In this document: piece after piece, positions 1-64,000 of the stretch
How positions within the stretch are numbered: the stretch's first letter is position 1
Layout: every line of letters begins with the position of its first letter
Assembly (NCBI GenBank): GCA_965220745.1
Contig: CBDCQT010000010.1
Coordinates: 32,001-96,000, forward strand
DNA length: 64,000 bases
Origin: Alphaproteobacteria bacterium
GTDB lineage: Bacteria; Pseudomonadota; Alphaproteobacteria; UBA828
Reading direction: 5' to 3'
Notes under the pieces: model-generated
What the model was told of the DNA's origin: nothing
Database searches by the model: none
Seen by the model: the letters and a program-made list of their open reading frames with translations, nothing else
Program-made: the position numbers and the translations under genes

Positions 1-637
1 TCATCGCCGCCGTGGTGAAGCGCTCGAACTCGCGGAACTGCGGCGCGACCCGGGCCGAGGTGGTGACAAAGGCCTCGGGCCATTCCTCCAGCACGATGGC
101 CCGCGCGCGCTCCTCATGCGTGGGATCGATGTAGGCAAAGAGGAAGCAGATGGCGACCGCCTCCACGCCCTTGTCGCGGAGCGTGCGGGCGGCCTGGCGC
201 ACGCCCTCTTCGTCCAGCGGCTCCAGCACGTCGCCCTGCGGCGGCACCCGCCGCTCCTTCACGGTGAGACGGTGGCGGCGACGCACCAGCGGACGCGCCT
301 GCCACGGGATGTCCTGCATGATCGAGTAGTTCTGCGGCCGCTGGTGGCGGCCGATGTGGATGATGTCGCGGTAGCCGGCCGAGGTGATCATGCCGGTCTC
401 GGCGCCGTCGTACTGGAGCACCGCGTTGGTCGAGATCGTGGTGCCGTGGAAGACGTGGGCGATGGCGTCGGGCGCCGTGCCGCTCCGCTCGCAGAGCGCA
501 GCGATGCCCGCCGCGGCGCCCTCCGAGGGGTCGTCCGGCGTGGTGGGCACCTTGTGGATCGCGCTCTCGCGCGTCTCGCTGTCGGTAATGATGAGGTCGG
601 TGAAGGTGCCGCCGACATCGACGCCGATCAGCTTCAT
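1..637 (-). CDS. Hydantoinase/oxoprolinase A subunit (N-methylhydantoinase A-like), 3' part runs off window
   Basis: Manual translation from ATG at 637: [14 protein letters not shown]...[10 protein letters not shown]...[11 protein letters not shown], typical Hydant_A_N/Hydantoinase_A motifs. Confidence 0.9.
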
Positions 638-821
638 GGGCCGTCCGCTCGCTGTTGCGGCCCGACGGCCGCAGGTGGTCGTTGCGCATTTGCCGCCGAG
701 CGCTCTCGGCGGCGGGGCAGTGTCTTATCCGCGCCCAAGCGGGTCAAGCGAGCCAACCCGACGGCCCATGCAAGGCGAGCGCACCCCGCCTATACTGCGC
801 GCCGTCACCACGGGGGCGAGG

Positions 822-2198
822 ATGGCGACGGAACAGGCGCCGCGCTGGAAACGGCGGGCCTACAACATCGCGACGCTTCGGGAGGAGTCCCGGCGCGTGT
901 TGCCGCGCCCGGTCTTCGACTTCGTCGACGGCGGCGCGGGCGACGAGCACACGCTGCGCCGGAACGTCTCCGCCTTCGATGATGTCGACCTCTATCCCCG
1001 CCCGATCGGGGGCACACGCGATCGCGATCTCTCGACCACACTGCTCGGCCGACGGCTTTCCATGCCGCTCATCGTCCCGCCCACGGGGCTTGCCGGGCTG
1101 CTCTGGCCGGACGGCGAGGCCGCCTCGGCACGCGCAGCGACCAAGGCCGGCTCCATCTACTGCCTCAGCCACGGTTCGGTCTGCAGTCTGGAAGAGCTGG
1201 CCGAGACCGGGATCGAGCCCCTCTGGTTCCAGACCTACATTTACAGGGACCGCGGCCTCACCCACGAGATGGCGGCGCGCGCACAGGCCGCGGGATACGA
1301 GGCGCTGATCGTGACCGTCGATACCCAGCTCCTCGGCAACCGCGAGCGCGACATCCGCAACGGCTTCATCATCCCGCCCACCATGTCCGCTCGCGAGATC
1401 GCCAACATGGCGACCAAGCTGCGCTGGCTGTTCCGGATGCGCGGCACGATCCCGAAGATCACCTTCGGCAACTACCGCAGGCCGGACGGCGGCGAGGACC
1501 TCACCGCGCTTGCCCAGCGCATGGTGGGGCTGCCGGACCCCGGCATTCAGTGGCGCGACATCGCCGACCTGCGCGCCGTCTGGAAGGGGTCGCTGCTGCT
1601 CAAGGGCATCTTGCACCCGGCCGACGCCGTCGAGGCGGTGGCCAACGGCGTGGACGGGATGTTCGTCTCCAACCACGGGGGCCGCCAGCTCGACGGCGTG
1701 GCCGGCGCCGTGGACGCGCTGCCGGCGGTGGCGGAGGCGGTGGCCGGCCGCGCCGCGTTGATACTCGACGGCGGCATCAGGCGAGGCGCCCACATCGTCA
1801 AGGCGCTGGCACTGGGCGCGAACTGCTGCTCCATCGGCAGGCCGCAGTTCTGGGGCCTCTCGGCCGCCGGCGAGGCCGGTGTGGCGCACGTGTTCGACAT
1901 CTTCCGCCGCGAGCTTGACCTCACCATGGGGCTCTGCGGGCTCCCCAACATCGCCTCGATCGGGCCGGACGTGCTGGCACGCGGGACGGCGACCGAGACG
2001 GCCCGGCTCACCGCCGCGACCGAGGCGGTCGCAGCGGCGGCCGTGGCGGTGGCGGAGTCGGGGACTGCCGCCAACAACGGTGACGGCGCCGGCGACGCGG
2101 AGGTATCCGAGCCCGTTCCCGAGACCGGCGGCCCGGCGGGGCCGGAGCCCACGCGCTACGGCGACTGGGAGCGGAAGGGCCGCGCCATCGATTTTTAA
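822..2198 (+). CDS. FMN-dependent alpha-hydroxy acid oxidase/dehydrogenase with C-terminal DUF1674 (SDHAF4-like) extension
   Basis: FDFVDGGAGDE, LLKGI, VSNHGGRQLD and DGGIRRG motifs; C-terminus GPEPTRYGDWERKGRAIDF; start chosen at MATEQ. Confidence 0.88.
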   Translation: MATEQAPRWKRRAYNIATLREESRRVLPRPVFDFVDGGAGDEHTLRRNVSAFDDVDLYPRPIGGTRDRDLSTTLLGRRLSMPLIVPPTGLAGLLWPDGEAASARAATKAGSIYCLSHGSVCSLEELAETGIEPLWFQTYIYRDRGLTHEMAARAQAAGYEALIVTVDTQLLGNRERDIRNGFIIPPTMSAREIANMATKLRWLFRMRGTIPKITFGNYRRPDGGEDLTALAQRMVGLPDPGIQWRDIADLRAVWKGSLLLKGILHPADAVEAVANGVDGMFVSNHGGRQLDGVAGAVDALPAVAEAVAGRAALILDGGIRRGAHIVKALALGANCCSIGRPQFWGLSAAGEAGVAHVFDIFRRELDLTMGLCGLPNIASIGPDVLARGTATETARLTAATEAVAAAAVAVAESGTAANNGDGAGDAEVSEPVPETGGPAGPEPTRYGDWERKGRAIDF

Positions 2199-2208
2199 CC
2201 GGGAGGCA

Positions 2209-2847
2209 CTATCCCCCGTGCCGGGCGGACCAGGCTTCGGGGTCGGCGAGGAAAGCCCGGACCTCGCCAAGCCCCCGTTCATCGATACGCCCGCTGGCCA
2301 GCGCCACCGCGAGCAGCGTGTCGAGATCGCAAATGGCGGTGAGCGCGAGGCCCGCCTCTTCCAGCGCCTGCCGCGCCGTCGCGCCGGCACGCGAAAACAG
2401 CACGCTCACTCGCTCCACCTCCGCGCCCGCGTCGCGCAGCGCGTGCGTGAAGGCGAGGATGCTGCCGGCGGTCGAGATCAGGTCCTCGATCAGGTGGACG
2501 CGCGCGCCGGCGACGCGGCCGCCCTCGATCCGGCCTGCGGTGCCGTGCGCCTTGGCCTCGGCCCGGACATAGACCATGGGCAGCGCCAGCCGGTCGGCGA
2601 CCAGTGTGGCGAACGGGACGCCGGCAGTGACGCCGCCTGCGATGACCGTTGCGCCGGGCTTCGGCACCGTAGCCGCCAGCGCCGCCGCCGCCTGCGCGCG
2701 AGCCTCGGGCCGCGAGAGGATCAGTCGGCAGTTCACGTAGAAGGGTGCTAAGAGCCCCGAGGTGAGGCGGAACGGCTCAGCCGGCCGCACCAGGAAGGCG
2801 CCGGTATCGAGCAGGACCGCCGCAATCTCTTCCGCCGCCCGGCTCAT
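2209..2847 (-). CDS. pyrE: Orotate phosphoribosyltransferase
   Basis: FRLTSG..APFYVNCR, YVRAEAKAHG and PRPP motif LIEDLISTAGS; sits in pyr cluster. Confidence 0.92.
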   Translation of the reverse strand: MSRAAEEIAAVLLDTGAFLVRPAEPFRLTSGLLAPFYVNCRLILSRPEARAQAAAALAATVPKPGATVIAGGVTAGVPFATLVADRLALPMVYVRAEAKAHGTAGRIEGGRVAGARVHLIEDLISTAGSILAFTHALRDAGAEVERVSVLFSRAGATARQALEEAGLALTAICDLDTLLAVALASGRIDERGLGEVRAFLADPEAWSARHGG

Positions 2848-2921
2848 CCCCGCCCCCTGCCCCGCCGCTCTCCGGTCGTCGCACGCATGGCGCGAGGGTA
2901 AACTATCCCTGCCCGAACGGG

Positions 2922-3680
2922 ATGCTCATGCCGAACGTTTCTCTCTACTGCGCCCTCGATGCGCGCGACCGGGCCACGGTCGAGCGGCTCGCACATCTGC
3001 TCGCGCCGGCGGTCGGCGGCCTCAAGCTCGGGCTGGAGTATTTCTGTGCGCACGGGCCGGAAGGCGTGTACGCGGTGCGCGCCGCTGGCCGGCCGCTCTT
3101 CCTCGACCTCAAGCTGCACGACATCCCGAACACGGTCGCGGGCGCCGTGCGCAGTGTGGTCGCGCTGGAGCCGCACTATCTCACCATCCACGCGGCAGGC
3201 GGTGTGGCCATGATGCGGGCGACGCGCGAGGCTGCGGCGGAGGAAGCCGCGCGCCAAGGCACTACCCCGCCCAACTTGCTCGGCGTGACCGTGCTGACCA
3301 GTCTCGACGCCGAGACGTTGGCGCGCCAGGGCATCGCCGACTCCACGCACGATCAGGTGCTGCGACTCGCGGCGCTGGCCCACGAGGCGGGGCTGGCGGG
3401 CGTGATCGCGAGCCCGCACGAAATCGCGGCGTTGCGTGCCGCGCACGGCCCGGACTTCGATATCGTCGTCCCCGGCATTCGCCCGGCGAGCGGTGCCGGC
3501 AGTGGCAAGGGCGATCAAGCGCGGGTCGCGACGCCAGCGGATGCGGCGCGTGCCGGGGCAACGGCGCTTGTCGTGGGCCGCCCGATCACGCAGGCGCCCG
3601 ATCCGCTCGCCGCAGCCCGCGCGATCGCAGGGGAGATCGCCGCGTCGCGCGTCCCCGCGCGCGAAATCGAAGAGTCCTGA
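2922..3680 (+). CDS. pyrF: Orotidine-5'-phosphate decarboxylase
   Basis: DLKLHDIPNTV catalytic motif, VTVLTS, PGIRP, VVGRPIT. Confidence 0.95.
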   Translation: MLMPNVSLYCALDARDRATVERLAHLLAPAVGGLKLGLEYFCAHGPEGVYAVRAAGRPLFLDLKLHDIPNTVAGAVRSVVALEPHYLTIHAAGGVAMMRATREAAAEEAARQGTTPPNLLGVTVLTSLDAETLARQGIADSTHDQVLRLAALAHEAGLAGVIASPHEIAALRAAHGPDFDIVVPGIRPASGAGSGKGDQARVATPADAARAGATALVVGRPITQAPDPLAAARAIAGEIAASRVPAREIEES

Positions 3681-4756
3681 CCGCGCGCGGTGGGGCCGCG
3701 GTGGTCGGTACCGATGGCATCGCTGAGCGAGGCGAAGCCGTCGGCCGCGAGCAGCCGCGCGAGTCCCTGCGTGATCTCGCCGACGAGACGCGGGCCCCGA
3801 TAGACCAGTGCGGTGTAGAGCTGGACCAGGCTCGCGCCCGCGCGGATGCGGGCGTAGGCGGCCTCCGCCGAATCGATCCCGCCCACCCCGATCAGCGGCA
3901 GGCGTCCGCCACTCAGGGCGTAGGCTAGGCGCAGCACTTCGAGAGCGCGCGGCGCCAGTGGCGGGCCGCTGAGCCCGCCCTCCTCCTCTCGCCGGCGTGA
4001 GACCAGGCCAAGCGGCCGGTTGGTCGTCGTATTGGTCAGGATCAGGCCGGCAATGGGTGCATCCTCGATGGCCTCGAGCAGTGCCGCCAGGGCCTCGTCG
4101 TCGATCTCCGGCGCGAGCTTGAGCAGGATGGGGGGGGCGCGGTCGAGGCGAGCGTGGGCGTCCGCGAGCGCGGCCAGAAGGCGGTGGAGCGCGTCGCCTG
4201 CCTGCCACGCCCGCAGCCCCGGCGTGTTGGGCGAGGAGACATTCACCGCCACGTAGTCTGCGAGCGCGGCGACGCGGGCGAGGCCAGCGGCGTAGTCTCG
4301 CGCGGGGTCGGCGCTCCCCTTGTTCACGCCGATGTTGATGCCGAGCGGGCGGTGGGACACGCCATGCGCGCGACGCCGCCGTTCCAGCTGTGCGGCGACG
4401 ACCTCCAGGCCGGCGCTGTTGAAGCCATAGCGGTTGATCAGCGCGCGCTCCTGCCGCAGGCGAAAGAGCCGGGGCTTGGGGTTGCCCGGCTGCGGCCGGG
4501 GCGTCACCGTGCCTGCCTCGCCGAAGCCAAGGCCGAGCCGCGCCGCCGCGTCGGGGCAGCGGACATCCTTGTCGAAGCCGGCGGCGAGGCCCACGGGCGT
4601 CGGGAAGCGCAGCCCCCAGAGCGTCACCGCAAGCGCAGGGTCGGGCGGCGGAGGCGCCGGTGGCCGCCCCAGTCTGAGCAGCGCGATCGCCGCGCCGTGC
4701 GCCGTCTCCGGCGGCAGGCAGCGGAGGCCGGCGGTGGCGATGTCGGCGTAGGACAT
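3515..4756 (-). CDS. pyrD: Quinone-dependent dihydroorotate dehydrogenase (class 2)
   Basis: Starts MSYADIATAG at 4756; GLAAGFDK, NVSSPNTPGLR, LKLAPE, GGLSG, GVGGI; first in-frame stop at 3515 overlaps the pyrF 3' end. Confidence 0.92.
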   Translation of the reverse strand: MSYADIATAGLRCLPPETAHGAAIALLRLGRPPAPPPPDPALAVTLWGLRFPTPVGLAAGFDKDVRCPDAAARLGLGFGEAGTVTPRPQPGNPKPRLFRLRQERALINRYGFNSAGLEVVAAQLERRRRAHGVSHRPLGINIGVNKGSADPARDYAAGLARVAALADYVAVNVSSPNTPGLRAWQAGDALHRLLAALADAHARLDRAPPILLKLAPEIDDEALAALLEAIEDAPIAGLILTNTTTNRPLGLVSRRREEEGGLSGPPLAPRALEVLRLAYALSGGRLPLIGVGGIDSAEAAYARIRAGASLVQLYTALVYRGPRLVGEITQGLARLLAADGFASLSDAIGTDHRGPTARGQDSSISRAGTRDAAISPAIARAAASGSGACVIGRPTTSAVAPARAASAGVATRA

Positions 4757-4773
4757 GGCGGGCCGGGCCGCTG

Positions 4774-6075
<1,302 letters not shown>

Positions 6076-6090
6076 GTACCGATCTCCTGT

Positions 6091-7053
6091 TCAGAACACC
6101 GGCGCCGGGCCCAGGTTGCGGCTCAGCGCGTCGAGGCAGCCCTGGCGCACGGCGACGCCGAGCTCGACCTGGTCGAGGATGGCGCTCCGCGTGATGTCGT
6201 CGGCGACTTCGCTGTCGATCTCGACGCCTCGGTTCATGGGCCCCGGATGGAGGATCAGCGCGTTCTCCCGCGCTTGTGCGAGCTTGGCCCGGTCGAGGCC
6301 GTAGAAGCGGAAATACTCGCGGACCGACGGCACGAAGGTGCCCTGCATGCGCTCCTGCTGCAGGCGCAGCATCATGATGACATCGCAGCCCGCGAGCCCT
6401 GCCCGCATGTCGTGGAAGACCTCCACGCCCATGCGCTCGATCGCCGCCGGCACCAGCGTGGGCGGCGCGATGATGCGCACGCCGGCGCCCATGGTGTTGA
6501 GCAGCAGGATGTTGGAGCGGGCGACCCGGCTGTGCAGCACGTCGCCGCAGATGGCGACCCGGAGCCCCTCGATCCGGCCGAAGCGGTGGCGGATGGTGAG
6601 CGCATCCAGCAGCGCCTGGGTGGGATGCTCGTGGCTGCCGTCGCCGGCGTTGATCACCGCGCACTCGACGTGATTGGCGAGCAGGCGGGCGGCGCCGGCA
6701 TCCGGGTGGCGGACAATCAGCATGTCCGGGTGCATGGCGTTCAGCGTCATCGCCGTGTCGATCAGCGTCTCGCCCTTCTTGATCGCCGAGCTCGCCACAG
6801 CGATGTTGATGACGTCGGCGCCGAGCCGCTTGCCCGCAAGCTCGAACGAGGTGCGGGTGCGGGTCGAGGTCTCGAAGAAGAGTAGCACCACGGTGCGCCC
6901 GCCGAGCAGGCTCTTGCGCTTCTGCACCTCGCGGTTGAGCGCGACGTAGCCCTCGGAGAGATCGAGCAGGTGGGTGATTGCGCCTGCGGAAAGCCCCTCG
7001 ATCCCCAGCAGATGCCGGTCGCTGAAGATCGAAGGCAAGAGCGCAGGCTGCAT
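6091..7053 (-). CDS. pyrB: Aspartate carbamoyltransferase catalytic subunit
   Basis: [29 protein letters not shown]. Confidence 0.96.
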
Positions 7054-7206
7054 CGCTATACCTTGTAGGCTGACGCCAGCCGATATGCAAGGGCTAGCGG
7101 TCTCGGGGTGCGTCGGCAGGCCGCCGGTGCGCTACGGCAGCCGTCCACCGCGCTCGTTAAGGGCGAACGAGCGGGACGAAAACTGTCGTGAAAAAGGTTT
7201 TAAGGC

Positions 7207-7300
7207 GGCCTATTCCGGCCTATTCCGGCCCAAGGTGGCTCAAGGTGGTCCAAGGTGGCCCAGGAGACGGACCGGAAAGCGGCCCATGGTGGCCCAAGCA
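7207..7300. repeat. Short 10-bp-period tandem array upstream of pyrB
   Basis: ggcctattcc x2, then ggcccaaggt/ggctcaaggt/ggtccaaggt/ggcccaggag, and ggcccatggt/ggcccaagca at 7281-7300. Confidence 0.6.
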
Positions 7301-7504
7301 GCGCCCGCCCTCAAAACGGCAAGAGGGCCGCAGAGACCCGCTCATCCCGTTCGCCGCTGCCGGCTGATTCTTGCGCTCGCACATCATGCCGCGATCCTGG
7401 CACGGCTCGCGCGCAACGGGCACCGCACCATGGTCCGGGGTGTTTTCCCGGCAACGGGCGAGAAGTTGCCCATAGGGTGGACTGGACTGCGAAGCAGGCC
7501 GGAG

Positions 7505-7620
7505 CGCGCGACCGCGCGCCGCGCCGTTAGGCGCGTAAGCCAAGCGAACGGAGTTCGCGCCCGGCGCCTGAGGGAAATGAAAGAGTCAGCGCCCGGCGTC
7601 TGAGGGAAATGACTAAGTCA
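7505..7620. repeat. Interspersed GC-rich repeat, copy 1 (terminal unit duplicated in tandem)
   Basis: Shares gcgcgta(a)gccaagcga.cggag...gcgcccggcgcctgagggaaatgaa.gagtca with 30412-30490. Confidence 0.75.
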
Positions 7621-7688
7621 GCCCGGACGGCGCTCATGCGCCGCTCTATTTTCTCGTCATGCCCGGACTTGATCCATTGCTGTCCGGT

Positions 7689-8831
7689 TTAGATTTTGGC
7701 GAAGGGGATTTGGAGTTGGTCATGGGTTTGTGGCTCATCGGGCGGCGGTTCGAAGAGGTCGGTGAGCGCCCGGCGCTGGAAGGTCGTCTTGGCGACGAGG
7801 CGGGCGATGGCCTGGAGGCCGAGCCGGGTTCCGGTTCCGATCTGCGCCAGCCGCAGCAGCAGGTAGGCGATCAGCGCGGTGACGATCTGGATGCGCACGG
7901 CATTCTCGCTGGTGCCGAGGAAGTGCCGGATCTTCAGGTTCTGCTTGATCCACTTGAAGAACAGCTCGACCTGCCAGCGCCGCTTGTAGAGCGCCGCGAT
8001 CTCTTCGGCTGGGGCATTGAGGTCGTTGCTGACCAGCATGATCTCCCTGCCGCTGTCGATGCGCACGGTGACCAGACGCACCGGCTTGTCGAAGGGGTTC
8101 TGGCGGCTCGCCGCCAGGCGCTTCGACAGCAAGGCGACGCGGTCGGCCACGACCGGGCCGTCCGGCTTGACCGGGCGGGTCTCGATCAGGCTTGTGGGCG
8201 AGTTCTTCTTCAGCCGGGTGACGAAGCGGCTCCCCTTGGCGTCGATGTCTGCCCAGAAGGCGAAGTCGTAATAGCCCTTGTCGAAGACGTAAGTCGCGCC
8301 GGGCTCGATGGGGAGGCGCTTGGCCGGCGTGATGTCGTTGACCCTGGCCGAGGTCACGGCAAAGCAAACGGGCGCATCTGCGTCCGGGTCGTAGACCACG
8401 TGCAGCTTGACGGCACCGTCGACCTCCCAGCTCTCGATCCGCTTGCCAACCAGGACCCGGGTCGCATCGACGAGGCGCAGCATCTCCCGCCCGCGCTGGC
8501 CCGCAGATGCGCCCAGCCGGGCGACCAGGGCCTCGAGTACGTCCTCGAACAGGGCCGCCGGACGTACCCGGTTGGCATCCGCGAGCGTAGACCGCCGCAC
8601 CGGCGCCAGACCCAGATGGGCATGGACGCCCGGAAAGCGTTCCAGCGCACCGACCGCCTCGCGCAACGAGCGCGAGCCCGACAGCTGGGCGAACACCATC
8701 GCCTGGAACTGGCTCCACGACGAAAGGCGCCGGACCCGGTAGTCCGCTCCGTGGCGCTCTGCCAGCTTGTCGAAGCGCCAGCGCGGAAACGCCTTCATCA
8801 GTCCGCCGAAAATCGTATCCTGGTAGGGCAT
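7689..8831 (-). CDS. IS4-family DDE transposase (DUF4372-like N-terminus)
   Basis: QFQAMVFAQLSGSRSLRE, VDAT, FDKGY, YKRRWQVELFFKWIKQNL (YREK motif). Confidence 0.93.
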   Translation of the reverse strand: MPYQDTIFGGLMKAFPRWRFDKLAERHGADYRVRRLSSWSQFQAMVFAQLSGSRSLREAVGALERFPGVHAHLGLAPVRRSTLADANRVRPAALFEDVLEALVARLGASAGQRGREMLRLVDATRVLVGKRIESWEVDGAVKLHVVYDPDADAPVCFAVTSARVNDITPAKRLPIEPGATYVFDKGYYDFAFWADIDAKGSRFVTRLKKNSPTSLIETRPVKPDGPVVADRVALLSKRLAASRQNPFDKPVRLVTVRIDSGREIMLVSNDLNAPAEEIAALYKRRWQVELFFKWIKQNLKIRHFLGTSENAVRIQIVTALIAYLLLRLAQIGTGTRLGLQAIARLVAKTTFQRRALTDLFEPPPDEPQTHDQLQIPFAKI

Positions 8832-8919
8832 GGCTTGGGCTCCATTGCGAGCTTCGATTCAACAGGTCTTGCAAAAACCAAGTTGAATCCAAGCCATGCA
8901 CCTTGTCTACCCAAGCTAA

Positions 8920-10535
8920 CCCGACTTATTCATGGAGAACCTTGCGGTTGAGGCTCGGTTATCGGGTCGCGTCGGGACCTGACGCGGTTTGGCGCCGGGA
9001 TCTGAGGATGATGGTCGTTATTGGGTTGAGGGTTGAACGAGCCTGGGTGATTGGGGCACGCCGCCCCGTCGCTCAGGGGCCTGCTGCGGCGAGACGGCCT
9101 GCGAGCAGGCGGAAGAGAGCGGCGTCCGGGCAGGCCGAGGCGAAGTGGATGCGGACGCGGGTGGCCTTCTCGATGACGCGGGCGCCGATCTTGAGGAGGC
9201 GCAGCCTCAGGGTTGCGAACTCTGCACGGGCGAGCGGCGCCGTGCGGGGAATGGCATCGCGGAGCGCGAGCATCAGCCAGTAGGCTGCAGTGTGCAGGAC
9301 CAGCCTGAGCTGGTTGGCGCGCGGGCTCTGGCAGGAGGTTCGGTCCGAGGCGAGCTGGCCCTTGTGCATCTTGATCAGGTTCTCGGCCTGGCCTCGGGCG
9401 CAGTAGATGTCTTCGTAGAGATGGCGGGGCTCGCCCTTGAGCGAGGTGACGATATAGCGCGCGTCGAAGCCGCGCGTCGTCGCCTCCAGCCGAGCCACGA
9501 CCCGGCGTTCGCGGCCCCAGGAGCCGGCGGCGTAGTCGAAGGCGGCGACGCTGCGCATCCTGTCCGCGCCGGCCTTGGCGCGGCGCACCCGGACGTCGTC
9601 GGCCACGTCGTATGCAAGCGCGTGCAGCGCCCGATTGCCGGCGAGGCCGAAGATGTAGTCGACGCCGTTCTGCTCGCACCAGGCCATGGCTTGCGGGCGG
9701 CCGTAGTGCGCATCTCCCCGGAAGACGATCCGGGTGTGCGGCCAGTGGCGGCGGATGCGGCGGACCAGGTGCTTGATGAGAGTGCGGACCTCGGGCCCCG
9801 ACGGCGTCTTGCCCGGGCGCAGGAGGACCGCCACCGGCTTGCCGCTTTCCACATGGTAGACGTGGACGGGCAGGAAGCAGCGGGTGTCGTAATGAGCGTT
9901 GAACAGCGACAGCTGCTGGTGCCCGTGCACGGCATCGCAGGTGTCGTCGATATCGAGCGTGATGGCGGCAGGTGGGGCTGAGAAGGAGCGGCAGAAGAGA
10001 TCGACCAGGGCGGCCGTCATGCGCGCCACCTCGATGCGAGACGGCGCGTTCTCCAGGCGGCTCATGGTGGGCTGGGAACAGAGGTCGCCCCCGCTCTCCG
10101 GCGCCCGGCCTGAGGCCAGCTTGAACAGCGGGTCCGCGCGCAGCGCGTCGCAGTCGTCGGCATCCTCGTAACCGCAGGCGATGGCCAGCATGCGAAAGCG
10201 CAGCATGGCCGAGAGCGAGTGGACCACCTGCGCCTGATTGCGCCGGTCGCGGATACAGCCCGCCAGGGTCTCGGCGAGACGCAAGCGGCGTTCCGCCTCG
10301 CGCAACAGGACCAGGCCGCCGTCAGACGAGATCAGGCCGCCGTCGAAGGCGGCGCTCACCCTCTTGCGTTGGACGCTTGGCAGATCGAAGGGGAGAAGGC
10401 TATCGTCGGTCATGGCGGGCGTGGCTTTTTCGTTGTTCGGAGAGGAAGACGCCTCGACAACGAATTCCTACCCGATGGCAACGGCTTACGCTACGTCCGC
10501 CACCCCAAAATCAGACCCGCCACGAATAATCCGGG
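8920..10535 (-). mobile_element. IS1380-family insertion sequence nested in the IS4 element
   Basis: Imperfect IRs cccgacttattcatgg / ccacgaataatccggg; 4-bp duplication CTAA at 8916-8919 and 10536-10539. Confidence 0.88.
9073..10413 (-). CDS. IS1380-family transposase
   Basis: FDGGLISSDGG, SQPTMSRLEN, LDIDDT..HGHQQ, RGDAHY, YCARGQAENLIK. Confidence 0.93.
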   Translation of the reverse strand: MTDDSLLPFDLPSVQRKRVSAAFDGGLISSDGGLVLLREAERRLRLAETLAGCIRDRRNQAQVVHSLSAMLRFRMLAIACGYEDADDCDALRADPLFKLASGRAPESGGDLCSQPTMSRLENAPSRIEVARMTAALVDLFCRSFSAPPAAITLDIDDTCDAVHGHQQLSLFNAHYDTRCFLPVHVYHVESGKPVAVLLRPGKTPSGPEVRTLIKHLVRRIRRHWPHTRIVFRGDAHYGRPQAMAWCEQNGVDYIFGLAGNRALHALAYDVADDVRVRRAKAGADRMRSVAAFDYAAGSWGRERRVVARLEATTRGFDARYIVTSLKGEPRHLYEDIYCARGQAENLIKMHKGQLASDRTSCQSPRANQLRLVLHTAAYWLMLALRDAIPRTAPLARAEFATLRLRLLKIGARVIEKATRVRIHFASACPDAALFRLLAGRLAAAGP

Positions 10536-11158
10536 CTAAACCGGACAGCAATGGACTTGATCCGGGCATCTCTCTCTACAATACGCTGTAAAGAAACGAA
10601 AAACGTGGATGGCCGGGTCAAGCCCGGCCATGACGGGTGTGGGGGCGCTGCGCGCTTGAGTGGCAACGTCTCGAACGAGACTCGCGCCCGCACCGCGCCC
10701 TTTTTGGTCATGCCCGGACATGACCGGCCCCCGGATCAAGTCCGGGGGTGTGGCAAGCCATGGGCAGGAGCGCCTGTCGATACGCTCCTCTACAGCGCTA
10801 CTCGATCCTCCTGATAATCAGTTTGATACAATGGGTTGGGCGCCGCGTCAAGAGCGCGTCTACCGAGCCTGGATGCTATAAGCTGCAAGCCAGCTTGGTT
10901 TTATCGCGGCATCTGGGGTTCTTTTCGGGCGTGTCTTGGCACGTAGCGCGAAGTTACTACCGCTTCGCCGATGGCACGTGAAAGCTTCGTTATAGGCACT
11001 ACAACATATGTACAATATACGCCTGTGTGCTACGCGGCGCATAGGAGTTCCGTAGGTAGCTTATGGATTCTGATGGAGCGCGTTGCGCGCGCAGCGCTTC
11101 GAATTTGTATCGGTGCCGAAGGATCGCAGAGCGGCAGGAACCACGGGAGGCGGTGGGC

Positions 11159-11482
11159 ATGAGCGGGGCAGAGGGGCGCAAGCGACAGCGCGCCGTGATG
11201 GCGACCGACAGCGACTGGCAGACGGTGCGGGAGCGGGCGGACGCGGCGGGCATGGACGTCTCGCGCTTCATCGTCGAACGGCTGACTGCGCCGGCTGCGG
11301 TGCCGGAAGACGGGGTGGCGACGAGGGAGCTTGCCGGGGCGGTGGCGCGGATCGAGAGGGCGGTGCGGGTGCTCTACGAGGTCGAGAGGCAGCGCGTCGA
11401 GGACGGTGCGGGAGCGGAGACGTGGGAGCTTCTGGTGCGCCGTGCCGGGGCACGGGTCGATGCCGAGGAGGCGCTGGGATGA
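11159..11482 (+). CDS. Ribbon-helix-helix (MobC/TrwA-like) protein 1
   Basis: ATDSDWQTVRERADAAGMDVSRFIV RHH pattern; RBS ggagg upstream. Confidence 0.65.
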   Translation: MSGAEGRKRQRAVMATDSDWQTVRERADAAGMDVSRFIVERLTAPAAVPEDGVATRELAGAVARIERAVRVLYEVERQRVEDGAGAETWELLVRRAGARVDAEEALG

Positions 11483-11841
11483 CGGCGGACGAGGCGACGG
11501 GGGCGCGGCGCAGGTCGCACCAGCACACCATCTACTGCTCGGCGGAAGACCGCGTGCTGATCGGCCGGCGGGCCGAAGAAGCGGGGATGAGTTTTTCAGG
11601 CTTCATGGTCGCGTGCGCGCTTCATGGCGGGGACGAGGACGACGGAGTGGAGGGGCCGCGCCTGGTGCTGAGCGAGGACGAGCAGCGGATCCTCTACGAG
11701 CGGGTGGCGCTCCTGGACCGCTGCAACGAAGCGCTGCTGGCACGGCTGCCGGGGACGGAGATGTCGGCGCTTGGCGCATTGGCCTTCCTGGTCCGGGAGG
11801 CGGGCGGCGAACCGGGCGACGGCGGCGGGGACGACGGATGA
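11479..11841 (+). CDS. Ribbon-helix-helix (MobC-like) protein 2
   Basis: IYCSAEDRVLIGRRAEEAGMSFSGFMVACAL; ATGA overlap with previous gene. Confidence 0.65.
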   Translation: MTADEATGARRRSHQHTIYCSAEDRVLIGRRAEEAGMSFSGFMVACALHGGDEDDGVEGPRLVLSEDEQRILYERVALLDRCNEALLARLPGTEMSALGALAFLVREAGGEPGDGGGDDG

Positions 11842-12281
11842 GACGCAAGCGCCGGCCGCCGGCGAAGGTCCATTCGATCTCGTGCACCGACGCCGAGTGG
11901 GAGCGGGTGCGGGTGCTGGCCGAGCGTCGGGGACTGTCGATCTCGCGCTACATGGTCGAGTGCGGGCTCACCGTGGACCCGACGACGGAAGCGCCGAAGC
12001 CGCCCCGCCTCGTGCTGGACGAGGCGGAGCAGCGGCGCCTGCTCGACGGCGTGACCGGGATCGCCGCGCGCACGGCGGCGGAAGCGGAGGAAGAAGTGCT
12101 GACGCGCATCCGCAACGCTCTCGCTTTCCTGGTGGAAGCGAGGATGCGCGAGATGGTGCGCGACGCCCGCGAGTACGAGCTGAAAGCGCTCCTTACCGAT
12201 CTGTTCGGGGAGCGCGCGGCGGCGGCAACCGTGCAGCGTCTCACCACGCGCATGGATACGGAGGCCCTCGACTCGCCGTAG
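11838..12281 (+). CDS. Ribbon-helix-helix (MobC-like) protein 3
   Basis: ISCTDAEWERVRVLAERRGLSISRYMVECGL; ATGA overlap. Confidence 0.65.
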   Translation: MRRKRRPPAKVHSISCTDAEWERVRVLAERRGLSISRYMVECGLTVDPTTEAPKPPRLVLDEAEQRRLLDGVTGIAARTAAEAEEEVLTRIRNALAFLVEARMREMVRDAREYELKALLTDLFGERAAAATVQRLTTRMDTEALDSP

Positions 12282-12360
12282 CCGACATCCCGGTGGCGAT
12301 GACGAAGGAAACCGCCCTTCCGGCAGCCGGCACTCAGGGTCGTCTGCGCCTCGCTGCCTC

Positions 12361-12696
12361 TCACGTCAGGACGCGAAGTGCGGTCTCCGGTGCCTTGTCG
12401 AGCACCCGCAACAGAGCGCGCGCCGCCCCGGTCGGGCAGCGCTTCCCCTGCTCCCAGTTGCGGATCGTCTCGTGCGGCACGTCGATGCGCCGTGCCAGCT
12501 CGGTCTGCGAAAGCCCCAGCCGCCGCCGGACCCGGCGCGCGTATCGCGCCATGTCCTGCATGGCCTCTTCCTCGTCCTCCCGCTCCTGCGCCGCGATCTC
12601 CGCCTCGGTGGTGGCGTCCACCCTGGCGGGGTCGATCCTCCCCTCCGGCAGGGTGGAGGGATCGTCGGGATCGATCCTGACGCGCGTTGTGCTCAT
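12361..12696 (-). CDS. XRE-HTH antitoxin partner of BrnT
   Basis: RVDATTEAEIAAQ...LGLSQTELARRIDVPHETIRNWEQGKRCP; overlaps the brnT 3' region. Confidence 0.85.
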   Translation of the reverse strand: MSTTRVRIDPDDPSTLPEGRIDPARVDATTEAEIAAQEREDEEEAMQDMARYARRVRRRLGLSQTELARRIDVPHETIRNWEQGKRCPTGAARALLRVLDKAPETALRVLT

Positions 12697-12952
12697 AATC
12701 CGCGATCTCCTTGCCATTGGCCTTGCGGGCCGAGATGATGCGAACGGCCGAACCCCGCACCGTGTAGACGACGACGTACACGCGCCCGTCAACCGCGCCG
12801 AGCAGCCGGTAGCGGTCCTCGCCATAGTCCCGCCGGCGATCTTGCGCGACGATCCGCTGCGGATCGAGGAAGGCGCGGACGGCATAGGCGAAGTCGAAGC
12901 CGCGACGCTCGAAACAGGCACTGTTCTTGGCCTCGTCCCATTCGAACTCCAT
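12674..12952 (-). CDS. brnT: BrnT-family ribonuclease toxin (expected stop absent; frame stays open to 11948)
   Basis: MEFEWDEAKN...RGFDF...DYGEDRY...VVVYTVRG...RIISARKAN. Confidence 0.82.
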
Positions 12953-13031
12953 GCCGGCACCATAGGCCAATGGCCTACGCTTGTCGAACGTGCCGTCCTG
13001 CATGGCATGCCCGGTTGCCCGGCGGACCGGG

Positions 13032-16000
13032 CTACATGGAGAGACCGCCGCCGCGATCGCGGGTCTTGGCTTTCCGGCGCTCGCGCTCTTGTTGCTCCTG
13101 CTTTTCCCGCTCCTGCCTCTGCCGCTCCAGCTTCCGCTGTTCCTGTCTCTGCTGCTCCTGCTGCCGGCGGCGTTCGATCTCGGCGTCGTCCGCCTTGAGA
13201 TCGGATTCGATCTTCGCCGACAGCCGCTTGATCTCGTCCGCCGCGCCGGGGCGGCGGTCGAGATGCCTGCCGAAGGTCTCGGGGTCGTCGAGGATCCTGC
13301 GGCAGTCGGCCAGCACGCGCCGGGCGCCCTCGCGCCACGCGGCATAGCCGGGAGCCTGGGTGACGTGGGCGTCATGCGAGTGGGCTTCGCGGGCGCGCTC
13401 GTCCCGCTCCCGGAGCGAGGCCGCCGCCGCCGACAGGGTCCGGGCGACGAAGCGCTCCGCCGCCCTGCGCCGCTCCCTTGTCGCGTCGTCCAGGACCACG
13501 TCCCTGTCAGGCGGCGGGCGCCGTTCAGTGGTTTCGGCCGGGACCGGGGTCGAGACTTCGAACTGCTCGCCGATCGCCCTCAGTGCCGACAGCTCCTCGG
13601 CCGGCGCCGTCTCCAGCGCCTCGATCAGCGCCTCGCGGTCGTCGGTCAGCAGCACCACGTTGTCCCTGGCGCGCGTGAGCTCCACGTAGAACATCGCCTG
13701 GTCGGCCGGCGCGCGGTCCGTATCCAGCACCGCGATCACCCGGTCGCAGGTGAGGCCCTGGGCCGCGTGCACGGTGGAGGAGTATGCGTGGTCCAGGTGG
13801 TGCAGCTGCGGATCGTCGCGCGCCATGGCGATCTCGCGCCCGTCCTGCGTCCGTATGTGCACGTTCACCGGGCCGATGGACAGCACCTCCGCATGCTCGC
13901 CGTTGATCAGGCCGCGCGCGGCATCGTTGCGGGTCCAGCGCACCCGGTCGCCTGCCCTGAGCACCATCGGCCGGGTCTCGTAGAGGTCGAGCCGGTAGCG
14001 GATGTAGCCGGCGGGGTCGATCCGCCGCTCCCTGCCGTCGGGATGGGCCAGCAGCACGCGCCCGTCGTCCTGCGTCTCCAGCACGCGGCAGGCATCGCCG
14101 GCCCTGGCCTTGACGCCGTAGACGTCGTGATGGAAGACCGCGACGTCGCCCGGCCGGTAGTTCGCAACCTCGCCTTTCTGCGAGCGCGTCAGGTGCAGGT
14201 TGACGTAGCGCTCGATCTCCAGCGCGGGGCCGCGCAGCACGCCCTCGTCTTCCAGGCCGTGGCGGACGGCGTCGTTGATCTCGGCCTGAGCTCGTGCGTC
14301 GGCGCCAGGATCGCCGTGCCGGCGCGCAAGGACGGATCGAGGTCGAGCCAGAGCTGCGCCGCCTTCCTGCCGAGCTCGTCGCTCTCCGTCTCCAGGACGC
14401 CCTTGCCGAGCTCCTCCACCGCCATGCGCGGCTCGTCCGCCACCATGTGCAGTACCGCTGCCTTGAGGTCCGCGTCGCGCTGGCGCACCACCACGTCCAT
14501 CCGTGCCGTCGGCATGCCTGCGTCCTGCAGCAGGCCGAAGGGCTGGCCGGCCTCCACTGACCGCAACTGCCTCCGGTCGCCGATGAGCGCGAGGCGCTCC
14601 ACGCCAGTCTCGGCTGCGATCCGCGTCAATGCCCGCATCTGCACGGTGCCGACCATCGAGGCCTCGTCGAGGATCAGCACGGTGCCGCCCAGGGCCTTGC
14701 GCGCTTCCCCTGTCCTCTCCGGCGAGGCGATGCCGTCGCCCACGTCGCGGTAGCGCGTCAGGAACCCCTGCAGGGTGCGGGCCGGGATGTCGGCCTCGCC
14801 CGCGAGCACATGGACCGCGCTCGCAGACGGGGCCAGGCCGACGATCCGATGCTCCCCGGCCAGCTCTCTCACCGTGCGCAGCATGGTGGTCTTGCCGGAG
14901 CCCGCATGGCCCTGCACCCCCACCGTGCGGTGGGGCGAGAGCAGGATCGCGCGCACGGCATCACGCTGCCCCTCGTTCAGTCCGTCCGCGTCAAGCCTGG
15001 CCTCGACCGCAGCCGGCAGCGCCAGGCTGTGGCCCGCGTCCAGACCCGCGCGCATGCCGGCGACGATGTCGCGCTCGGCGTTGCGCGCCCGGTCGGTGAC
15101 GAAGGCCAGGTCGGCCCGCCTGGCCTTCGCCTCGATCAGGTGCCCGTCGCGCCGCAGCCGGGCGATCCCGGCGTCCAGCGCTTCGAGCGCGTGCCGGCCG
15201 CCCCCGTGCGCGAGCGCCCAGGCACGCAGGTCGTTGGCGGAGAACACGGTGCGCCGCTCCTCCAGGTGCTCCACGGCGCGCCGGACCACCGACAGCGCCG
15301 ACGGAGGCGCGCGCGCCTCGCTCCGGGAGAGCGCCGATGCGCCGGCCCCGTTGCGGCCCCTGGCGCGGTCACGGTCCCTTGCGTGTCCGATCTCCCGCGC
15401 CCTCTCCTGCCACGTCTCGTGCAGCACCCGCCGCTCCGGCTCGGCCTTGCGCTGCCGCGTGTAGAGCGCCGCCTGCCGTGTCCGTGCCGGGGTGTTCTCC
15501 CAGCCGCGGTCGGCCATGTAGTCCAGAAGCTCCCTACGCCGGGTCGAGAATGCGTCCAGCATGGGCCGCCGGTAGCCCGCGATCTCGAACCCCGGCATCC
15601 GCCCCACCAGGGTCGGCACCGTGGCGTAGCCGATGTCTTCGAGGCGGGTCCGGAGCTCGTTGCGGTAGTAGGCCCCGATCAGGAGCTTGGAGCGTTCCAC
15701 CGAGGTGAACTCGGCGCTGCGCCAGTCCCCGTCCCGGCCGCGCGTCATGTTGGCGATCACCGCATGGGTGTGGAGCTGCGGATCCAGGTTGCGGCTCGCC
15801 AGGTGACGGAAGGTCGCCGCCGCCATGCCGTCGGCCTGCACCCGCGGCCGCCGCCCCGTCTCCGGCTCGTAGCTCCGGGTCTGGAGAAGCTCGGTCTCGA
15901 TGAAGCCCAGGGTGGCGCGCACCGCCTCGTCGTGGGCCCGCACCACACGCGCTCCCGTCTTCGGTGGCGCATAGACCAGCGCCTCCAGCGAGACCGACTT

Positions 16001-16276
16001 GGGCGCCGAGAAGGTCACGTCCACGCCGGGCCGGTGCTGGTGCTCGCCGTCGCGCAGACGCCCGAGGCGAAGATCGGTGCCGGGCACGTAGCCCGCGAGG
16101 ACGGCTTCGAAGCGCTTCGGGTTCACCCGCCCCTGCAGGCCCAGCAATGCCGCCGCCTCGCCGTGCCAGCGACTGGCCTTGCGGTGCTCCGGGTCGTTCC
16201 TGGCGTAGTACCCGTCCACCTCGAAGTAGTGCACCGTCGTGGCGGCGGCCTTCAGGCGCGTGACGGTCGCGACCAT
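13032..16276 (-). pseudogene. trwC: MOBF (TrwC/TraI-like) relaxase-helicase with a single frameshift near 14285
   Basis: N-terminal YF..DGYY, DVTFSAPKSVS, HLASRNLDPQLHTH, Walker A GHAGSGKTT, DEASM; C-terminal helicase part (HAYSSTVHAAQG, YVELTRAR) lies in another frame. Confidence 0.88.
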
Positions 16277-16282
16277 GGGCGC

Positions 16283-17182
16283 CTACGGCTCCACCGTGGG
16301 ATCGGAGTCGTCTTCCGGCGGCAATTCGGTCAGGTTCACGTTAGGAGGGAAGGGAATCGCCACTTCCCGCGTTGGATAGATGGTCACCGGGCACCCGATG
16401 GGCTTGTCTTCCAGCCGCGCCTTCGACGCGCAGGCGGCGAGCAGCGGCGCGAAGTGCTCCACGACGTGATCGTTCCACTCGCGGTGCGGATCGCCCAGGG
16501 ACATCACGTCGGCCTCCCCCTGCAGCACCGCGCCCAGAACGAAGAAGACGAAGGACGCGGCTCCGATGGCAAGACCTGTCAGCCAGGGGCGCCACCGCAG
16601 CCTCCCGGTCATGCGGGACATGGTCTCGGTGTGACCGCGCAGAGTGCTCTCCAGTGCCGTGGCGGCCTGCGTCAACTCCGCCATGCCCTGGGCGGCCACC
16701 TCCGCCTGCCGGGCGTTCGCCTGCGCCTGCTTGCCCGTGACACGGAGACGCTTGTCGAGCGCCTCGCCCTGCGCCTTCAGCGCGGCGGCGGCCTCGGCAA
16801 GCGCCCGCGCGTCGGCCGCCTCCCGCCCGTCCCGCCGCGCGGCAAGCTCCGCCGCCTTGTCGAGCGCACCCCGCGCGTCCTCGACCGCCTGCGTCAGCGC
16901 CGCCGTCTCGCGGGCCAGAGCCTCGGCCGTCTCGTGCTCCGGCCCCGGCGTCTCCTCGAGAGCGTCGATCCGGGCCGCCGTCGCGCGCACCGTCTCGAGG
17001 ATCTCCCGGATGGCGTCGTCGTGCGCACCGGGCTGCGGCGCTGTCGCCGCGGGCGGCGTTCCTGCCGCACCGGCACTCTGCCTGCCCTCCGCCCCTTCCG
17101 GCCGGCCCACCAGCAGGTCGCGGCCGTCAAAGCCTTCCTTGCTGGAATCAGAACTGCCGCGCCTCTCCTCCGCTGGCGCCAT
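16283..17182 (-). CDS. Hypothetical coiled-coil protein with one TM helix, upstream of relaxase
   Basis: ATG at 17182 with ggagg RBS; Ala-rich helical region, hydrophobic WLTGLAIGAASFVFFVLGAVL. Confidence 0.6.
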   Translation of the reverse strand: MAPAEERRGSSDSSKEGFDGRDLLVGRPEGAEGRQSAGAAGTPPAATAPQPGAHDDAIREILETVRATAARIDALEETPGPEHETAEALARETAALTQAVEDARGALDKAAELAARRDGREAADARALAEAAAALKAQGEALDKRLRVTGKQAQANARQAEVAAQGMAELTQAATALESTLRGHTETMSRMTGRLRWRPWLTGLAIGAASFVFFVLGAVLQGEADVMSLGDPHREWNDHVVEHFAPLLAACASKARLEDKPIGCPVTIYPTREVAIPFPPNVNLTELPPEDDSDPTVEP

Positions 17183-17476
17183 GGTCGCCTCCCTGCCCAA
17201 AACGCATTGTTCTTGGCAGGGCATATCGGAGCCGGCAGGCCGAATGGCAAGGCTAACGCGGAGTTGCTCACCTTCCTCCGCTTCAAACGACCATACACCG
17301 CCATATGCTTGACAAAGTTTGGTCTCCCCGCTGACACTCGCGCGGCCTTGGGCGCCAAGCAACGCTGGGGCTGGAGTCGCGCACCCAACCGGGTCGCGTA
17401 CGATTTGGAGTCCCAAGCTGCCGTGGCTTCCGGTTTGGACCCACCACGCCACGACATCTAGCGACGTGAGACTATC

Positions 17477-18511
17477 GTGAAAAGCACATACAACCTCATC
17501 CCCACAAATCAGATTGACTTTGACCGGGAGAACCCAAGGATCAAGGTCGCCCTCGAGAAGTACGGCAACAAGCTTGACGAAAAGCGCATCCGTTTCGCAC
17601 TGCAAACCGCCACGGAAGGATCCACCAGCGCTTCCTCCTACCGCTCCTTAAAGGATTCTATCAGAGCAGCCCGAGGTATCTCAGTGCCCATCGTCGTCTG
17701 GTCCAACGACGATCGATTCGTGTGCGTTGACGGAAACACCCGCTTGGCAATCTACCATGAGCTCCACGAGGAGGGGGCCCCCGGCAACTGGGCAGCCATC
17801 AATTGCCTTGTGCTCGACGACCCCGATCAGCGAGACATCGAGACGATTCGGGTCACAGCCCACCTCGTAGGCGCACGCGAATGGCCCGCCTACGAGAAGG
17901 CGCGATACCTTCATCACCTGCGCAACGTCGAGTTCATGGACTACGACGAGCTCATCGCCCGGTGCGGGGGTAATAAGACGACGATCACCCAGCAAATCGA
18001 CGCCTACCACGACATGAATGAGTTTTACCGCGACGTCAGCAGCGACGACGCATTCAAGGTTGATCGGTTTAGCGGATTTGTCGAGCTTCAGAAGACGGGC
18101 GTCAAGGACGCTATTTACAGTGCGGGTTTCGATCTCCACGATTTCGGCCGCTGGATACGCGACGGTCAGATATACCGACTGGCCGATGTTCGAAAGCTCC
18201 CCCGCGTTCTTGCCGACGACGAAGCGAAAGACACATTTGTCAACGGCGGTGTCCGGTCAATCGAAGACGCCATCGACGTTGCCGAGGCCAACCGCCGAAA
18301 GGACATCCATGCTCCAACGGCCGATATCACAGTTGCCAATGCCAGCATGGCGGTACTGGCCGAAGCTCTCCTTCAGAGAATCAAAGCCCTGCCACGAGAG
18401 GACTACCTTGCACTCCGCGATCGGCATTACGAGACCGCGGACCAAGACGTTGACACCTTGAGTGATCTCGCCGAACAACTCCGCGACCTACTCCAAGATG
18501 TCTCAAAGTAA
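17477..18511 (+). CDS. ParB/Srx-like N-terminal domain protein (operon gene 1)
   Basis: DRENPRI, PIVV, VDGNTRLA, WPAYEKARY. Confidence 0.75.
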   Translation: MKSTYNLIPTNQIDFDRENPRIKVALEKYGNKLDEKRIRFALQTATEGSTSASSYRSLKDSIRAARGISVPIVVWSNDDRFVCVDGNTRLAIYHELHEEGAPGNWAAINCLVLDDPDQRDIETIRVTAHLVGAREWPAYEKARYLHHLRNVEFMDYDELIARCGGNKTTITQQIDAYHDMNEFYRDVSSDDAFKVDRFSGFVELQKTGVKDAIYSAGFDLHDFGRWIRDGQIYRLADVRKLPRVLADDEAKDTFVNGGVRSIEDAIDVAEANRRKDIHAPTADITVANASMAVLAEALLQRIKALPREDYLALRDRHYETADQDVDTLSDLAEQLRDLLQDVSK

Positions 18512-18950
18512 CGTGCATCGTCTGCTGGTTGTCGCCGTCGCGCAAGCCATACAACAGCGTCATCCGGCGATGCACGTTACAGCTGATCTACTCGAAGCTC
18601 CTGGCGATCCGGTGCCTCCGCGCATCGGCGGCCACCGTCCTGACATCGTCGCCCGTTGCAGTGCCGCCTGTCTCCAGTTCATTATCGCGGAAGCCAAGAC
18701 CGACGGCGATATCGACAACCGACATACTCGAAGTCAAATTGGTGCCTTCGTGGATCACCTCGACGCCATGACAACGGGCACCGGCACCTTCATCTTGGCC
18801 GTCAACGGACATGTCGCAGATTCAGCAAGGACTCTACTCCGCTTTGCCTGTCGTCAACGCGTGTCGTCCCGACTCCATATCAAAGTGTTCGACGGCCTCG
18901 ACTTCTGGACCCTGGGTCCCCCTGGAGCCCCCCTGTGGCGTTTGTCCTAA
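18498..18950 (+). CDS. Small PD-(D/E)XK-like nuclease-fold protein (operon gene 2)
   Basis: IGGHRPDIVA...IIAEAKT; overlaps both neighbours. Confidence 0.6.
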   Translation: MSQSNVHRLLVVAVAQAIQQRHPAMHVTADLLEAPGDPVPPRIGGHRPDIVARCSAACLQFIIAEAKTDGDIDNRHTRSQIGAFVDHLDAMTTGTGTFILAVNGHVADSARTLLRFACRQRVSSRLHIKVFDGLDFWTLGPPGAPLWRLS

Positions 18951-20437
18951 GACGCCAACCCGAACTTTCGCCCAAACATGCGGCGTATCCCTACCAGCTT
19001 GACGCCATTCGTGCCGTCAAGGATCTCACCTACGCAGCCATCTTTCATGAGCAAGGACTCGGAAAGACAAAGATTGCGATCGACCTAGCCCTGTTATGGC
19101 TGCAGAGCGACTCCGTAGATACCGTGTTCATCGTCACGAAGAAGTCGCTGGTCGAGAACTGGCGTAACGAAGTTGCGGGTCATTGTCACATCACGCCGCA
19201 CATCCTGTCCGGCAACCGAGCCCAGAACAGCGCGTCCCTCAACTCGCCAGTGCTCCTCTACGTCACCAACTACGAAACCATTGCTGCCAACGTACCGATC
19301 ATCAGATTATTCCTACAGACTTGTCGCGTCGGTTGCATCCTCGACGAGAGCCAGAAGATCAAGAATCCCGAGGCCGCCCTGACGCGTATCTTCCTAGACA
19401 TGGCCTCGTCCTTCGAGCGACGCATAATTATGACCGGAACACCCGCTGCAAACCGTCCGTATGACATCTGGGCGCAGATCAAGTTTCTTGATGGCGGTGA
19501 AGCGCTCGGTGATACCTTCGCGACTTTCAGGCAGAGAATGGATTTGCCCGCCAAACACGCGGAGGCGGCCGACTATGGCAGTCGGCTGTCCACGATCCAT
19601 CAACGTGTCGCCGCGTTTACTGTCCGAGAGACCAAGAACACGGCAGGTATCCACCTACCGGAAAAAACCATCACTGCTCATCACGTGGACTTGCCACCTT
19701 GGCAAATGGCAAAGTACGTCGCCTACCGCGACGAACTCGCCTATGAGTACGATATGAAAGGTGTTGTCGAAGTCGACGATGTTGAGAGCATTCTCAAGCG
19801 ACTACTTCGCCTAGTCCAATGTGCCTCGAATCCGGCACTCATTGACGGTCGATACGACCATGATCCCGCTAAATTTCCCCTTCTTCTTGATATGTGCGAT
19901 AACTTTACCGAAGATTCCAAGGTGATTATTTGGACCGGATTCATTGATAACGTTAACTGGCTAGCCGCCAAACTCGCAGAATTTGAGCCTGTATGTATAC
20001 ACGGCAGCTTGCCTATTCGCCAGCGCAATAGAGCCGTTGATTCTTTTACTAATTCCTCCAATTTAATTTTGATCGCCACTCCAGGTTCTGCAAAAGAGGG
20101 ACTTACTTTGACCGCCGCGAACCACGCTATCTTCTTTGACCGTGGCTTTAGCCTCGACGATTACCTCCAAGCACAAGACCGCATCCACCGTATCTCTCAG
20201 ACCCGCAATTGCTTTATCCATAATCTTATTGCCAATGATACGATCGACGAATGGGTTGATGTCTTACTGACTGCCAAGTATCGCGCGGCGCAACTAACAC
20301 AGGGCGATATCGATCCCGCTGCTTTTCACGACTACTTCCGTACAGACATTTCTGAGGTACTGCAAGGCATTCTGTTTCCGCGTCGAGCCACCTCAAGCCG
20401 TCAGTTGTCTGAGCAATCGGAGGCCACGGGCCGATGA
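18935..20437 (+). CDS. SNF2/SWI2-family helicase (operon gene 3)
   Basis: YPYQ, EQGLGKT, DESQKIKN, TGTP, EGLTLT, QAQDRIHRISQ; GTG start inferred. Confidence 0.9.
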   Translation: MAFVLRRQPELSPKHAAYPYQLDAIRAVKDLTYAAIFHEQGLGKTKIAIDLALLWLQSDSVDTVFIVTKKSLVENWRNEVAGHCHITPHILSGNRAQNSASLNSPVLLYVTNYETIAANVPIIRLFLQTCRVGCILDESQKIKNPEAALTRIFLDMASSFERRIIMTGTPAANRPYDIWAQIKFLDGGEALGDTFATFRQRMDLPAKHAEAADYGSRLSTIHQRVAAFTVRETKNTAGIHLPEKTITAHHVDLPPWQMAKYVAYRDELAYEYDMKGVVEVDDVESILKRLLRLVQCASNPALIDGRYDHDPAKFPLLLDMCDNFTEDSKVIIWTGFIDNVNWLAAKLAEFEPVCIHGSLPIRQRNRAVDSFTNSSNLILIATPGSAKEGLTLTAANHAIFFDRGFSLDDYLQAQDRIHRISQTRNCFIHNLIANDTIDEWVDVLLTAKYRAAQLTQGDIDPAAFHDYFRTDISEVLQGILFPRRATSSRQLSEQSEATGR

Positions 20438-21450
20438 ACCCTGATGAGACAAGCATCTCCATATTGGAGCATGACGTTTCCGCCCGCCACGAGCTTATTC
20501 CCATCGATCAACTGCTTTTTTTGCCCGACAATCCTCGGGTGTATGCTGCTATACGAGATATGTCCGATTTCGCTGACCTCACACCAGACGAGAAGCAGCA
20601 ACGCATCTATGAACGCTTGCTCCAAGAGCCTAGCGTCAAGAATCTTATACCTGAGATCCAGCGGGACGGTGGACTACAAGAACCCGTGATTGTCCGTTGG
20701 GACACTCGGCAAGTGATTGAAGGCAACTCGCGTTTAGCTGCTTACCGGAAATTACTTGACGAAAATTCCCAAGATGACCGCTGGACACAAATCCGCTGTC
20801 TTGTCGTAAAGACCCTTACGGATGAACAACAGACGCGACTTCTAGGTCAAGCGCATCTAGAGGGAAGAACCGAATGGTCGCCGTATGCGAAGGCTTTGTT
20901 CTGCTTTCGCTGGGTGGTTGAGGACGGGCGAGATATTGCTACTTTGACACGAGTATGCCGTTTTACTGCCGCTGAGATAAGGAAGAATGTTAAAATTATA
21001 GAACTAATGCAGCAGAATAATGATAAGATCCTATCTAATTTCAGCTATTACAACGTTCTCATCCGAAATCGGGTCATCTCATCTGCTATCGGAGATAGCC
21101 CACTACTGAAACAAACACTGTTGACCCAAATCAAATCTGAAGACTTTACCGCCCAAGAAATGCGCGAGCATCTTCCTGTCATTATAGCCAAACCGCGTAT
21201 TCTAAAAAAATACGAGAAAGGTGAAGTGACGCTTGATGAAGCCTTTGAACGCGCAAAAATTAGTGGCGCTGAACAACAGCTCAAGAAGATTCGCGACGGC
21301 CTAGACGACATCCGTTCAGAGGATATATCTCCGCTGGAACGCGATGCTCTCGGTGCTGTACAGCAGCTTGTTAGACAGATCAATCGGCACCTTAAGCGTG
21401 TCTCTGGTATGGTCGAGGCTAAACTTGCTGAGAAATCCAACAATTCATGA
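20434..21450 (+). CDS. Second ParB/Srx-like protein (operon gene 4)
   Basis: PDNPRV, GGLQEPVIV, IEGNSRLA, WSPYAKA; ATGA overlap. Confidence 0.75.
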   Translation: MNPDETSISILEHDVSARHELIPIDQLLFLPDNPRVYAAIRDMSDFADLTPDEKQQRIYERLLQEPSVKNLIPEIQRDGGLQEPVIVRWDTRQVIEGNSRLAAYRKLLDENSQDDRWTQIRCLVVKTLTDEQQTRLLGQAHLEGRTEWSPYAKALFCFRWVVEDGRDIATLTRVCRFTAAEIRKNVKIIELMQQNNDKILSNFSYYNVLIRNRVISSAIGDSPLLKQTLLTQIKSEDFTAQEMREHLPVIIAKPRILKKYEKGEVTLDEAFERAKISGAEQQLKKIRDGLDDIRSEDISPLERDALGAVQQLVRQINRHLKRVSGMVEAKLAEKSNNS

Positions 21451-23105
21451 ATGAAAGTTTGGATGCTATGATAAAAAGGAACGTTCTGCTAGTCGAACCA
21501 GGCTATCCGAACAAGTATCCTCCACTCGGCCTGATGAAGATTGCCGCCTACCATGGCCCCAACGGCCGCGGCGATAATGTGCTGTTTGTTAAGGGCGATA
21601 CGCCTGAAGCTCTTAATCGCGTCTGGGACCGCGTCTACGTAACCACTCTATTCAGTTTCGAGTGGAAGCGGACTTCCGCTGCTATCGACTTCGCACTGCG
21701 CGCCGTCCGCGGTCAGGCGGAGCGAGTATTTGTCGGCGGCATAGCGGCCACACTGATGTTTGACGAGTTTGCCGGCGAGCCACGCTGGGCGGGTGTACGC
21801 TTCATCAAGGGCCTTCTCGACCAGCCGCCCGCCCGCTCTCTGCAACTTTTCGCCGAGGACGGCGATTTCGGTGCCGATGATCTTGCTGGCACGTCGATCG
21901 AGGAATTGGTTCCCGATTACAGCATTCTCCGCCAGACTCCCTACACCTATCCAGTACGGAATGCCTACTTCGGATACGCGTCCCGGGGATGCGTCCGTCA
22001 ATGTGCCTTCTGCGGCGTTCCTAAGCTGGAGGGTGCGCAACGCGAGATGCCTCCGATCACTAGCCTTATCGCCGGCGTAGACGAGCAGTTTGGTCCGAAG
22101 AAAGACCTCATCCTTATGGACAACAACATCGCCGCCAGTTCCCGATATAAGGAGGTGATCGCCGAGATTCGGGATCTTGGGTTCCAGAGCGGCGCTATGT
22201 TCGAACGACCGGACACTCTACCCGTCAAACGACGTGTCGACTTCAACCAAGGGATCGACGCCCGCATCCTCTGCAAGACACCTATGTACCTCAAGGAGAT
22301 GGCGACGATCTGCATAGATCCTTTGCGCATCGCCTTCGACCACGTTGGGATGCGGCGGGTCTACGAGCGTTCTGTACATATGGCGGCCGAATACGGGTTG
22401 AGATCGCTGTCCAACTACATGCTTTACAACTTCATGGACACGCCGAACGACCTCTACCAGCGGATGAGCATCAACATTGAGCTCAACGAGCGCCTTGGCG
22501 TTAGGATTTGGTCCTTCCCAATGCGGTATCTGCCCGTCACGATGAAGGATCGTTCACACGTGGGCAAGAACTGGAACCGCTACTACCTCAGGTCCTTCCA
22601 GATCATGCTGCAAGCTACACACGGCGTCGTGTCAGGCAGCAACGAGTTCTTTCTCAGGGCCTTTGGAAATAGCGATGAAGAATTCGAGAGGCTTCTCGCA
22701 CTGCCACATGCGTTCATATTCCAGCGAGACTTCTATGAACACGGGGAAGGTAGACCTGTTCTCGACGAGTACCTTGCCCTGCTGCACCGGGCCACTGAAG
22801 CAGAACGCATCGAACTCATCAGCCTGCTCAGCGAAACTTTGCTCGCTCGACCACGCCGCCAAGCATTCCTTCGCCTACTTTCCGATAAGTCCACAGGCCA
22901 GCTCATCCGCGAGCTCGCACGATTCCACGCTATCGATACAAAGGCTGCGAAAGTCACAGACATAGCCAACGTCTTCCCCGAGGTGTCACCCGACCACATG
23001 CTTCCAGAGCCCGATGCGCTCGTCGAGGACGCGGGGCTCTACGAGCCGCTCGAACCGACAGCCCAAGTCACCTCCAGTCACCACGCTGAACGCGGATCCT
23101 GCTGA
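21447..23105 (+). CDS. Radical SAM protein with putative cobalamin-binding-like N-terminal domain (operon gene 5)
   Basis: YPPLGLMKIAAY, VFVGG, PDYSIL, SRGCVRQCAFC (CxxxCxxC), MDNN, DFNQGID. Confidence 0.85.
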   Translation: MNESLDAMIKRNVLLVEPGYPNKYPPLGLMKIAAYHGPNGRGDNVLFVKGDTPEALNRVWDRVYVTTLFSFEWKRTSAAIDFALRAVRGQAERVFVGGIAATLMFDEFAGEPRWAGVRFIKGLLDQPPARSLQLFAEDGDFGADDLAGTSIEELVPDYSILRQTPYTYPVRNAYFGYASRGCVRQCAFCGVPKLEGAQREMPPITSLIAGVDEQFGPKKDLILMDNNIAASSRYKEVIAEIRDLGFQSGAMFERPDTLPVKRRVDFNQGIDARILCKTPMYLKEMATICIDPLRIAFDHVGMRRVYERSVHMAAEYGLRSLSNYMLYNFMDTPNDLYQRMSINIELNERLGVRIWSFPMRYLPVTMKDRSHVGKNWNRYYLRSFQIMLQATHGVVSGSNEFFLRAFGNSDEEFERLLALPHAFIFQRDFYEHGEGRPVLDEYLALLHRATEAERIELISLLSETLLARPRRQAFLRLLSDKSTGQLIRELARFHAIDTKAAKVTDIANVFPEVSPDHMLPEPDALVEDAGLYEPLEPTAQVTSSHHAERGSC

Positions 23106-24604
23106 TGTCCGAGGATGCTCTCGTCGGCGGTGACATACTCCGCCTCGTCACTGCAGGCATGTACGACAATCCACTAGTCATCTACCGCGAATACCTTCAG
23201 AACGCCGCCGACTCCATAGCCTCTCTCAACGATGGTACCGGCTCGGTGAGCGTCACCATCGATCCAGTAGGATCGCAAGTCACCATTATGGACGATGGGA
23301 CCGGACTTTCGCCATCCGACGCTGTCCGTCGCCTAGTCCACATTGGTAACAGCACCAAAGTTCGCGGCGTCGAACGTGGACTACGTGGCATCGGTCGACT
23401 ATCGGCTCTCGCCTTCGCTGAGAACGTCCACTTCACGACGCGCACACGTGCCTCAGAACCTGTTACTCGGGTGTCCTGGAGCAGTCGTGCATTGCGCAAA
23501 CTTGATGTCGCTCACGTTGATGCCAGGACCGCAATCGAAGCCTGTACAACCGTCCAATCCCTTTCAAACGATCATTGGCCTGATCGATTTTTTCAGGTGA
23601 CAGTCGACGGAGTTACTCGACACGCCGCTTCGAGCATTCTCAACAGGGATGCTGTCAGGAGCTACATCGCAGAGGTCTGCCCAGTGCCCCTGGACTCTTC
23701 CTTCCCGCTTGAAGGCGAGATCCAGAACTTCCTTACCGCTCACACGGATTATTTTGTGCTCGACGTTCGGATCAACGGAGATCAGGAGCCGATAGTACGG
23801 CCTTTCAAACAGGCAATCCCTCTAACGGACGATTTTTCCGCCGTATTTGAGCGGTTGGAAACTCAGGTGATTCCTCAAGTTGATCAAGGCCACCCTGCCG
23901 CTGTTCTGTGGCTCGCACACACACCCTACGCCGGCTCCATATCCCGACGACTGAGCATCCGTGGCCTCCGTGCACGTGCCGGAAATATCCAGATCGGCTC
24001 GGATGGTGTTTTCGAACATCTCTTCCACGAGACACGCTTCAACGGTTGGTGCGTAGGCGAGGTACATATTATCGACAGTCGTATAGTCCCGAACGCTCGC
24101 CGCGACTACTTCGAGGCTGGTCCCCATCTCCGTAACCTCGAAAACCACATCGGCGCCATCGCCCACAAGATCAGCTCCCGGTGCCGTCGCGCTTCATCTC
24201 AGCGAAACAAGCTCCGAGCCGCAAGACTGGTCATTAATCAGGCCAGCTGCGCCCGCGAACTAGCCACCTCCGGGTATCTCCGCGCCGAGGACGCTTCACA
24301 ACTGCTCAGGCTTCAACGCGAACGCTTACTCCAAGTCAGAGAAACTCTCCAACATGTTCAAGGCGTGACCTCGCACTCTAGTCTAGACGACCTTGACCTT
24401 TGCCAGGCTCAACTGGACGCCGTCAAGTTCGACGCCGAACCTTCCCTGATCGGCATTCCACCTGACTCTGTCGGTAATCTCCTATCGGCCTTTGGTGTGC
24501 TCTCCCAGTCCCTGCCGCCGGATACGGCCGTTGACTTGATCGAAACCATTATGCGTCGGCTGTCCGCCGATATGTCAGCCTCCAAGGCTGCCAAGAAGGC
24601 TTAA
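23105..24604 (+). CDS. GHKL/MORC-like (HATPase_c) ATPase (operon gene 6)
   Basis: REYLQNAADS (N box), DDGTG (G1), GLRGIGRLS (G2), PNARRDYFE; TGATG overlap. Confidence 0.85.
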   Translation: MSEDALVGGDILRLVTAGMYDNPLVIYREYLQNAADSIASLNDGTGSVSVTIDPVGSQVTIMDDGTGLSPSDAVRRLVHIGNSTKVRGVERGLRGIGRLSALAFAENVHFTTRTRASEPVTRVSWSSRALRKLDVAHVDARTAIEACTTVQSLSNDHWPDRFFQVTVDGVTRHAASSILNRDAVRSYIAEVCPVPLDSSFPLEGEIQNFLTAHTDYFVLDVRINGDQEPIVRPFKQAIPLTDDFSAVFERLETQVIPQVDQGHPAAVLWLAHTPYAGSISRRLSIRGLRARAGNIQIGSDGVFEHLFHETRFNGWCVGEVHIIDSRIVPNARRDYFEAGPHLRNLENHIGAIAHKISSRCRRASSQRNKLRAARLVINQASCARELATSGYLRAEDASQLLRLQRERLLQVRETLQHVQGVTSHSSLDDLDLCQAQLDAVKFDAEPSLIGIPPDSVGNLLSAFGVLSQSLPPDTAVDLIETIMRRLSADMSASKAAKKA

Positions 24605-25044
24605 AGTATAATAAGACGTCACCTTGGATATACCATTGGAAAAGTCCCCTTTTCAGGATCACTCGACCTCATAACGTTTCCAAAAATCTCTTTCTTCCAG
24701 GGAATACATTTTTCGGACTCCCGTCACGCCTCTCCCCCCCACTAGTAAAGCCTTCTTGCGCGGTCAGAAGGTCCTCTAGGGAGATTAGAATCGGATCCTT
24801 CGGTTTTATATGTTCCGGCAACATCTACCGGCTCCTTACGCGCCACCTCAGCGCCTACTGCGACATTAAGTACTTCCCTCTCTTTGCTTGACGCACAGAG
24901 AAGCTGTTCGGGAATACTTGGCCCCGGACCCTTTGAGGCATCTCGATCAGGATGGCGTCGCGCCACCAAAGCTCCGCTTGCCCAGTGGCCCTAAGTGTCG
25001 GCCTCATTGAGGCGCGTCGGTGGCACCAGCATGAGCACTTCGAG

Positions 25045-25768
25045 TCAGCCACTTGAGCTTACCTCACTCCCATCCAAGGCCCGCGCGATGGCCGCACCGA
25101 TGCGCTCCGCCGCCGCCTCGGTCTCGCGGTCTCCGACATGGGCGTAGCGCAGCGTCATGCTCGGCCGCTTGTGACCCAGCAGGCGCGAGACGACGGGCAG
25201 CGGGATGCCCTGCAAGACGGCGTGACTTGCGAACGTGTGTCTGAGGTCATGCAGGCGCACGTCTTCGAGCCCCGCTCTCTTGCGTACCGAACGCCAGAGC
25301 GGCAGGCCGGACGACAGCGGCCGCCCGGGATCGAGCGGCGAGGGGAAGACGCAGGCGCTCCCCGAGCGTGGCTGACGCTCCAGGATGGCGCGGGCCGGCG
25401 CGCTCAGAAGGACGGTTCTCGGTCCGCCCTTGGCGTCGACCAGATTGAGCGTGTTCCCGTCGATGTCCTGCCAGCGCAGAGTAACGATCTCGTTCCTTCG
25501 ACAGCCCGTCAGCAACAGAAGACGGATGATGTCCGCCTGCCGGGCGCGTGACGGTCGCACGCTGCCATAGTGGTCAAGCTCGTGGTGGAGGCGACGGACC
25601 TCCTCGCGCGACAGGAAGCGCGTGAGCTTCGGACGGGGATTCCGCCTGATGCCGCGGACCGGATTCGTATCGAGATGACCGCAGACGACTGCATGGTTCA
25701 GCATCCGGCGGAGCAGGTTCAGCCCGTGATTGGCCCCGCCGGGAGCGGTCCGGCTGTACTCGTCGAAC
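25045..25768 (-). pseudogene. Tyrosine recombinase/integrase, N-terminus removed at IS3 junction
   Basis: LLTGCRRNEI, HDLRHTFAS, LLGHKRPSMTLRYAH; reading frame runs into the IS3 left end. Confidence 0.88.
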
Positions 25769-27031
25769 TGATCCTCCCCCATCGGATTGGTCCACCCTTA
25801 GGTTATGGAAAGAGGAGGACCGACGATGGCAAGGAAGCGTTACAAGCCCGAGGAGATCGTGAGCCTGCTGCGGCGGGCTGAGGTTCTGAACGGCCAGGGC
25901 ATGTCGATGGCGGACGCGATCCGCGAGCTTGGGATCAGCGAGGTTACCTTCTACCGCTGGCGCAAGGAGTATGCCGGGATGAGCGGCGATCAGCTCCGCC
26001 GTTTGAAGGAGCTCGAGAAGGAGAACGAGCGGCTGCGCCGTGCGGTCTCCGATCTGACGCTGGACAAGCAGATTCTCAAAGAGGCCGCAGGGGGAAACTT
26101 CTAAGCCCCTCGCGCCGGCGCCAGTGCATCGATCATGTCTGTGACCGGCTCGGGGTCTCGGAACGCCGCGCTTGCCGGGTGCTGGGGCAGCACCGCTCGA
26201 CCCAGCGCCGCATCCCGCGCGGCCGCGACGACGAGGACCGCCTGGTCGCGTACATGATCGAGCTGGCCCGCCAGTACGGCCGTTACGGCTATCGCCGCAT
26301 CGCGGCCCTGCTTCGCGATGCCGGCTGGCAGGTCAACGACAAGCGGATCGAGCGCTTGTGGCGGCGCGAGGGGCTGAAGGTGCCCGGCAAGCAACCGAAG
26401 CGGGGCCGGCTTTGGCTCAATGACGGCTCCTGCATCCGGCTGCGCGCCGAGAGGGCGGATCACGTCTGGTCCTACGACTTCGTCCATCACCGGACGTATG
26501 ACGGCAGGGCCTTCCGCATGCTCAACGTCCTGGACGAGTTCACCCGCGAGAGCCTGGTCATCCGGGTGCGCAGGAGGCTTTCCTCGATCGACGTCATCGA
26601 TGTGCTGACCGACCTGTTCATCCTGCGCGGCATTCCGACCTGGATCCGTTCCGACAACGGTCCGGAGTTCGTCGCCGAGGCCGTCAGGCGGTGGATCGCT
26701 GCGGTCAGCGCCCGCACCGCCTTCATCGAGCCGGGCTCACCCTGGGAGAACGGCTACATCGAGAGCTTCAATGCGCGGCTGCGCGACGAGCTCCTGAACG
26801 GGGAGATCTTCTACACCCTGAAGGAAGCCCAGGTTCTCATCGAATCGTGGCGGTGCCATTACAACGCCGTGCGCCCACACAGCAGCCTGGGATACCGGCC
26901 GCCGGCCCCGGAGACGATCATCATGCCAAGCTGGCCGCCCGGCTCCGCTACGCTCCGCCGGTCACCCAGCTTGGCCGGCAAACCCGCAATGCACTAACAT
27001 TCGACTTGGACCAGTCGACGGGGGCAGGTCA
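25769..27031 (+). mobile_element. IS3-family (IS407-like) insertion sequence
   Basis: TG...CA ends with imperfect IRs tgatcctcccccatcggattggtcca / tggaccagtcgacgggggcaggtca; no target duplication. Confidence 0.88.
25826..26997 (+). CDS. IS3 transposase OrfA (25826-26104) / OrfB (to 26997), programmed -1 frameshift
   Basis: OrfA HTH MARKRYKPEEIV; slippery GGGGGAAAC near 26090-26098; OrfB WSYDF, SDNGPEF, ENGYIESFN. Confidence 0.92.
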
Positions 27032-27260
27032 GTCTGTCCAGCCGTGTCAGGAGGCTATATCCCTCATCCTTGATGCGGATCGATTCGCCTGACGTCAGGT
27101 TTCCCATGTAGCTCCCTGTCTTGCCGCCCACAATTATCGTGTGACCGTACTTGGGGAAGTTGTAGGCGTAGTCAGCCAAGCTGACGGCTACAGGCTCCGC
27201 GCGAACCGTGCCGATCCCGACCAGACCTATGACTGCCATTGCTGCGATGATCGCTTTCAT
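27032..27260 (-). pseudogene. Putative secreted protein truncated by IS3
   Basis: Signal-peptide-like MKAIIAAMAVIGLVGIGTVRA; frame runs into the IS3 right end. Confidence 0.45.
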
Positions 27261-27515
27261 ATCCACCCTTCTCATGCTCGGGTTGCGACGCCGGCGGGCG
27301 CCGGGCCGTTGTCACCACCCACAGGTACGTGAGAAGTCCTGCCTATTTACCAAGACCAGGGAGCTACCCCGGCCCGAGTGCAGGCTGTTGTATTCGGCAG
27401 GTGACCCGACAGAGCGGGACCTGCGAGTGGTGACGGAAGTAGCGTCACAGAAAGTGACGGTAGTCGCAATAGCGTGGTATGATGGGGGTGGCGGTTAAGA
27501 ACAAGGAGTCGCGCC

Positions 27516-27701
27516 GTGGACGATGCGGATACCCACGCCAAGACAGCAGTCAGGGTCAAGCCATCCAGTTACCAGCCGAGCAAGGCGGAGCTGGAGGAAG
27601 ACATGAGCGTCGATGCAACGCCGGAGGCCCTGGCGGACTGCATCGGGCAGTCAGTGGCGGTGACGAAGCCTCAAGTGCGAACCGGGACCGATACCGGCTA
27701 A
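27516..27701 (+). CDS. Small hypothetical protein
   Basis: aggag RBS; YQPSKAELEEDMSVDATPEALA. Confidence 0.45.
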   Translation: MDDADTHAKTAVRVKPSSYQPSKAELEEDMSVDATPEALADCIGQSVAVTKPQVRTGTDTG

Positions 27702-27764
27702 GCCAAGATCGACGAGAGTACCAATGCGGAAGAGCGGCGCGCCCGATGGGCGCTCTTGTTACTT

Positions 27765-28061
27765 TCAGTTATAACTCCCTTCGTAAAGATCGTCCCAATC
27801 GGGGTTGTGCGCGACGATGAGATTGACCTTCCAGGCGCGCGGCCAGTGCTTCATGGTCCGTTCCCGCTGGATGGCCGCGGCAATGTCCTCGTGGCGCTCC
27901 GCGTAGACGAGCCGGGTCAGGCGGTACCGCTTGGTGAACCCCTCGACCAGGCCCTCGCGGTGTTCCCACGCCCTGCGTACAACGTTACTGGTGACACCGA
28001 GATAGAGCGTGCCGTTGGGTCGGTTGGTCATGATGTAGACCCAGCCCCCGCCCTCTCTCAT
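27765..28061 (-). CDS. GIY-YIG nuclease (small UPF0213-like, REP-adjacent)
   Basis: WVYIMTNRPNGTLYLGVTSNVVRRAWEHREG...AIQRERTMKHWPRAWK...NPDWDDL. Confidence 0.9.
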   Translation of the reverse strand: MREGGGWVYIMTNRPNGTLYLGVTSNVVRRAWEHREGLVEGFTKRYRLTRLVYAERHEDIAAAIQRERTMKHWPRAWKVNLIVAHNPDWDDLYEGSYN

Positions 28062-28082
28062 GTCCCCATGCTGCAATCCGTG

Positions 28083-28129
28083 AATGCCCGGAACACCCCC
28101 GGGCCTTGATCCGGGGGCCGAGCATGACG
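28083..28129. repeat. Compound CGTC-type REP beside GIY-YIG gene
   Basis: atgcccggaacacccccgggccttgatccgggggccgagcatgacg. Confidence 0.6.
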
Positions 28130-28401
28130 ACGTGGGGCAATAGCCCGGTCTTGGCTCAGGACTCCACGCCACGCCCGGCCGTGAGCTCGTGATTGTACCG
28201 TGCTGCCTCGGCGCGCGCCTCGGTCCCCCCCTTTCGCCTCGCTCTCCGCGTCGGAGAGCTCCTCGACGGTATGCACTTGACGTTCTCGCCGTTTCCTGGC
28301 TCATACGCTTGGATTGAGATAATCGCGCGTCGGTTCCTTCAACAGCGCCAATTGGAAGATCTCAATGATGCGCTGCTTTATTTAGGAGGGGAGTATCGGT
28401 T

Positions 28402-28926
28402 TTGAGTGCTTACTTTGAGTGGAATGAGGATTTGCCATTTCTTGCACAACAAAATCGAGAGGTCTTTGCGCGTTTTGGCCTAGCAATGTACTACTCACAG
28501 TGCTTAGAAACACAAATCGGAATTATGCTGTCCACAATGTACAATGTGAACTTTTTTGACAGTTCTATGGAGGAACGAGATATTTTCTTTGAGAAAAATT
28601 TGTCTAAGACACTGGGCGCAATGGAGAAAGATCTTGAAAATAGAGCGTCGCTACCGCCTAATCTAGAAGTCAAGTTGAAAGATGCAGTTAAGCTTAGAAA
28701 CTGGCTAGCGCATCGCTATTTCTACGAGCGCGGAAAAGATATCCTGCTGTCTGATGGGCGAGAAAGAATGATTCTAGAACTTCAAGAGAAGGTTGATTTT
28801 CTGAAGAACGTAGATGAGGAATTCGTGAACATACTGAAAGTGTGGCGGCGCGATAAGGGAATATCCGATGAGCAAGTACAAGAAGAAATGCAAAAACTTC
28901 TCTCAGACTCCAACATAAGCTTCTGA
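28402..28926 (+). CDS. Hypothetical AT-rich helical protein (possible HEPN-like RNWLAH motif)
   Basis: 174-aa ORF, aggagg RBS, LRNWLAHRYF (Rx4H). Confidence 0.6.
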   Translation: MSAYFEWNEDLPFLAQQNREVFARFGLAMYYSQCLETQIGIMLSTMYNVNFFDSSMEERDIFFEKNLSKTLGAMEKDLENRASLPPNLEVKLKDAVKLRNWLAHRYFYERGKDILLSDGRERMILELQEKVDFLKNVDEEFVNILKVWRRDKGISDEQVQEEMQKLLSDSNISF

Positions 28927-29163
28927 ATGAATATTTCAGATTTTCTATAGATTGGCTTGCCTCTCTCTGCGGCACTCATTGAGCAAAGCGTGTTTGAGCA
29001 AGAACAAGCTGAGAGAGATTCGCTGGAGTCCATAAACACTCTAATCGGCTATTGCCCCCTATTCCACTAATGAGCGTGCGCTTCCTGCAACATGCTATGG
29101 TCACCAGCCACCTCCACAAAGGTTTTCTAGGGGATGGCGTAAGCGAGAGGAGCCACCGCCACA

Positions 29164-30336
29164 ATGACCTCCAACCGAATTCCGGGCCTGGATTTCGGGC
29201 TCGGCGAGACGGCCGACATGATCCGCTCGTCGGTCGAGAGCTTCGCGCAGGCCGAGATCGCGCCGCGCGCCGAAGAGATCGACGCGAGCAACGAGTTCCC
29301 GCGCGACCTCTGGCCCCGCATGGGCGCGCTCGGGCTGCTCGGCCTCACGGTGGAGGAGGAGGAAGGCGGCAGCGGCCTCGGCTACCTGGAGCATTGCGTC
29401 GCCATGGAGGAGGTGAGCCGCGCGTCCGCCTCGGTCGGCCTCAGCTACGGCGCGCATTCCAACCTCTGCGTCAACCAGATCAGGCTCAACGGCACCCCCG
29501 CCCAACGCGCGCGCTACCTGCCCAAGCTGATCTCGGGCGCGCATGTCGGCGCGCTCGCCATGAGCGAGCCGGGCGCGGGCTCGGACGTGGTGGGCATGCG
29601 CACCCGCGCCGAACGCCGTGGCGATCGCTACGTCCTCAACGGCTCCAAGATGTGGATCACCAACGGGCCGGACGCCGAGGTCCTGGTGGTCTACGCCAAG
29701 ACCGACCCGGACGCCGGCAGCCGCGGCATCACCGCCTTCCTGATCGAGCAGGGCATGGCCGGCTTCTCCACCGCCCAAAAACTCGACAAGCTCGGCATGC
29801 GGGGGTCGAACACCTGCGAGCTCGTGTTCGAGGACTGCGAGGTGCCGGCGGAGAACGTGATCGGCGAGGAAGACCGGGGCGTCAACGTGCTGATGAGCGG
29901 GCTCGACTACGAGCGCGCGGTGCTTGCCGCCGGCCCCCTGGGCATCATGCGCGCCTGCATGGACATCGTGCTGCCCTACGTCCACCAGCGCCAGCAGTTC
30001 GGCCGGCCCATCGGCACCTTCCAGCTCATGCAGGGCAAGATCGCGGACATGTACACGGCGATGAACGCGGCCCGCGCCTACGTGTACGCCGTGGCGCGCG
30101 CGTGCGACCGGGGCGAGACCAGCCGCAAGGACGCCGCCGGCGCCATCCTCTTCGCCGCCGAGAAGGCCACCTGGATGGCGCTGGAGGCGATCCAGGCGCT
30201 GGGCGGCAACGGCTACGTCAACGAGTTCGCCACCGGCAGGTTGCTGCGCGACGCCAAGCTCTACGAGATCGGCGCCGGCACCAGCGAGATCCGCCGCATG
30301 CTTATCGGCCGCGAGCTCTTCGAGGAGACGGGATAA
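29164..30336 (+). CDS. ivd: Isovaleryl-CoA dehydrogenase
   Basis: [48 protein letters not shown]. Confidence 0.93.
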
Positions 30337-30411
30337 GCGCACGCCGTCCGCGCCGCACTGCAACCCGACGAGGTGTCTGCCCTGATAGGGGCCGGGCCGG
30401 AGGCCCGGACG

Positions 30412-30490
30412 GCGCGACTGCGCCGCGCGCGAAGCGCGTAGCCAAGCGAGCGGAGCGAGCGCCCGGCGCCTGAGGGAAATGAACGAGTCA
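30412..30490. repeat. Interspersed GC-rich repeat, copy 2
   Basis: Matches 7505-7590; its terminal tca (30488-30490) is the BVMO stop codon. Confidence 0.75.
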
Positions 30491-32161
30491 ACGCGAGGCC
30501 CGCAACTCGGCTGTTGCCGGTGCGTCAGACCGTTCGACGAAGGCGAAGCCCGCGTATCCCTTCGCCACGACCTCGTCGCATTTGCGCACGTAGTCCGGGA
30601 AGCCGATGTAGGGCATGAAGACGGGCGCCTTGCCCGGAATGTTCGAGCCGATGTACCAGGACTTGGTCTTGGTATAGAGCGTGGCGTCGGCCACCTCGTT
30701 GACGTGGGCGACCCACGCATCCTCCGCCTCGACGGTCGCCTCGACGCAGGCGTAACCGTTCTCGCGCATGTAGCCGATGCAGTCCGCGATCCATTCGACG
30801 TTCTGTTCGATGGACTGGACCATGTTGCTCAGCACCGATGGGCTGCCCGGCCCGGCGATGATGTGGAGGTTGGGGAAGCCTGCGGTCGCGACGCCGAGCA
30901 GGCTTCTCGGACCCTCTTTCCACTTTTCGGCCAGCGAGCGGCCCCCGATGCCGCGAATGTCGATGCGGGTCAGGGGGCCGGTCATGGCGTCGAACCCGGT
31001 GGCGAAGATCAGCGCGTCGAACTCGTAAGCGCGGTCGCCCACCTTGAGGCCGGAGCGGGTAATCTCCCCGATCGGCGTCTCGCTGACGTCGACCAGGGTG
31101 ACGTTCTCCCGGTTGTAGGTCGCGTAATAGTCGGTGTCGACGCAGGTCCGCTTGCAGCCGATGTGGTAGTGGGGCGAGAGCAGCTCTGCCACCGCCGGGT
31201 CGCGCACCGTCTCGCGAATCTTGGAGCGGACGAACTCGGCCGCCGTGTCGTTGGCCTCCGCAGTCGCGAAGAGATCGGAGAACGCGCCCAGGAAGCCGAT
31301 GCCGCAGGTCTGCCAGCGCTCTTCGTAGACGGCGTCGCGCTCCTCGGGGCCGACCTCGAACGCGCCGGTCTCGCCGACGGCGAAATCGATGCCCGAGCGA
31401 TTCTGCCGGGCGCGCGCCCGAAGGCCCGCGTAGTCCGCCTTGACCGCCTTCTGCACCTCCGGCTCCAGCGGCGCGTTGAAGGCGGGAATGCTGTAGTTCG
31501 GCGTGCGCTGGAAGACGAAGAGATGCTCCGCCTGCTCGGCGATGAGCGGAATGCACTGGATGGCCGAGGAGCCGGTGCCGATGATGCCCACCCGCCGGCC
31601 CGAAAAGTCGACCTCTTCCTCGGGCCAGTCTCCGGTGTGGTAGGTCACGCCGGCGAAGGAGTCGACGCCCTTGAAGTCCGGAATGTTGCGCGCGGAGAGG
31701 CAACCGCTCGCCATGATGCAGTGGGTCGCCGTCACGCGCGCGCCATCGTCGGTCTTTACAGTCCAGTGCCCGGCCGCCTCGTCGAAGGTCGCGGCGGTGA
31801 CGCGGGTGTCGAAGCGGATGTCGCGGCGGAGGTCGAAGCGGTCCGCGACGTGGTTGAGGTAGCGCAGGATTTCGGGCTGGGTGGCGTAGCGCTCGGTCCA
31901 CTCCCACTCCTGCTGCAGCGCGTCGTCGAACTGGTAGGAATACTCCATGCTCTCCACGTCGCAGCGCGCGCCGGGATAGCGGTTCCAGAACCAGGTGCCG
32001 CCGACGCCGCTCCCGATCTCGAAGACCCGCGCGCTCAGCCCCATGCTCCGCAGCCGGTGGAGCGAGTAGAGTCCGGCGAATCCGGCGCCGACGATCACGG
32101 CATCGAAGTCGCAGGCCGGCGCGTCGGTCCCGCCCGGCCGTTTCGCTTGCGGGTCAGGCAA
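30488..32161 (-). CDS. Type I Baeyer-Villiger monooxygenase (cyclohexanone monooxygenase-like)
   Basis: GAGFAG, GGTWFWNRYPG, FAGVTYHTGDWP (FxGxxxHxxxWP), GTGSSA, ATGFDA. Confidence 0.93.
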   Translation of the reverse strand: MPDPQAKRPGGTDAPACDFDAVIVGAGFAGLYSLHRLRSMGLSARVFEIGSGVGGTWFWNRYPGARCDVESMEYSYQFDDALQQEWEWTERYATQPEILRYLNHVADRFDLRRDIRFDTRVTAATFDEAAGHWTVKTDDGARVTATHCIMASGCLSARNIPDFKGVDSFAGVTYHTGDWPEEEVDFSGRRVGIIGTGSSAIQCIPLIAEQAEHLFVFQRTPNYSIPAFNAPLEPEVQKAVKADYAGLRARARQNRSGIDFAVGETGAFEVGPEERDAVYEERWQTCGIGFLGAFSDLFATAEANDTAAEFVRSKIRETVRDPAVAELLSPHYHIGCKRTCVDTDYYATYNRENVTLVDVSETPIGEITRSGLKVGDRAYEFDALIFATGFDAMTGPLTRIDIRGIGGRSLAEKWKEGPRSLLGVATAGFPNLHIIAGPGSPSVLSNMVQSIEQNVEWIADCIGYMRENGYACVEATVEAEDAWVAHVNEVADATLYTKTKSWYIGSNIPGKAPVFMPYIGFPDYVRKCDEVVAKGYAGFAFVERSDAPATAELRASR

Positions 32162-32241
32162 GGAGGCCCCCGTCCGCTATGGCGCCGGGCGAAGGGTCCG
32201 ACGCCGCATTCGCCGATGTCAAGCGGCCGCGCACCGGGCCA

Positions 32242-33339
32242 CTAGCCGCCACTTCGTCGCCATCGTTTCCAATACCGGGCCAGCACCTCGTCGAGCTCCA
32301 TGCCGCCCATCAGCCCGTCCGAGCGCAGGCACATCACCAGCACGATGATGACGCCCAGCATGAGGCTGCCGAGCCCGAACAGGTCGGGCAGTTGCGCGCC
32401 CAGGATGACCGGCCCGCTCTCCAGGTGGCGAATCAGCTCCATGGCGACCGAAATCAGCACCACGCCCACCACCGCGCCGGTCACCGAGCGCATACCGCCG
32501 AGGATGTGCATGGCGAGCGTGAGGAACGCGGCGTGAAAGTAGAACGCGCGGGCGTTCACGGTGCCCAGGTAGTAGGCGTAGAGCGCGCCGGCGATGCCGC
32601 ACACCACGCCGCCCAGCACCCAGGCGATCAGCCGGAGCGCCCGGATATTCACGCCCATCGATTCGGCCGCGAGCATGTTGGTGGCGCTAGCGCGGAGCTG
32701 GACCCCGATCCGCGAGTCCTTGAACAATCGTGCGACCAGGATGACCAGGGCGGTCGCGACCATCATGGTCTCGATCCCCGCCACCTTCGGTATGCCGTAA
32801 AACGCCTGGGTGCCCCGGAACAGATCGACCCAGTGCACGAAGACACCGTGGATGATGACCAGGATGGCGAGCGTCAGGATCGTCGCCGCGATCCCCGAGA
32901 GCCGAACCAGAAAGAGCCCGGTCAGAGCCGCGATGATCCCGGTGATCGACACCGCGGCGACGAACGAAGGGACGATGCCGAGTTGAACCTCTCCGAGACC
33001 GAACGGCGCATTGGGAATCAGCGTCTTCTTGATCACCAGCGGCACCGCGAAGATCGACGTGAGATAGGCGCCGAGCCCCATGAAGCCCGGGTGGGCCAGG
33101 TTGGCCACGTTGGCGTTGCCCATGAATATCTGCAGGCCGAGCACGAGAATCAGGTTGATGTAGGCGGCCACGGCGAGGCGCACCTGGTAGGGCTCGCCGA
33201 ACAGCATGATGAGAAGGCCGATGCCGACCGCGAAGGCGGCGACGATCGTGGCACCCCGTACCGATCTGAGCGTCCGCGCGCCCTCCACGTGCCAGAGACG
33301 CCGGCGCGGGCGGCTGCTATCCATGGTCGGCGCGCTCAA
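32242..33339 (-). CDS. Branched-chain amino acid-type ABC permease (LivM-like)
   Basis: Multi-TM protein, AAESMGVN, ILGGMRS. Confidence 0.88.
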   Translation of the reverse strand: MSAPTMDSSRPRRRLWHVEGARTLRSVRGATIVAAFAVGIGLLIMLFGEPYQVRLAVAAYINLILVLGLQIFMGNANVANLAHPGFMGLGAYLTSIFAVPLVIKKTLIPNAPFGLGEVQLGIVPSFVAAVSITGIIAALTGLFLVRLSGIAATILTLAILVIIHGVFVHWVDLFRGTQAFYGIPKVAGIETMMVATALVILVARLFKDSRIGVQLRASATNMLAAESMGVNIRALRLIAWVLGGVVCGIAGALYAYYLGTVNARAFYFHAAFLTLAMHILGGMRSVTGAVVGVVLISVAMELIRHLESGPVILGAQLPDLFGLGSLMLGVIIVLVMCLRSDGLMGGMELDEVLARYWKRWRRSGG

Positions 33340-34235
33340 GCGGTCTTGTCTCCCAGCTCGGCCTTCTTGCCCAAGATGCCCTGCGGCCGCCCGACCAGGA
33401 TGGCGCCGATGATGAAGAACACCGCGGCGTCGCGCAGGCCCGCGAGGAAGTCGGGCAGCAGAATAATCAGGACCACTTCGAGGATGCCCAGCACGAGACC
33501 GCCGACCACCGCGCCCGGCAGGCTGCCGAAGCCGCCCAGCACGCAGGCGACGAACGCCTTGAGCACCGGCAGCAGGCCCATGAAGGGGTCGATCGCACCG
33601 CGCCGCGCGATGAAGAAGATGGCGGCGAGGCCGGCGAGGAAGCCCGAGATCGCAAACGCCGTCGCGATCACCCGGTTGGCCCGCACGCCCATCAGACGCA
33701 CCGTGGTGAAGTCGTGGGCCGCGGCGCGCATGGCGAGGCCCAGCTTGGTCCGCCGCATGAAGATGACCAGCAGCACGATCGCGATGGCGGTCACGCCCGC
33801 CTCGAGAAACTGAAGGATGGTGAAGGTGAAGCTGCCGATATCCACCGTCGTGTTGAGCACCGCGATGGCGGGCACGGCCTTGGGCCGGGGCGAGACCCCC
33901 ATCAGGAACACGTTCTGAAGGATGATCGCGACCCCGAAGGCGGTGAGCAGCCCCGTGGTCGCCGGCGCTCGTCGAACCGGTCTGAAGGCGACGCGCTCCA
34001 GGAGCACGGCGGTGATCACCACCGTGAGCAGGCAGACCGGCAGGATCATCCAGATGTCGCCGGCGCCGAACAGCGCCATGGCGTACATGATGTAGCCGCC
34101 GACGCCGAGGAACTCGCCGTGGGCGAAGTTCACCAGCCCCATGACCGAGAACACGATGGCAAGCCCCAACGCGAGCAGCGAGTACTCGGCGCCGATGCTG
34201 AGCGCGTTGAGAGCCTGTTCGGCCACGTATTGCAT
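33336..34235 (-). CDS. Branched-chain amino acid-type ABC permease (LivH-like)
   Basis: LGLAIVFSVMGLVNFAHGE, VLGGFGSLPG. Confidence 0.9.
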   Translation of the reverse strand: MQYVAEQALNALSIGAEYSLLALGLAIVFSVMGLVNFAHGEFLGVGGYIMYAMALFGAGDIWMILPVCLLTVVITAVLLERVAFRPVRRAPATTGLLTAFGVAIILQNVFLMGVSPRPKAVPAIAVLNTTVDIGSFTFTILQFLEAGVTAIAIVLLVIFMRRTKLGLAMRAAAHDFTTVRLMGVRANRVIATAFAISGFLAGLAAIFFIARRGAIDPFMGLLPVLKAFVACVLGGFGSLPGAVVGGLVLGILEVVLIILLPDFLAGLRDAAVFFIIGAILVGRPQGILGKKAELGDKTA

Positions 34236-34252
34236 GGTCTGTCCCGCCCCCC

Positions 34253-34966
34253 TTACGAGACGCCTTCGCCGATATAGGCCTTCATCAGGTCTGCCGAGGT
34301 CCGCAACTCCTCCGCAGTGCCGGCGAATTCCAGGTTCCCGCTGCTCAGGATGTAGGCCCGATCGGCAAACTTGAGCGCTTCCTGCGCGTTCTGCTCGACC
34401 ACGAGCAAGGTGAGTCCGTGGTCCCGCAGCCCCGAGATCAACTTGAAGATCTGGTCGACGATCTGGGGCGCCAGGCCCAACGAGGGCTCGTCCAGCATCA
34501 GCAGCTTCGGCCCCGACATCAGCGCCCGGACCACCGCCAGCATCTGCTGCTCGCCGCCGGAGAGCGAGCCGCCGCTCTGCTTGAAGCGCTCACGCAGGAT
34601 GGGAAACATGTCGAGGTAGGTCTCCAGGTCCCGGGCGACACCGTCCGCATCCCGCCGGATCGCCGCGCCCAGGATCAGATTCTCCTCGACCGTCAGGTTG
34701 GCGAAGACGTGCCGCCCCTCCGGCGTCACGGTGATGCCGCGGGCGACGCGGCTTTCCGTGTCCAGCCGGTTGATGTCCTGGCCCTGGAACGACACCGTGC
34801 CTTCCGCGACGGGCACGAGCCCGATGATCGCGGACAGCATGCTCGTCTTGCCCGCCCCGTTGGGCCCCAGCAACGTCACGATCTCGCCCTCGTTGACGGA
34901 GAGCGAGACCGAATGCACGGCGCGTACCGCGCCGTAATTCACCGAGACGTTATCGACTTCGAGCAT
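34253..34966 (-). CDS. ABC ATP-binding protein (LivF-like)
   Basis: [25 protein letters not shown]. Confidence 0.92.
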   Translation of the reverse strand: MLEVDNVSVNYGAVRAVHSVSLSVNEGEIVTLLGPNGAGKTSMLSAIIGLVPVAEGTVSFQGQDINRLDTESRVARGITVTPEGRHVFANLTVEENLILGAAIRRDADGVARDLETYLDMFPILRERFKQSGGSLSGGEQQMLAVVRALMSGPKLLMLDEPSLGLAPQIVDQIFKLISGLRDHGLTLLVVEQNAQEALKFADRAYILSSGNLEFAGTAEELRTSADLMKAYIGEGVS

Positions 34967-35114
34967 CGGCTCTTGCCGTCTTCTACCCTCGGCACGCGGC
35001 CGTCCCCGCCGGGCCCGTCAGGAAAGGCAGCGCCCACAGCGCGCGCCTTCCCTGACGGTGTCCGGTTCATTCGGCCGGTTGGTGTCGGCGGCCGTACCGG
35101 GTCGACTGCTCGCC

Positions 35115-36299
35115 CTACTCCTCGTAATGGGGCGAGTGTGTGGGCACGAGGGCCTGGTGCAGGTACGGCTGGCCGTCCTTGAACCCGAGCACCGAGACCT
35201 CCTTGCTCGGATAGTGCCACTTGTTGGTGAAGTCGATGGAGGGCGCGGACGTCGCCGCGATCGGCCCCGCAGTGGTCAAGGCCTCAAGAACGGCGCGGGA
35301 CTCGGTCGAGCCCGCGAGTTCCACACCCTTGGCGAGGATTTGGGCAACATCGCCACCCAGCCCGAAGAACGAGCCGTTAATCTCGTAGCCCCGGCTGATG
35401 CACTCGTTCTGGAACATCTCGAGCGCGTTGCCGCCTGTGGCAAAACCGTGGGTGGCGAAAAACACGGTCCCGTCGACGCTCGGCGCGCCGCCTGCCACTT
35501 CCGGCAGCGTCGGATCGTCAAACCCGTCCGAGCCGAACACGAAGATATCGAGCCCCGCCGCACGAATCTGACGGATCAGCACGCCCACGTCGGGGTTGAT
35601 CGACGAGATGTGGATCGAGTCCGGCATCGGGTCCATTGCCTTCAGGTCGGTGATGAAGGGCGACCAGTCGGTGATCCCGAAGCCCGGATATTCCATCCGG
35701 CCGACGACCTCGCCGCCGAAGCGCCCGAACACGTCGCCGAACCATTCCGGCAGGTTTCGCGTCCAGGTCCCGTACACGTCCGAGAGGAACAGCACCACCC
35801 GACGCGCACCCAGCTCGTAGGCGACTTCGGCGGTCGCCGAGGCGTTGAACGGATCGGGCACGGCCATGGTGATGTAGTTGTCCAAGCCGACCTCGAACAT
35901 CTCGATCTGGGTGTTGACGGCCGAGAAGGTGATCGTGTCGTACTCGGCCGCGAGCTGGGAGACGGGGATCAGCGAATCCGAGGCGATCGCGGCCTCGCCC
36001 ACGGCGGTTACGCCGTCGTCCAGCATCTCCTGGGCCTGGGCGATGGCGATGGCCGGATCGCTCTTGTTGTCTTGCACGGCGAGCTCGATGGGCACGCCGT
36101 TCACGCCGCCCTGCTCGTTCATGAGCTCCGTCATGCAGCGCAGGCCGTGGGCCCCGGTGTAGGGCGCCCATTCGCCGGAGATCGAGGCCGAGATACCGAT
36201 CTTGAGCGGATCCCCGGCGGATGCCGGAGCGTTCGCGATGGCGAGCGCCAGCGCACCCGCCGCAATTGCGGTCGTGGCCAGAAGTTTCTTCGTAAACAT
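35115..36299 (-). CDS. Periplasmic substrate-binding protein (LivK/Peripla_BP_6-like)
   Basis: Signal peptide, LKIG, NEQGGVNG..IEL..QDNKSDP. Confidence 0.88.
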   Translation of the reverse strand: MFTKKLLATTAIAAGALALAIANAPASAGDPLKIGISASISGEWAPYTGAHGLRCMTELMNEQGGVNGVPIELAVQDNKSDPAIAIAQAQEMLDDGVTAVGEAAIASDSLIPVSQLAAEYDTITFSAVNTQIEMFEVGLDNYITMAVPDPFNASATAEVAYELGARRVVLFLSDVYGTWTRNLPEWFGDVFGRFGGEVVGRMEYPGFGITDWSPFITDLKAMDPMPDSIHISSINPDVGVLIRQIRAAGLDIFVFGSDGFDDPTLPEVAGGAPSVDGTVFFATHGFATGGNALEMFQNECISRGYEINGSFFGLGGDVAQILAKGVELAGSTESRAVLEALTTAGPIAATSAPSIDFTNKWHYPSKEVSVLGFKDGQPYLHQALVPTHSPHYEE

Positions 36300-36333
36300 T
36301 GGTTTAGCCTCCCTTGATTGTTTGACACACCCC

Positions 36334-37131
<798 letters not shown>

Positions 37132-37499
37132 GGCTCAAGCCGCAAGGGGATGGCTGCGCGGCCCGGTACTGGCGGACGCGCGTCCGACCGGCGCGGCGAT
37201 CCCTCGCTCGGGCCGCCGCCCCATGGGTCGGAAACGTTCGTTCACCGACACTCTCCCTGAGGCGTTCTTATTCTTGTCCAATCAGTTTCGATCATGGACA
37301 GCAGGTTGACAAGCCTGCCCCGGCAGCGCGGTGTGGACGCGCGACGCGGGCTGGCAGACGAGCAGACGGGATCGAAGTTATTTCCTTTCCCTCAGTCGCC
37401 GGGCGCTCACTCCGTTCGATCGTGCGCTCCGCGCGCGTGGACGCGACGCCGCTTGCCGGCGGTTGCCGCGCTTCCTATCGTGTGGTTCAGCGTCCCCCG

Positions 37500-37588
37500 G
37501 CCCGCGTGGCGGAATTTGGTAGACGCAACGGACTTAAAATCCGTTGGCCCTATGGGCCGTCCCGGTTCGAGTCCGGGCGCGGGCACCA
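37500..37588 (+). tRNA. tRNA-Leu (anticodon TAA)
   Basis: Acceptor stem gcccgcg/cgcgggc, D-loop ggtagac, anticodon arm acgga-cttaaaa-tccgt, long variable arm, ggttcgagtcc T-arm, encoded CCA. Confidence 0.95.
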
Positions 37589-37676
37589 CGATCCATTCCG
37601 GGGGCTTCCAACGCCTTCCTGGAAACTATTCCGCCGCACGTCTCACACTGTTTCACCTGCTCAAATCTCTGCGCAC

Positions 37677-39398
37677 TTAAGTATTGTGTGAGGTGACAAG
37701 TTTGGCCTCCGTCAGATTCTCCTGTGACTTGGAGCGCGTGACATAGCCGGCTTCGAGATCCTGGCTTCGGCGCTGATCGCAACGTTCTGCTGGGTCGCCC
37801 CATCCACCGCCGCCGGCCGTCTGCTGGCTTACTATATCCCCCATTCTTAGCGGTATCTCGGCGCCCTTGGATGCGAAATTGGGCGATGCAGGTTGGAAGC
37901 CATCGCCGCGGTCGATCAGATAGGCGCCGGGCGCGCCTTCGCCACCGCCGTCGAATCCCTTGGCCCCGAACTTACAGCGGTCAGCCACGAAGCTGAGTTC
38001 CGCGACATCGGAGAGGATCTCGTAATCTCGCCTCGTGCCGAGCCCGCCTCGGTATTTCCCGTCACCTCCAGTATCCGCCCGCAGTTCGTACCGCCTTAGC
38101 CTGACCGGAAACTTCAGCTCCAAAGCCTCTGCGGGCATGTTGCGGCAGTTCCCGACGATTGAGAACAGGGCGCTTTCGCCATCCTTCTCCGGCGTCGCCC
38201 CCCATGCACCTTCGGGATACTGGTAGAGAATTTGCATTCCAGCTTTGCCGTAGCAGGTTAGCAGCATGTTGTTGGACGACCCTTGGTCGCCAGCAATGAG
38301 ATGTGGACCGTTGGGCATGGTCGAAAGCGCCGCCATCAAGGCGTTGACAATCCGATGCGAGGTCTCGTTGCCAGCCGTGCAGGGAGCCGGAAAGGTTGGA
38401 TGCACAACCGTGCCTTCACGAGACACGATTTTGATCGGCCGATAGCAACCATGGTTGGGGGCTATTTCTGGATCGGTGGCGGCCTGCAGACAAAGGTAGG
38501 TTGCCGATGCGGTCATGTAAGGAACGGAATTGATCGGTCCACTTGCCTGCGGATCGGTGTCGCTGTAGTCGATCACCAAAGCGTCGCCGTTGACGACGAC
38601 CTTGACTCGGATCGTAATCGGCTCGTCGGTAATGCCGTCGTTGTCCATGATGTCTTCGCCGAAGTACTCTCCATCGGGCCAAGACCTGATTACCGCGCGC
38701 ATTCGAGCTTCAGAATCCGCGCGCGATCGTTCCTCCGCAGATGCAATGGTAGCCCGGCCATACCGCTTGCACAGGGCTTGATATCGCAAAGCGGCACTGC
38801 GGTTCGCGGATACCTGCGCCGCGAGATCTCCCTTCATGTTTTTTGGCACGCGGACGTTGTTGAGAATGAACTCGTAAACGTCACGTTGCCGCTCGCCCGC
38901 GCGGTACAACCAGACAGGGGGAATGCGCAGCCCTTCCATGAAGTTGTCTTTTGCCCGAGAGTAAAAGCTGCCCGGAACGGCACCTCCGACGTCGGCATGA
39001 TGAGCCCGGTTTGCAGCGAAGGCGACCAGTTCGCCATCGTAAAAGATTGGGCTGACCATCGTGAGGTCCGGAAGATGAGTTCCGCCGCGATAAGGGTCGT
39101 TTGAAATGATGGCGTCACCGGGCTTGAATTCCCGGAGGGGCGCGAGCTCCTCGATCGCCTGACGCACGGCGTACTGCAAGGCTCCAAGGTGGATCGGCAA
39201 AAACTCGCCCTGCGCTGTCAGCCGCGCCTTCGCATCGAACAGCCCGCAGGAAAAGTCGCTGCCTTCATTGAATATCTCCGAATAGGCGGTTTGCCGAAGC
39301 GTAACCCCCATCTCGCGGGAGACCGCGACAAGCGAGCTTCTGATGACACTGAACTGGATCGGATCGAAATTTCTAGCGACGGCACTCGTGTCAGTCAT
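37677..39398 (-). CDS. Hydantoinase B/oxoprolinase subunit
   Basis: TAYSEIFNEGSDFS, NDPYRGGTHLPD, HHADVGG..PGS, GGGGWGDP. Confidence 0.92.
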   Translation of the reverse strand: MTDTSAVARNFDPIQFSVIRSSLVAVSREMGVTLRQTAYSEIFNEGSDFSCGLFDAKARLTAQGEFLPIHLGALQYAVRQAIEELAPLREFKPGDAIISNDPYRGGTHLPDLTMVSPIFYDGELVAFAANRAHHADVGGAVPGSFYSRAKDNFMEGLRIPPVWLYRAGERQRDVYEFILNNVRVPKNMKGDLAAQVSANRSAALRYQALCKRYGRATIASAEERSRADSEARMRAVIRSWPDGEYFGEDIMDNDGITDEPITIRVKVVVNGDALVIDYSDTDPQASGPINSVPYMTASATYLCLQAATDPEIAPNHGCYRPIKIVSREGTVVHPTFPAPCTAGNETSHRIVNALMAALSTMPNGPHLIAGDQGSSNNMLLTCYGKAGMQILYQYPEGAWGATPEKDGESALFSIVGNCRNMPAEALELKFPVRLRRYELRADTGGDGKYRGGLGTRRDYEILSDVAELSFVADRCKFGAKGFDGGGEGAPGAYLIDRGDGFQPASPNFASKGAEIPLRMGDIVSQQTAGGGGWGDPAERCDQRRSQDLEAGYVTRSKSQENLTEAKLVTSHNT

Positions 39399-41428
39399 TG
39401 TTTAAGCCACTTCAGTTCGAGGAAGCCCGGCTTGACCGCCGAGCAGCTGGCGTCTGGCGGAACGACGATGGTTGCGTCGGACTGTTCGATGATGGCTGGT
39501 CCAAGTGTCGTCTCTGTCGTCTCGACATCTCTACGCTTGAGAATCTGCGTCTCGAGCCAGCCCTGTTCGGGCCCCCAGTAGACTTTCCGGCTCCGAACGT
39601 CAGCCTCCAGCGATGGCCAACGAGGATCGCCGAACTCTTTGTTCTCGGCGACGCTCACGGCGGCGACACGAATATTCACAGCTTCGACCGAGCTATCACG
39701 AAGCGAATGCCCGTAACGCGCCTCATGAGAGTGATGAAAGTTCTCTGCCGCCTTGTCGGTATCGATCTGCCCCAACTCGACTGGAATGGTAATCTCGTGC
39801 GTTTGTCCGGCGTACCTGAGATCCAGTGCGGCGGAAACAACCACATTGCCATTCTTGGCGTCGTCGTGAAGCTCGGCAAGCGTTTCCTCGCTCAACTGTG
39901 TGAACATGTCGTGGAGCGCCATTGCTTCGAGATCCGCCAACGGCACAAAGATCGTCTTCAGGCGCTCGCGGCGCCCATCGGCAAGCAACATGCCTTGAGC
40001 GGATGCGACGCCTGGGTAGGCGGGAACGACCACTGAAGACATCTCCAGTTCCGCCGCAACCTCTAGGCCGTGAGCGCCCCCACCACCACCCAGTGCAACA
40101 AGGGCATAGTCGCGCGGATCACGGGAGCGTTCGATGGAGACCGACCGGATTGCATCTGCCATATTGCTGTTGACGATACGCAAGATGCCCCACGCCGTCT
40201 CTTCGCGGCTGAGGCCCAGTCGTACCGCTAACGCCTCAATGGATTTCCACGCTCGTTCCCGGTCGAGGCGGAGCCCGCCGCCGATGGACAAGCGGGGATT
40301 GTAGCGGCCGAGGGCGATCGCCGCGTCAGTCACCGTCGGCTCCACACCACCCTTCCCATAGCAGGCAGGGCCGGGAACCGCGCCGGCGGAACGAGGGCCA
40401 ACGAGGATGGTCCCACCTTGATCGACCCAAGCGATGCTGCCACCACCAGCGCCGACACTGACGATGTCGAGGCAAGGTATCTGGATCGGATACCCCACGA
40501 GCTCGATGTAGGTATTGCGATCGGGCTCACCGTTCGTGACCGCCGCCACGTCGGTGCTCGTGCCCCCCATATCGAAACTGATCACATTGCTTCGTCCGAG
40601 AGCCTTGGCGATCTCAAGTGCCAAAATCACCCCGCCAGCGGGACCGGAGAGCAGGGACTTCACCGGCACGCGACGCGCTTGAAGCGGATCTGCAAGGCCG
40701 CCGGAAGACTCCATGATCCGGAAGCCCTCTTCCGTCAAGGAATGGGGAAGCGACCTTTCCAAGCCCTCCAGATAGTTGCTCATGATGGGACGGGCAATGG
40801 CATTGATACAGGTGGTGCTTGTCCTTTCAAACTCGCGATAGTGCGGCAAAACCTCGTGGGATAAAGACACGAACACGTTGTCGCCCAGGCGTTCCGCGAT
40901 CGATTTGCCTAGCAAGAGCTCGTGTGCTGGATTTCTAAACGAGAACAACAGGCAGACCGCGACGCTGCTCACACCCGAAGCCTCGATCTCATCGACAACG
41001 CGCTTGATCTCGTCCGCCTGAAGCGGCTCGACGATACTTCCGTCCGCGGCAATTCGTTCTCGCACTTCCAATCGCTGTTTTCGCTTGATCAACGGTTCCG
41101 GCTTCTTTTGCGCGAGATTGAACAGATCTTTTCGGTCCCCGCGCATGATCTCCAAAACATCCCGGAAACCATCGGTCGTGATCAGGAGGCAATCGGGTCG
41201 ATCCGAAGTTAGAAGAGCATTCACGACGACAGTCGTACCGTGCCTTAACGTCGAAATTTCTGTCGGATTCTCGCAGACGGTGGCCAGCGCGGCCAAGAAG
41301 CCCGCTTCCAGCTTTCCTGGCGTGGTGGCAGACTTCCCAACAAACCAGGAGCCATCGGCCCGACGGGTGATGGCGTCCGTAAATGTTCCGCCCATGTCTA
41401 TTGCAATGTCCATGTGTTCGCTCGACAT
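39395..41428 (-). CDS. Hydantoinase A/oxoprolinase subunit
   Basis: IDMGGTFTD, HGTT, SGPAGG, DMGGTSTD, GAGGGS, GPRSAGAVPGPACY. Confidence 0.92.
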   Translation of the reverse strand: MSSEHMDIAIDMGGTFTDAITRRADGSWFVGKSATTPGKLEAGFLAALATVCENPTEISTLRHGTTVVVNALLTSDRPDCLLITTDGFRDVLEIMRGDRKDLFNLAQKKPEPLIKRKQRLEVRERIAADGSIVEPLQADEIKRVVDEIEASGVSSVAVCLLFSFRNPAHELLLGKSIAERLGDNVFVSLSHEVLPHYREFERTSTTCINAIARPIMSNYLEGLERSLPHSLTEEGFRIMESSGGLADPLQARRVPVKSLLSGPAGGVILALEIAKALGRSNVISFDMGGTSTDVAAVTNGEPDRNTYIELVGYPIQIPCLDIVSVGAGGGSIAWVDQGGTILVGPRSAGAVPGPACYGKGGVEPTVTDAAIALGRYNPRLSIGGGLRLDRERAWKSIEALAVRLGLSREETAWGILRIVNSNMADAIRSVSIERSRDPRDYALVALGGGGGAHGLEVAAELEMSSVVVPAYPGVASAQGMLLADGRRERLKTIFVPLADLEAMALHDMFTQLSEETLAELHDDAKNGNVVVSAALDLRYAGQTHEITIPVELGQIDTDKAAENFHHSHEARYGHSLRDSSVEAVNIRVAAVSVAENKEFGDPRWPSLEADVRSRKVYWGPEQGWLETQILKRRDVETTETTLGPAIIEQSDATIVVPPDASCSAVKPGFLELKWLKQ

Positions 41429-41928
41429 GACCTGCGCCCCTTGGCTCCCTCGTTCACAAGGAGAGTCCTGATTCTGTCTGCATAGCGCATCGTCGATGGG
41501 TTGGCACGCGCCGGGCACGCAGCCCTCAACCCGCTCAAGCGCTCGGCGCGCAACCCACGCGCCGAACAACAAGCGTTGGCGTTTGACCCTTTGGCATCCG
41601 ACAGTCAGTACATTGCTGAGGCGATCGGCGTTCAATCTGCGCGGTGAACAACACCGCGGGCCGCTTGTGGCACCATCCAGGCGCGGCGCCGGCGCCGACG
41701 CATCGCGTGACGGCCGGCAGGATTGTTGCTCACCCTGCTGATCGAACCCCATCCGCGTGATAACATGTTGAATCTCTTGAACGCCGAGGGATGGAACGCT
41801 GCCTGCGAACGGCACTTGATCGGAGCGGCGGATCACGCCCGCCGGCGGATCTCGACGCTCAAGCACCTGCGCAAGGGATATACGTGGGACGATCAGGAAT
41901 TCCTGCGAGGCCCCGAGGAACAGGAATC

Positions 41929-43242
41929 GTGACCAGCGGCGAGCTGATCTTTCTGGTCTGGAACGACCTCGTCGGGGTCTCGCGCACGCGCGGTGTGCCG
42001 GTGGGCGAGTACGAGCGCCGCAAGGCCCACGGGCTCGGCTGGGCGCTGGCGGGGCAGGCGATGACCCCGTTCGAGGACATTGCCGAGAACCCGTGGGGGC
42101 CGATGGACGAGGTGCGGCAAGTCCCCGATGATGAGACGCGGCGACGGATCGCGCTGCGTCCCGAGCACCCACCCCTTCATCTGGTTCTCTGCGACAGTCT
42201 CAACCTCGACGGCAGCCCCTGGGAATGCTGCACACGGAGCTTTCTGGCGGCCGCATTGGCTGACTTGAAGGCGGAAACGGGCCTCGACCTGCACATTGCC
42301 TACGAGAACGAGTTCGCGCTCTACGGCGAGGAGCTTCGTTGGGCGGCGCCGTTCTCGCTGGATGCCGTGCGCCGGATCGCGCCGTTCGCCGACCTCTGCG
42401 TGGCGGCCCTGATCGACGCCGATCTGGGGCTCGAAACCTTCGAGCCCGAATACGGCGTCGGGCAATTCGAGGTAACCAACGGTCCGGCCGCGGGGCTCGC
42501 GGGCGCGGACCGTGTCGTGCTCACCCGTGAAATCGTGCGGGAAGCCGCGCGCCAGAGCGGGCTGCGCGCAACCTTCGCCCCCAAGCCGGCCCCCGATGCG
42601 GTGGGCAACGGCTGCCACCTTCACTTGAGCCTTTGGGACGCCGACGGCAACGCGGCCGCCTACGACGCCGATGCGCCGGGCGAGCTCAGCACGGTTGCCG
42701 CGAGCTTCTGCGCGGGCGTGCAGCGGCACCTCGGCGCGCTTTGCGCCATGACGGCACCGAGCCCCACTTCCTACCTGCGCCTCGGCCCCCATCACTGGAG
42801 CTGCGGCTACGACATCGTCGGCGTCCAGAACCGCGAGGCCGCCATTCGCATCTGCCCGTCGCCCGCCGCCGATCCGGCCGACCGCGGCGAGGCCTTCAAC
42901 ATCGAGTTCCGCTTCACCGATGCCACGGCGAGCCCATACTTGGCCATCTGCGTGATCGTACGCGCGGGGCTCCAGGGCATCCGCGACGCGCTGCCGCGCC
43001 CGACCTTGGTGGAAGGCGAGCCGGACGATCTGAGCGCAGACGAGCGCAGCGCGCGCGGCATCAGCCGGCTCCCCACCTCGCTCGAAGAGGCTCTCGACGC
43101 GTTCGGCGCGGACGAGACCGTGAAGGGCTGGTTCACGCCCACCATGGTGAAGGCCTACACCGCCCTCAAGCGGCACGAGGTTCGGCTCTACGCGGAGTCG
43201 AGGCCCCAACACATGTGCGAACGATACATGCAGGTCTATTGA
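41929..43242 (+). CDS. Glutamine synthetase-like (gamma-glutamyl ligase) protein
   Basis: ENEF, EYGVGQFE, GNGCHLHLSL, NREAAIR, IEFRFTD. Confidence 0.88.
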   Translation: MTSGELIFLVWNDLVGVSRTRGVPVGEYERRKAHGLGWALAGQAMTPFEDIAENPWGPMDEVRQVPDDETRRRIALRPEHPPLHLVLCDSLNLDGSPWECCTRSFLAAALADLKAETGLDLHIAYENEFALYGEELRWAAPFSLDAVRRIAPFADLCVAALIDADLGLETFEPEYGVGQFEVTNGPAAGLAGADRVVLTREIVREAARQSGLRATFAPKPAPDAVGNGCHLHLSLWDADGNAAAYDADAPGELSTVAASFCAGVQRHLGALCAMTAPSPTSYLRLGPHHWSCGYDIVGVQNREAAIRICPSPAADPADRGEAFNIEFRFTDATASPYLAICVIVRAGLQGIRDALPRPTLVEGEPDDLSADERSARGISRLPTSLEEALDAFGADETVKGWFTPTMVKAYTALKRHEVRLYAESRPQHMCERYMQVY

Positions 43243-43270
43243 GCCGGCCTCAACTGGGGAGACGAAAGCC

Positions 43271-43957
43271 ATGCAACGCAGCGAGATCGATGCCATTCCC
43301 CTGGAAGGCGACGTGTCGTTCAGGCAGCGGGCGGTCGAGCCCGAACGCACCGCCCTGCTCGTCGTCGACCTTCAGAAGGGCTACTACAACGATGAGATAC
43401 GCGCGCGGGAGCCGGAACACCGATACCTCTACGACCGCATCCGCGACGTTGCGATCCCGAACGGGCAACGCCTGATCGCCGCTTGCCGCAGCGCCGGCAT
43501 CGAGGTCGTCTACACGGTGGTCGAGTGCCTCACGAAGGACGGCCGCGACCGCGGCCTCGACTACAAGATCTCCGGCATCTTCGCGGCCAAGGGCTCGTGG
43601 GAAGCCGAGGTCATCGACGAGCTGGGCCCCGGAGACGACGACATCATCATCCCGAAGACCTCCTCGAGCCTCTTCAACTCCACCAACTGCGAATACGTGC
43701 TGCGCAACCTCGGCATCGAGTACGTGATGGTCATGGGGATGCTGACCGACCAATGCGTCGAGACCGCCGTGCGCGACGGCTGCGATCGCGGCTTCCTCAT
43801 GACCCTGGTGGACGACGCGTGCGCCACGCATTCGGACGAGCGCCACCGCGAGGCCCTGCAGGGCTTCAAGGGCTATTGCCGGATCCGCACCACCGCCGAG
43901 CTGCTGGAAGAGCTGGAGCACCTACGCCCCGCGCGTCCCGCGGCGGTTTCGGCCTGA
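43271..43957 (+). CDS. Isochorismatase-family cysteine hydrolase
   Basis: ALLVVDLQ, PKTSSSLFNST, GMLTDQCVETAVRD. Confidence 0.9.
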   Translation: MQRSEIDAIPLEGDVSFRQRAVEPERTALLVVDLQKGYYNDEIRAREPEHRYLYDRIRDVAIPNGQRLIAACRSAGIEVVYTVVECLTKDGRDRGLDYKISGIFAAKGSWEAEVIDELGPGDDDIIIPKTSSSLFNSTNCEYVLRNLGIEYVMVMGMLTDQCVETAVRDGCDRGFLMTLVDDACATHSDERHREALQGFKGYCRIRTTAELLEELEHLRPARPAAVSA

Positions 43958-43960
43958 CGA

Positions 43961-44854
43961 GTGAGCGAACCCTCCGACAGCTACACGCGGCACGCGGCTC
44001 ACTTCGAACGGGTCTACGACCTCGACGATCCGAGCCCATACTTCGCGACGCTGAGGCGGGCCGATTACCGCATGCCGGTGGCGCTCGCCGGCGCGCTGAA
44101 GGCGATCCACGGACCCTTGAGCGCGGCGCGCGGCGCTGGCGAGACCTTGCGGGTGATCGACTTCGCCTGCGGCTACGGGGCCATCGGCGCGTTGTTGCGT
44201 CACGACGTCTCCATCTCGGCGCTCTATGCCCACTATGCCGCGCGGCAGTGGCAGCCGGCCGACGGGCGGCGCTACTGGGCCGACGACATCGCCTTCTTCG
44301 CCGCGCGGCGCGCGGAGACGGCGCCGTTCGACATCGGCGGCATCGACATCGCCGGGAACGCGCTCGCCTACGCGGCGGCGCTCGGCTTCGTCGACCGGGC
44401 GTACCCCGAGAATCTCGTGGAGGATGCACCCAGTGCCGGGCTGGCTCGCTACCTTCAAGGTGCGCACCTGGTGGTCGAGAGCGGCGCCCTGGGCGTGCTG
44501 TTGCCGGCCGCGTTCGCGCGCGTGCTCGATTGTGCCGGCGGCGAGCGGCCGCCCTGGTTTCTCTACAGCCCCCGCCCCGACGTGAACTGGTCCGCGCTAC
44601 ATGAGCTGTGGGCCGAGCGGGGCTATCGCACGGAGAGCTTTCTCGGCGCGCCGGTCCGTTACCGCAAGCCGCTTGAGACGCAGGAGGGCGCGGACATGCG
44701 TCGCCGCTCGCGAGGCTTCGGCAAGCCCGACGAGGCGATCATGCAGGGCGGTTACTTTCTGGTCGACATGACGCTCGCGCGGCCCGAGGCCGATACCGCC
44801 AACCCACCCATCGCCCGGTTGCGGGGCCGTATGGCCGAAGAGAGTTCGGAGTAG
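43961..44854 (+). CDS. Class I SAM-dependent methyltransferase-like protein
   Basis: F..VYDLDDPSPYF..L, VIDFACGYG, GIDIAGNALAYA. Confidence 0.65.
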   Translation: MSEPSDSYTRHAAHFERVYDLDDPSPYFATLRRADYRMPVALAGALKAIHGPLSAARGAGETLRVIDFACGYGAIGALLRHDVSISALYAHYAARQWQPADGRRYWADDIAFFAARRAETAPFDIGGIDIAGNALAYAAALGFVDRAYPENLVEDAPSAGLARYLQGAHLVVESGALGVLLPAAFARVLDCAGGERPPWFLYSPRPDVNWSALHELWAERGYRTESFLGAPVRYRKPLETQEGADMRRRSRGFGKPDEAIMQGGYFLVDMTLARPEADTANPPIARLRGRMAEESSE

Positions 44855-44857
44855 CGC

Positions 44858-47800
44858 TCAGCGCGCCCCTCCGGTTGCTGCAGCGAGCTGGCGGGTGACG
44901 AGCTGACTGTAGAGCCCGGCACGGGCGAGCAGGGCTTCGTGGGTGCCGGTCTCGACGATGCGGCCGTCGTCGAGCACCACGATGGTGTCGGCGTCGCGCA
45001 CGGTGGAGAGGCGATGGGCGATTACCACCGTGGTGCGCTCGGCCATCAGCTCCGAGAGCGCGCGTCGCAGCATCGCCTCGTTCACCGCATCGAGGTGCGA
45101 GGTCGCCTCGTCCAGGATCAGGATCGGTGCGTTCTTGAGGACGGCGCGGGCGACCGCGACTCGCTGCCGCTGCCCGCCCGAGAGCTGCGTGCCTCGCTCG
45201 CCGACGCGGGTCTCCAGCCCCTCCGGTAGCGCCGCCACGAAATCGTCCAACGCGGCACGGCGCACCGCCTCGGCAAGCTCGGCCTCCGAGGCGTCGGGGC
45301 GGGCGATCAGGATGTTGGCGCGGAGCGTGTCGTTGAAGAGGTAGGTGTCCTGCGCCACCAGCGCGATGCGGGCGCGGAGCGCATCGAGCGTCCAGTCCCG
45401 CACGTCCTCGCCGTCCAGCCGCACCGTGCCCTCAGCCGGATCCCAGAAGCGCATGAAGAGGTGGGCGATGGTGGTCTTGCCCGCGCCGGAGGGGCCCACC
45501 AGCGCCAGCGTCTCGCCGGGGCGGACCGTGAGCGTGACGTCGTCGAGCGCCGGCCGCCTGGTGCCCACGTAGGTGAAGCTCACGCCTGCCATCTCCAGCG
45601 CCGGCGCATCCGGCGCAGGCGCGGCGCCGGGCCCGTCCGCCACCCTGACCTGTGCGCTGTGCACGGCGTGCAGCCGCCGGGTCGCGCCCAGGGTGTCGGC
45701 AAGCTGGCGGCCGATGTGGGCGATCTCGGAGACCGGCAGGAAGGTCGCCATGGCGAGGATCGCGAGAAGCGGCAGCATCGCCGCCTCCAGCCAGCCGGCG
45801 GCGATCCAGGCGGTGCCGGCCATCATCACGGCAAGCCCGCCGAGACCGGTCGCCGTCTCGATCAGCGCCATCTGGAACGTGAGGTCGCGGTAGTAAGGCA
45901 TGCGCACGCGGTGATGGCCCCGCACGAAATCCAGGAACACCTTGCGCCGCGCCGCCTGCTGGCCGAAAGCCAAAAGCTCCGTCAGCCCCTGGATCGTGTC
46001 CACCGCATGGGCGTTGAGCAGGCCCAGCATCTCGCGCGCCCGCCCGCCCAACCGGTCCAGCCGCTTGCGCAAGAAGAAGGGGCTGAGCCCCACCAGCAGG
46101 ATGAAGGGCGCGAGCGCCGCCGCCGTCGGCCAGCCGTAGACCAGCAGCGTCGCCATCACCGCCGCCGGCACCAGGATCGCGACCAGCGCCGGCGCGATCG
46201 TGTGGGCGAAGAAGTACTCCACCAGCTCCACGTCCTGCGTGGCCATGCCGACGATGTCGCCGGTGCGCCGGCGCAGCAGGTAGGCGGGCGCGAGTCGGTC
46301 CAGCTTGTCGTAGAGCGCGATCCGCATCTCGGTGAGCAGCCGGAAGGCCATGTCGTGGGCAACCCAGGATTCGAGCCAGTGCAGCAGGCCGGCAAGGGGG
46401 GCCGTGGCGTAGAGCGCGATCAGCAGCCCGCCCACCGGCGTGCCCAGCTTCAGCCCGGCCACCACCAGCGCGCTCAACACGCCGATGCCGATGAAGGCCA
46501 CCACGCGGGCGACGCCGAGCCCGAAAGCGAGGTTCACGCGGCTGCGGAAGGGCCGCACCAGGCCGAGCAGGCGCATCCAGGCGCTCCACCAGCCGAGACC
46601 CTCGGCCCGCAGCACCTCGTCATCGGGCTCGATGGCTGCGGCGGCAAGATGGCGGTCCTCGGTGGTCGGCTCGATCGCGGGCTCGGCGCCCGGCGCCGCG
46701 GGTGGCGGTGCCTCCAGCCCCTCCCGCACCTGGTCTGCCATCAGGCGGTGGTAGACGCCCTGCTTCGCCATCAGCGCCGCGTGGCGCCCGCTTTCCACCA
46801 CGCGGCCTTCGTCCAGCACGAGGATGCGGTCGGCGTCGATCACGCTGGAGAGCCGGTGCGCCATGATCAGCACCGTCCGCCCGCCCATGAGCCGGCCAAG
46901 CGCGTCCTGGATCACCGCCTCGTTCTCGGCATCGACCGAGGAGAGCGCCTCGTCCAGCAGCAGGATCGGCGCGTCGCGCAGCAGCGCGCGGGCGATGGCG
47001 ATGCGCTGGCGCTGCCCGCCCGAGAGGCGGATGCCGCGCTCGCCGATCACCGTGTCGTAGCCCTGCGGCAGCCGGGCGATGAAGCCGTGCGCGTTGGCCG
47101 CCCGCGCCGCTGCTTCCACCTCGTCGTCGCTCGCGTCCGGCTTGCCGAAGCGGATGTTCTCCGCCGCGGTGCCGTGGAACAGGTAGGTGTCCTGGTTCAC
47201 AACGCCGAAGCGCGCGCGCAAGGCCGCGCGGTCCAGCGTGCGCAAGTCCTGGCCACCGAGCAGGATGCGCCCCTCTTGCGGGTCGTCGAAGCGCATGAGC
47301 AGGCGCAGGATCGTGGACTTGCCGGCGCCGCTCGCGCCCACGATACCGACCCGCTCGCCCGCGCCGACGGTGAAGGAAAGCCCGGCGTGGGCCGCGCGTC
47401 GGCCGCCCGGATAGGCGAAGTGCACGTCCTCGAAGGCTAGGGTCGGGGCGAGCGGGGCGGCATCCGCGGCGCCGTCGGCATCCTCGATGGCGGGCCTGGT
47501 GTCGAGCAGGCGGAACAGGCTTTGGGCCGCAGACTGCCCGTGCATCCCCGTGTGCAGCAGCGCGCGCAAGTCGCGCATGGGCCGGAAAACTTCGACCCCC
47601 ATCATCAGCACGATGAGCAGCACCTCGATGCCGATGGTGCCGTCGGCGACACGGACAGCGCCGACCCCCAGCGCCGCCGCCGCACCGACCGCGATGCCGG
47701 CGTCGGTAATGCCGCGCGAGGCCGAGTTGCTGGCCAGCACCCACATGGTGCTGCGGAAGAGATCGTGCGCCTTCTCTGCCAGGAAGCGCCCTCGCGCGCT

Positions 47801-48442
47801 GCTCTGACCGAAGGCCTTGAGCGTGGCCAGCCCCTGCACGGAGTCCAGAAGCTCGGCGCCGTAGGCCGCATACGCTGCCTGCCGCGCCTTTGCCGCCCTC
47901 ATGTCCCAATGGTGGAAGGCCACGGGTGCCACGAGGGTGAGCAGGGCGAAGCCGAGGAGGACGCCGGCGAGCGGCAGGTCGAGGAAGGCGGCGAAGACGA
48001 AGATGCCGAAGGGCGTGACCGCGGCGACGACGAGCTGCGGCAGGTACTGGCCGAAATAGGTCTCAAGCTGCTCGACGCCGTCGATCACGCTGAGCAGCAC
48101 TTCGCCAGAGCGCTGCCCGCCGAACTGGCCGGGGCCGAGCGCCGCGATCTGGTCGAAGAGTCGGGCGCGAATCTGGTGCTGCACCAGGGCGGCGGTGTGA
48201 TGTGCGGCCATGGTGCGCCAGTACTCCAGCACGCCGCGCGCGAGCATGGCGGCGGCCACGGCGACGATGGGCAGGATCAGGTCGCCGAAGCTCTCGCCCT
48301 GAAAGACCCGCCCGAGCAGCCAGCCGAGCAGCGCCAGCCGCGCGATCCCGACCGCCGCAGAGAGCAGGCCGAGCACGACCGCGCCCGCGATGCGCAGCCG
48401 CAAGCCCTCGGTGAACTGCCACAACCTGGGGTCGAAATACAT
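44858..48442 (-). CDS. Full-length fused ABC exporter (TMD-NBD-TMD-NBD; CydDC-like)
   Basis: Starts MYFDPRLWQF; two Walker A (GASGAGKS, GPSGAGKT) and two LSGGQRQR signatures. Confidence 0.88.
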   Translation of the reverse strand: MYFDPRLWQFTEGLRLRIAGAVVLGLLSAAVGIARLALLGWLLGRVFQGESFGDLILPIVAVAAAMLARGVLEYWRTMAAHHTAALVQHQIRARLFDQIAALGPGQFGGQRSGEVLLSVIDGVEQLETYFGQYLPQLVVAAVTPFGIFVFAAFLDLPLAGVLLGFALLTLVAPVAFHHWDMRAAKARQAAYAAYGAELLDSVQGLATLKAFGQSSARGRFLAEKAHDLFRSTMWVLASNSASRGITDAGIAVGAAAALGVGAVRVADGTIGIEVLLIVLMMGVEVFRPMRDLRALLHTGMHGQSAAQSLFRLLDTRPAIEDADGAADAAPLAPTLAFEDVHFAYPGGRRAAHAGLSFTVGAGERVGIVGASGAGKSTILRLLMRFDDPQEGRILLGGQDLRTLDRAALRARFGVVNQDTYLFHGTAAENIRFGKPDASDDEVEAAARAANAHGFIARLPQGYDTVIGERGIRLSGGQRQRIAIARALLRDAPILLLDEALSSVDAENEAVIQDALGRLMGGRTVLIMAHRLSSVIDADRILVLDEGRVVESGRHAALMAKQGVYHRLMADQVREGLEAPPPAAPGAEPAIEPTTEDRHLAAAAIEPDDEVLRAEGLGWWSAWMRLLGLVRPFRSRVNLAFGLGVARVVAFIGIGVLSALVVAGLKLGTPVGGLLIALYATAPLAGLLHWLESWVAHDMAFRLLTEMRIALYDKLDRLAPAYLLRRRTGDIVGMATQDVELVEYFFAHTIAPALVAILVPAAVMATLLVYGWPTAAALAPFILLVGLSPFFLRKRLDRLGGRAREMLGLLNAHAVDTIQGLTELLAFGQQAARRKVFLDFVRGHHRVRMPYYRDLTFQMALIETATGLGGLAVMMAGTAWIAAGWLEAAMLPLLAILAMATFLPVSEIAHIGRQLADTLGATRRLHAVHSAQVRVADGPGAAPAPDAPALEMAGVSFTYVGTRRPALDDVTLTVRPGETLALVGPSGAGKTTIAHLFMRFWDPAEGTVRLDGEDVRDWTLDALRARIALVAQDTYLFNDTLRANILIARPDASEAELAEAVRRAALDDFVAALPEGLETRVGERGTQLSGGQRQRVAVARAVLKNAPILILDEATSHLDAVNEAMLRRALSELMAERTTVVIAHRLSTVRDADTIVVLDDGRIVETGTHEALLARAGLYSQLVTRQLAAATGGAR

Positions 48443-48593
48443 GCGCGCCGTCCGTCGAACCCGCCCCCATCGACCACAAAGGCGCGGCGTTGTCCATGCC
48501 AGGAGCCGCGCCCCGCGATCACGCGGAAGTGGGATGTATGTGATCCGGGCATTGGCATAAGATGCGCGTGGTCCTGCGCTTGGGAGGATTGCC

Positions 48594-49442
48594 ATGGTTG
48601 CGCAGCTCGTCGACCGGATGGTGTCCATCGGAGACGGCATCGACCTTCACTACGTGGAGGCCGGCGAGGGCAGGCCGCTCATCATCATCCCCTCCTGGTC
48701 GCTCACCGGCGCAGCCTACCGGCACCAGCTCCAGGCGCTCTCGGGGGCGCGGCGCGTGATGGCCTTCGACATGCGGGGCCACGGGGATTCGACCACGCCG
48801 GCGGGCGGCTACCGCGTGAGCCGGCTCGCGGCCGACCTGCGCGCCGTGATCGAGCGGCTGGCACTCGACGAAGTCGACCTGATGGGCCACTCCATCGGCT
48901 CGTCGATCATCTGGAGCTACATCGACCTCTTCGGCGAAGACCGTCTGGGGCGCCTCATCTTCGTGGACCAGGCGCCGTCGGTCACCGCGAAGGCCGACTG
49001 GTCGGCGGAAGAGCGCGTAACCTACGGCTGCCTGTTGCCGGACCTGAACGCGCTCGCCGAGTTCTACCTCCAGGTGCTGGCGGCGGAGACGCCTGAGGCC
49101 ACCGTGCCGGTGATCGCGCGCCTGTTTTCACCGTCGCTACATGCGGCGGAGCTGCTCTGGTTCGCGCGCGAGATATGCAAGCTGCCGCGCCGGCACGCGG
49201 CCGACCTGCTCCACGACCACTGCGGGCTCGACTGGCGCGACGTGATCAAGCGCGTGCGGCGGCCGACGCTGGTGGTGGGCGCGGAGGCCAGCATCTTCTC
49301 GGCAGAGTCCCAGGAGTGGATCGCGGCGCAGATCCCCGGCGCCGAGGTCGAAATCTTCAATGCCGACGAGGGCGGCTCGCACTTCATGTGCTACGAGAAC
49401 CCGACCAAGTTCAACGCGCTGGTGGAGGCCTTCCTCGCTTGA
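48594..49442 (+). CDS. Alpha/beta hydrolase (non-heme haloperoxidase-like)
   Basis: FDMRGHGDS, GHSIG nucleophile elbow, GSHFM. Confidence 0.88.
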   Translation: MVAQLVDRMVSIGDGIDLHYVEAGEGRPLIIIPSWSLTGAAYRHQLQALSGARRVMAFDMRGHGDSTTPAGGYRVSRLAADLRAVIERLALDEVDLMGHSIGSSIIWSYIDLFGEDRLGRLIFVDQAPSVTAKADWSAEERVTYGCLLPDLNALAEFYLQVLAAETPEATVPVIARLFSPSLHAAELLWFAREICKLPRRHAADLLHDHCGLDWRDVIKRVRRPTLVVGAEASIFSAESQEWIAAQIPGAEVEIFNADEGGSHFMCYENPTKFNALVEAFLA

Positions 49443-49523
49443 TCGCGATCGGGCCAGGCTTCACGGCTCTGGTTTCACACATAATGTCACTCTATTATAT
49501 GTGATGAAATATGAGGTCGGGTC

Positions 49524-49874
49524 ATGCAGTTCCAGGATTTCGTCGCGGATCAGGTATTCTCGCCAACTCTGATTGCGGACGAGCTGCGCACCACCAAGGC
49601 CGAGATCGCCGGCACCCTGGGCCTCGGCAAGGACGCGTTCACCCGCACCTCGCGCGTCCGGGCACGCAAGACCCAGGTTCGTCTTCGCCAGATGCTAGAG
49701 ATTCTCAACCGCGTCGAGGCCGCGACCGGATCGCCGATTGCGGCCTATGCCTGGTTCCGCGCCGAGCCGCTGCCGGGCTTCGGCGGCGCCACGCCGGACC
49801 AGTTGGTGCGCGAGGGCAGAGCCGAGCACGTGCACGCGTATCTCGACCGGATCGCGGCAGGCGGTTACGCCTGA
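49524..49874 (+). CDS. Xre/MbcA/ParS-type antitoxin
   Basis: AYAWFRAEPLPGFGGATPDQLVREG; directly upstream of RES gene. Confidence 0.85.
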   Translation: MQFQDFVADQVFSPTLIADELRTTKAEIAGTLGLGKDAFTRTSRVRARKTQVRLRQMLEILNRVEAATGSPIAAYAWFRAEPLPGFGGATPDQLVREGRAEHVHAYLDRIAAGGYA

Positions 49875-49889
49875 GCCCAAACCGTTCCG

Positions 49890-50402
49890 ATGCGATTCCG
49901 GGGGCTGGTCTACCGGGCGCACAACCCGCAGTGGTCGTGGACGCCGCTCTCCGGCGAGGGTGCGCGCCGTCACGGCGGGCGTTTCAACCGGCGCGGCGTG
50001 CCGGCGCTCTATACATCGCTCGATCCCCTCACAGCGATACGCGAAGCGCAACCCCTGGGCCGCCCGATGCAGCCGCTTACCCTTTGCGCCTACGAGGTCG
50101 ATGTCGAATCTGTCTTCGACGCGCTAAACGAAGTGAGCCGTCGGGACCAGGGCTTGAGCGATGCCGATCTGGCCTGCCCAACCTGGGAGGCGGACATGCT
50201 GGCCGGCGCCGTCCCCGCATCGCAGGCTCTCGCGGATCGTCTGATCGCCGCAGGCTACGCCGGTATGCGGGTCCGAAGCTTTGCCATTGGCGCCGGCGCC
50301 GACGATGTCAATCTCGTGATGTGGCGATGGGGCGCCGACCCGCCCGCTCGCGTGGCCCTGATCGACGATGAGGACCGGCTCTCCGGCAGGGAGGAGCGTT
50401 GA
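49890..50402 (+). CDS. RES-domain toxin (NAD+ phosphorylase-like)
   Basis: YRAH, GEGARRHGGRFN, ALYTS..TAIRE, VRSF, NLVMW. Confidence 0.88.
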   Translation: MRFRGLVYRAHNPQWSWTPLSGEGARRHGGRFNRRGVPALYTSLDPLTAIREAQPLGRPMQPLTLCAYEVDVESVFDALNEVSRRDQGLSDADLACPTWEADMLAGAVPASQALADRLIAAGYAGMRVRSFAIGAGADDVNLVMWRWGADPPARVALIDDEDRLSGREER

Positions 50403-50588
50403 TCGGGCGCCGGCCCCTCGCGGCGCGGGGTCGAAGAGAAACGTGCCGCCGGTGAGTCCGGTCCAACCGTGACTTGCCGGGGTGAGCCGGTATATTGCGG
50501 CGCGAGCCGCCGCCCATCAGCGGCTAGCGGCCGGCGATGACGTCCTGACCTTTCGCCGAGACGGGCAGCACGAGCAAGGGAGACATTG

Positions 50589-51554
50589 ATGCAACTGAGC
50601 AGGGACGAACTGCTGAGCGCGTATCGCACGATGGCGACGGCCCGGCACTTCGAGGAGAGCGTTTTTCAGAACTTCTCGGACGGCAAGATTCCGGGCTTCG
50701 TTCACCTCTCCGCCGGACAGGAGGCGACGGCGGCCGGCGTCTACATGGCGCTGGACGACCGGGACTGGATCGCGACGACCCATCGCGCCCACGGCCAGTG
50801 CATCGCCCGCGGCCTGGATCTGCAGGAGACCATGGACGAAATCTACGGCGCGACCACCGGCGTCTGCGGCGGCAAGGGCGGCTCGATGCACATTGCGGAC
50901 CTCGACAAGGGGATGCTGGGCGCGAACGGGATCATCGGCGCGACCGGTCCTCTGGCGGTGGGCGCCGGCCTCTCGGCCAGAGCGAAGGGCGAGAACGGCG
51001 TCGCCGTGGCCTTCTACGGCGATGGCGGTTCCAACCAGGGCTTGATCTTCGAAGCCTACAACCTGGCGAACATCTGGAAGCTGCCCGTGATCTTCATTTG
51101 CGAAGACAACGGCTATGCCGAGGCGACTCCCTCATCCTATTCGGTCGCAGGCTCGCAGGTGGCCCGCGCGAACGGCTTCGGCATGCCGGCCGTCGAGGTT
51201 GACGGCTTCGATTTCTTCGCGGTCTACGACGCGATGAGAGACGCGGTCGAACGCGCCCGCAATGGCGAGGGCCCGAGCCTGATTCACATCAAGACCGCCC
51301 GCTTCTACGGCCACTTCGTCGGCGATGCGCAGACCTACCGGGGGGACGGAGAAATCGACAAGCTTCGCGCCGAGAAGGACTGCCTGAACATGTTCCGCGA
51401 GAAGGTCGTCGAGACGGGTCTGCTGACCGGCGAACAGCTCGATGAGATTTTCGAGGAGGAGAGAGCGCGGGTGGCAGATGCCGCGTCAGTCGCTCAGGTC
51501 GCGCCGCGTGCCACCGAGGCCGATCTCATGACCGACGTTTACGCCTCTTACTGA
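50589..51554 (+). CDS. acoA: TPP-dependent dehydrogenase E1 alpha (acetoin dehydrogenase-like)
   Basis: IPGFVHLSAGQEA, GKGGSMH, GDGGSNQG...EDNGY, RFYGHFVGD. Confidence 0.85.
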   Translation: MQLSRDELLSAYRTMATARHFEESVFQNFSDGKIPGFVHLSAGQEATAAGVYMALDDRDWIATTHRAHGQCIARGLDLQETMDEIYGATTGVCGGKGGSMHIADLDKGMLGANGIIGATGPLAVGAGLSARAKGENGVAVAFYGDGGSNQGLIFEAYNLANIWKLPVIFICEDNGYAEATPSSYSVAGSQVARANGFGMPAVEVDGFDFFAVYDAMRDAVERARNGEGPSLIHIKTARFYGHFVGDAQTYRGDGEIDKLRAEKDCLNMFREKVVETGLLTGEQLDEIFEEERARVADAASVAQVAPRATEADLMTDVYASY

Positions 51555-51568
51555 GCGGGGGACCGACA

Positions 51569-52573
51569 ATGCCGATGAAATCATACAGGGCCGCCATCAA
51601 CGAGGCGATGGCAGGCGAGATGCGGCGCGATTCCTCGGTCATCGTGATGGGCGAGGACGTGTCCGGCGGAACCGGCGCTCCCGGCGAGGACGATGCCTGG
51701 GGCGGCCCGCTTGGCGTGACCAAGGGGCTTCATACCGAGTTCGGACCGACGCGGGTGCTGGACACGCCGATCGCGGAAGGCGGCTTCATCGGGGCAGCGG
51801 CCGGCGCGGCGGTAACCGGCATGCGCCCCATCGTCGATCTAATGTTCGTCGACTTCCTCGGGGTCTGCTTCGACGCGATCTACAACCAGGCGGGGAAGTT
51901 CCGCTACATGTTCGGCGGCAAGGCCGAGACCCCGCTGGTGGTCAGGACGATGTATGGCGCAGGCCTCAGGGCTGCGTCGCAGCACAGCCAGGTGCTCTAT
52001 TCGCTCTTCACCCATGTGCCCGGCGTGAAGGTGGTCGTTCCCTCGAACCCCTATGACGCCAAGGGGCTGATGATCCAGTCCATTCGCGACAACGATCCCG
52101 TCGTCTTCTTCGAGCACAAGGCGATGTACGACGACGAGGCCGACGTTCCCGACGAGGCCTACACGGTCCCCTTCGGCGAAGCGAACGTGGTTCGCGAAGG
52201 CGAGGACGTCACCATCGTCGCGATCGGCAAGATGGTGCATCTGGCCAATGAGGCAGCCGACAATCTGGCGAAGGACGGCATTTCCTGCACGGTGATCGAC
52301 CCGCGCACGGTCTCGCCGCTGGACGAGGAAACCATCCTCGAAGAGGTCGAGGCGACCGGCCGTCTGGTCGTTGTGGACGAGAGCCATCCCCGCTGCTCCA
52401 TGGCGGCCGATATTTCGTCCATCGTGGCGCAGAAGGCGTTCAAGTCGTTGAAGGCCGCCATCGAGAAGGTCACGGCGCCGCACTGCCCGGTCCCCTTCGC
52501 GCCCGAGCTCGAGGACCTCTACATCCCGAAGGTGGAGGACGTGGAGGCGGCCGTTCGGCGCACCATGGCCTGA
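51569..52573 (+). CDS. acoB: TPP-dependent dehydrogenase E1 beta (acetoin dehydrogenase-like)
   Basis: GEDV..G..DDAWGGPLGVTKGL, DTPIAE, QHSQ, FEHK. Confidence 0.85.
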   Translation: MPMKSYRAAINEAMAGEMRRDSSVIVMGEDVSGGTGAPGEDDAWGGPLGVTKGLHTEFGPTRVLDTPIAEGGFIGAAAGAAVTGMRPIVDLMFVDFLGVCFDAIYNQAGKFRYMFGGKAETPLVVRTMYGAGLRAASQHSQVLYSLFTHVPGVKVVVPSNPYDAKGLMIQSIRDNDPVVFFEHKAMYDDEADVPDEAYTVPFGEANVVREGEDVTIVAIGKMVHLANEAADNLAKDGISCTVIDPRTVSPLDEETILEEVEATGRLVVVDESHPRCSMAADISSIVAQKAFKSLKAAIEKVTAPHCPVPFAPELEDLYIPKVEDVEAAVRRTMA

Positions 52574-52702
52574 GCGGGGGTTTGCCCCGACCGAGAGCGC
52601 GTGCCGTTTGACAGGTTTCGGCCTTTTTCCTAGCGTCGCGCACCGGCACGCGGCTCGCCGGCGCCGGGGGAGGGCCCTGGGGATAGCCCAAGGGATGGCG
52701 AT

Positions 52703-53383
52703 GTGACGATCGGGGCGGTCCTTCCGGTCAAGGACACGGGCGACGCCAAGCAGCGGCTGTCGGGCTTCCTTCGCGCGGCCGAGCGCCAGCGCCTCGCCCT
52801 CGCGATGGCGGAAGACGTGCTGGAGACCCTTGCGCGCGTTGTGGGACTGTCGGACATCGTCGTGGTGACGCGGGACGAGCGGGCGGCTGCGCTCGCCGCA
52901 CGCCACGGGGCGCGGGTGCTCACTGAGCCCTCCAACGATGGCCAGAGCGCGGCGGTGGAGCGGGCCGCTGCGGCGCTCAGCCGCGACGGGGCCGACGGCC
53001 TGCTCCAGGTTCCCGGTGACGTGCCCGGCGCGAGCGTGGACGAGATCGAGGCGGTGCTGGCGGCGCACGAGGTCGCGCGCGACAACGGGCCGGCCGTCAC
53101 TCTGGTGCCGTCGCACGACCGGCGTGGCACCAACTGCGTGCTCTGTTCACCGCCCGGCGTGTTGCGCTTCGCCTTCGGCCACGACAGTTTCCAGCCCCAC
53201 CGTGAAGCCGCGCGGGCGCAAGGCATCGCACCGCGGATCCTGCCGCTGCCGGGTCTCGGCCTGGACATCGACACACCCGAGGACCTCCGCGCCTTCATCG
53301 CGCGGCCGACGGCGGGCCGCACGCTCGACTATCTGCGCGACAGCGGGATCGCAGAGCGACTTCTGGTGACCGACGCGGCCTGA
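52703..53383 (+). CDS. cofC: 2-phospho-L-lactate/PEP guanylyltransferase (F420 biosynthesis)
   Basis: VLPVK...AKQRLS, PGDVP, GTN, FGHDSF..H, LDIDTPEDL; adjacent to fbiC. Confidence 0.9.
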   Translation: MTIGAVLPVKDTGDAKQRLSGFLRAAERQRLALAMAEDVLETLARVVGLSDIVVVTRDERAAALAARHGARVLTEPSNDGQSAAVERAAAALSRDGADGLLQVPGDVPGASVDEIEAVLAAHEVARDNGPAVTLVPSHDRRGTNCVLCSPPGVLRFAFGHDSFQPHREAARAQGIAPRILPLPGLGLDIDTPEDLRAFIARPTAGRTLDYLRDSGIAERLLVTDAA

Positions 53384-53388
53384 GACGG

Positions 53389-55857
53389 ATGCAAGGCGCA
53401 ACCCGAGATTTGCTCGAAGCGGTGCAGGGCGGCCGCCGCCCCGATGCGGCGGAGGCTCTCGCGCTCGCTGCCGAGGACGACCTCGCGCCGCTGCTGGACT
53501 GCGCGGCCGCGCTCCGCGACCGGGCGCATCCCGACGTCGTGACCTACTCACGCAAGGTCTTCATCCCGCTCACCCATCTCTGCCGCGACGTCTGCCACTA
53601 CTGCACCTTCGCCCGGCCGCCGCGCCGGGGCGAGACCGCCTTCATGACGCCGGATGAGGTGCTGCGGGTCGCTGAAGCCGGCGCCGCCGCCGGCTGCAAG
53701 GAGGCGCTCTTCACCCTCGGCGACAAGCCGGAGCTGCGCTATCGCGCGGCGCGCGAAGGGCTGGGGGCGCTGGGCTACGACAGCACGCTCGCCTACCTCG
53801 CGGACATGGCCAAGCTGGTGCTGGAGAAGACACCGCTGCTGCCGCATCTCAACCCCGGCGTTCTGGGCCGCGTGGATTTGCGTGCGCTGCGCGAGGTCTC
53901 GGCCTCACAGGGCATGATGCTGGAGAGCGCGTCCGAGCGCCTCTCCGCCAAGGGCGGGCCGCACTACGGCTCGCCCGACAAGCGCCCGAGCGTGCGGCTG
54001 GAGACACTCCGCCTCTCCGGCGAGGAGGCGGTGCCCTTCACCTCCGGCATCCTCATCGGCATCGGCGAGACGCGGGAAGAGCGGATCGAGGCCCTGCTCG
54101 CGCTCCGTGATGCCCACGACGCCCACGGGCACATTCAGGAGATCATCGTCCAGAATTTCCGGGCCAAGCCTGGGACGCGCATGGCCGATGCGCCCGAGCC
54201 GAGCCTCGACGAGCTGCTCTGGACCATCGCAACGGCCCGCATCCTCTTTGGGCCGGAGGCGAACATCCAGGCGCCGCCCAACCTGAGTCCCGGCGCGCTG
54301 CCGCAGCTGGTCGCCGCCGGGATCAACGACTGGGGCGGCGTCTCGCCGGTGACGCAGGACTACGTCAATCCCGAGGCGCCCTGGCCCCATCTCGACGCGC
54401 TCGCGCGCGAGACCGCCGCCGCCGGCAAGACCCTGGCCGAGCGGCTCACCATCTATCCGTCCTACGCGATTGAGGGAGAGCGCTGGCTCGATCCGGCGCT
54501 GCAAACGCGCGTCCTCAAGCTGATCGACTCCGAGGGCTATCCCCGCACCGACGCCTGGATCACGGGCGCGGGCGAGCCCCCGCCGGCGGAGCGCACGCCG
54601 GTCTCGGCCATCATCGCACCCGACATCGAGCGCCTATTGGCTCAAGCCGAGGCGGGAGAGGGGCTAGGCGAGGACGCGCTGGTGCGGCTCTTCGGCGCGC
54701 GGGGCGGCGCGTTCGACGCGGTCTGCGCCGCGGCCGACGCGCTGCGCGCGAGGGTGAGCGGGCCGCAGGTCAGCTACGTGGTAAACCGCAACATCAACTA
54801 CACCAACGTCTGCTACTTCCGCTGCCAGTTCTGCGCCTTCTCCAAGGGCAAGCTGAGCGAGAACCTGCGCGGCCGGCCCTACGACCTGACGATCGACGAG
54901 ATCGTGCGCCGGGTGCGGGAGGCCTGGGAGCGCGGCGCGACAGAGGTCTGCCTCCAGGGCGGCATCCATCCCGACTACACCGGCGAGACCTATCTCGCGA
55001 TCTGCCGCGCCATCAAGCAGGCGGAGCCCGCGATCCACGTCCACGCCCTCTCGCCGCTGGAGATCTGGCAGGGCGCAGCGACGCTCGGCCGAACCGTGCC
55101 CGACTTCCTCGCTGCGCTGCAGGAGGCCGGGTTGGGGTCGCTGCCCGGCACCGCCGCCGAGATCCTCGACGACGAGGTGCGCGCCGTCATCTGCCCCGAC
55201 AAGATCGTGACCGACCAGTGGCTTTCGGTGATGGAGGCGGCGCACGCGCTGGGCCTGCGCAGCACCGCCACGATCATGTTCGGCCACGTGGACGGGCCGC
55301 GTCACTGGGCGCGCCACCTGCTCCGCGTCCGCGCCTTGCAGGAGCACACCGGCGGCTTCACCGAGTTCGTGCCGCTCCCCTTCGTGGCATTGGAGGCGCC
55401 GCTCTACCTCAAGGGGCGCGCTAGGCGGGGGCCGACCTGGCGCGAGGCGGTGCTCATGCACGCGGTGGCGCGGCTCGCGCTGCACCCCGTCATCCCCAAC
55501 ATCCAGACCTCGTGGGTCAAGATGGGGCGGGAGGGTGCCGCCGCCTGCCTCCGCGCCGGCGCCAACGACATCGGCGGCACCTTGATGAACGAATCGATCA
55601 CCCGCGCCGCCGGCGCGAGCCACGGCCAGGAATTCCCGGCCGACGAGATCGAGGCGCTGGTCGAGCGGCTGGGGCGCACGCCGGTGCAGCGGACCACGCT
55701 CTACGAGCCCGCGCCCGCTACACGCCGCGCCGCCGCCCGCGCTGCAGCGCCGCTTGCCCCTGTCGTGAACGCACCCGCCCGGCGCTACGAGCGGCGCGCC
55801 GCAGCAAGCGACCTGGTCCGGCCCGGGCTCGACGCCGCCGCACCGGTAGGGAAGTGA
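53389..55857 (+). CDS. fbiC: Bifunctional FO synthase (CofG-CofH fusion)
   Basis: Two radical SAM motifs CRDVCHYC and CYFRCQFC; TYSRKVFIPLT; NIQTSWVK, GGTLMNESI. Confidence 0.92.
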   Translation: MQGATRDLLEAVQGGRRPDAAEALALAAEDDLAPLLDCAAALRDRAHPDVVTYSRKVFIPLTHLCRDVCHYCTFARPPRRGETAFMTPDEVLRVAEAGAAAGCKEALFTLGDKPELRYRAAREGLGALGYDSTLAYLADMAKLVLEKTPLLPHLNPGVLGRVDLRALREVSASQGMMLESASERLSAKGGPHYGSPDKRPSVRLETLRLSGEEAVPFTSGILIGIGETREERIEALLALRDAHDAHGHIQEIIVQNFRAKPGTRMADAPEPSLDELLWTIATARILFGPEANIQAPPNLSPGALPQLVAAGINDWGGVSPVTQDYVNPEAPWPHLDALARETAAAGKTLAERLTIYPSYAIEGERWLDPALQTRVLKLIDSEGYPRTDAWITGAGEPPPAERTPVSAIIAPDIERLLAQAEAGEGLGEDALVRLFGARGGAFDAVCAAADALRARVSGPQVSYVVNRNINYTNVCYFRCQFCAFSKGKLSENLRGRPYDLTIDEIVRRVREAWERGATEVCLQGGIHPDYTGETYLAICRAIKQAEPAIHVHALSPLEIWQGAATLGRTVPDFLAALQEAGLGSLPGTAAEILDDEVRAVICPDKIVTDQWLSVMEAAHALGLRSTATIMFGHVDGPRHWARHLLRVRALQEHTGGFTEFVPLPFVALEAPLYLKGRARRGPTWREAVLMHAVARLALHPVIPNIQTSWVKMGREGAAACLRAGANDIGGTLMNESITRAAGASHGQEFPADEIEALVERLGRTPVQRTTLYEPAPATRRAAARAAAPLAPVVNAPARRYERRAAASDLVRPGLDAAAPVGK

Positions 55858-55892
55858 GCGCGGGCGCCCTTAGCCAGAATCCTCGGCCTCGA

Positions 55893-56249
55893 TCACGAGC
55901 CGTCGTCTTCGAGCAACCGGGCCAGCATGTGCCGCACGTGATCCTGCCCGCCGAAGAACACCGCCAGGATACGGACCGTCTCGTTCGCCTCGTCCACGTC
56001 GAACCAATAGATCGCCCGACCGATCGCCAGGTGCCGTGCGCCGGACAGGATATCGTCGTGGCGTTCGCCCCGGTGAGGTGCGGTTGGGATGCGCTCCGCC
56101 TCGGAACGAATTTCCAGCACCCGAGCCGCCGCGTGATCGAACGCACTCTCCGGGCTTTCGCCGAAGTCGAGGTAGCTGCGCAGGAGGTGGTCGAAGATCA
56201 GACCGAAGTCGCGTTCGGCCTCGGCCGAGAACTCAAGACGAAAGGCCAT
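55893..56249 (-). CDS. ParE/RelE-family toxin
   Basis: MAFRLEFSAEAERDF...PHRG...VRILAVFFGGQD. Confidence 0.82.
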   Translation of the reverse strand: MAFRLEFSAEAERDFGLIFDHLLRSYLDFGESPESAFDHAAARVLEIRSEAERIPTAPHRGERHDDILSGARHLAIGRAIYWFDVDEANETVRILAVFFGGQDHVRHMLARLLEDDGS

Positions 56250-56508
56250 GCGCTCGGCGCTTGTCGGCAATCATCGCTTTCAGCCGCGCGTCCATCTCTT
56301 CCGCGCCGACGAACGCGCCCTCGCGGCGGCGCGCGAGGAGCGCACGCAGCGCCGTGGTTTCCGCTTCCTCCGCGTCCATCCGCTGGCGCAGCAGGTCGAC
56401 GCCTTGCTGCAGGACCGCGCTGACACTGGCGTAGCGCCCGGCCTCGACCAGCGCCCTGGCAAAGGCGTGCTGCTCGTCGGTGAGAGAGATCGAGGATTTG
56501 ACCGTCAC
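56233..56508 (-). CDS. ParD-like RHH antitoxin
   Basis: SISLTDEQHAFARALVEAGRYASVSAVLQQG. Confidence 0.85.
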   Translation of the reverse strand: MTVKSSISLTDEQHAFARALVEAGRYASVSAVLQQGVDLLRQRMDAEEAETTALRALLARRREGAFVGAEEMDARLKAMIADKRRAHGLSS

Positions 56509-56655
56509 GGGAGCCTCCTTGACGCAAGAGTATTACTCAGTAGCACCGCAGTCAACGGACCGGCGCTGCGGTGCGTCTACCATCGGGAGAGAGGCCGATC
56601 CGTGTGATAGGCTCGGCGCGCGCGCAGGCGCGGCCACAGGGGAGGAGCAGGGACG

Positions 56656-57111
56656 ATGGCAGGGTTCACGATCACGGCGACCAATCACACCAGCTTCACG
56701 GTCTCCAGCCTGGACCGCGCGATCGGGCTCTTCCAGGGCGCCCTCGGCTTCACGCTGCTGAACCGCTCGCCGCGCGATCCCAAGTTCATCGAGCAGGTGG
56801 TCGGCGTCGACGGCGCGGACATCGAGGTCGCCTACCTGCAGGCGCCCGGCCATCGCCTCGAGCTGATCGAGTATCGCGGCCCCGCCGATCGCGGCCGGGT
56901 CGACTCGCGCCCCTGCGACGCGGGCTTCGCCCACATCGCCTTCGACGTGGACGACATCCACGAGGCGATCGCGGCGGTGCGGGACGCGGGCTCCGAGCCG
57001 CTGGGCGATCCCATCACCGTCAACGCCGGGCCCAACAAGGGCGGCCTCGTGGTCTACACGCGCGATCCCGACGGCATCACGGTGGAGTTCATCCAGCGGC
57101 CGAAGGCGTAG
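56656..57111 (+). CDS. VOC/glyoxalase-family protein
   Basis: NHTSFTV, LELIEY, HIAFDVDD, RDPDGITVEF. Confidence 0.88.
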   Translation: MAGFTITATNHTSFTVSSLDRAIGLFQGALGFTLLNRSPRDPKFIEQVVGVDGADIEVAYLQAPGHRLELIEYRGPADRGRVDSRPCDAGFAHIAFDVDDIHEAIAAVRDAGSEPLGDPITVNAGPNKGGLVVYTRDPDGITVEFIQRPKA

Positions 57112-57118
57112 GCGCCGG

Positions 57119-57739
57119 ATGTTCTACGAGACCGCGCGCAACGATCACGGCCTGCCGCACGACCCCTTCAAGTCCTGCGTGGTGCCGCGCCCGATCGGGT
57201 GGATCACCACGATCGACGCGGCCGGCGGGCTCAACCTCGCGCCCTTCAGCTACTTCAACGCCTGTGGCGACCACCCGCCGCAGGTGATGTACGCGCCGAG
57301 CGGCCCGCACGCGGCCGAAGGCGGCGCCAAGGACAGCCTGCACAACGTGCAGGAGACCGGCGAGTTCGTCGCCAACTTAGCCACCTGGGAGCAGCGCGAG
57401 GCGATGCGCCTCTCGTCGAGCGGGGTGCCGAGCAGCGTCGACGAGTTCGCGCTGACCGGGCTCGAGACCGAGCCCGCGCGGCTGGTGCGCCCGCCCAGGG
57501 TCAAGGGCGCGCCGATCCACCTCGAATGCCGGCTCCACAAGGTGATCGAGCTGCTGGCCGACGAGCCCGCGCGCTTCCGCAACTGGCTCGTGCTGGGCGA
57601 GGTGGTCGGCGTTCACATCGACGATTCGATCATCACCGACGGGCGCGTGGACCAGTCCAAGTTCCGGCCCATCGCGCGGCTCGGCTACGCCGACTACACC
57701 ACCGTGGACAGCCACTTCGCGATGCCCTTCCCGGACTGA
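57119..57739 (+). CDS. Flavin reductase-like (FMN split barrel) protein
   Basis: VPRPIGWITT, NLAPFSYFN, KDSLHNV.ETGEF, ARLG..DY. Confidence 0.88.
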   Translation: MFYETARNDHGLPHDPFKSCVVPRPIGWITTIDAAGGLNLAPFSYFNACGDHPPQVMYAPSGPHAAEGGAKDSLHNVQETGEFVANLATWEQREAMRLSSSGVPSSVDEFALTGLETEPARLVRPPRVKGAPIHLECRLHKVIELLADEPARFRNWLVLGEVVGVHIDDSIITDGRVDQSKFRPIARLGYADYTTVDSHFAMPFPD

Positions 57740-57959
57740 GGCGACGAGCCGGGTACTGGCTGGCCTAGGGTTGACGGAACGATTACCAGTGGCAATACCA
57801 CAGCGCACACAAAAGCTCTAAACCGGACAAGGATCTGACACTTATAAACTTGACCTCAATCCCTAGCCCGCTACCAAGGCTAAATCAATAGCCGCTCCGT
57901 AACCCCTGTGCCATACAATAGTTCATATTTTCCTTCTATACTCCGCAAGTTCATCCCTC

Positions 57960-59774
57960 TCAGTTGTCACGAGATAGATATTCTACTATCTCCTCCATAA
58001 GCGGTTGAAAGTTTGTCATTCTCCTCCTAAACTTCTCTGGCTCCCACTGACAGATATGGCGGGCAATTTGGGCTTTTGCCGGTTGGGTGAACCTATTCAG
58101 CACAAATACAGACCAGTCTTCGCTCAAATGTTCTCGCAATTCTGTATCCCCGAGCAGTATTTTCTGGGCCAAATCCGTTCGAATAACGTTACCCAACTCA
58201 CGCTCCTCCAGCTTGTCGTTCTTCCTAGCCCATTCCCATACCTTTCGATCATACATCAACTCAAGATCCGTTTCTATCTTGAACCCCGCAGCCCGCGCTT
58301 TTCTAACATTTCGAGTTTCTGGCAACCTAAAGCACTTCGCGTATTTGATTCGATTTGGTTCCGCGTTAAATTCCTTCTGGTGCTTAACGGCGTCTTTATC
58401 AGCGTCCACCAACCCTGCGCAGCGCGGAAGTTCCGTTCCATGCTTTGCTTCATAGCACCAACTACTTAGCATATCGATCACGTACCGATAGCCACCGCCA
58501 CTGCTCTTAGTCTCTACTATTATGTTGTCTGATTCATCCGGGCAAAACATTTCCAAAGCACGCTCGACAATCATTTTGTCCGAAGGACCTTCGACGAAGA
58601 GTACGTGACGTCCTTCATGTACCAACATCCTTGCATTGGCTCTAGACTCTTCCAATCGCCTGATCCTTAGTTCCAATTGGTGTACTAGCGGCGCGACTAG
58701 AGCGGTTGTTCCCATTCTATCATCCAAGTCGTCAGAGGCAGACTTACATTGACTGCCCTCCTCTTCCTTGTCCTTAAAGACGTGGTGGTTAGCAACTTCT
58801 TCGTGCTTCTGCTTCTCTCCTCGATGCAAATTGTAGAAGACTGGTGAGTGGGTTGTAAGAAATATTTGACAAATTCCATGATCTAAAAAGTCGCAGAACT
58901 GATCCGCCAACTCTACACATCCGGAAAATTCAAGATTGTTCTCTGGTTCCTCATATCCCCAGATAAAGCTATGTGGCGGAGCTCCATGGTGTTGAAGTCC
59001 ACGTTTCTTGTCAGCAATAAACTTCAGGATGATGGGGATATGTCTAGCCTTGATTCCGTCTCCGCGAGCGTCAAGAGAAATATCCTGCTCGTCGGTGAGA
59101 AAATCCAGACTCTCGAAAACATGGCTAAGGTCCCTCGGCAAGGCTAGTCGAGATGTGAAGCCCATTGTTTCAGTTATTTCGTCCGTTAGGTCGCTAAGGT
59201 GAGTAGCGATCGAACTTTCGAACTCCTGGCTGGACTTGCGAAATGTGCGAGCGGCTTCTGATATAGCCCCAAAAATACTAGCACGGAGGTGAGCGATGTA
59301 GTTTCGATCCTTAATGGCCGGTACATACATAAACGTGATATTTCTTAGCAGTGCGTGGACATTGGAGTTGTCCGGAATCGGCACTTGGGTTGACTTTATC
59401 GTGCCATTTCGACCAATACTTATTCTCTTTCCAAAGTAGTGACTCTTATGAAGACCATTTTTTCTCCATGATTTTTTCCAAACAATGAAATCTCCATTGG
59501 TCTTTGTGTAGGTTTTTGGAAGAGCGATAGTCAACGCTATTACAATTTCCTTGGCCCTTCGGTTAGGCTTATTGAATGTATTGTGATCGTCTTCAAATAC
59601 TAGGTGTCGGTGGGGGTCAGTTTCTTCATTAAAGAATAGATTTAGTGCCCGGAGAATATTGGATTTTCCGGAGTCATTTTTCCCGACAAACACGGTTAGC
59701 TGTGTCGAAGATAAGCGCATGTGGCGTATGGAGCGAAAGTTGGTTACTTCAATTTCGGTAATGGAGAGAGCCAT
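57960..59774 (-). CDS. OLD-family ATP-dependent nuclease (ABC ATPase + TOPRIM)
   Basis: NFRSI, GKNDSGKS, YEEPENNL, TTHSP, then FVEGPSD and LVDADKD TOPRIM motifs; AT-rich relative to flanks. Confidence 0.8.
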   Translation of the reverse strand: MALSITEIEVTNFRSIRHMRLSSTQLTVFVGKNDSGKSNILRALNLFFNEETDPHRHLVFEDDHNTFNKPNRRAKEIVIALTIALPKTYTKTNGDFIVWKKSWRKNGLHKSHYFGKRISIGRNGTIKSTQVPIPDNSNVHALLRNITFMYVPAIKDRNYIAHLRASIFGAISEAARTFRKSSQEFESSIATHLSDLTDEITETMGFTSRLALPRDLSHVFESLDFLTDEQDISLDARGDGIKARHIPIILKFIADKKRGLQHHGAPPHSFIWGYEEPENNLEFSGCVELADQFCDFLDHGICQIFLTTHSPVFYNLHRGEKQKHEEVANHHVFKDKEEEGSQCKSASDDLDDRMGTTALVAPLVHQLELRIRRLEESRANARMLVHEGRHVLFVEGPSDKMIVERALEMFCPDESDNIIVETKSSGGGYRYVIDMLSSWCYEAKHGTELPRCAGLVDADKDAVKHQKEFNAEPNRIKYAKCFRLPETRNVRKARAAGFKIETDLELMYDRKVWEWARKNDKLEERELGNVIRTDLAQKILLGDTELREHLSEDWSVFVLNRFTQPAKAQIARHICQWEPEKFRRRMTNFQPLMEEIVEYLSRDN

Positions 59775-60230
59775 GGCGCACCTTAGTCGATTGAGTTTAG
59801 AGTTGCGGAGACGGTAGGAAGGCAGTGAAGCACCGTGGGCAAGGGGCGAAAGCAGGACTTGTCTGAGGAGCTGTGCGTCTAGATGGTGTGTTTAGGTGAT
59901 GGCTTCGCGCGAGGATCACGAAAGGGGTGGGGGAATTGTGGGCAAAGTTTGTCTGAGGGTGGGTATGTGGGCGACTCGTCGCGGTAGGGATAGAATATCA
60001 GATCAACGCCGTTTGCGCCCCACCTGTCCGTTGACGAGGGAATTATCTCGAAGCACCAACCGGTTGATTTCGAGCAGCGAAACCCGGGAGCGTAGAGAAG
60101 AAGAAGGTCAGAGCGGCGATTTTCCCAATTCTTCCGGACCATGGTGCGGTGCACGACGCGCCGGGGCCGTGACAGGATCCCGCCATGCGGTGGGCGAGCG
60201 AATGGGTCGTAGCCGGTGGGGTTGCCATAT

Positions 60231-60684
60231 GGATGCGCGGATACCCGGAACGAGTCCGGGCATGTCCGCGCATGACGGGATGGGGCATCGCGTGCGACGG
60301 ATGTTGCGGGGCGCGACACAATGTCCACGCGCGTTGGGTGCGCGATGACGGGAACGTCGGGCGGGCACTTGGGCGACTCTCGGGCGGAAAACGTTGCCGT
60401 GGAATGCCACTCATCCCAGCCGTCCCGCCTAATCCCGGCGCGTCCCGCATGAAATTAAGTTGTCGCATCCCACTTTCGTCACGGGGCGTTCTTTCGGCCC
60501 ACCCGTTCTCCCACATCGTCATGCCCCGACTTGTTCGGGGCATCCACGTGCTCGCCCAACGCATGGCGGGCCCGGCTGAGAAAGATGCCCGGAACGAGTC
60601 CGGGCATGACGGTATGTGGGGGAGCGCGGTTGCTGGAGATGCGCGGATGCCCGGAAAGAGTCCGGGCATGTCCGCGCATGACGG
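60231..60684. repeat. Cluster of four CGTC-type REP palindromes
   Basis: Units at about 60231-60277, 60517-60548, 60583-60612 and 60637-60684, e.g. gatgcccggaacgagtccgggcatgacg. Confidence 0.85.
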
Positions 60685-60714
60685 TTTGGGGGCGTAAGGG
60701 CGTGGCCGGCGCGG

Positions 60715-62709
60715 TTACAGCAGCTCCCTTATCGCCTCCACGATGCGGTCCTGCGAGGGGATGACCTCGAGCTCGAGGCGGTCGTTGTAGGGCATCGGCG
60801 TGTGCGGGGCGCCGAGGCGGGCGACCGGCGCGTCGAGATAGTCGAAGGCCTTGTCCACCACCATGGCCGCCACCTCGGCGCCGAAGCCGCCGCGCACCCA
60901 GGCCTCGTGCACGATGAGGAGGCGGTTGGTCTTGCGCACGCTGGCGAGGATTGTCTCCTCGTCCAGCGGCTGCAGGGTGCGGGGGTCGATCACCTCGACG
61001 CTGATGCCGTCCCGCTCCAGCACCGTGGCGGCGCTCAGCGCGCGCGGCACCATGGCGGACGTCGCCACCACGGTCACGTCCGTGCCCGCGCGCTTGATGT
61101 CGGCCTTGCCGAGGGGGATGGCGTAGAGCTCCTCCGGCACCGGGCCGTTGCCGCCGAGGTAGAGCAGCTTCTGCTCCAGGAAGACCACGGGGTTCTCGTC
61201 GCGGATCGCGGCGACCAGCAGTCCCTTGGCGTCGTAAGGGGTGGACGGCGCCGCCACCACCAGCCCCGGCACGTGGGTGAACCAGGCCTCCAGGCTCTGG
61301 CTGTGCTGGGCCGCGAGCCGGATGCCGCCGCCCTGCGGGCCGCGCACCACCAGCGGCACCGAGGGCTTGCCCCCAAGCATGAAGCGGAACTTGGCCGCCT
61401 GGTTGACCAGCATGTCCATGGTGAGCGCCACGAAGTCGAAGATCTGGATCTCCACCACGGGGCGCATGCCGGCGATGGCGGCGCCGACGCCGCAGCCGAC
61501 GAAGGTCGCCTCGGAGATCGGCGTGTCGCGCACGCGCTCAGGCCCGTAGCGGTCCATCAGCCCCTTGGAGACGCCGAAGATGCCGCCGGTGGCGCCGACA
61601 TCCTCGCCCATGAGGAAGACCCTGTCGTCGCGCAGCATCTCCTGGTCCAGCGCCTCGTTGAGCGCCTCGGGGTAGGAGAGCTCGCGCTCGGTCTCCGGCC
61701 CCGGCTCGGTGTGCGCCGCGTGGGGGGCGTAGACGGCATCGAGCATGACGTGCACCGGGGGCTCCGGGCTCTCGCGGCCGTAGGAGACGGCGGTCTCGAT
61801 CTCATCGTCCACGGCCTGCGTGGTCTCGTCGAACTGCTCGTCGGAGAAGCTGGCTTCGGAGGTCAGGCGCCTCTCCATGCGCGCGATGGGATCGCGATCG
61901 AGCCACGACTCAAGCTCATCCTCCGGCCGCGGGTCGCGCAGGTTGACCCGGAGCGAGTGCTGGCCGTGGCGGTAGGTCATGGCCTCGATCAGCGTCGGTC
62001 CCTCGCCGGCGCGGGCGCGGTCCACCGCCTCGCGCAGCACGAGGTAGACCTCGACGCCGTCGTTGCCGTCCACGGTGATGCCGGGGATCTCGTAGGAGGC
62101 CGCGCGGTTCGAGACCTGGGAGACCGCCGTGGTGTTCCGATAGGAGGTCGACAGCGCGTACTGGTTGTTCTCGCAGACGAAGATCACCGGCAGCTTCCAC
62201 ACCGCCGCCAGGTTGAGGGATTCGTGGAAGACGCCCTGGTTCGACGCACCGTCACCGAAGAAGGCCACGGCGACCCGATCCGTCCCCTGCAGCTTGGCGG
62301 CGAGGCCCGCGCCGGTGGCGAGCGGCATGGCGGCACCCACGATGCCGTTGGCGCCCATGATGTTGAGCTCCATGTCGGCGATGTGCATGGAGCCGCCGAG
62401 GCCCTGGCAGTAGCCGGTCTGGCGGCCCATCAGCTCCGCCATCATGCGGTCGATGCGCGCGCCCTTGGCGATGCAGTGGCCGTGGCCGCGGTGGTAGGAG
62501 GCGATGATGTCGTCATCGCGCAGCGCCGCGCAGACGCCGGCGGCGATGGCCTCCTCGCCCTTGTAGCTGTGGGCCGTGCCCTTGACGACGCCCTCCTGGA
62601 AGAGGTCGGCGGTCTTGTCCTCGAAGGCGCGGATGCGGCGCATGGTGACGTAGAGGTCGCGGAGGGTCTCCGCCTCCACGGTGATATTGCTGGTCGCGCT
62701 CTCGTTCAT
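60715..62709 (-). CDS. Fused alpha-beta E1 subunit of a 2-oxoacid/acetoin dehydrogenase
   Basis: Alpha motifs ([18 protein letters not shown]) followed in frame by beta motifs (GEDV, DTPISE, QHSQS). Confidence 0.9.
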
Positions 62710-62923
62710 CGCCCTTCGCCTCCCTGGCGTGCCGCTCTGGCCCCGACGCATTGTTCACGACTGCAGCGCGCCACGCCAGCCCAAGTGTGCCGGCCGTTCA
62801 TGCCCCCTGCTCCCGGAAAGTCTGCCGGAAGGAACGAAATGATTTGACCGGTGCACCGGGCAGTCGAAGGATCGACGCCCGCGACGCCTTGCCGCGCGCG
62901 AGAGGTGCGATGGACCGGATGCC

Positions 62924-64000
62924 GTGATCGCTCAGGCCATACTGCGGAGGCCGCCGGCGTTGATCGCCGTGATGTGCCTCGCCGAGGTGCTCGCGATGAC
63001 CGGCTTCGCGGCCTACTGGTCGCTGCTGCCAGTGCTCCAGGCCGAGTGGCACATGAGCAATGCCCTGGCCGGCTGGCTTTCGGGCGCATTCTTCGGCGGC
63101 TATGTCCTCGTGGTCGCGTTTCTGACCGCGATGACGGACCGGGTCGATGCCCGCTACGTCTTCATCCTGGGTGCGGCGCTGTCTGCCGCCGGCCTGGTCG
63201 GGCTGGCGCTGCTGGCAACGGGATTCTGGTCGGCTCTGCCGTGGCGCGTGATCGCGGGCGCGGGCCTCGCCGGCACCTACATGCCGGGCCTCAAGGTGCT
63301 CACCGACCGCCTGCCGCAAGAACGACAGGCGCGTGCCGTCGCCTTCTACACGTCCTCCTTCAGCATCGGCACGGCCGTGTCCTATTCCCTCGCGGGCGGC
63401 GCGCTGGAGTGGTTCGGCTGGCGCGGCGCCCTGCTGTTCACGGCCGCCGGCCCGGTCCTTGCCGGCATCGCGCTTGCGACGATCGTTGCACCAAAGCAGC
63501 CGGAAGCGGCCACCGAGGAACGCGGCCACGTGCTCGACTTCCGCCCGGTGCTGCGCTCGCGGGAGACCATGGCCTACATCATGGCTTACGCCGGCCACGG
63601 GGCCGAGCTCTTCGCCATGCGCTCCTGGATCGTGCCCTTCCTGGTGTTCTGCCTGGGCAGCGGCAGCGGACGCGAACTCAACGCCACGCTCTTCGCCACG
63701 GCGATCGCCCTCGCCGCGGTGGTGTCGAGCATCGGCGGAGCGGAGCTCGCGTTGCGAATCGGCCGCGTGCGTCTGCTCACGTGGGTGATGCTGGCGACCT
63801 TTGCGATCAGCGTCGCGGTCGGCTTTTCCTCGCCGCTGCCCTTCGCCGCAGTGGTGGTGCTTTGCCTGATTTATTCTGCCGCGATTCAGGCCGATTCTGC
63901 GGCGCTTACCGCCGGTGCCGTCGCGACCTCGCCGGTGGGTCATCGCGGCGCGACGCTGGCGGTGCATTCGACGCTGGGGTTCGGTGGCTCGCTGTTCGCG
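62924..64000 (+). CDS. MFS transporter, partial (runs off window)
   Basis: Manual translation from GTG 62924: hydrophobic helices, TDRVDAR motif A, GAGLAGTYMPGLK. Confidence 0.85.
   Translation, partial: MIAQAILRRPPALIAVMCLAEVLAMTGFAAYWSLLPVLQAEWHMSNALAGWLSGAFFGGYVLVVAFLTAMTDRVDARYVFILGAALSAAGLVGLALLATGFWSALPWRVIAGAGLAGTYMPGLKVLTDRLPQERQARAVAFYTSSFSIGTAVSYSLAGGALEWFGWRGALLFTAAGPVLAGIALATIVAPKQPEAATEERGHVLDFRPVLRSRETMAYIMAYAGHGAELFAMRSWIVPFLVFCLGSGSGRELNATLFATAIALAAVVSSIGGAELALRIGRVRLLTWVMLATFAISVAVGFSSPLPFAAVVVLCLIYSAAIQADSAALTAGAVATSPVGHRGATLAVHSTLGFGGSLFA

Follow-up and report, generated by a model that had tools for sequence, protein, structure and literature searches.

Dpd is a multi-gene, mobile system in which a conserved enzyme carries out the modification with the help of DpdB, a ParB-like DGQHR ATPase needed to insert preQ0 into DNA, and in which dpdD-K supply restriction (available part of PMC10164549). 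Restriction by Dpd uses the SNF2-type helicase DpdE. In the Dnd/Ssp systems, which show a patchy mobile spread and carry DGQHR proteins of the DndB type, the modification module is uncoupled from diverse nuclease modules (available part of PMC10853773). The mobile MORC/paraMORC operons join a GHKL ATPase to a superfamily-II helicase (including SWI2/SNF2) and a restriction-fold nuclease, and also include DNA methylases (Iyer, Abhiman and Aravind 2008; available part of PMC2292703). Proteins with a helicase part are further found in Hma (helicase-methylase-ATPase) and Zorya, namely HmaA and ZorD. Radical-SAM enzymes are used against phage by prokaryotic viperins, which work alone or alongside kinases. 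Ophion likewise employs a radical-SAM enzyme, together with a PHP phosphatase and a phosphoribosyltransferase (available part of bioRxiv 10.1101/2025.09.30.679545).

We analysed a window of 64,000 nucleotides, meaning the whole stretch of alphaproteobacterial DNA under study, which carries a six-gene cassette at 17477-24604. PADLOC fitted the six-gene set to no system, and our literature search found no description of the set, nor of a pairing of a radical-SAM protein with an Hsp90-like ATPase, in agreement with an earlier sequence-only reading that had recognised no named defence system here. The cassette resembles bacterial systems that label self DNA and cleave that of invaders, and seems to be a relative of these that has not been described so far.

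A six-gene cassette between mobile-element genes

All six genes lie on the + strand, and each junction overlaps, as listed by the ORF program and rechecked on the sequence. g1 (17477..18511) encodes a ParB-like protein of 344 aa and opens what we call accessory module A; it is followed by g2 (18498..18950), encoding a small putative nuclease of 150 aa with a PD..ExK motif, g3 (18935..20437), encoding a SNF2-family helicase core (500 aa, counted from GTG 18935), and g4 (20434..21450), encoding a second ParB-like protein of 338 aa. The last two genes encode a predicted radical-SAM enzyme of 552 aa (g5, 21447..23105) and a predicted GHKL (Bergerat-fold) ATPase of 499 aa (g6, 23105..24604). The ATG of g2 at 18498 precedes the end of the g1 TAA at 18511 (overlap 14 nt), and the GTG of g3 precedes the g2 stop at 18950 (overlap 16 nt). 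The g3/g4 and g4/g5 junctions are both ATGA, at 20434 and 21447, and at the g5/g6 junction (TGATG, 23103-23107) stop and start share one base. Alternative upstream ORF starts exist for g2 (18462 or 18498) and g3 (18656 or 18935); alignments of g3 homologs start at residue 5 counted from GTG 18935.

The GC content is 0.50-0.58 across 18-25 kb, compared with 0.69-0.74 across 11-17 kb and 0.66 beyond 25 kb. Upstream, on the - strand, we identified a TrwC (MOBF-type) relaxase-helicase (13032..16276) in two overlapping frames, one at 14189-16276 (Pfam TrwC 8.1e-77, AAA_30 1.5e-46) and one at 13032-14240, which is the C-terminal part of the relaxase helicase (UvrD_C_2 3.2e-7). A + strand ORF at 14810-17461 gave no family match. 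Downstream are a tyrosine recombinase (25045-25782, - strand; Pfam Phage_integrase 6.6e-25) and an IS3-type transposase (26179-26997, + strand; rve_3 4.2e-28, rve 3.4e-17). Recombinase and transposase lie outside the cassette, since DNA homology to related loci stops at 24594, and DNA comparison showed that the relaxase is not common to these loci either. The genes flanking the cassette in the window are of mobile-element type, not of defence type. These data bear out the earlier description of six co-oriented, overlapping genes forming an AT-richer block (GC 0.50-0.58 against 0.66-0.74) that sits as cargo between a MOBF relaxase and an integrase.

A radical-SAM protein and an Hsp90-like ATPase

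The g5 protein carries the motif CxxxCxxC (C182-x3-C186-x2-C189; CVRQCAFC in the window), which was invariant in all 30 aligned rows. With a mean column identity of 68% in this alignment, g5 is the best-conserved gene of the system. The window protein scored 15.4 bits (E 0.022) against Pfam Radical_SAM (PF04055), where the cut-off is 29.5 bits; all 30 family members matched at E<=0.1 (best 3e-5), and two of 20 distant long forms reached the cut-off (P0186, 30.0 bits; P0131, 29.9 bits). Plasmid orthologs are named 'radical SAM protein' in RefSeq. We assign g5 as a radical-SAM protein. The family is large: a limit of E<=1e-30 gives 419 cluster representatives, and one of E<=1e-3 gives 2224. In phages of Bacteroides and Phocaeicola, short distant homologs (~25% identity) have genes for DNA methyltransferase and PAPS reductase around them.

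Pfam B12-binding matched seven of the 30 family members at E<=0.1 (best 0.0056) and four of the 20 distant long forms at E<=1e-3, all below the cut-off, and a profile of the N-terminal domain found no relevant chain in the PDB. The N-terminal domain may be B12-binding-like and the enzyme may be cobalamin-dependent. Likeness to solved structures was confined to the cluster motif (RimO/TM_1862, 4jc0/2qgq, E 0.01-0.016), as was a weak match to NCBIfam TIGR01125 (8.8e-4) around CxxxCxxC; PDB searches with the N- and C-terminal parts were uninformative. We rejected a MiaB/RimO-type methylthiotransferase, because no Cys besides C182, C186 and C189 is invariant and the second-cluster Cys trio is therefore absent.

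The g6 protein matched Pfam HATPase_c_3 (3.1e-7) and NCBIfam PRK14083 'HSP90 family protein' (2.7e-13), and its family profile matched HtpG (2ior_A, 7.4e-11) in the PDB, with Hsp90/HtpG making up all 60 matches listed. The GHKL motifs, which MORC ATPases have as well, were invariant in 27 of 27 rows (N-box E29/N33/D36, D63xGxG67 and G92..G95xG97). The earlier label "MORC ATPase" is nevertheless not supported: judged by its sequence, g6 is a GHKL ATPase nearest to Hsp90/HtpG N-domains and further from MutL or MORC.

The accessory proteins g1 to g4

The g1 protein matched NCBIfam TIGR03764 (ParB) at 7.3e-5, below the curated cut-off, and Pfam ParB_N matched nine of 24 g1 homologs (best 4e-5), again below the curated cut-off; the g1 family profile matched the ParB chain 4umk_A in the PDB at E 0.004. 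Pfam gave a direct match for none of the 22 members of the g4 family, and the link to ParB came from hhalign, which identified the g1 and g4 families as paralogs (99.9%, E 1.8e-33). A Rhizobium g4 homolog (31% identity) is named 'ParB N-terminal domain-containing protein' in RefSeq. Homolog alignments revealed the invariant residues N19-P20-R21 and G86-N87-x-R89 in g1, and N33-P34-R35 and G97-N98-x-R100 in g4. With the NPR and GxxR nucleotide-binding motifs of the ParB/Srx superfamily in both, g1 and g4 are classified as ParB-like. Neither matched a DGQHR domain in Pfam or NCBIfam, and at the DGQHR position they read DGNTR and EGNSR, respectively.

For g2, residues P48, D49, E65 and K67 of the motif P48-D49 ... 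E65-A-K67 were invariant in all 19 aligned homologs. Searches with g2 gave no profile match in Pfam, PADLOC or NCBIfam and nothing meaningful in the PDB; the motif, as the one basis for the assignment, suggests a restriction-endonuclease fold. The g3 protein matched Pfam SNF2-rel_dom (2.2e-26, 93.1 bits, cut-off 24.9) and Helicase_C (6.2e-16, 59.1 bits, cut-off 23.5), and its translation carries GLGKT, DESQ and QAQDRIHRISQ. With the N-lobe, Helicase_C, Walker A and DExx all present, g3 is assigned as a SNF2 helicase. Its PADLOC matches were limited to the helicase parts of ZorD, DpdE, DrmD and HmaA, the ZorD match (1.2e-38) covering profile positions 446-880 of 908.

Pfam, PADLOC and NCBIfam profile searches recognised no DNA methyltransferase among the six proteins, as the sequence-only reading had noted for conventional methyltransferases. 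Its remaining family calls (radical SAM for g5, SNF2 for g3, ParB-like for g1 and g4, a PD..ExK motif for g2) are likewise retained, and the catalytic motifs that it had considered intact are present in the translations, those of g5, g6 and g2 being invariant in the homolog alignments.

A constant core with interchangeable accessory modules

Using tblastn, we compared the cassette with 80 related loci. The genes are syntenic elsewhere, synteny having been named beforehand as a test: g5 was found in 80, g6 in 78, g1 and g4 in 49 each, g3 in 48 and g2 in 40. The radical-SAM and GHKL genes are adjacent in 78 of the 80 loci, with g6 directly 3' of the radical-SAM gene. Module A (g1-g4) is complete in 46 loci and lies on either side of the core. 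In its place we identified a NurA-like/HerA/second-GHKL set in 14 loci, a 771-aa DGQHR (DndB/DpdB-like) protein in 10 loci, and, in another 10, a protein of the PP_RS20740 family together with a third GHKL. PIN-like proteins, according to RefSeq names, are also among the partners of the core in related sets. The block is therefore not the single six-gene architecture first described but consists of two modules, a core pair and an accessory module of which at least four exchangeable types exist.

The HerA of the alternative module, which is accompanied by a NurA-like partner, matched PDB 7f6d_B at 3.7e-34. In sister variants, the DGQHR protein c20 matched TIGR03187 (5.9e-60) and a 350-aa Rhizobium protein carries a DGQHR domain (2e-44); the DGQHR proteins of these variants also matched the DpdB model (6.6e-16 and 2.7e-17). 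The variant in the window is without a DGQHR gene, and the window's genome gave no match to PF14072 (DndB/DGQHR). Within module A, g4 goes with the core, adjoining the radical-SAM gene even where g1-g3 sit elsewhere, and in two loci (L049 and L064) it alone is left next to that gene. No ParB-like gene lies within 10 kb in loci with the alternative accessory module B, which shows that ParB-like proteins are dispensable for the core.

Mean column identity was 68% for the radical-SAM protein, 57% for the GHKL ATPase, 55% for g1, 51% for g2 and 47% for g4. Mapping the accessory-module type on the radical-SAM tree gave at least 21 changes, against a theoretical minimum of 5 and a mean of 31.9 after shuffling.

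Horizontal mobility and carriers

The cassette DNA is 82.6% identical to locus L012 and 81.4% to L001 over exactly 17459-24594. Such matches come from MAGs of other phyla, and homology breaks off at the operon ends. Dozens of loci under 10 phylum labels repeat this gene order, which makes the gene set more than a chance assembly, and near-identical cassettes were present in MAGs of 10 phylum labels. On the radical-SAM tree, the window falls in a five-row clade (support 99) with three phylum labels. Among 20 congeners, two have a radical-SAM homolog, both with a different accessory module. Taken together, these results show that the cassette is horizontally mobile and patchy in distribution.

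The majority of the 80 loci lie on chromosomes. In cultured alphaproteobacteria, related sets are carried by conjugative plasmids, in Novosphingobium aromaticivorans DSM 12444 (pNL1), Rhizobium leguminosarum WSM1325 (pR132505) and Mesorhizobium NZP2077. The plasmid-borne sets adjoin genes such as those for an SOS-response-associated peptidase and a reverse transcriptase. These cultured carriers make the system testable.

Comparison with described systems

Among the described systems, Dpd and Dnd share with the cassette an enzyme that is conserved far beyond its partners. The cassette resembles Dpd in being multi-gene and mobile, in its SNF2-type helicase (g3 matched DpdE models at 1.1e-31), and in the DpdB-like DGQHR proteins, which belong to sister variants and not to the window's. 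Unlike Dpd, no DpdA (transglycosylase), DpdB or DpdC was matched among the six proteins by PADLOC, and the cassette enzyme is a predicted radical-SAM protein that has a GHKL ATPase as its partner. With Dnd/Ssp it shares DndB-type DGQHR proteins, again in sister variants, the patchy mobile spread, and an enzyme module uncoupled from diverse nuclease modules; however, PADLOC matched no Dnd or Ssp model, and DndA/C/D/E and SspABCD were not detected among the six proteins.

The combination of a GHKL ATPase, a helicase and a putative nuclease in a mobile operon recalls MORC/paraMORC operons, but those include DNA methylases and the cassette does not, and the available part of PMC2292703 makes no mention of 'radical', 'ParB' or 'DndB'. 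The Hma likeness lies in the match of g3 to HmaA (1.6e-16), confined to the helicase C part. As to Zorya, g3 matched ZorD in its helicase part alone, and none of the six proteins matched ZorA, ZorB or ZorC. Ophion and the viperins share the use of a radical-SAM enzyme; g5, however, gave no match in PADLOC, viperin (pVip) models included, and the partner genes are entirely different.

Proposed function

We propose, at a little under an even chance, that the cassette is a mobile two-part restriction-modification-like defence system. In the core, g5 (perhaps cobalamin-dependent) would act together with the GHKL ATPase g6 and with g4 as a ParB-like, NTP-binding DNA clamp, joined in sister variants by a DGQHR/DndB-like protein; it would act on host DNA and put a covalent mark there by radical chemistry. 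The restriction arm, consisting of g1, the small putative PD..ExK nuclease g2 and the SNF2 translocase g3, would track along unmarked DNA and cut. We infer that DNA would be the substrate of the radical-SAM enzyme, that the product would serve as self-mark, and that the nuclease module would read its absence.

Several lines of evidence favour this proposal. The core is constant, and the partner families (ParB-like, SNF2, PD..ExK, DGQHR, HerA/NurA-like and PIN-like) are all DNA-directed. The enzyme is conserved beyond its partners, and the accessory type changes often on its tree. A ParB-like helper has a precedent in DpdB (available part of PMC10164549). Radical-SAM chemistry on DNA is also known, as gp53 of phage M6 acts on DNA-borne bases (available part of PMC8989533), and g5 homologs lie near phage methylase genes. 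The cassette is also mobile and patchy, and defence-model genes are close by: PADLOC matched 23 of 100 flanking ORFs at E<=1e-10, an uncontrolled count from profiles that also catch generic helicases and methylases. These matches include LmuB (7e-176), GajB (6e-203), TmtA (2e-184), MkoB, mad3, SspH, and type I and II methylases. Against the proposal stand the mobile-element genes on the flanks of the window's cassette, the confinement of the likeness between g5 and solved structures to the cluster motif, and the module B loci with no ParB-like gene nearby.

The sequence-only reading had placed the radical-SAM enzyme in the slot of a methylase. The analogy with Dnd and Dpd is stronger, resting on DGQHR proteins in sister variants and not in the window's; that the enzyme may write a base modification, as that reading suggested, is an inference. 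A bolder version, possible if rather doubtful, would make the cassette the first case of cellular immunity in which a radical-SAM enzyme, perhaps cobalamin-dependent, writes a self-mark on DNA and interchangeable helicase-nuclease modules read it. The mark would be a carbon-centred change, for example methylation or other functionalisation of an unactivated C-H on base or sugar, which is beyond the reach of ordinary methyltransferases. Loading of the enzyme onto DNA would fall to the Hsp90-type ATP clamp and the ParB-like NTPases.

A constant core with at least four swappable nuclease-motor modules is also the pattern of signalling defence. The radical-SAM-GHKL core would then sense infection and turn a nucleotide into a modified form, much as viperins produce ddhCTP, and the product would poison phage replication or bind accessory ParB-like, DGQHR or GHKL proteins and turn nucleases on. 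ParB-fold domains bind NTPs, and canonical ParB binds CTP, which is the viperin substrate too; module B, however, has no ParB-like protein, and DGQHR proteins have so far been tied to DNA-modification systems. A common signal is more economical than a mark, because the mark would have to be recognised separately by four unrelated modules. Radical-SAM defence without DNA modification exists in viperins and Ophion (available part of bioRxiv 10.1101/2025.09.30.679545), but g5 matched none of the PADLOC viperin models, and profile searches recognised no second-messenger sensor domain in any accessory protein. We consider a nucleotide-analogue maker quite unlikely.

The position of the window's cassette between relaxase and recombinase allows another account, in which it would serve DNA transaction, repair or anti-defence for the carrier plasmid or island and not cell defence, either repairing or processing transferred DNA or marking element DNA to evade recipient restriction. 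Conjugative plasmids carry the sets in cultured bacteria, near the SOS-response-associated peptidase and reverse transcriptase genes, but chromosomal loci predominate, and the loci do not have the mobile-element flanks in common. SNF2, HerA/NurA-like and MutL/Hsp90-like ATPases are known in repair too, whereas fast-swapping dedicated nuclease modules typify conflict systems and not repair. Before gp53, the sole known DNA-associated radical-SAM protein was a repair enzyme, spore photoproduct lyase (available part of PMC8989533). The phage g5 homologs amid methylase genes would fit a phage evasion tool, but the defence-model matches in the neighbouring ORFs, uncontrolled as that count is, speak for cell defence, and we hold this account to be improbable.

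Very unlikely is a radical-SAM weapon that, guided by the GHKL clamp and ParB-like proteins, would abstract hydrogen from foreign DNA, damaging or cross-linking it for the helicase-nuclease modules to clear: the partners are the DNA-directed proteins that our preferred reading also invokes, g5 is extremely conserved, and the HerA/NurA-like and SNF2/nuclease modules are end-processing machines, but self/non-self discrimination is left without explanation, an oxygen-sensitive cluster enzyme would be a slow weapon, our literature search gave no radical-SAM nuclease-like effector, and we know of no precedent for one.

If the preferred reading of DNA modification holds, the system would add a new DNA-marking chemistry beside methylation, phosphorothioation and 7-deazaguanine, with a new class of DNA-tagging enzyme and a new explanation for "unknown" methylome signals from SMRT and nanopore data. 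Otherwise, g5 still represents a large, strongly conserved and horizontally mobile family with a function not yet assigned. Several locus record titles carry the names Poribacteria, Poriferihabitaceae and Spongiihabitans, which we take to be sponge-associated groups; together with the cassettes shared across phylum labels, these names point to intense gene exchange within one habitat.

Six overlapping genes encode a radical-SAM and GHKL cassette

Six plus-strand ORFs (g1 to g6) occupied 17477-24604, and the ORF listing and junction check found an overlap at every junction. The ATG start of g2 (18498) lay before the end of g1 (18511) and the GTG start of g3 (18935) before the end of g2 (18950), g3/g4 and g4/g5 were joined at ATGA (20434 and 21447), and g5/g6 at TGATG (23103-23107). 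The GC content of the block was 0.50-0.58, versus 0.69-0.74 immediately upstream. The sequence-only reading had described exactly this, six co-oriented and overlapping genes in an AT-richer block. Promoter and terminator predictions in 16900-25100 (3 and 7 sites) were no more numerous than in shuffled sequence (means 3.9 and 7.3). The one feature detected by Rfam and tRNA scans, a tRNA-Leu (37500-37588), was distant from the cassette.

The product of g5 (21447-23105, +) was identified as a radical-SAM (rSAM) protein by its CxxxCxxC motif and family-level Pfam matches, as had been read from the sequence. At E<=0.1, all 30 family members matched Radical_SAM (best 3e-5) and 7 of the 30 matched B12-binding (best 0.0056); the window copy scored under the curated Pfam cut-off for Radical_SAM. 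CxxxCxxC contributed the only invariant cysteines of the family alignment. A methylthiotransferase was ruled out, since the second Cys triad was absent from the alignment. The clusters returned by an Atlas search with one g5 homolog (P0108) were all unnamed or generic rSAM clusters, and in one of them 21% of members had B12-binding. In the PDB profile search the C-terminal part had no match and the N-terminal part only an irrelevant match to a ribosomal protein. Beyond a variable linker, the C-terminus of the rSAM was a short acidic motif (23025-23042, residues 527-531 and neighbours) with the consensus EDExVEDAGLY, in which E527, D528, A529 and L531 were invariant in 30/30 homologs; this motif resembles a docking peptide that a partner protein might bind.

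The g6 gene (23105-24604, +) encodes a GHKL ATPase that had been labelled MORC. This label was not supported, as its nearest relatives were Hsp90/HtpG (PRK14083, 2.7e-13; 2ior_A, 7.4e-11), not MutL or MORC, and all 60 PDB matches listed for the family profile were of the Hsp90 type. Judged by these matches, g6 is Hsp90-like rather than demonstrably a MORC ATPase.

The first four genes form the accessory module A. The g1 (17477-18511, +) and g4 (20434-21450, +) proteins were paralogs (hhalign 99.9%, E 1.8e-33), and several weak but consistent results suggest that both are ParB-like: a TIGR03764 match of g1 at 7.3e-5, Pfam ParB_N matches in 9/24 g1 homologs, a match of the g1 family profile to the PDB ParB 4umk at 0.004, NPR and G-N-x-R motifs invariant in both families, and the RefSeq name of a Rhizobium g4 homolog. 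Membership of g1 and g4 in PDC-M38A or PD-Lambda-5_A was rejected, as the matches were too weak (9.8e-7 to 7.6e-3) and covered parts of much longer profiles. The g3 protein (18935-20437, +) matched SNF2-rel_dom at 2.2e-26 and Helicase_C at 6.2e-16 in Pfam, which unambiguously predicts a SNF2 helicase core. The SNF2 and two ParB-like members of the original annotation were thus upheld. As for the small putative PD-(D/E)XK nuclease g2 (18498-18950, +), the motif stood, with P48-D49 and E65-x-K67 invariant in 19/19 homologs, but no profile matched in Pfam, PADLOC, NCBIfam or the PDB profile search, and a nuclease fold can reasonably be proposed from the motif. The catalytic motifs had been called intact, and the ATP-binding boxes of g6, CxxxCxxC of g5 and PD..ExK of g2 were all invariant in the alignments.

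A constant core is combined with interchangeable modules

A one-genome-per-species scan returned 90 relatives, and 80 loci, all from metagenome-assembled genomes (MAGs), were kept. The genes were syntenic elsewhere: tblastn of the six window proteins found g5 in all 80 loci and g6, directly downstream of g5, in 78, as compared with 49 for g1, 49 for g4, 48 for g3 and 40 for g2. ORF clustering showed that the constant core of rSAM (g5) and GHKL (g6) was combined with alternative modules. Module A (ParB, PD..ExK, SNF2, ParB) was carried by 46/80 loci (38 alone, 3 with module C and 5 with module D), on either side of the core, and in some loci it was split or inverted. Module B (14/80) comprised a 364-aa protein, a 560-aa protein and a second GHKL; module C (7/80 alone, 3 with A) was a 771-aa DGQHR protein, that is, a ParB-like protein of the DndB/DpdB type; and module D (5/80 alone, 5 with A) was a 626-aa GHKL of BbrUII/MutL type with a 332-aa PP_RS20740-family protein. 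No module was recognised in the remaining 8/80, mostly short contigs or broken genes. The six-gene set proposed as a single architecture is therefore real and conserved, but it is modular, with module A in full at only 46/80 loci.

The 560-aa protein of module B was a HerA (PDB 7f6d_B, 3.7e-34), and the 364-aa protein was homologous to an exonuclease annotated beside HerA in Marinitoga camini virus 1 (hhalign 99.6%). This NurA-like protein (c14) had no match in the PDB profile search. The DGQHR protein of module C matched TIGR03187 (5.9e-60) and DpdB (6.6e-16), with no match below E 0.19 in the PDB profile search. In its N-terminal 230 residues (L072:7590-9905 and homologs), Q107-I-D109, D114-D-E116 and E122-C were invariant, and one weak PADLOC match to a Csx1-type nuclease model (E 0.001) was obtained there; the stretch from Q107-I-D109 to E122-C is reminiscent of a restriction-endonuclease-type site.

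The g4 gene stayed next to the rSAM gene in two loci (L049 and L064) where g1-g3 sit elsewhere, and L064 retained only g4, rSAM and GHKL. We therefore assigned g4 to the core and regarded g1-g3 as a detachable arm. To follow module swaps, we used a quick maximum-likelihood tree of 74 rSAM sequences, leaving out seven rows without a module (L055, L064, L066, L069, L071, L079 and L080) and scoring L005 as module A by hand from its tblastn matches. The module label changed at least 21 times on this tree, against a minimum possible of 5 and a shuffled mean of 31.9, indicating that modules were often exchanged around a stable core. Several related cassettes were damaged: the operons of L002 and L070 were interrupted by insertions of 1.6-3.3 kb, and in-frame stop codons were present in g1 of L004, g4 of L018 and L077, and g6 of L062.

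The cassette is mobile and widely distributed

Blastn of 16001-26000 against the loci gave 82.6% identity over 7139 nt with L012 and 81.4% over 7141 nt with L001. These matches covered 17459-24594, exactly the operon, and no flanking genes were common to the window and these two loci. The window grouped with four other A-type rows (clade support 99), and these four carried three phylum labels, out of ten in the whole rSAM tree. Within its genus, an rSAM homolog (E<=1e-30) was found in 2/20 other genomes, both with module B and with rSAMs 78% and 63% identical to that of the window, so that three members of one genus carried three versions. The window's own genome had one copy of the system and no DndB-family match. 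As an empty-site check, we located the orthologs of the flanking pyrB and acyl-CoA dehydrogenase genes, which were far apart (about 53 kb to >1.5 Mb) in the four congeners with both (G018, G003, G004 and G016), and no simple insertion site could therefore be demonstrated; a further congener, G017, gave no PyrB match.

Tblastn against plasmids returned 20 records, 12 of them at 54-63% identity, from Novosphingobium, Mesorhizobium, Rhizobium, Roseomonas, Bradyrhizobium and Agrobacterium. The rSAM match adjoined a "DGQHR domain-containing protein" in 11/11 annotated records of these 12, the twelfth being unannotated. Among these cultured carriers, R. leguminosarum pR132505 carried homologs of g1 (37% identity), g2 (43%), g3 (52%) and g4 (31%), then a 350-aa DGQHR protein, rSAM (55%) and GHKL (34%), with a convergent pair of GHKL and PIN-like genes alongside. 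N. aromaticivorans pNL1 carried PIN-like, GHKL, DGQHR, rSAM and GHKL genes and a 771-aa DGQHR protein at 64% identity. A temperate Thermotogae virus encoded a shorter rSAM homolog (31% identity) beside the same pair of HerA and exonuclease genes, and no GHKL gene lay within 5 kb. Distant homologs (about 305 aa, about 25% identity) lay among DNA methyltransferase and PAPS-reductase genes of Phocaeicola and Bacteroides phages. Altogether, these observations of gene families, linkage, modularity and mobility confirm that the system is real, conserved, mobile and modular, and give the sequence-only interpretation partial support.

The g5 family was large. After clustering at 90% identity, 5678 representatives had E<=1e-3 among 8000 candidates scored, and the best 120 relatives were 77-100% identical; at 50%, the counts were 2224 (E<=1e-3), 1171 (E<=1e-10) and 419 (E<=1e-30). 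Some long relatives (680-820 aa, within P0129-P0186) were extended at the C-terminus by about 200-330 aa, and these extensions contained no Pfam domain and had no match to the family profiles of g1, g2, g4, g6, HerA or the NurA-like protein. Other distant relatives (620-680 aa) aligned in three separate segments, a pattern expected if about 130 aa had been inserted within the rSAM core. One archaeal plasmid homolog (H17) was annotated as intein-containing. Several of the 80 locus titles named groups of sponge symbionts (Poribacteria, Poriferihabitaceae and Spongiihabitans), and sulfatase genes recurred in the locus flanks (cluster c32).

Defence context and a proposed modification-restriction function

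The gene set matched no PADLOC v2 system, in line with the earlier view that it is not a named defence system: g5 and g2 had no matches, g6 only marginal TmtA matches, g1 and g4 only marginal matches, and g3 only helicase-domain matches. We found no description of it in the literature, where supplementary candidate lists (e.g. PADLOC PDC, or the >500 candidates of bioRxiv 10.1101/2025.09.30.679545) may contain it unnamed. The available portion of the 2008 MORC/paraMORC paper contained no "radical", "ParB" or "DndB", that of the 2026 BREX survey no "radical", "GHKL" or "Hsp90", and that of the 2024 Dnd reappraisal mentioned radical SAM solely in discussing DndC. Ophion is a validated rSAM defence system, but its partners differ from those of g5. 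The system is thus apparently new to the literature.

We then scanned its neighbours with PADLOC, taking the nearest 100 of 305 candidates (non-overlapping flanking ORFs, >=250 aa, within 4 kb). Twenty-three of the 100 matched a defence model at E<=1e-10, a raw count with no comparison set that is suggestive and not an enrichment test. They included LmuB (7e-176), GajB (6e-203), two TmtA (1e-91 and 2e-184), MkoB (2e-49), mad3 (1e-98), SspH (3e-66), PDC-S68, PDC-S02, PDC-S11, three PDC-S01, type I and II methylases and DRT-associated proteins.

The arrangement found here resembles that of Dnd and Dpd: the extremely conserved enzyme always occurs together with an ATP-driven clamp-type protein and usually also with a ParB-fold NTP-binding protein, and the motor-plus-nuclease modules around it are interchangeable. 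In Dpd, the ParB-like DpdB supplies the ATPase activity needed for preQ0 insertion into DNA, and dpdD-K carry out restriction (PMC10164549). A precedent for radical-SAM chemistry on DNA is phage M6 gp53, which its authors described as the first rSAM enzyme with a part in installing a DNA modification (PMC8989533); we found no cellular example in the literature. None of the six block proteins was a DNA methyltransferase, as the sequence-only reading had remarked. Based on the parallel with Dnd and Dpd, we tentatively favour a modification-restriction system, at slightly under an even chance, in which g4, g5 and g6 would mark host DNA and g1, g2 and g3 would attack DNA without the mark; the rSAM substrate, the DNA mark and its read-out are what we infer here.

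In the main rival reading, the product of the core would be derived from a nucleotide and would serve either as an inhibitor or as a signal to NTP-binding accessory proteins. This would suit the arrangement of one core with many effectors better, but no sensor domains were found in the accessory proteins and the DGQHR link to DNA modification is left aside, and we regard it as improbable. A role in mobile-element repair or anti-restriction appears equally improbable, and direct damage of foreign DNA by the rSAM protein very improbable. The system resembles multi-gene defences of the DNA-modification/restriction kind, and it has an appreciable, though clearly less than even, chance of bringing new DNA modification chemistry to light.

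The operon lies among mobile-element debris

The genes around the block are mobile-element debris, between housekeeping genes of pyrimidine synthesis on the left and acyl-CoA dehydrogenase on the right. A Pfam scan of the flanks identified IS transposases (7689-8831 and 9073-10413), a BrnT toxin domain inside a long ORF (11948-13375, -) and a TrwC relaxase (14189-16276, -), and NikA-like ORFs were also matched. The block had been read as cargo between a MOBF relaxase and an integrase; the relaxase is real, but it is this TrwC gene and not the plus-strand ORF 14810-17461, which had no family match in the profile scan. The helicase end of TrwC lay in a second overlapping frame (13032-14240, -; overlap 52 nt); this split at 13032-16276 points to a frameshift and to decay of the mobile element. 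A 440-aa ORF (16283-17605, -) also had no family match, and its first 128 nt were antisense to g1; because its only tblastn matches in related loci were antisense shadows of g1, its true start is probably further in.

Downstream were a short tyrosine recombinase (25045-25782, -) and an IS3-type transposase (26179-26997), followed by a low-GC tail (27001-29000, GC 0.50-0.61) that encoded a protein with a GIY-YIG nuclease domain (27765-28304, -) and contained one ORF with no match (28402-28926, +). A second low-GC stretch at 58001-60000 (GC 0.47 versus about 0.68 around it), whose ORFs 58005-58469 (+) and 59879-60328 (-) had no Pfam match, may be another foreign insert.

Follow-up and report, generated by a model that had tools for sequence, protein, structure and literature searches.

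A radical SAM gene and its Hsp90-like ATPase neighbour: probable core of a previously undescribed system for DNA modification or defence

The radical SAM gene at positions 21447..23105 of the window, i.e. of the whole 64,000-nucleotide stretch of alphaproteobacterial DNA analyzed here, probably forms the heart of a DNA-modification or defence system that has not been described before. It is followed by a gene for an Hsp90-like ATPase, and this pair recurs next to exchangeable modules of motor, nuclease and ParB-superfamily genes. By analogy to the Dpd and Dnd systems, we read the pair as the invariable part of a mobile conflict (defence) system that is directed at DNA and may mark it, and give this reading a probability of roughly 0.45. 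In the window, both genes are part of the following cassette:

17459..24602, + strand, whole mobile cassette, six genes, low GC, 7.1 kb (from GC content and blastn blocks)
17477..18511, + strand, ParB-like protein 1, 344 aa (NCBIfam, PHROG and PADLOC matches)
18498..18950, + strand, small PD-(D/E)xK-like protein, about 150 aa (ORF opens at 18462, conserved Met at 18498)
18935..20437, + strand, SNF2-family helicase, about 500 aa (ORF opens at 18656)
20434..21450, + strand, ParB-like protein 2, 338 aa (4-nt ATGA overlap with the radical SAM start)
21447..23105, + strand, radical SAM enzyme, 552 aa, ATG start, subject of this study
23105..24604, + strand, Hsp90-like GHKL ATPase, 499 aa, directly downstream of the radical SAM gene

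Gene content and mobility of the cassette

The cassette is accessory and horizontally mobile. Its GC content is 0.51–0.56 compared to 0.67–0.73 in the flanks, and it is collinear, at 81–83% nucleotide identity, to loci in genomes of other phyla. Collinear blastn blocks span 17459–24594 in locus L004 (82.6%) and 17466–24594 in locus L005 (81.4%), while the block in locus L006 stops at 24602. In the window, the cassette adjoins recombinase and IS remnants. Among other genomes of the same genus, 2 of 20 hold full-length homologues of the radical SAM protein. Carriers of the gene include conjugative plasmids, and cultured holders are Novosphingobium aromaticivorans (pNL1) and Rhizobium leguminosarum WSM1325.

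The genes are arranged in the order ParB-like protein, small PD-(D/E)xK-like protein, SNF2 helicase, ParB-like protein, radical SAM enzyme and Hsp90-like ATPase, and overlap by 1–16 nt, so that no room is left for a precursor-peptide gene inside the cassette. ParB-like protein 1 is conserved in 49 of the 80 related loci described below and matched the NCBIfam ParB family TIGR03764 (E 7.3e-5, 22.5 bits with a cut-off of 143.75), PHROG 3694 (E 9e-9) together with ParB-like partition PHROGs, and PADLOC PDC-M38A (E 1e-6). ParB-like protein 2 matched PHROG 3694 (E 3e-12) and the ParB-like partition PHROG 620 (E 7.5e-5), and its Rhizobium homologue is annotated as 'ParB N-terminal domain-containing protein'. 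It matched no NCBIfam family, DGQHR included, and had no BLASTP similarity to the DGQHR protein of pNL1. For the SNF2 helicase, the GTG at 18935 was taken as start based on homologue lengths (485–522 aa) and a start codon scan. This protein matched the SCO1167/SCO6262 helicase (E 6e-39) and ZorD (E 9e-21) in NCBIfam, both below cut-off, as well as ZorD (E 1e-38) and DpdE (E 1e-31) in PADLOC.

The small protein at 18498–18950, which the first-pass annotation had omitted along with the invariant Hsp90-like partner, has homologues in 41 of the 80 loci. It had no match in PDB, NCBIfam, PADLOC or PHROG, and the pattern H..LV...D...PP.I...PD...I.EAK...D...Q...F is kept in an alignment of 42 sequences; its PD...ExK motif makes it a candidate nuclease. 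In the 37 loci with all six genes, the radical SAM gene is the most conserved cassette gene with a median identity of 63%, followed by the genes for SNF2 (59%), ParB-like protein 1 (55%), the small nuclease-like protein (46%), the Hsp90-like ATPase (44%) and ParB-like protein 2 (40%).

Fold and motifs of the radical SAM protein

The open reading frame and all strings quoted from it in the first-pass annotation (NKYPPLGLMKIAAYH, ERVFVGGIAA, GCVRQCAFCG, LMDNN and VDFNQG) were recovered in the translation. The protein has the following parts:

21480..21881, + strand, N-terminal Rossmann-type, cobalamin-binding-like domain, residues about 12–145 (DSSP on the model)
21990..22013, + strand, CX3CX2C [4Fe-4S] cluster motif (C182, C186, C189)
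22578..22928, + strand, C-terminal helical extension, residues 378–494 (helices H378–390 through H485–494)

In an alignment of 47 homologues with 52–86% identity to the window protein, the three cysteines C182, C186 and C189 were invariant (47/47), as were P25-P26-L27-G28-L29, V96-G97-G98, D225-N226-N227 and D265-F266-N267-Q268-G269. Because of this invariance, the motifs are not chance features. The AlphaFold2 model (mean pLDDT 82.6, pTM 0.79) comprises an N-terminal alpha/beta domain (residues ~12–145), a radical SAM barrel (~170–360) and a C-terminal region (378–494) that is predicted to be all helical, as had been claimed from the sequence, whereas the last 39 residues (514–552) are disordered. 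The modelled protein has a two-domain radical SAM fold in which a Rossmann domain precedes the CX3CX2C barrel, followed by a helical tail; invariant motif and barrel together bear out the assignment as a radical SAM enzyme.

All 23 Foldseek matches in the PDB at E ≤ 0.001 were radical SAM enzymes with an N-terminal Rossmann domain, including MgmA, OxsB, TsrM, MiaB, AprD4, MtaB, TokK, RimO and CysS. VIA-align Z scores were 12.6–14.2 for the best ten structure matches, and several fold matches are nucleic-acid-bound according to their PDB titles (MiaB with RNA). Residues ~170–400 aligned with the partial TIM-barrel cores of HemN, SuiB, SkfB, lysine 2,3-aminomutase and lipoyl synthase at Z 8–9.2, and the same barrel region with two-domain radical SAM enzymes at Z 12–14 (VIA-align). 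On the sequence level, the stretch around the cluster motif is the only part matching PDB sequences (cluster loops of RimO and MgmA).

Relatives are numerous, with 5678 proteins at E ≤ 0.001 among 8000 scored candidates and, in a 50%-clustered library, 1606 representatives at E ≤ 0.001, 803 at 1e-10 and 272 at 1e-30; shorter relatives occur widely among phages (PHROG 9298, E 8e-39). By these profile searches, the protein appears divergent and outside every curated family searched (NCBIfam, PADLOC): NCBIfam gave only RimO for the window protein (E 8.8e-4, 18.4 bits with a cut-off of 356.95), PADLOC gave 0 families at E ≤ 0.01, and PF04055 is precomputed on 1 of the 120 closest homologues.

The proposal of a cobalamin-binding domain, and thus of a class B enzyme, is borne out by the fold of the N-terminal domain and by the match of the whole model to class B enzymes, but not by sequence-level recognition of B12, and enzymes outside class B match equally well. 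Residues 7–144 aligned with the cobalamin domains of AerR (Z 9.3), MetH (Z 8.8) and IcmF (Z 8.0–8.1), but about equally with receiver domains (Z 7.8–8.2), so that the fold alone is unspecific for cobalamin. The whole model matched MgmA, TsrM, CysS, OxsB and TokK with VIA-align Z scores of 9.3–13.9; AprD4 and the methylthiotransferases MiaB, RimO and MtaB tie with them (Z 12.6–14.2). AprD4 is not known to depend on cobalamin. The Pfam B12-binding family PF02310 has no precomputed match among the 120 closest homologues; it is present in the distant homologue P0347 and in 21% of the members of one ESM-Atlas cluster. The window protein matched no NCBIfam B12 radical SAM family, and divergent members reached just 18–25 bits with BchE, MJ_1487, MJ_0865 and Sden_1168, which have cut-offs of 251–575. 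The host encodes a cobalamin-dependent MetH above the family cut-off. Cobalamin is therefore plausibly available to the cell, which is permissive only.

The Hsp90-like ATPase as constant partner

The Hsp90-like ATPase is the strongest regularity in the neighbourhood of the radical SAM family. In 76 of 80 genome loci, its gene comes immediately 3′ of the radical SAM gene, and the two adjoin in 13 of 15 IMG/VR loci and in both of the two plasmids inspected. The 80 loci were found by query-derived peptide patterns; they represent close relatives (53–87% identity), mostly from metagenome-assembled genomes, and gene calls in them are longest ORFs in GC-rich DNA and thus approximate. The ATPase matched the NCBIfam HSP90 family PRK14083 below its cut-off (E 2.7e-13, 49 bits, cut-off 455), and for this reason we call it Hsp90-like and not HtpG. 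PADLOC gave marginal matches only (TmtA, E 2e-3). With its structure model (pLDDT 88.9), Foldseek found the N-terminal and middle domains of TRAP1, Hsp90, GRP94 and HtpG over about 390–460 columns, with E values from 1.6e-15 (TRAP1, the best match) to 1e-12. E29, N33, D36, D63, G65, G67, G92, G95 and G97 are invariant in 42 ATPase sequences, and we take these residues to be the Bergerat ATP-lid motifs.

A predicted complex gives weak support for a contact between the two proteins: the score was 0.40 (best of three controls 0.00). Solved complexes came up to this mark in 116 of 157 cases and mismatched pairs in 2 of 215, with only 18 of the 157 solved complexes, and both passing mismatches, among those passing at ≤ 0.60. 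Contacts are at least 96% the same between the prediction runs, and the partner pLDDT does not fall below 81. A protein client would go with an Hsp90-like partner no less well than DNA would.

The first-pass annotation had described all neighbours as DNA-acting. This is true for the two ParB-like proteins and the SNF2 helicase, but the downstream Hsp90-like ATPase does not in itself belong to a DNA-acting family. Overall, its view of a radical SAM enzyme with a cobalamin-type fold in a recurring DNA context is retained, while it had missed the invariant ATPase and B12 is not recognized on the sequence level.

Exchangeable modules and fusions with DGQHR/DpdB-like proteins

At least one of four modules lies near the pair in 73 of the 80 loci, and 6 loci hold two. 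These are the module ParB-nuclease-SNF2-ParB (47 loci), a NurA-like protein with a HerA ATPase (14 loci; HerA with E 5.7e-26 to PDB 7f6d), a large DGQHR/DpdB-like protein (10 loci; DGQHR with E 1.5e-57, above cut-off), and a second ATPase with an unknown protein (8 loci). The link to HerA is kept at 31–34% identity of the radical SAM protein, namely in Marinitoga camini virus 1 and four IMG/VR loci. In at least 13 loci, the SNF2 module is inverted or located downstream of the radical SAM-ATPase pair. The ParB genes accompany this module rather than the radical SAM gene in the window and most other loci that hold it, and since they follow a module that moves, a tight coupling of ParB and radical SAM genes is not universal; 24 of the 80 loci contain no ParB-superfamily gene. 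The radical SAM gene is present in every one of the 7 plasmid records that have an SNF2 homologue (at least 37% identity), while 5 plasmid records have the radical SAM gene without that SNF2. This is a one-way dependence, as would be seen with a motor-nuclease module that relies on the core. Swappable nuclease modules around a core that stays constant are also compatible with a sensor-effector design.

The DNA-processing context is therefore not a local accident, as it recurs in the 80 genome loci, 12 plasmid records and 15 IMG/VR loci, and no biosynthetic neighbourhood was found in any of these sets. Homologues thus do not cluster with small-molecule or lipid biosynthetic loci, and the observation that peptide precursor and biosynthetic genes are missing nearby extends to the surveyed loci, where none recurs.

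Of the 12 plasmid records reaching at least 53% identity, 11 have an annotated DGQHR gene abutting the radical SAM gene; the twelfth is unannotated. The DGQHR copy of pNL1 matched PADLOC DpdB over nearly its whole length (E 7e-11). Fusions of a DGQHR/DpdB-like region to a radical SAM region were found in three proteins (P0212, P0271 and P0272; 47–52% mutual identity), with domain matches of E 1e-8 to 1e-11 and with E 1e-66 between the radical SAM part and the window protein. These fusions link the radical SAM enzyme to proteins of a family found in systems that modify DNA. Precedents for ParB-superfamily helpers of DNA-modifying enzymes exist in the accessible parts of two papers: the ATPase activity of DpdB is required for the insertion of preQ0 into DNA by DpdA (PMC10164549), and a phage ParB activates a thymine dioxygenase on dsDNA (PMC13229309).

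Comparison with described systems

The cassette is built like a Dpd system without being one. In Dpd, modification by DpdA, DpdB and DpdC and restriction by DpdD-K are combined, with 7-deazaguanine in DNA. Among relatives of the cassette, a DGQHR/DpdB-like ParB-superfamily protein adjoins the putative modifying enzyme or is fused to it, the SNF2 helicase resembles DpdE (PADLOC, E 1e-31), and a mobile island carries a core separable from helicase and nuclease modules. Unlike Dpd, the cassette has no DpdA transglycosylase, DpdC or preQ0 genes, none of its six proteins matching DpdA or DpdC in PADLOC or NCBIfam; a radical SAM enzyme occupies the catalytic slot, the Hsp90-like ATPase is obligatory, and the partners in the window are of the ParB-N type and not of the DGQHR type. 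With Dnd/Ssp phosphorothioation it would share a modification core with a ParB-superfamily protein (DndB in Dnd); according to the available text of PMC10853773, the Dnd core pairs with alternative restriction modules, often decoupled. However, homologues of DndA, DndC, DndD and DndE are missing from the cassette, and DndC is described in the same text as a PP-loop enzyme outside the radical SAM superfamily. A ParB homologue is needed for DNA-base modification on dsDNA also by the phage thymine dioxygenases of the 5mYOX176/ParB176 type, as far as the accessible part of PMC13229309 goes, and ParB176 may serve as a functional analogy for the ParB and DGQHR partners here; that enzyme, in contrast, is an Fe(II)/2-oxoglutarate dioxygenase in a phage hypermodification pathway described there with no Hsp90-like partner.

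Among radical SAM enzymes, the protein resembles class B members (MgmA, TsrM, OxsB, TokK and CysS) in its two-domain layout and fold (Foldseek E 1e-8 to 5.5e-4), and it keeps an (S/T)xL...GG-like pattern in the N-terminal domain (T66-T67-L68, with G97-G98 invariant), which we take to be the cobalamin-domain motif. In contrast, identity in structural alignments is 9–16%, sequence profiles match the cluster loop only, and the context in the window consists of DNA enzymes and not of biosynthesis. MiaB, RimO and MtaB match the fold equally well (VIA-align Z 12.7–13.7), RimO is the sole sequence-level family match, and MiaB acts on nucleic acid, its PDB titles showing RNA complexes. In these methylthiotransferases, three conserved cysteines of the N-terminal domain serve an auxiliary [4Fe-4S] cluster, and the C-terminus is a beta-rich TRAM domain. 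The window protein has no conserved cysteines for a second cluster, with none invariant or nearly so before C182 in the 47-sequence alignment, and ends in helices (378–494) instead of TRAM; with a RimO score far below the cut-off (18.4 bits vs. 356.95), identity as a methylthiotransferase was rejected. Prokaryotic viperins likewise occur in defence-island-like contexts, but differ from the window protein by its N-terminal Rossmann domain and its obligatory ATPase and DNA-motor partners. A pVip identity was rejected with 0 PADLOC families at E ≤ 0.01. The combination of an 'HSP90 chaperone + Radical SAM enzyme' in an immune-type operon is mentioned in one sentence of the accessible text of a preprint on PAACC effectors (bioRxiv 10.64898/2026.10.19.760177), a likeness by protein types only, as a predicted cyclase effector is found there and ParB, SNF2 and HerA modules are found here.

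Alternative explanations

The enzyme might act on free nucleotides, making a chain terminator, a depleted or poisoned nucleotide, or a signal, with the nuclease modules as effectors and with the ParB-type NTPases and the ATPase supplying or sensing the nucleotide. We consider this unlikely. OxsB, which reshapes 2′-deoxyadenosine phosphates, is among the best fold matches (Foldseek E 3.9e-8, VIA-align Z 11.7), and viperins make ddh-nucleotides. ParB-family proteins bind and hydrolyse NTPs, and the shorter relatives are common in phages (PHROG 9298), which often carry nucleotide-pool enzymes. The available part of PMC13229309 describes the CTP-binding domain of ParB. On the other hand, PADLOC viperin models gave no match at E ≤ 0.01, the 80 loci show no recurring nucleotide kinase, phosphatase or transporter, and the DpdB-like fusions point to DNA, because DpdB works on DNA with DpdA. 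A protein substrate, which we regard as slightly less likely still, would mean that the target of modification or activation by the radical SAM enzyme is the Hsp90-like partner, a client of it or an effector, without any DNA mark, and that the dyad is a sensor or regulator restraining nuclease-helicase effectors until infection in a toxin-antitoxin-like manner. The Hsp90 N-terminal and middle-domain fold of the partner (TRAP1, E 1.6e-15), the weak predicted contact (0.40; best of three controls 0.00), protein-modifying enzymes among the top fold matches (RimO, and MgmA by PDB title), and a core that stays the same while effector modules change, as is typical of sensor-effector defence, would fit, and the accessible text of the preprint reads its 'HSP90 chaperone and Radical SAM enzyme' neighbourhood as toxin-antitoxin-like control, although its radical SAM family, likened by protein types, may not be the window family. 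Against it, the overlapping genes include no small peptide or conserved client gene, the radical SAM protein is far more conserved than the supposed substrate (63% vs. 44% median identity), and fusions join DGQHR and not the ATPase, with no fusion above 966 aa found, which is weak evidence.

That the cassette serves the mobile element itself, by anti-restriction hypermodification of its own DNA or as a ParB-based maintenance or plasmid-conflict module, seems improbable. The genes occur on conjugative plasmids, IMG/VR viral contigs and one temperate virus, distant phage relatives lie among DNA methyltransferase genes (Bacteroides phage LoVEphage), and the available text of PMC10853773 cites work on ParB/Srx enzymes in conjugative-plasmid conflicts. 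However, self-protection alone needs no helicase-nuclease module of its own, the window copy is chromosomal, where a short recombinase gene and an IS element adjoin it but no further genes of plasmids or phages, and the ParB-like proteins are far below the ParB family cut-off (22.5 vs. 143.75 bits) or, for protein 2, unmatched. Least credible by far is an ordinary biosynthetic class B enzyme for a natural product, lipid or cofactor, placed among DNA genes by chance: matches of family members to BchE, ladderane-lipid B12 radical SAM and P-methyltransferase families (E 2e-4 to 6e-6) are weak and all far under the cut-offs, no biosynthetic gene recurs in the 80 genome, 15 IMG/VR or inspected plasmid loci, and the recurring neighbours are all of ATPase, helicase, nuclease or ParB types.

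Proposed role of the cassette

In the reading of a Dpd/Dnd-like conflict system, the radical SAM enzyme would use radical chemistry to mark the DNA of its own host, possibly with a C-methyl or other C-alkyl group attached with the aid of cobalamin. The helper would be a ParB-superfamily NTPase, which could be ParB-like as in the window or DGQHR/DpdB-like as in other loci and, fused, in three proteins. The Hsp90-like ATPase may assist the radical SAM enzyme as an ATP-driven clamp or scaffold. DNA without the mark would be attacked by the interchangeable motor-plus-nuclease module, which here may be formed by the ParB, PD-(D/E)xK-like, SNF2 and ParB proteins, and elsewhere by NurA-like and HerA proteins or by a PIN-like protein and an ATPase.

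Organization of the radical SAM cassette

The radical SAM gene, proposed in the first-pass annotation to encode a class B enzyme acting on DNA or a nucleotide, is present as claimed, with an ATG start codon and a product of 552 aa, and all motif strings quoted for it were found in its translation. It belongs to a cassette of six genes, all on the + strand and overlapping by 1–16 nt:

17477–18511, +, ParB-like protein 1, first gene of the cassette
18498–18950, +, small protein with a PD...ExK pattern conserved in 42 sequences
~18935–20437, +, SNF2 helicase (PADLOC ZorD, E 1e-38; DpdE, E 1e-31)
20434–21450, +, ParB-like protein 2, fourth gene of the cassette
21447–23105, +, radical SAM protein
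23105–24604, +, Hsp90-like ATPase, by fold match of its model

The GC content of the cassette is 0.51–0.56 (18–24 kb) compared with ~0.67–0.73 in the genome. Promoter- and terminator-like sites between 17000 and 25200 were not above the numbers in shuffled sequences (3 vs 3.9; 7 vs 6.8). No RNA sequencing run was listed as containing the stretch. By its motif only, the small ORF at 18498–18950 would be nuclease-like; it had no match in PDB, NCBIfam, PADLOC or PHROG. For the ATPase, the predicted structure (pLDDT 88.9) resembles TRAP1, Hsp90, GRP94 and HtpG in their N-terminal and middle domains (E 1.6e-15 to 1e-12), and its conserved residues would correspond to the Bergerat-fold motifs.

Conservation of the radical SAM family

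Across 47 aligned homologues that share 52–86% identity with the window protein, no variation occurs at the three cysteines of the cluster motif (C182, C186, C189) or at P25-P26-L27-G28-L29, V96-G97-G98, D225-N226-N227 and D265-F266-N267-Q268-G269. Conservation in the cassette is highest for the radical SAM protein: over the 37 loci that contain the complete gene set, its median identity was 63%, compared with 59% for SNF2, 55% for ParB-like protein 1, 46% for the small nuclease-like protein, 44% for the Hsp90-like ATPase and 40% for ParB-like protein 2.

The family is large and almost unannotated. Out of 8000 scored candidates, 5678 proteins matched at E ≤ 0.001, and a library clustered at 50% yielded 1606 representatives at E ≤ 0.001, 803 at 1e-10 and 272 at 1e-30. 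The only name given to members in records is 'radical SAM protein', and just one of the 120 homologues listed (77–100% identical) has a precomputed Pfam match (PF04055). Length variants of ~620–690 aa apparently carry an insert inside the N-terminal domain (examples of variants are the metagenome proteins P0131 and P0138), and variants of ~800 aa (P0138) have a long helical C-terminal extension of 380 aa, for which an Hsp90-like identity was ruled out (hhalign probability 0.5%). A fusion of radical SAM and Hsp90 was not found, nor any homologue longer than 966 aa, which by the tool's own account is weak evidence.

Fold and possible cofactor of the radical SAM protein

Sequence searches gave little: PADLOC returned nothing at E ≤ 0.01, and NCBIfam returned RimO only (E 8.8e-4; 18.4 bits vs a cut-off of 356.95). 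In PDB, neither the protein nor a 47-sequence profile matched anything beyond the cluster loops of RimO, TM_1862 and MgmA (E 0.014–0.63); these searches are uninformative about the family. An AlphaFold2 model was built from the alignment (pLDDT 82.6; pTM 0.79), comprising an alpha/beta N-domain (~12–145), the radical SAM barrel and a C-terminal region that is helical at 378–494, in line with the helical extension noted at first pass. Foldseek gave 23 PDB matches at E ≤ 0.001, each of them a radical SAM enzyme whose N-terminal domain is of the Rossmann type (MgmA, OxsB, TsrM, MiaB, AprD4, MtaB, TokK, RimO and CysS). On this model the matching enzymes are inseparable by VIA-align (Z for the whole model: AprD4 14.2, MgmA 13.9, MtaB 13.7, MiaB 13.1, TsrM 12.9, RimO 12.9, CysS 12.6); AprD4 is not known to use cobalamin. 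Methylthiotransferases have three-cysteine and TRAM features, and this identity was rejected for the window protein, in which the N-domain is without a conserved cysteine and the C-terminus is helical.

The N-domain alone matched AerR (Z 9.3), MetH (8.8) and IcmF (8.0–8.1), and also receiver domains (7.8–8.2). As far as the fold goes, the earlier description of a cobalamin-binding-like domain is thus correct. Membership in class B is putative: the 120 closest homologues lack a B12 match in Pfam. SxL/GG are cobalamin motifs. Curated B12 radical SAM families were reached by family members only far below their cut-offs. The host encodes a cobalamin-dependent MetH, so that cobalamin stays admissible as a cofactor.

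Genomic neighbourhoods

A genome scan matched 130 stretches, 90 of which encode a relative; 80 loci (53–87% identity) were kept. Genes were called as longest ORFs and clustered by BLASTP (E ≤ 1e-8; coverage ≥50%). The Hsp90-like ATPase gene lies directly downstream of the radical SAM gene in 76 of the 80 loci and anywhere in the locus in 77, forming a two-gene core with it. Around this core, at least one of four accessory modules was found in 73 loci and two modules in 6.

Accessory modules in the 80 loci
ParB, nuclease-like protein, SNF2, ParB: 47 loci
364-aa protein, HerA (E 5.7e-26 to PDB 7f6d), second Hsp90-like ATPase: 14 loci
DGQHR protein of ~770 aa (TIGR03187, E 1.5e-57, above cut-off): 10 loci
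GHKL ATPase of ~630 aa, unknown protein of ~336 aa: 8 loci

Of the seven loci without a module, at least four stop at a contig end or carry a radical SAM gene that is truncated. The position of the SNF2 module varies (upstream of the core, downstream of it, or inverted), which makes it a separate unit. A ParB-superfamily gene is absent in 24 loci. Recurring biosynthetic genes occurred in no locus; this agrees with the earlier claim of a setting free of biosynthetic genes and counts against a small-molecule or lipid role of the radical SAM protein.

For the 364-aa protein encoded before HerA, a 12-sequence profile found nothing in PDB, and NCBIfam, PADLOC and PHROG gave no match either. It may be NurA-like, because a 27%-identical homologue of Marinitoga camini virus 1 is annotated as Rad50/Mre11-associated exonuclease and because it has DGS motifs, which we take to be NurA-like. 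BLASTP did not relate the HerA-module proteins to the PIN-like or DGQHR proteins of plasmid pNL1, or ParB-like protein 2 to the DGQHR protein of that plasmid.

Further genes were observed near the core. The two-gene GHKL module occurs in loci L050, L057, L059, L067, L074, L032, L040 and L042, and its ATPase matches a BbrUII-type restriction enzyme, MutL and MzaB weakly. Just downstream of the core, a protein of ~1135 aa matches PADLOC TmtA (E 1e-91) in two loci (L044:4185–7586; L062:11456–14872), and the PADLOC candidate-system protein PDC-S01 (E 5e-50) is encoded near the core in six.

Predicted contact within the core

Complexes of radical SAM residues 8–500 with the ATPase were predicted in three runs with three controls. 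The complex score was 0.40 (best control 0.00), and one of the three runs scored 0.02. In the calibration, 116 of 157 solved complexes passed the mark, as did 2 of 215 mismatched pairs; at scores of ≤0.60, however, it was passed by only 18 of the 157, and both passing mismatches fell there. Contact agreement between runs was at least 96% and partner pLDDT at least 81. The predictions lend weak support to a contact.

Plasmids, viruses and fusions

Twelve plasmid records contain a homologue (54–63% identity). It directly adjoins an annotated DGQHR gene in 11 of the records, and the remaining one is without annotation. On pNL1 of Novosphingobium aromaticivorans DSM 12444, the order is PIN-like, ATP-binding, DGQHR, radical SAM, ATP-binding, and a large DGQHR gene runs on the other strand; the DGQHR, radical SAM and ATPase genes have the locus tags SARO_RS17520–17530. 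On pR132505 of Rhizobium leguminosarum WSM1325 (RLEG_RS34120–34150), the core is accompanied by the SNF2 module, a DGQHR gene and a PIN-like/ATPase pair. All seven plasmid records with an SNF2 homologue (≥37% identity) have the radical SAM gene, and five records have the radical SAM gene without that SNF2.

The small DGQHR protein of pNL1 matches PADLOC DpdB (E 7e-11). A DGQHR/DpdB-like region is also fused N-terminally to radical SAM in three proteins (P0212, P0271, P0272), which are 47–52% identical over the fused region; its domain matches (E 1e-8 to 1e-11) are below family cut-offs. In P0272, the radical SAM part aligns to residues 13–431 of the window protein (E 1e-66). P0212 is a singleton cluster by itself, and the three proteins together show that the fusion was kept in evolution. 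DpdB is an ATPase required by DpdA for preQ0 insertion into DNA (PMC10164549). On dsDNA, a ParB protein from a phage activates a thymine dioxygenase (PMC13229309).

Among 15 IMG/VR loci, an Hsp90-like gene lies beside the radical SAM gene in 13, the SNF2 module occurs in 6 and the HerA module in 4. In Marinitoga camini virus 1, a shorter, 31%-identical homologue adjoins HerA and its exonuclease. A match was also obtained to PHROG 9298 ('radical SAM domain protein', E 8e-39).

The Bacteroides phage LoVEphage MW660583.1 (L084) has a short, 25%-identical radical SAM homologue next to a cytosine methyltransferase gene, a PAPS-reductase-like gene and Dam methyltransferase fragments, possibly a phage DNA-modification context for the wider family.

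Mobility and other elements in the window

By blastn, exactly the block 17459–24594/24602 has collinear counterparts in genomes that bear the titles Vicinamibacterales and Candidatus Binatia (nucleotide identity 82.6% and 81.4%), and it occurs at 78.5% in a genome titled Alphaproteobacteria. Two of 20 further genomes from the genus contained full-length homologues. The right flank of the cassette holds a short tyrosine recombinase gene and an IS3 transposase gene. The cassette is therefore accessory and has been exchanged between phyla.

Over the whole six genes, these loci (L004, L005 and L013) are 78–83% identical in nucleotides to the window copy. Many of the 80 locus records are titled as metagenome-assembled genomes, and several bear names of sponge symbionts (Ca. 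Poribacteria, Ca. Poriferihabitaceae, Ca. Spongiihabitans thiooxidans). The nucleotide identities and these titles suggest recent exchange within one kind of community.

The region 25045–28926, right of the cassette, consists of mobile-element debris: the recombinase (245 aa; XerA/XerC-like, E 8e-23), the IS3 transposase (26179–26997; E 2e-61, above cut-off), an ORF with a C-terminus GIY-YIG-like by eye only (27765–28304, −) and a low-GC ORF with a weak HepT match (28402–28926; E 1.2e-3). Beyond a tRNA-Leu(TAA) gene (37500–37588), GC drops to 0.58–0.61 (38000–42000), and this region may be another integrated element. A second low-GC islet (0.47 vs ~0.68) contains a single gene at 57960–59774 (−), for an ABC-type ATPase of 604 aa that resembles OLD, AriA and GajA (PADLOC AriA, E 1e-29; GajA, E 1e-15; Old, E 1e-14); it is probably another defence gene.

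Discussion

The constant radical SAM–Hsp90-like core, the swappable modules that depend on it, the ParB and DGQHR partners and fusions, and the mobility of the cassette favour a design like that of Dpd and Dnd, which we consider the best fit (probability roughly 0.45). In such a design, the radical SAM enzyme would mark DNA and the motor-nuclease module would act on unmarked DNA. That the cassette serves some form of DNA-directed conflict or defence, a weaker claim, is probable. The mark could be a cobalamin-assisted C-methylation or another alkylation at a carbon beyond the reach of ordinary methyltransferases, and a ParB/DpdB-type NTPase and the Hsp90-like clamp would load the radical SAM enzyme on DNA. 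That all of this holds, with a novel radical-derived covalent mark on dsDNA serving as the self-label of a new restriction-modification-like system that crosses phyla as a 7-kb cassette, is tentative and on balance doubtful.

Several observations speak against a DNA mark. A partner related to Hsp90 would fit a protein client, a ParB-superfamily gene is missing from 24 of the 80 loci, and the ParB genes in the window belong to the SNF2 module, not to the core. A protein substrate or a sensor role of the core is improbable. A nucleotide product, as with viperin or OxsB, whose substrates underlie the comparison, is unlikely as well, though it ranks ahead of the protein reading; OxsB is one of the fold matches. 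A function for the mobile element itself has a slim chance, and ordinary biosynthesis by the radical SAM enzyme is close to negligible, as no locus has recurring biosynthetic genes.

The proposed DNA-marking system is like the Dpd and Dnd/Ssp islands in build, but here the catalytic core is a radical SAM enzyme with an Hsp90-like ATPase. In the openly searchable full-text literature, the only possible description of it was one sentence in a bioRxiv preprint (10.64898/2026.10.19.760177); in PMC3226654 and 10.64898/2026.09.30.754977, the terms occurred just in text on other subjects or among the references. The radical SAM system is directly testable in the cultured, non-pathogenic plasmid hosts N. 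aromaticivorans DSM 12444 (pNL1) and R. leguminosarum WSM1325 (pR132505). If DNA is indeed marked, radical chemistry would be a further route of bacterial DNA modification alongside methyltransferases, sulfur insertion by Dnd/Ssp and base exchange by Dpd, and Hsp90-like ATPases would gain a new role in DNA-directed immunity. Even without a DNA substrate, the obligatory pair of radical SAM and Hsp90-like proteins with swappable nuclease modules would represent an undescribed defence architecture.
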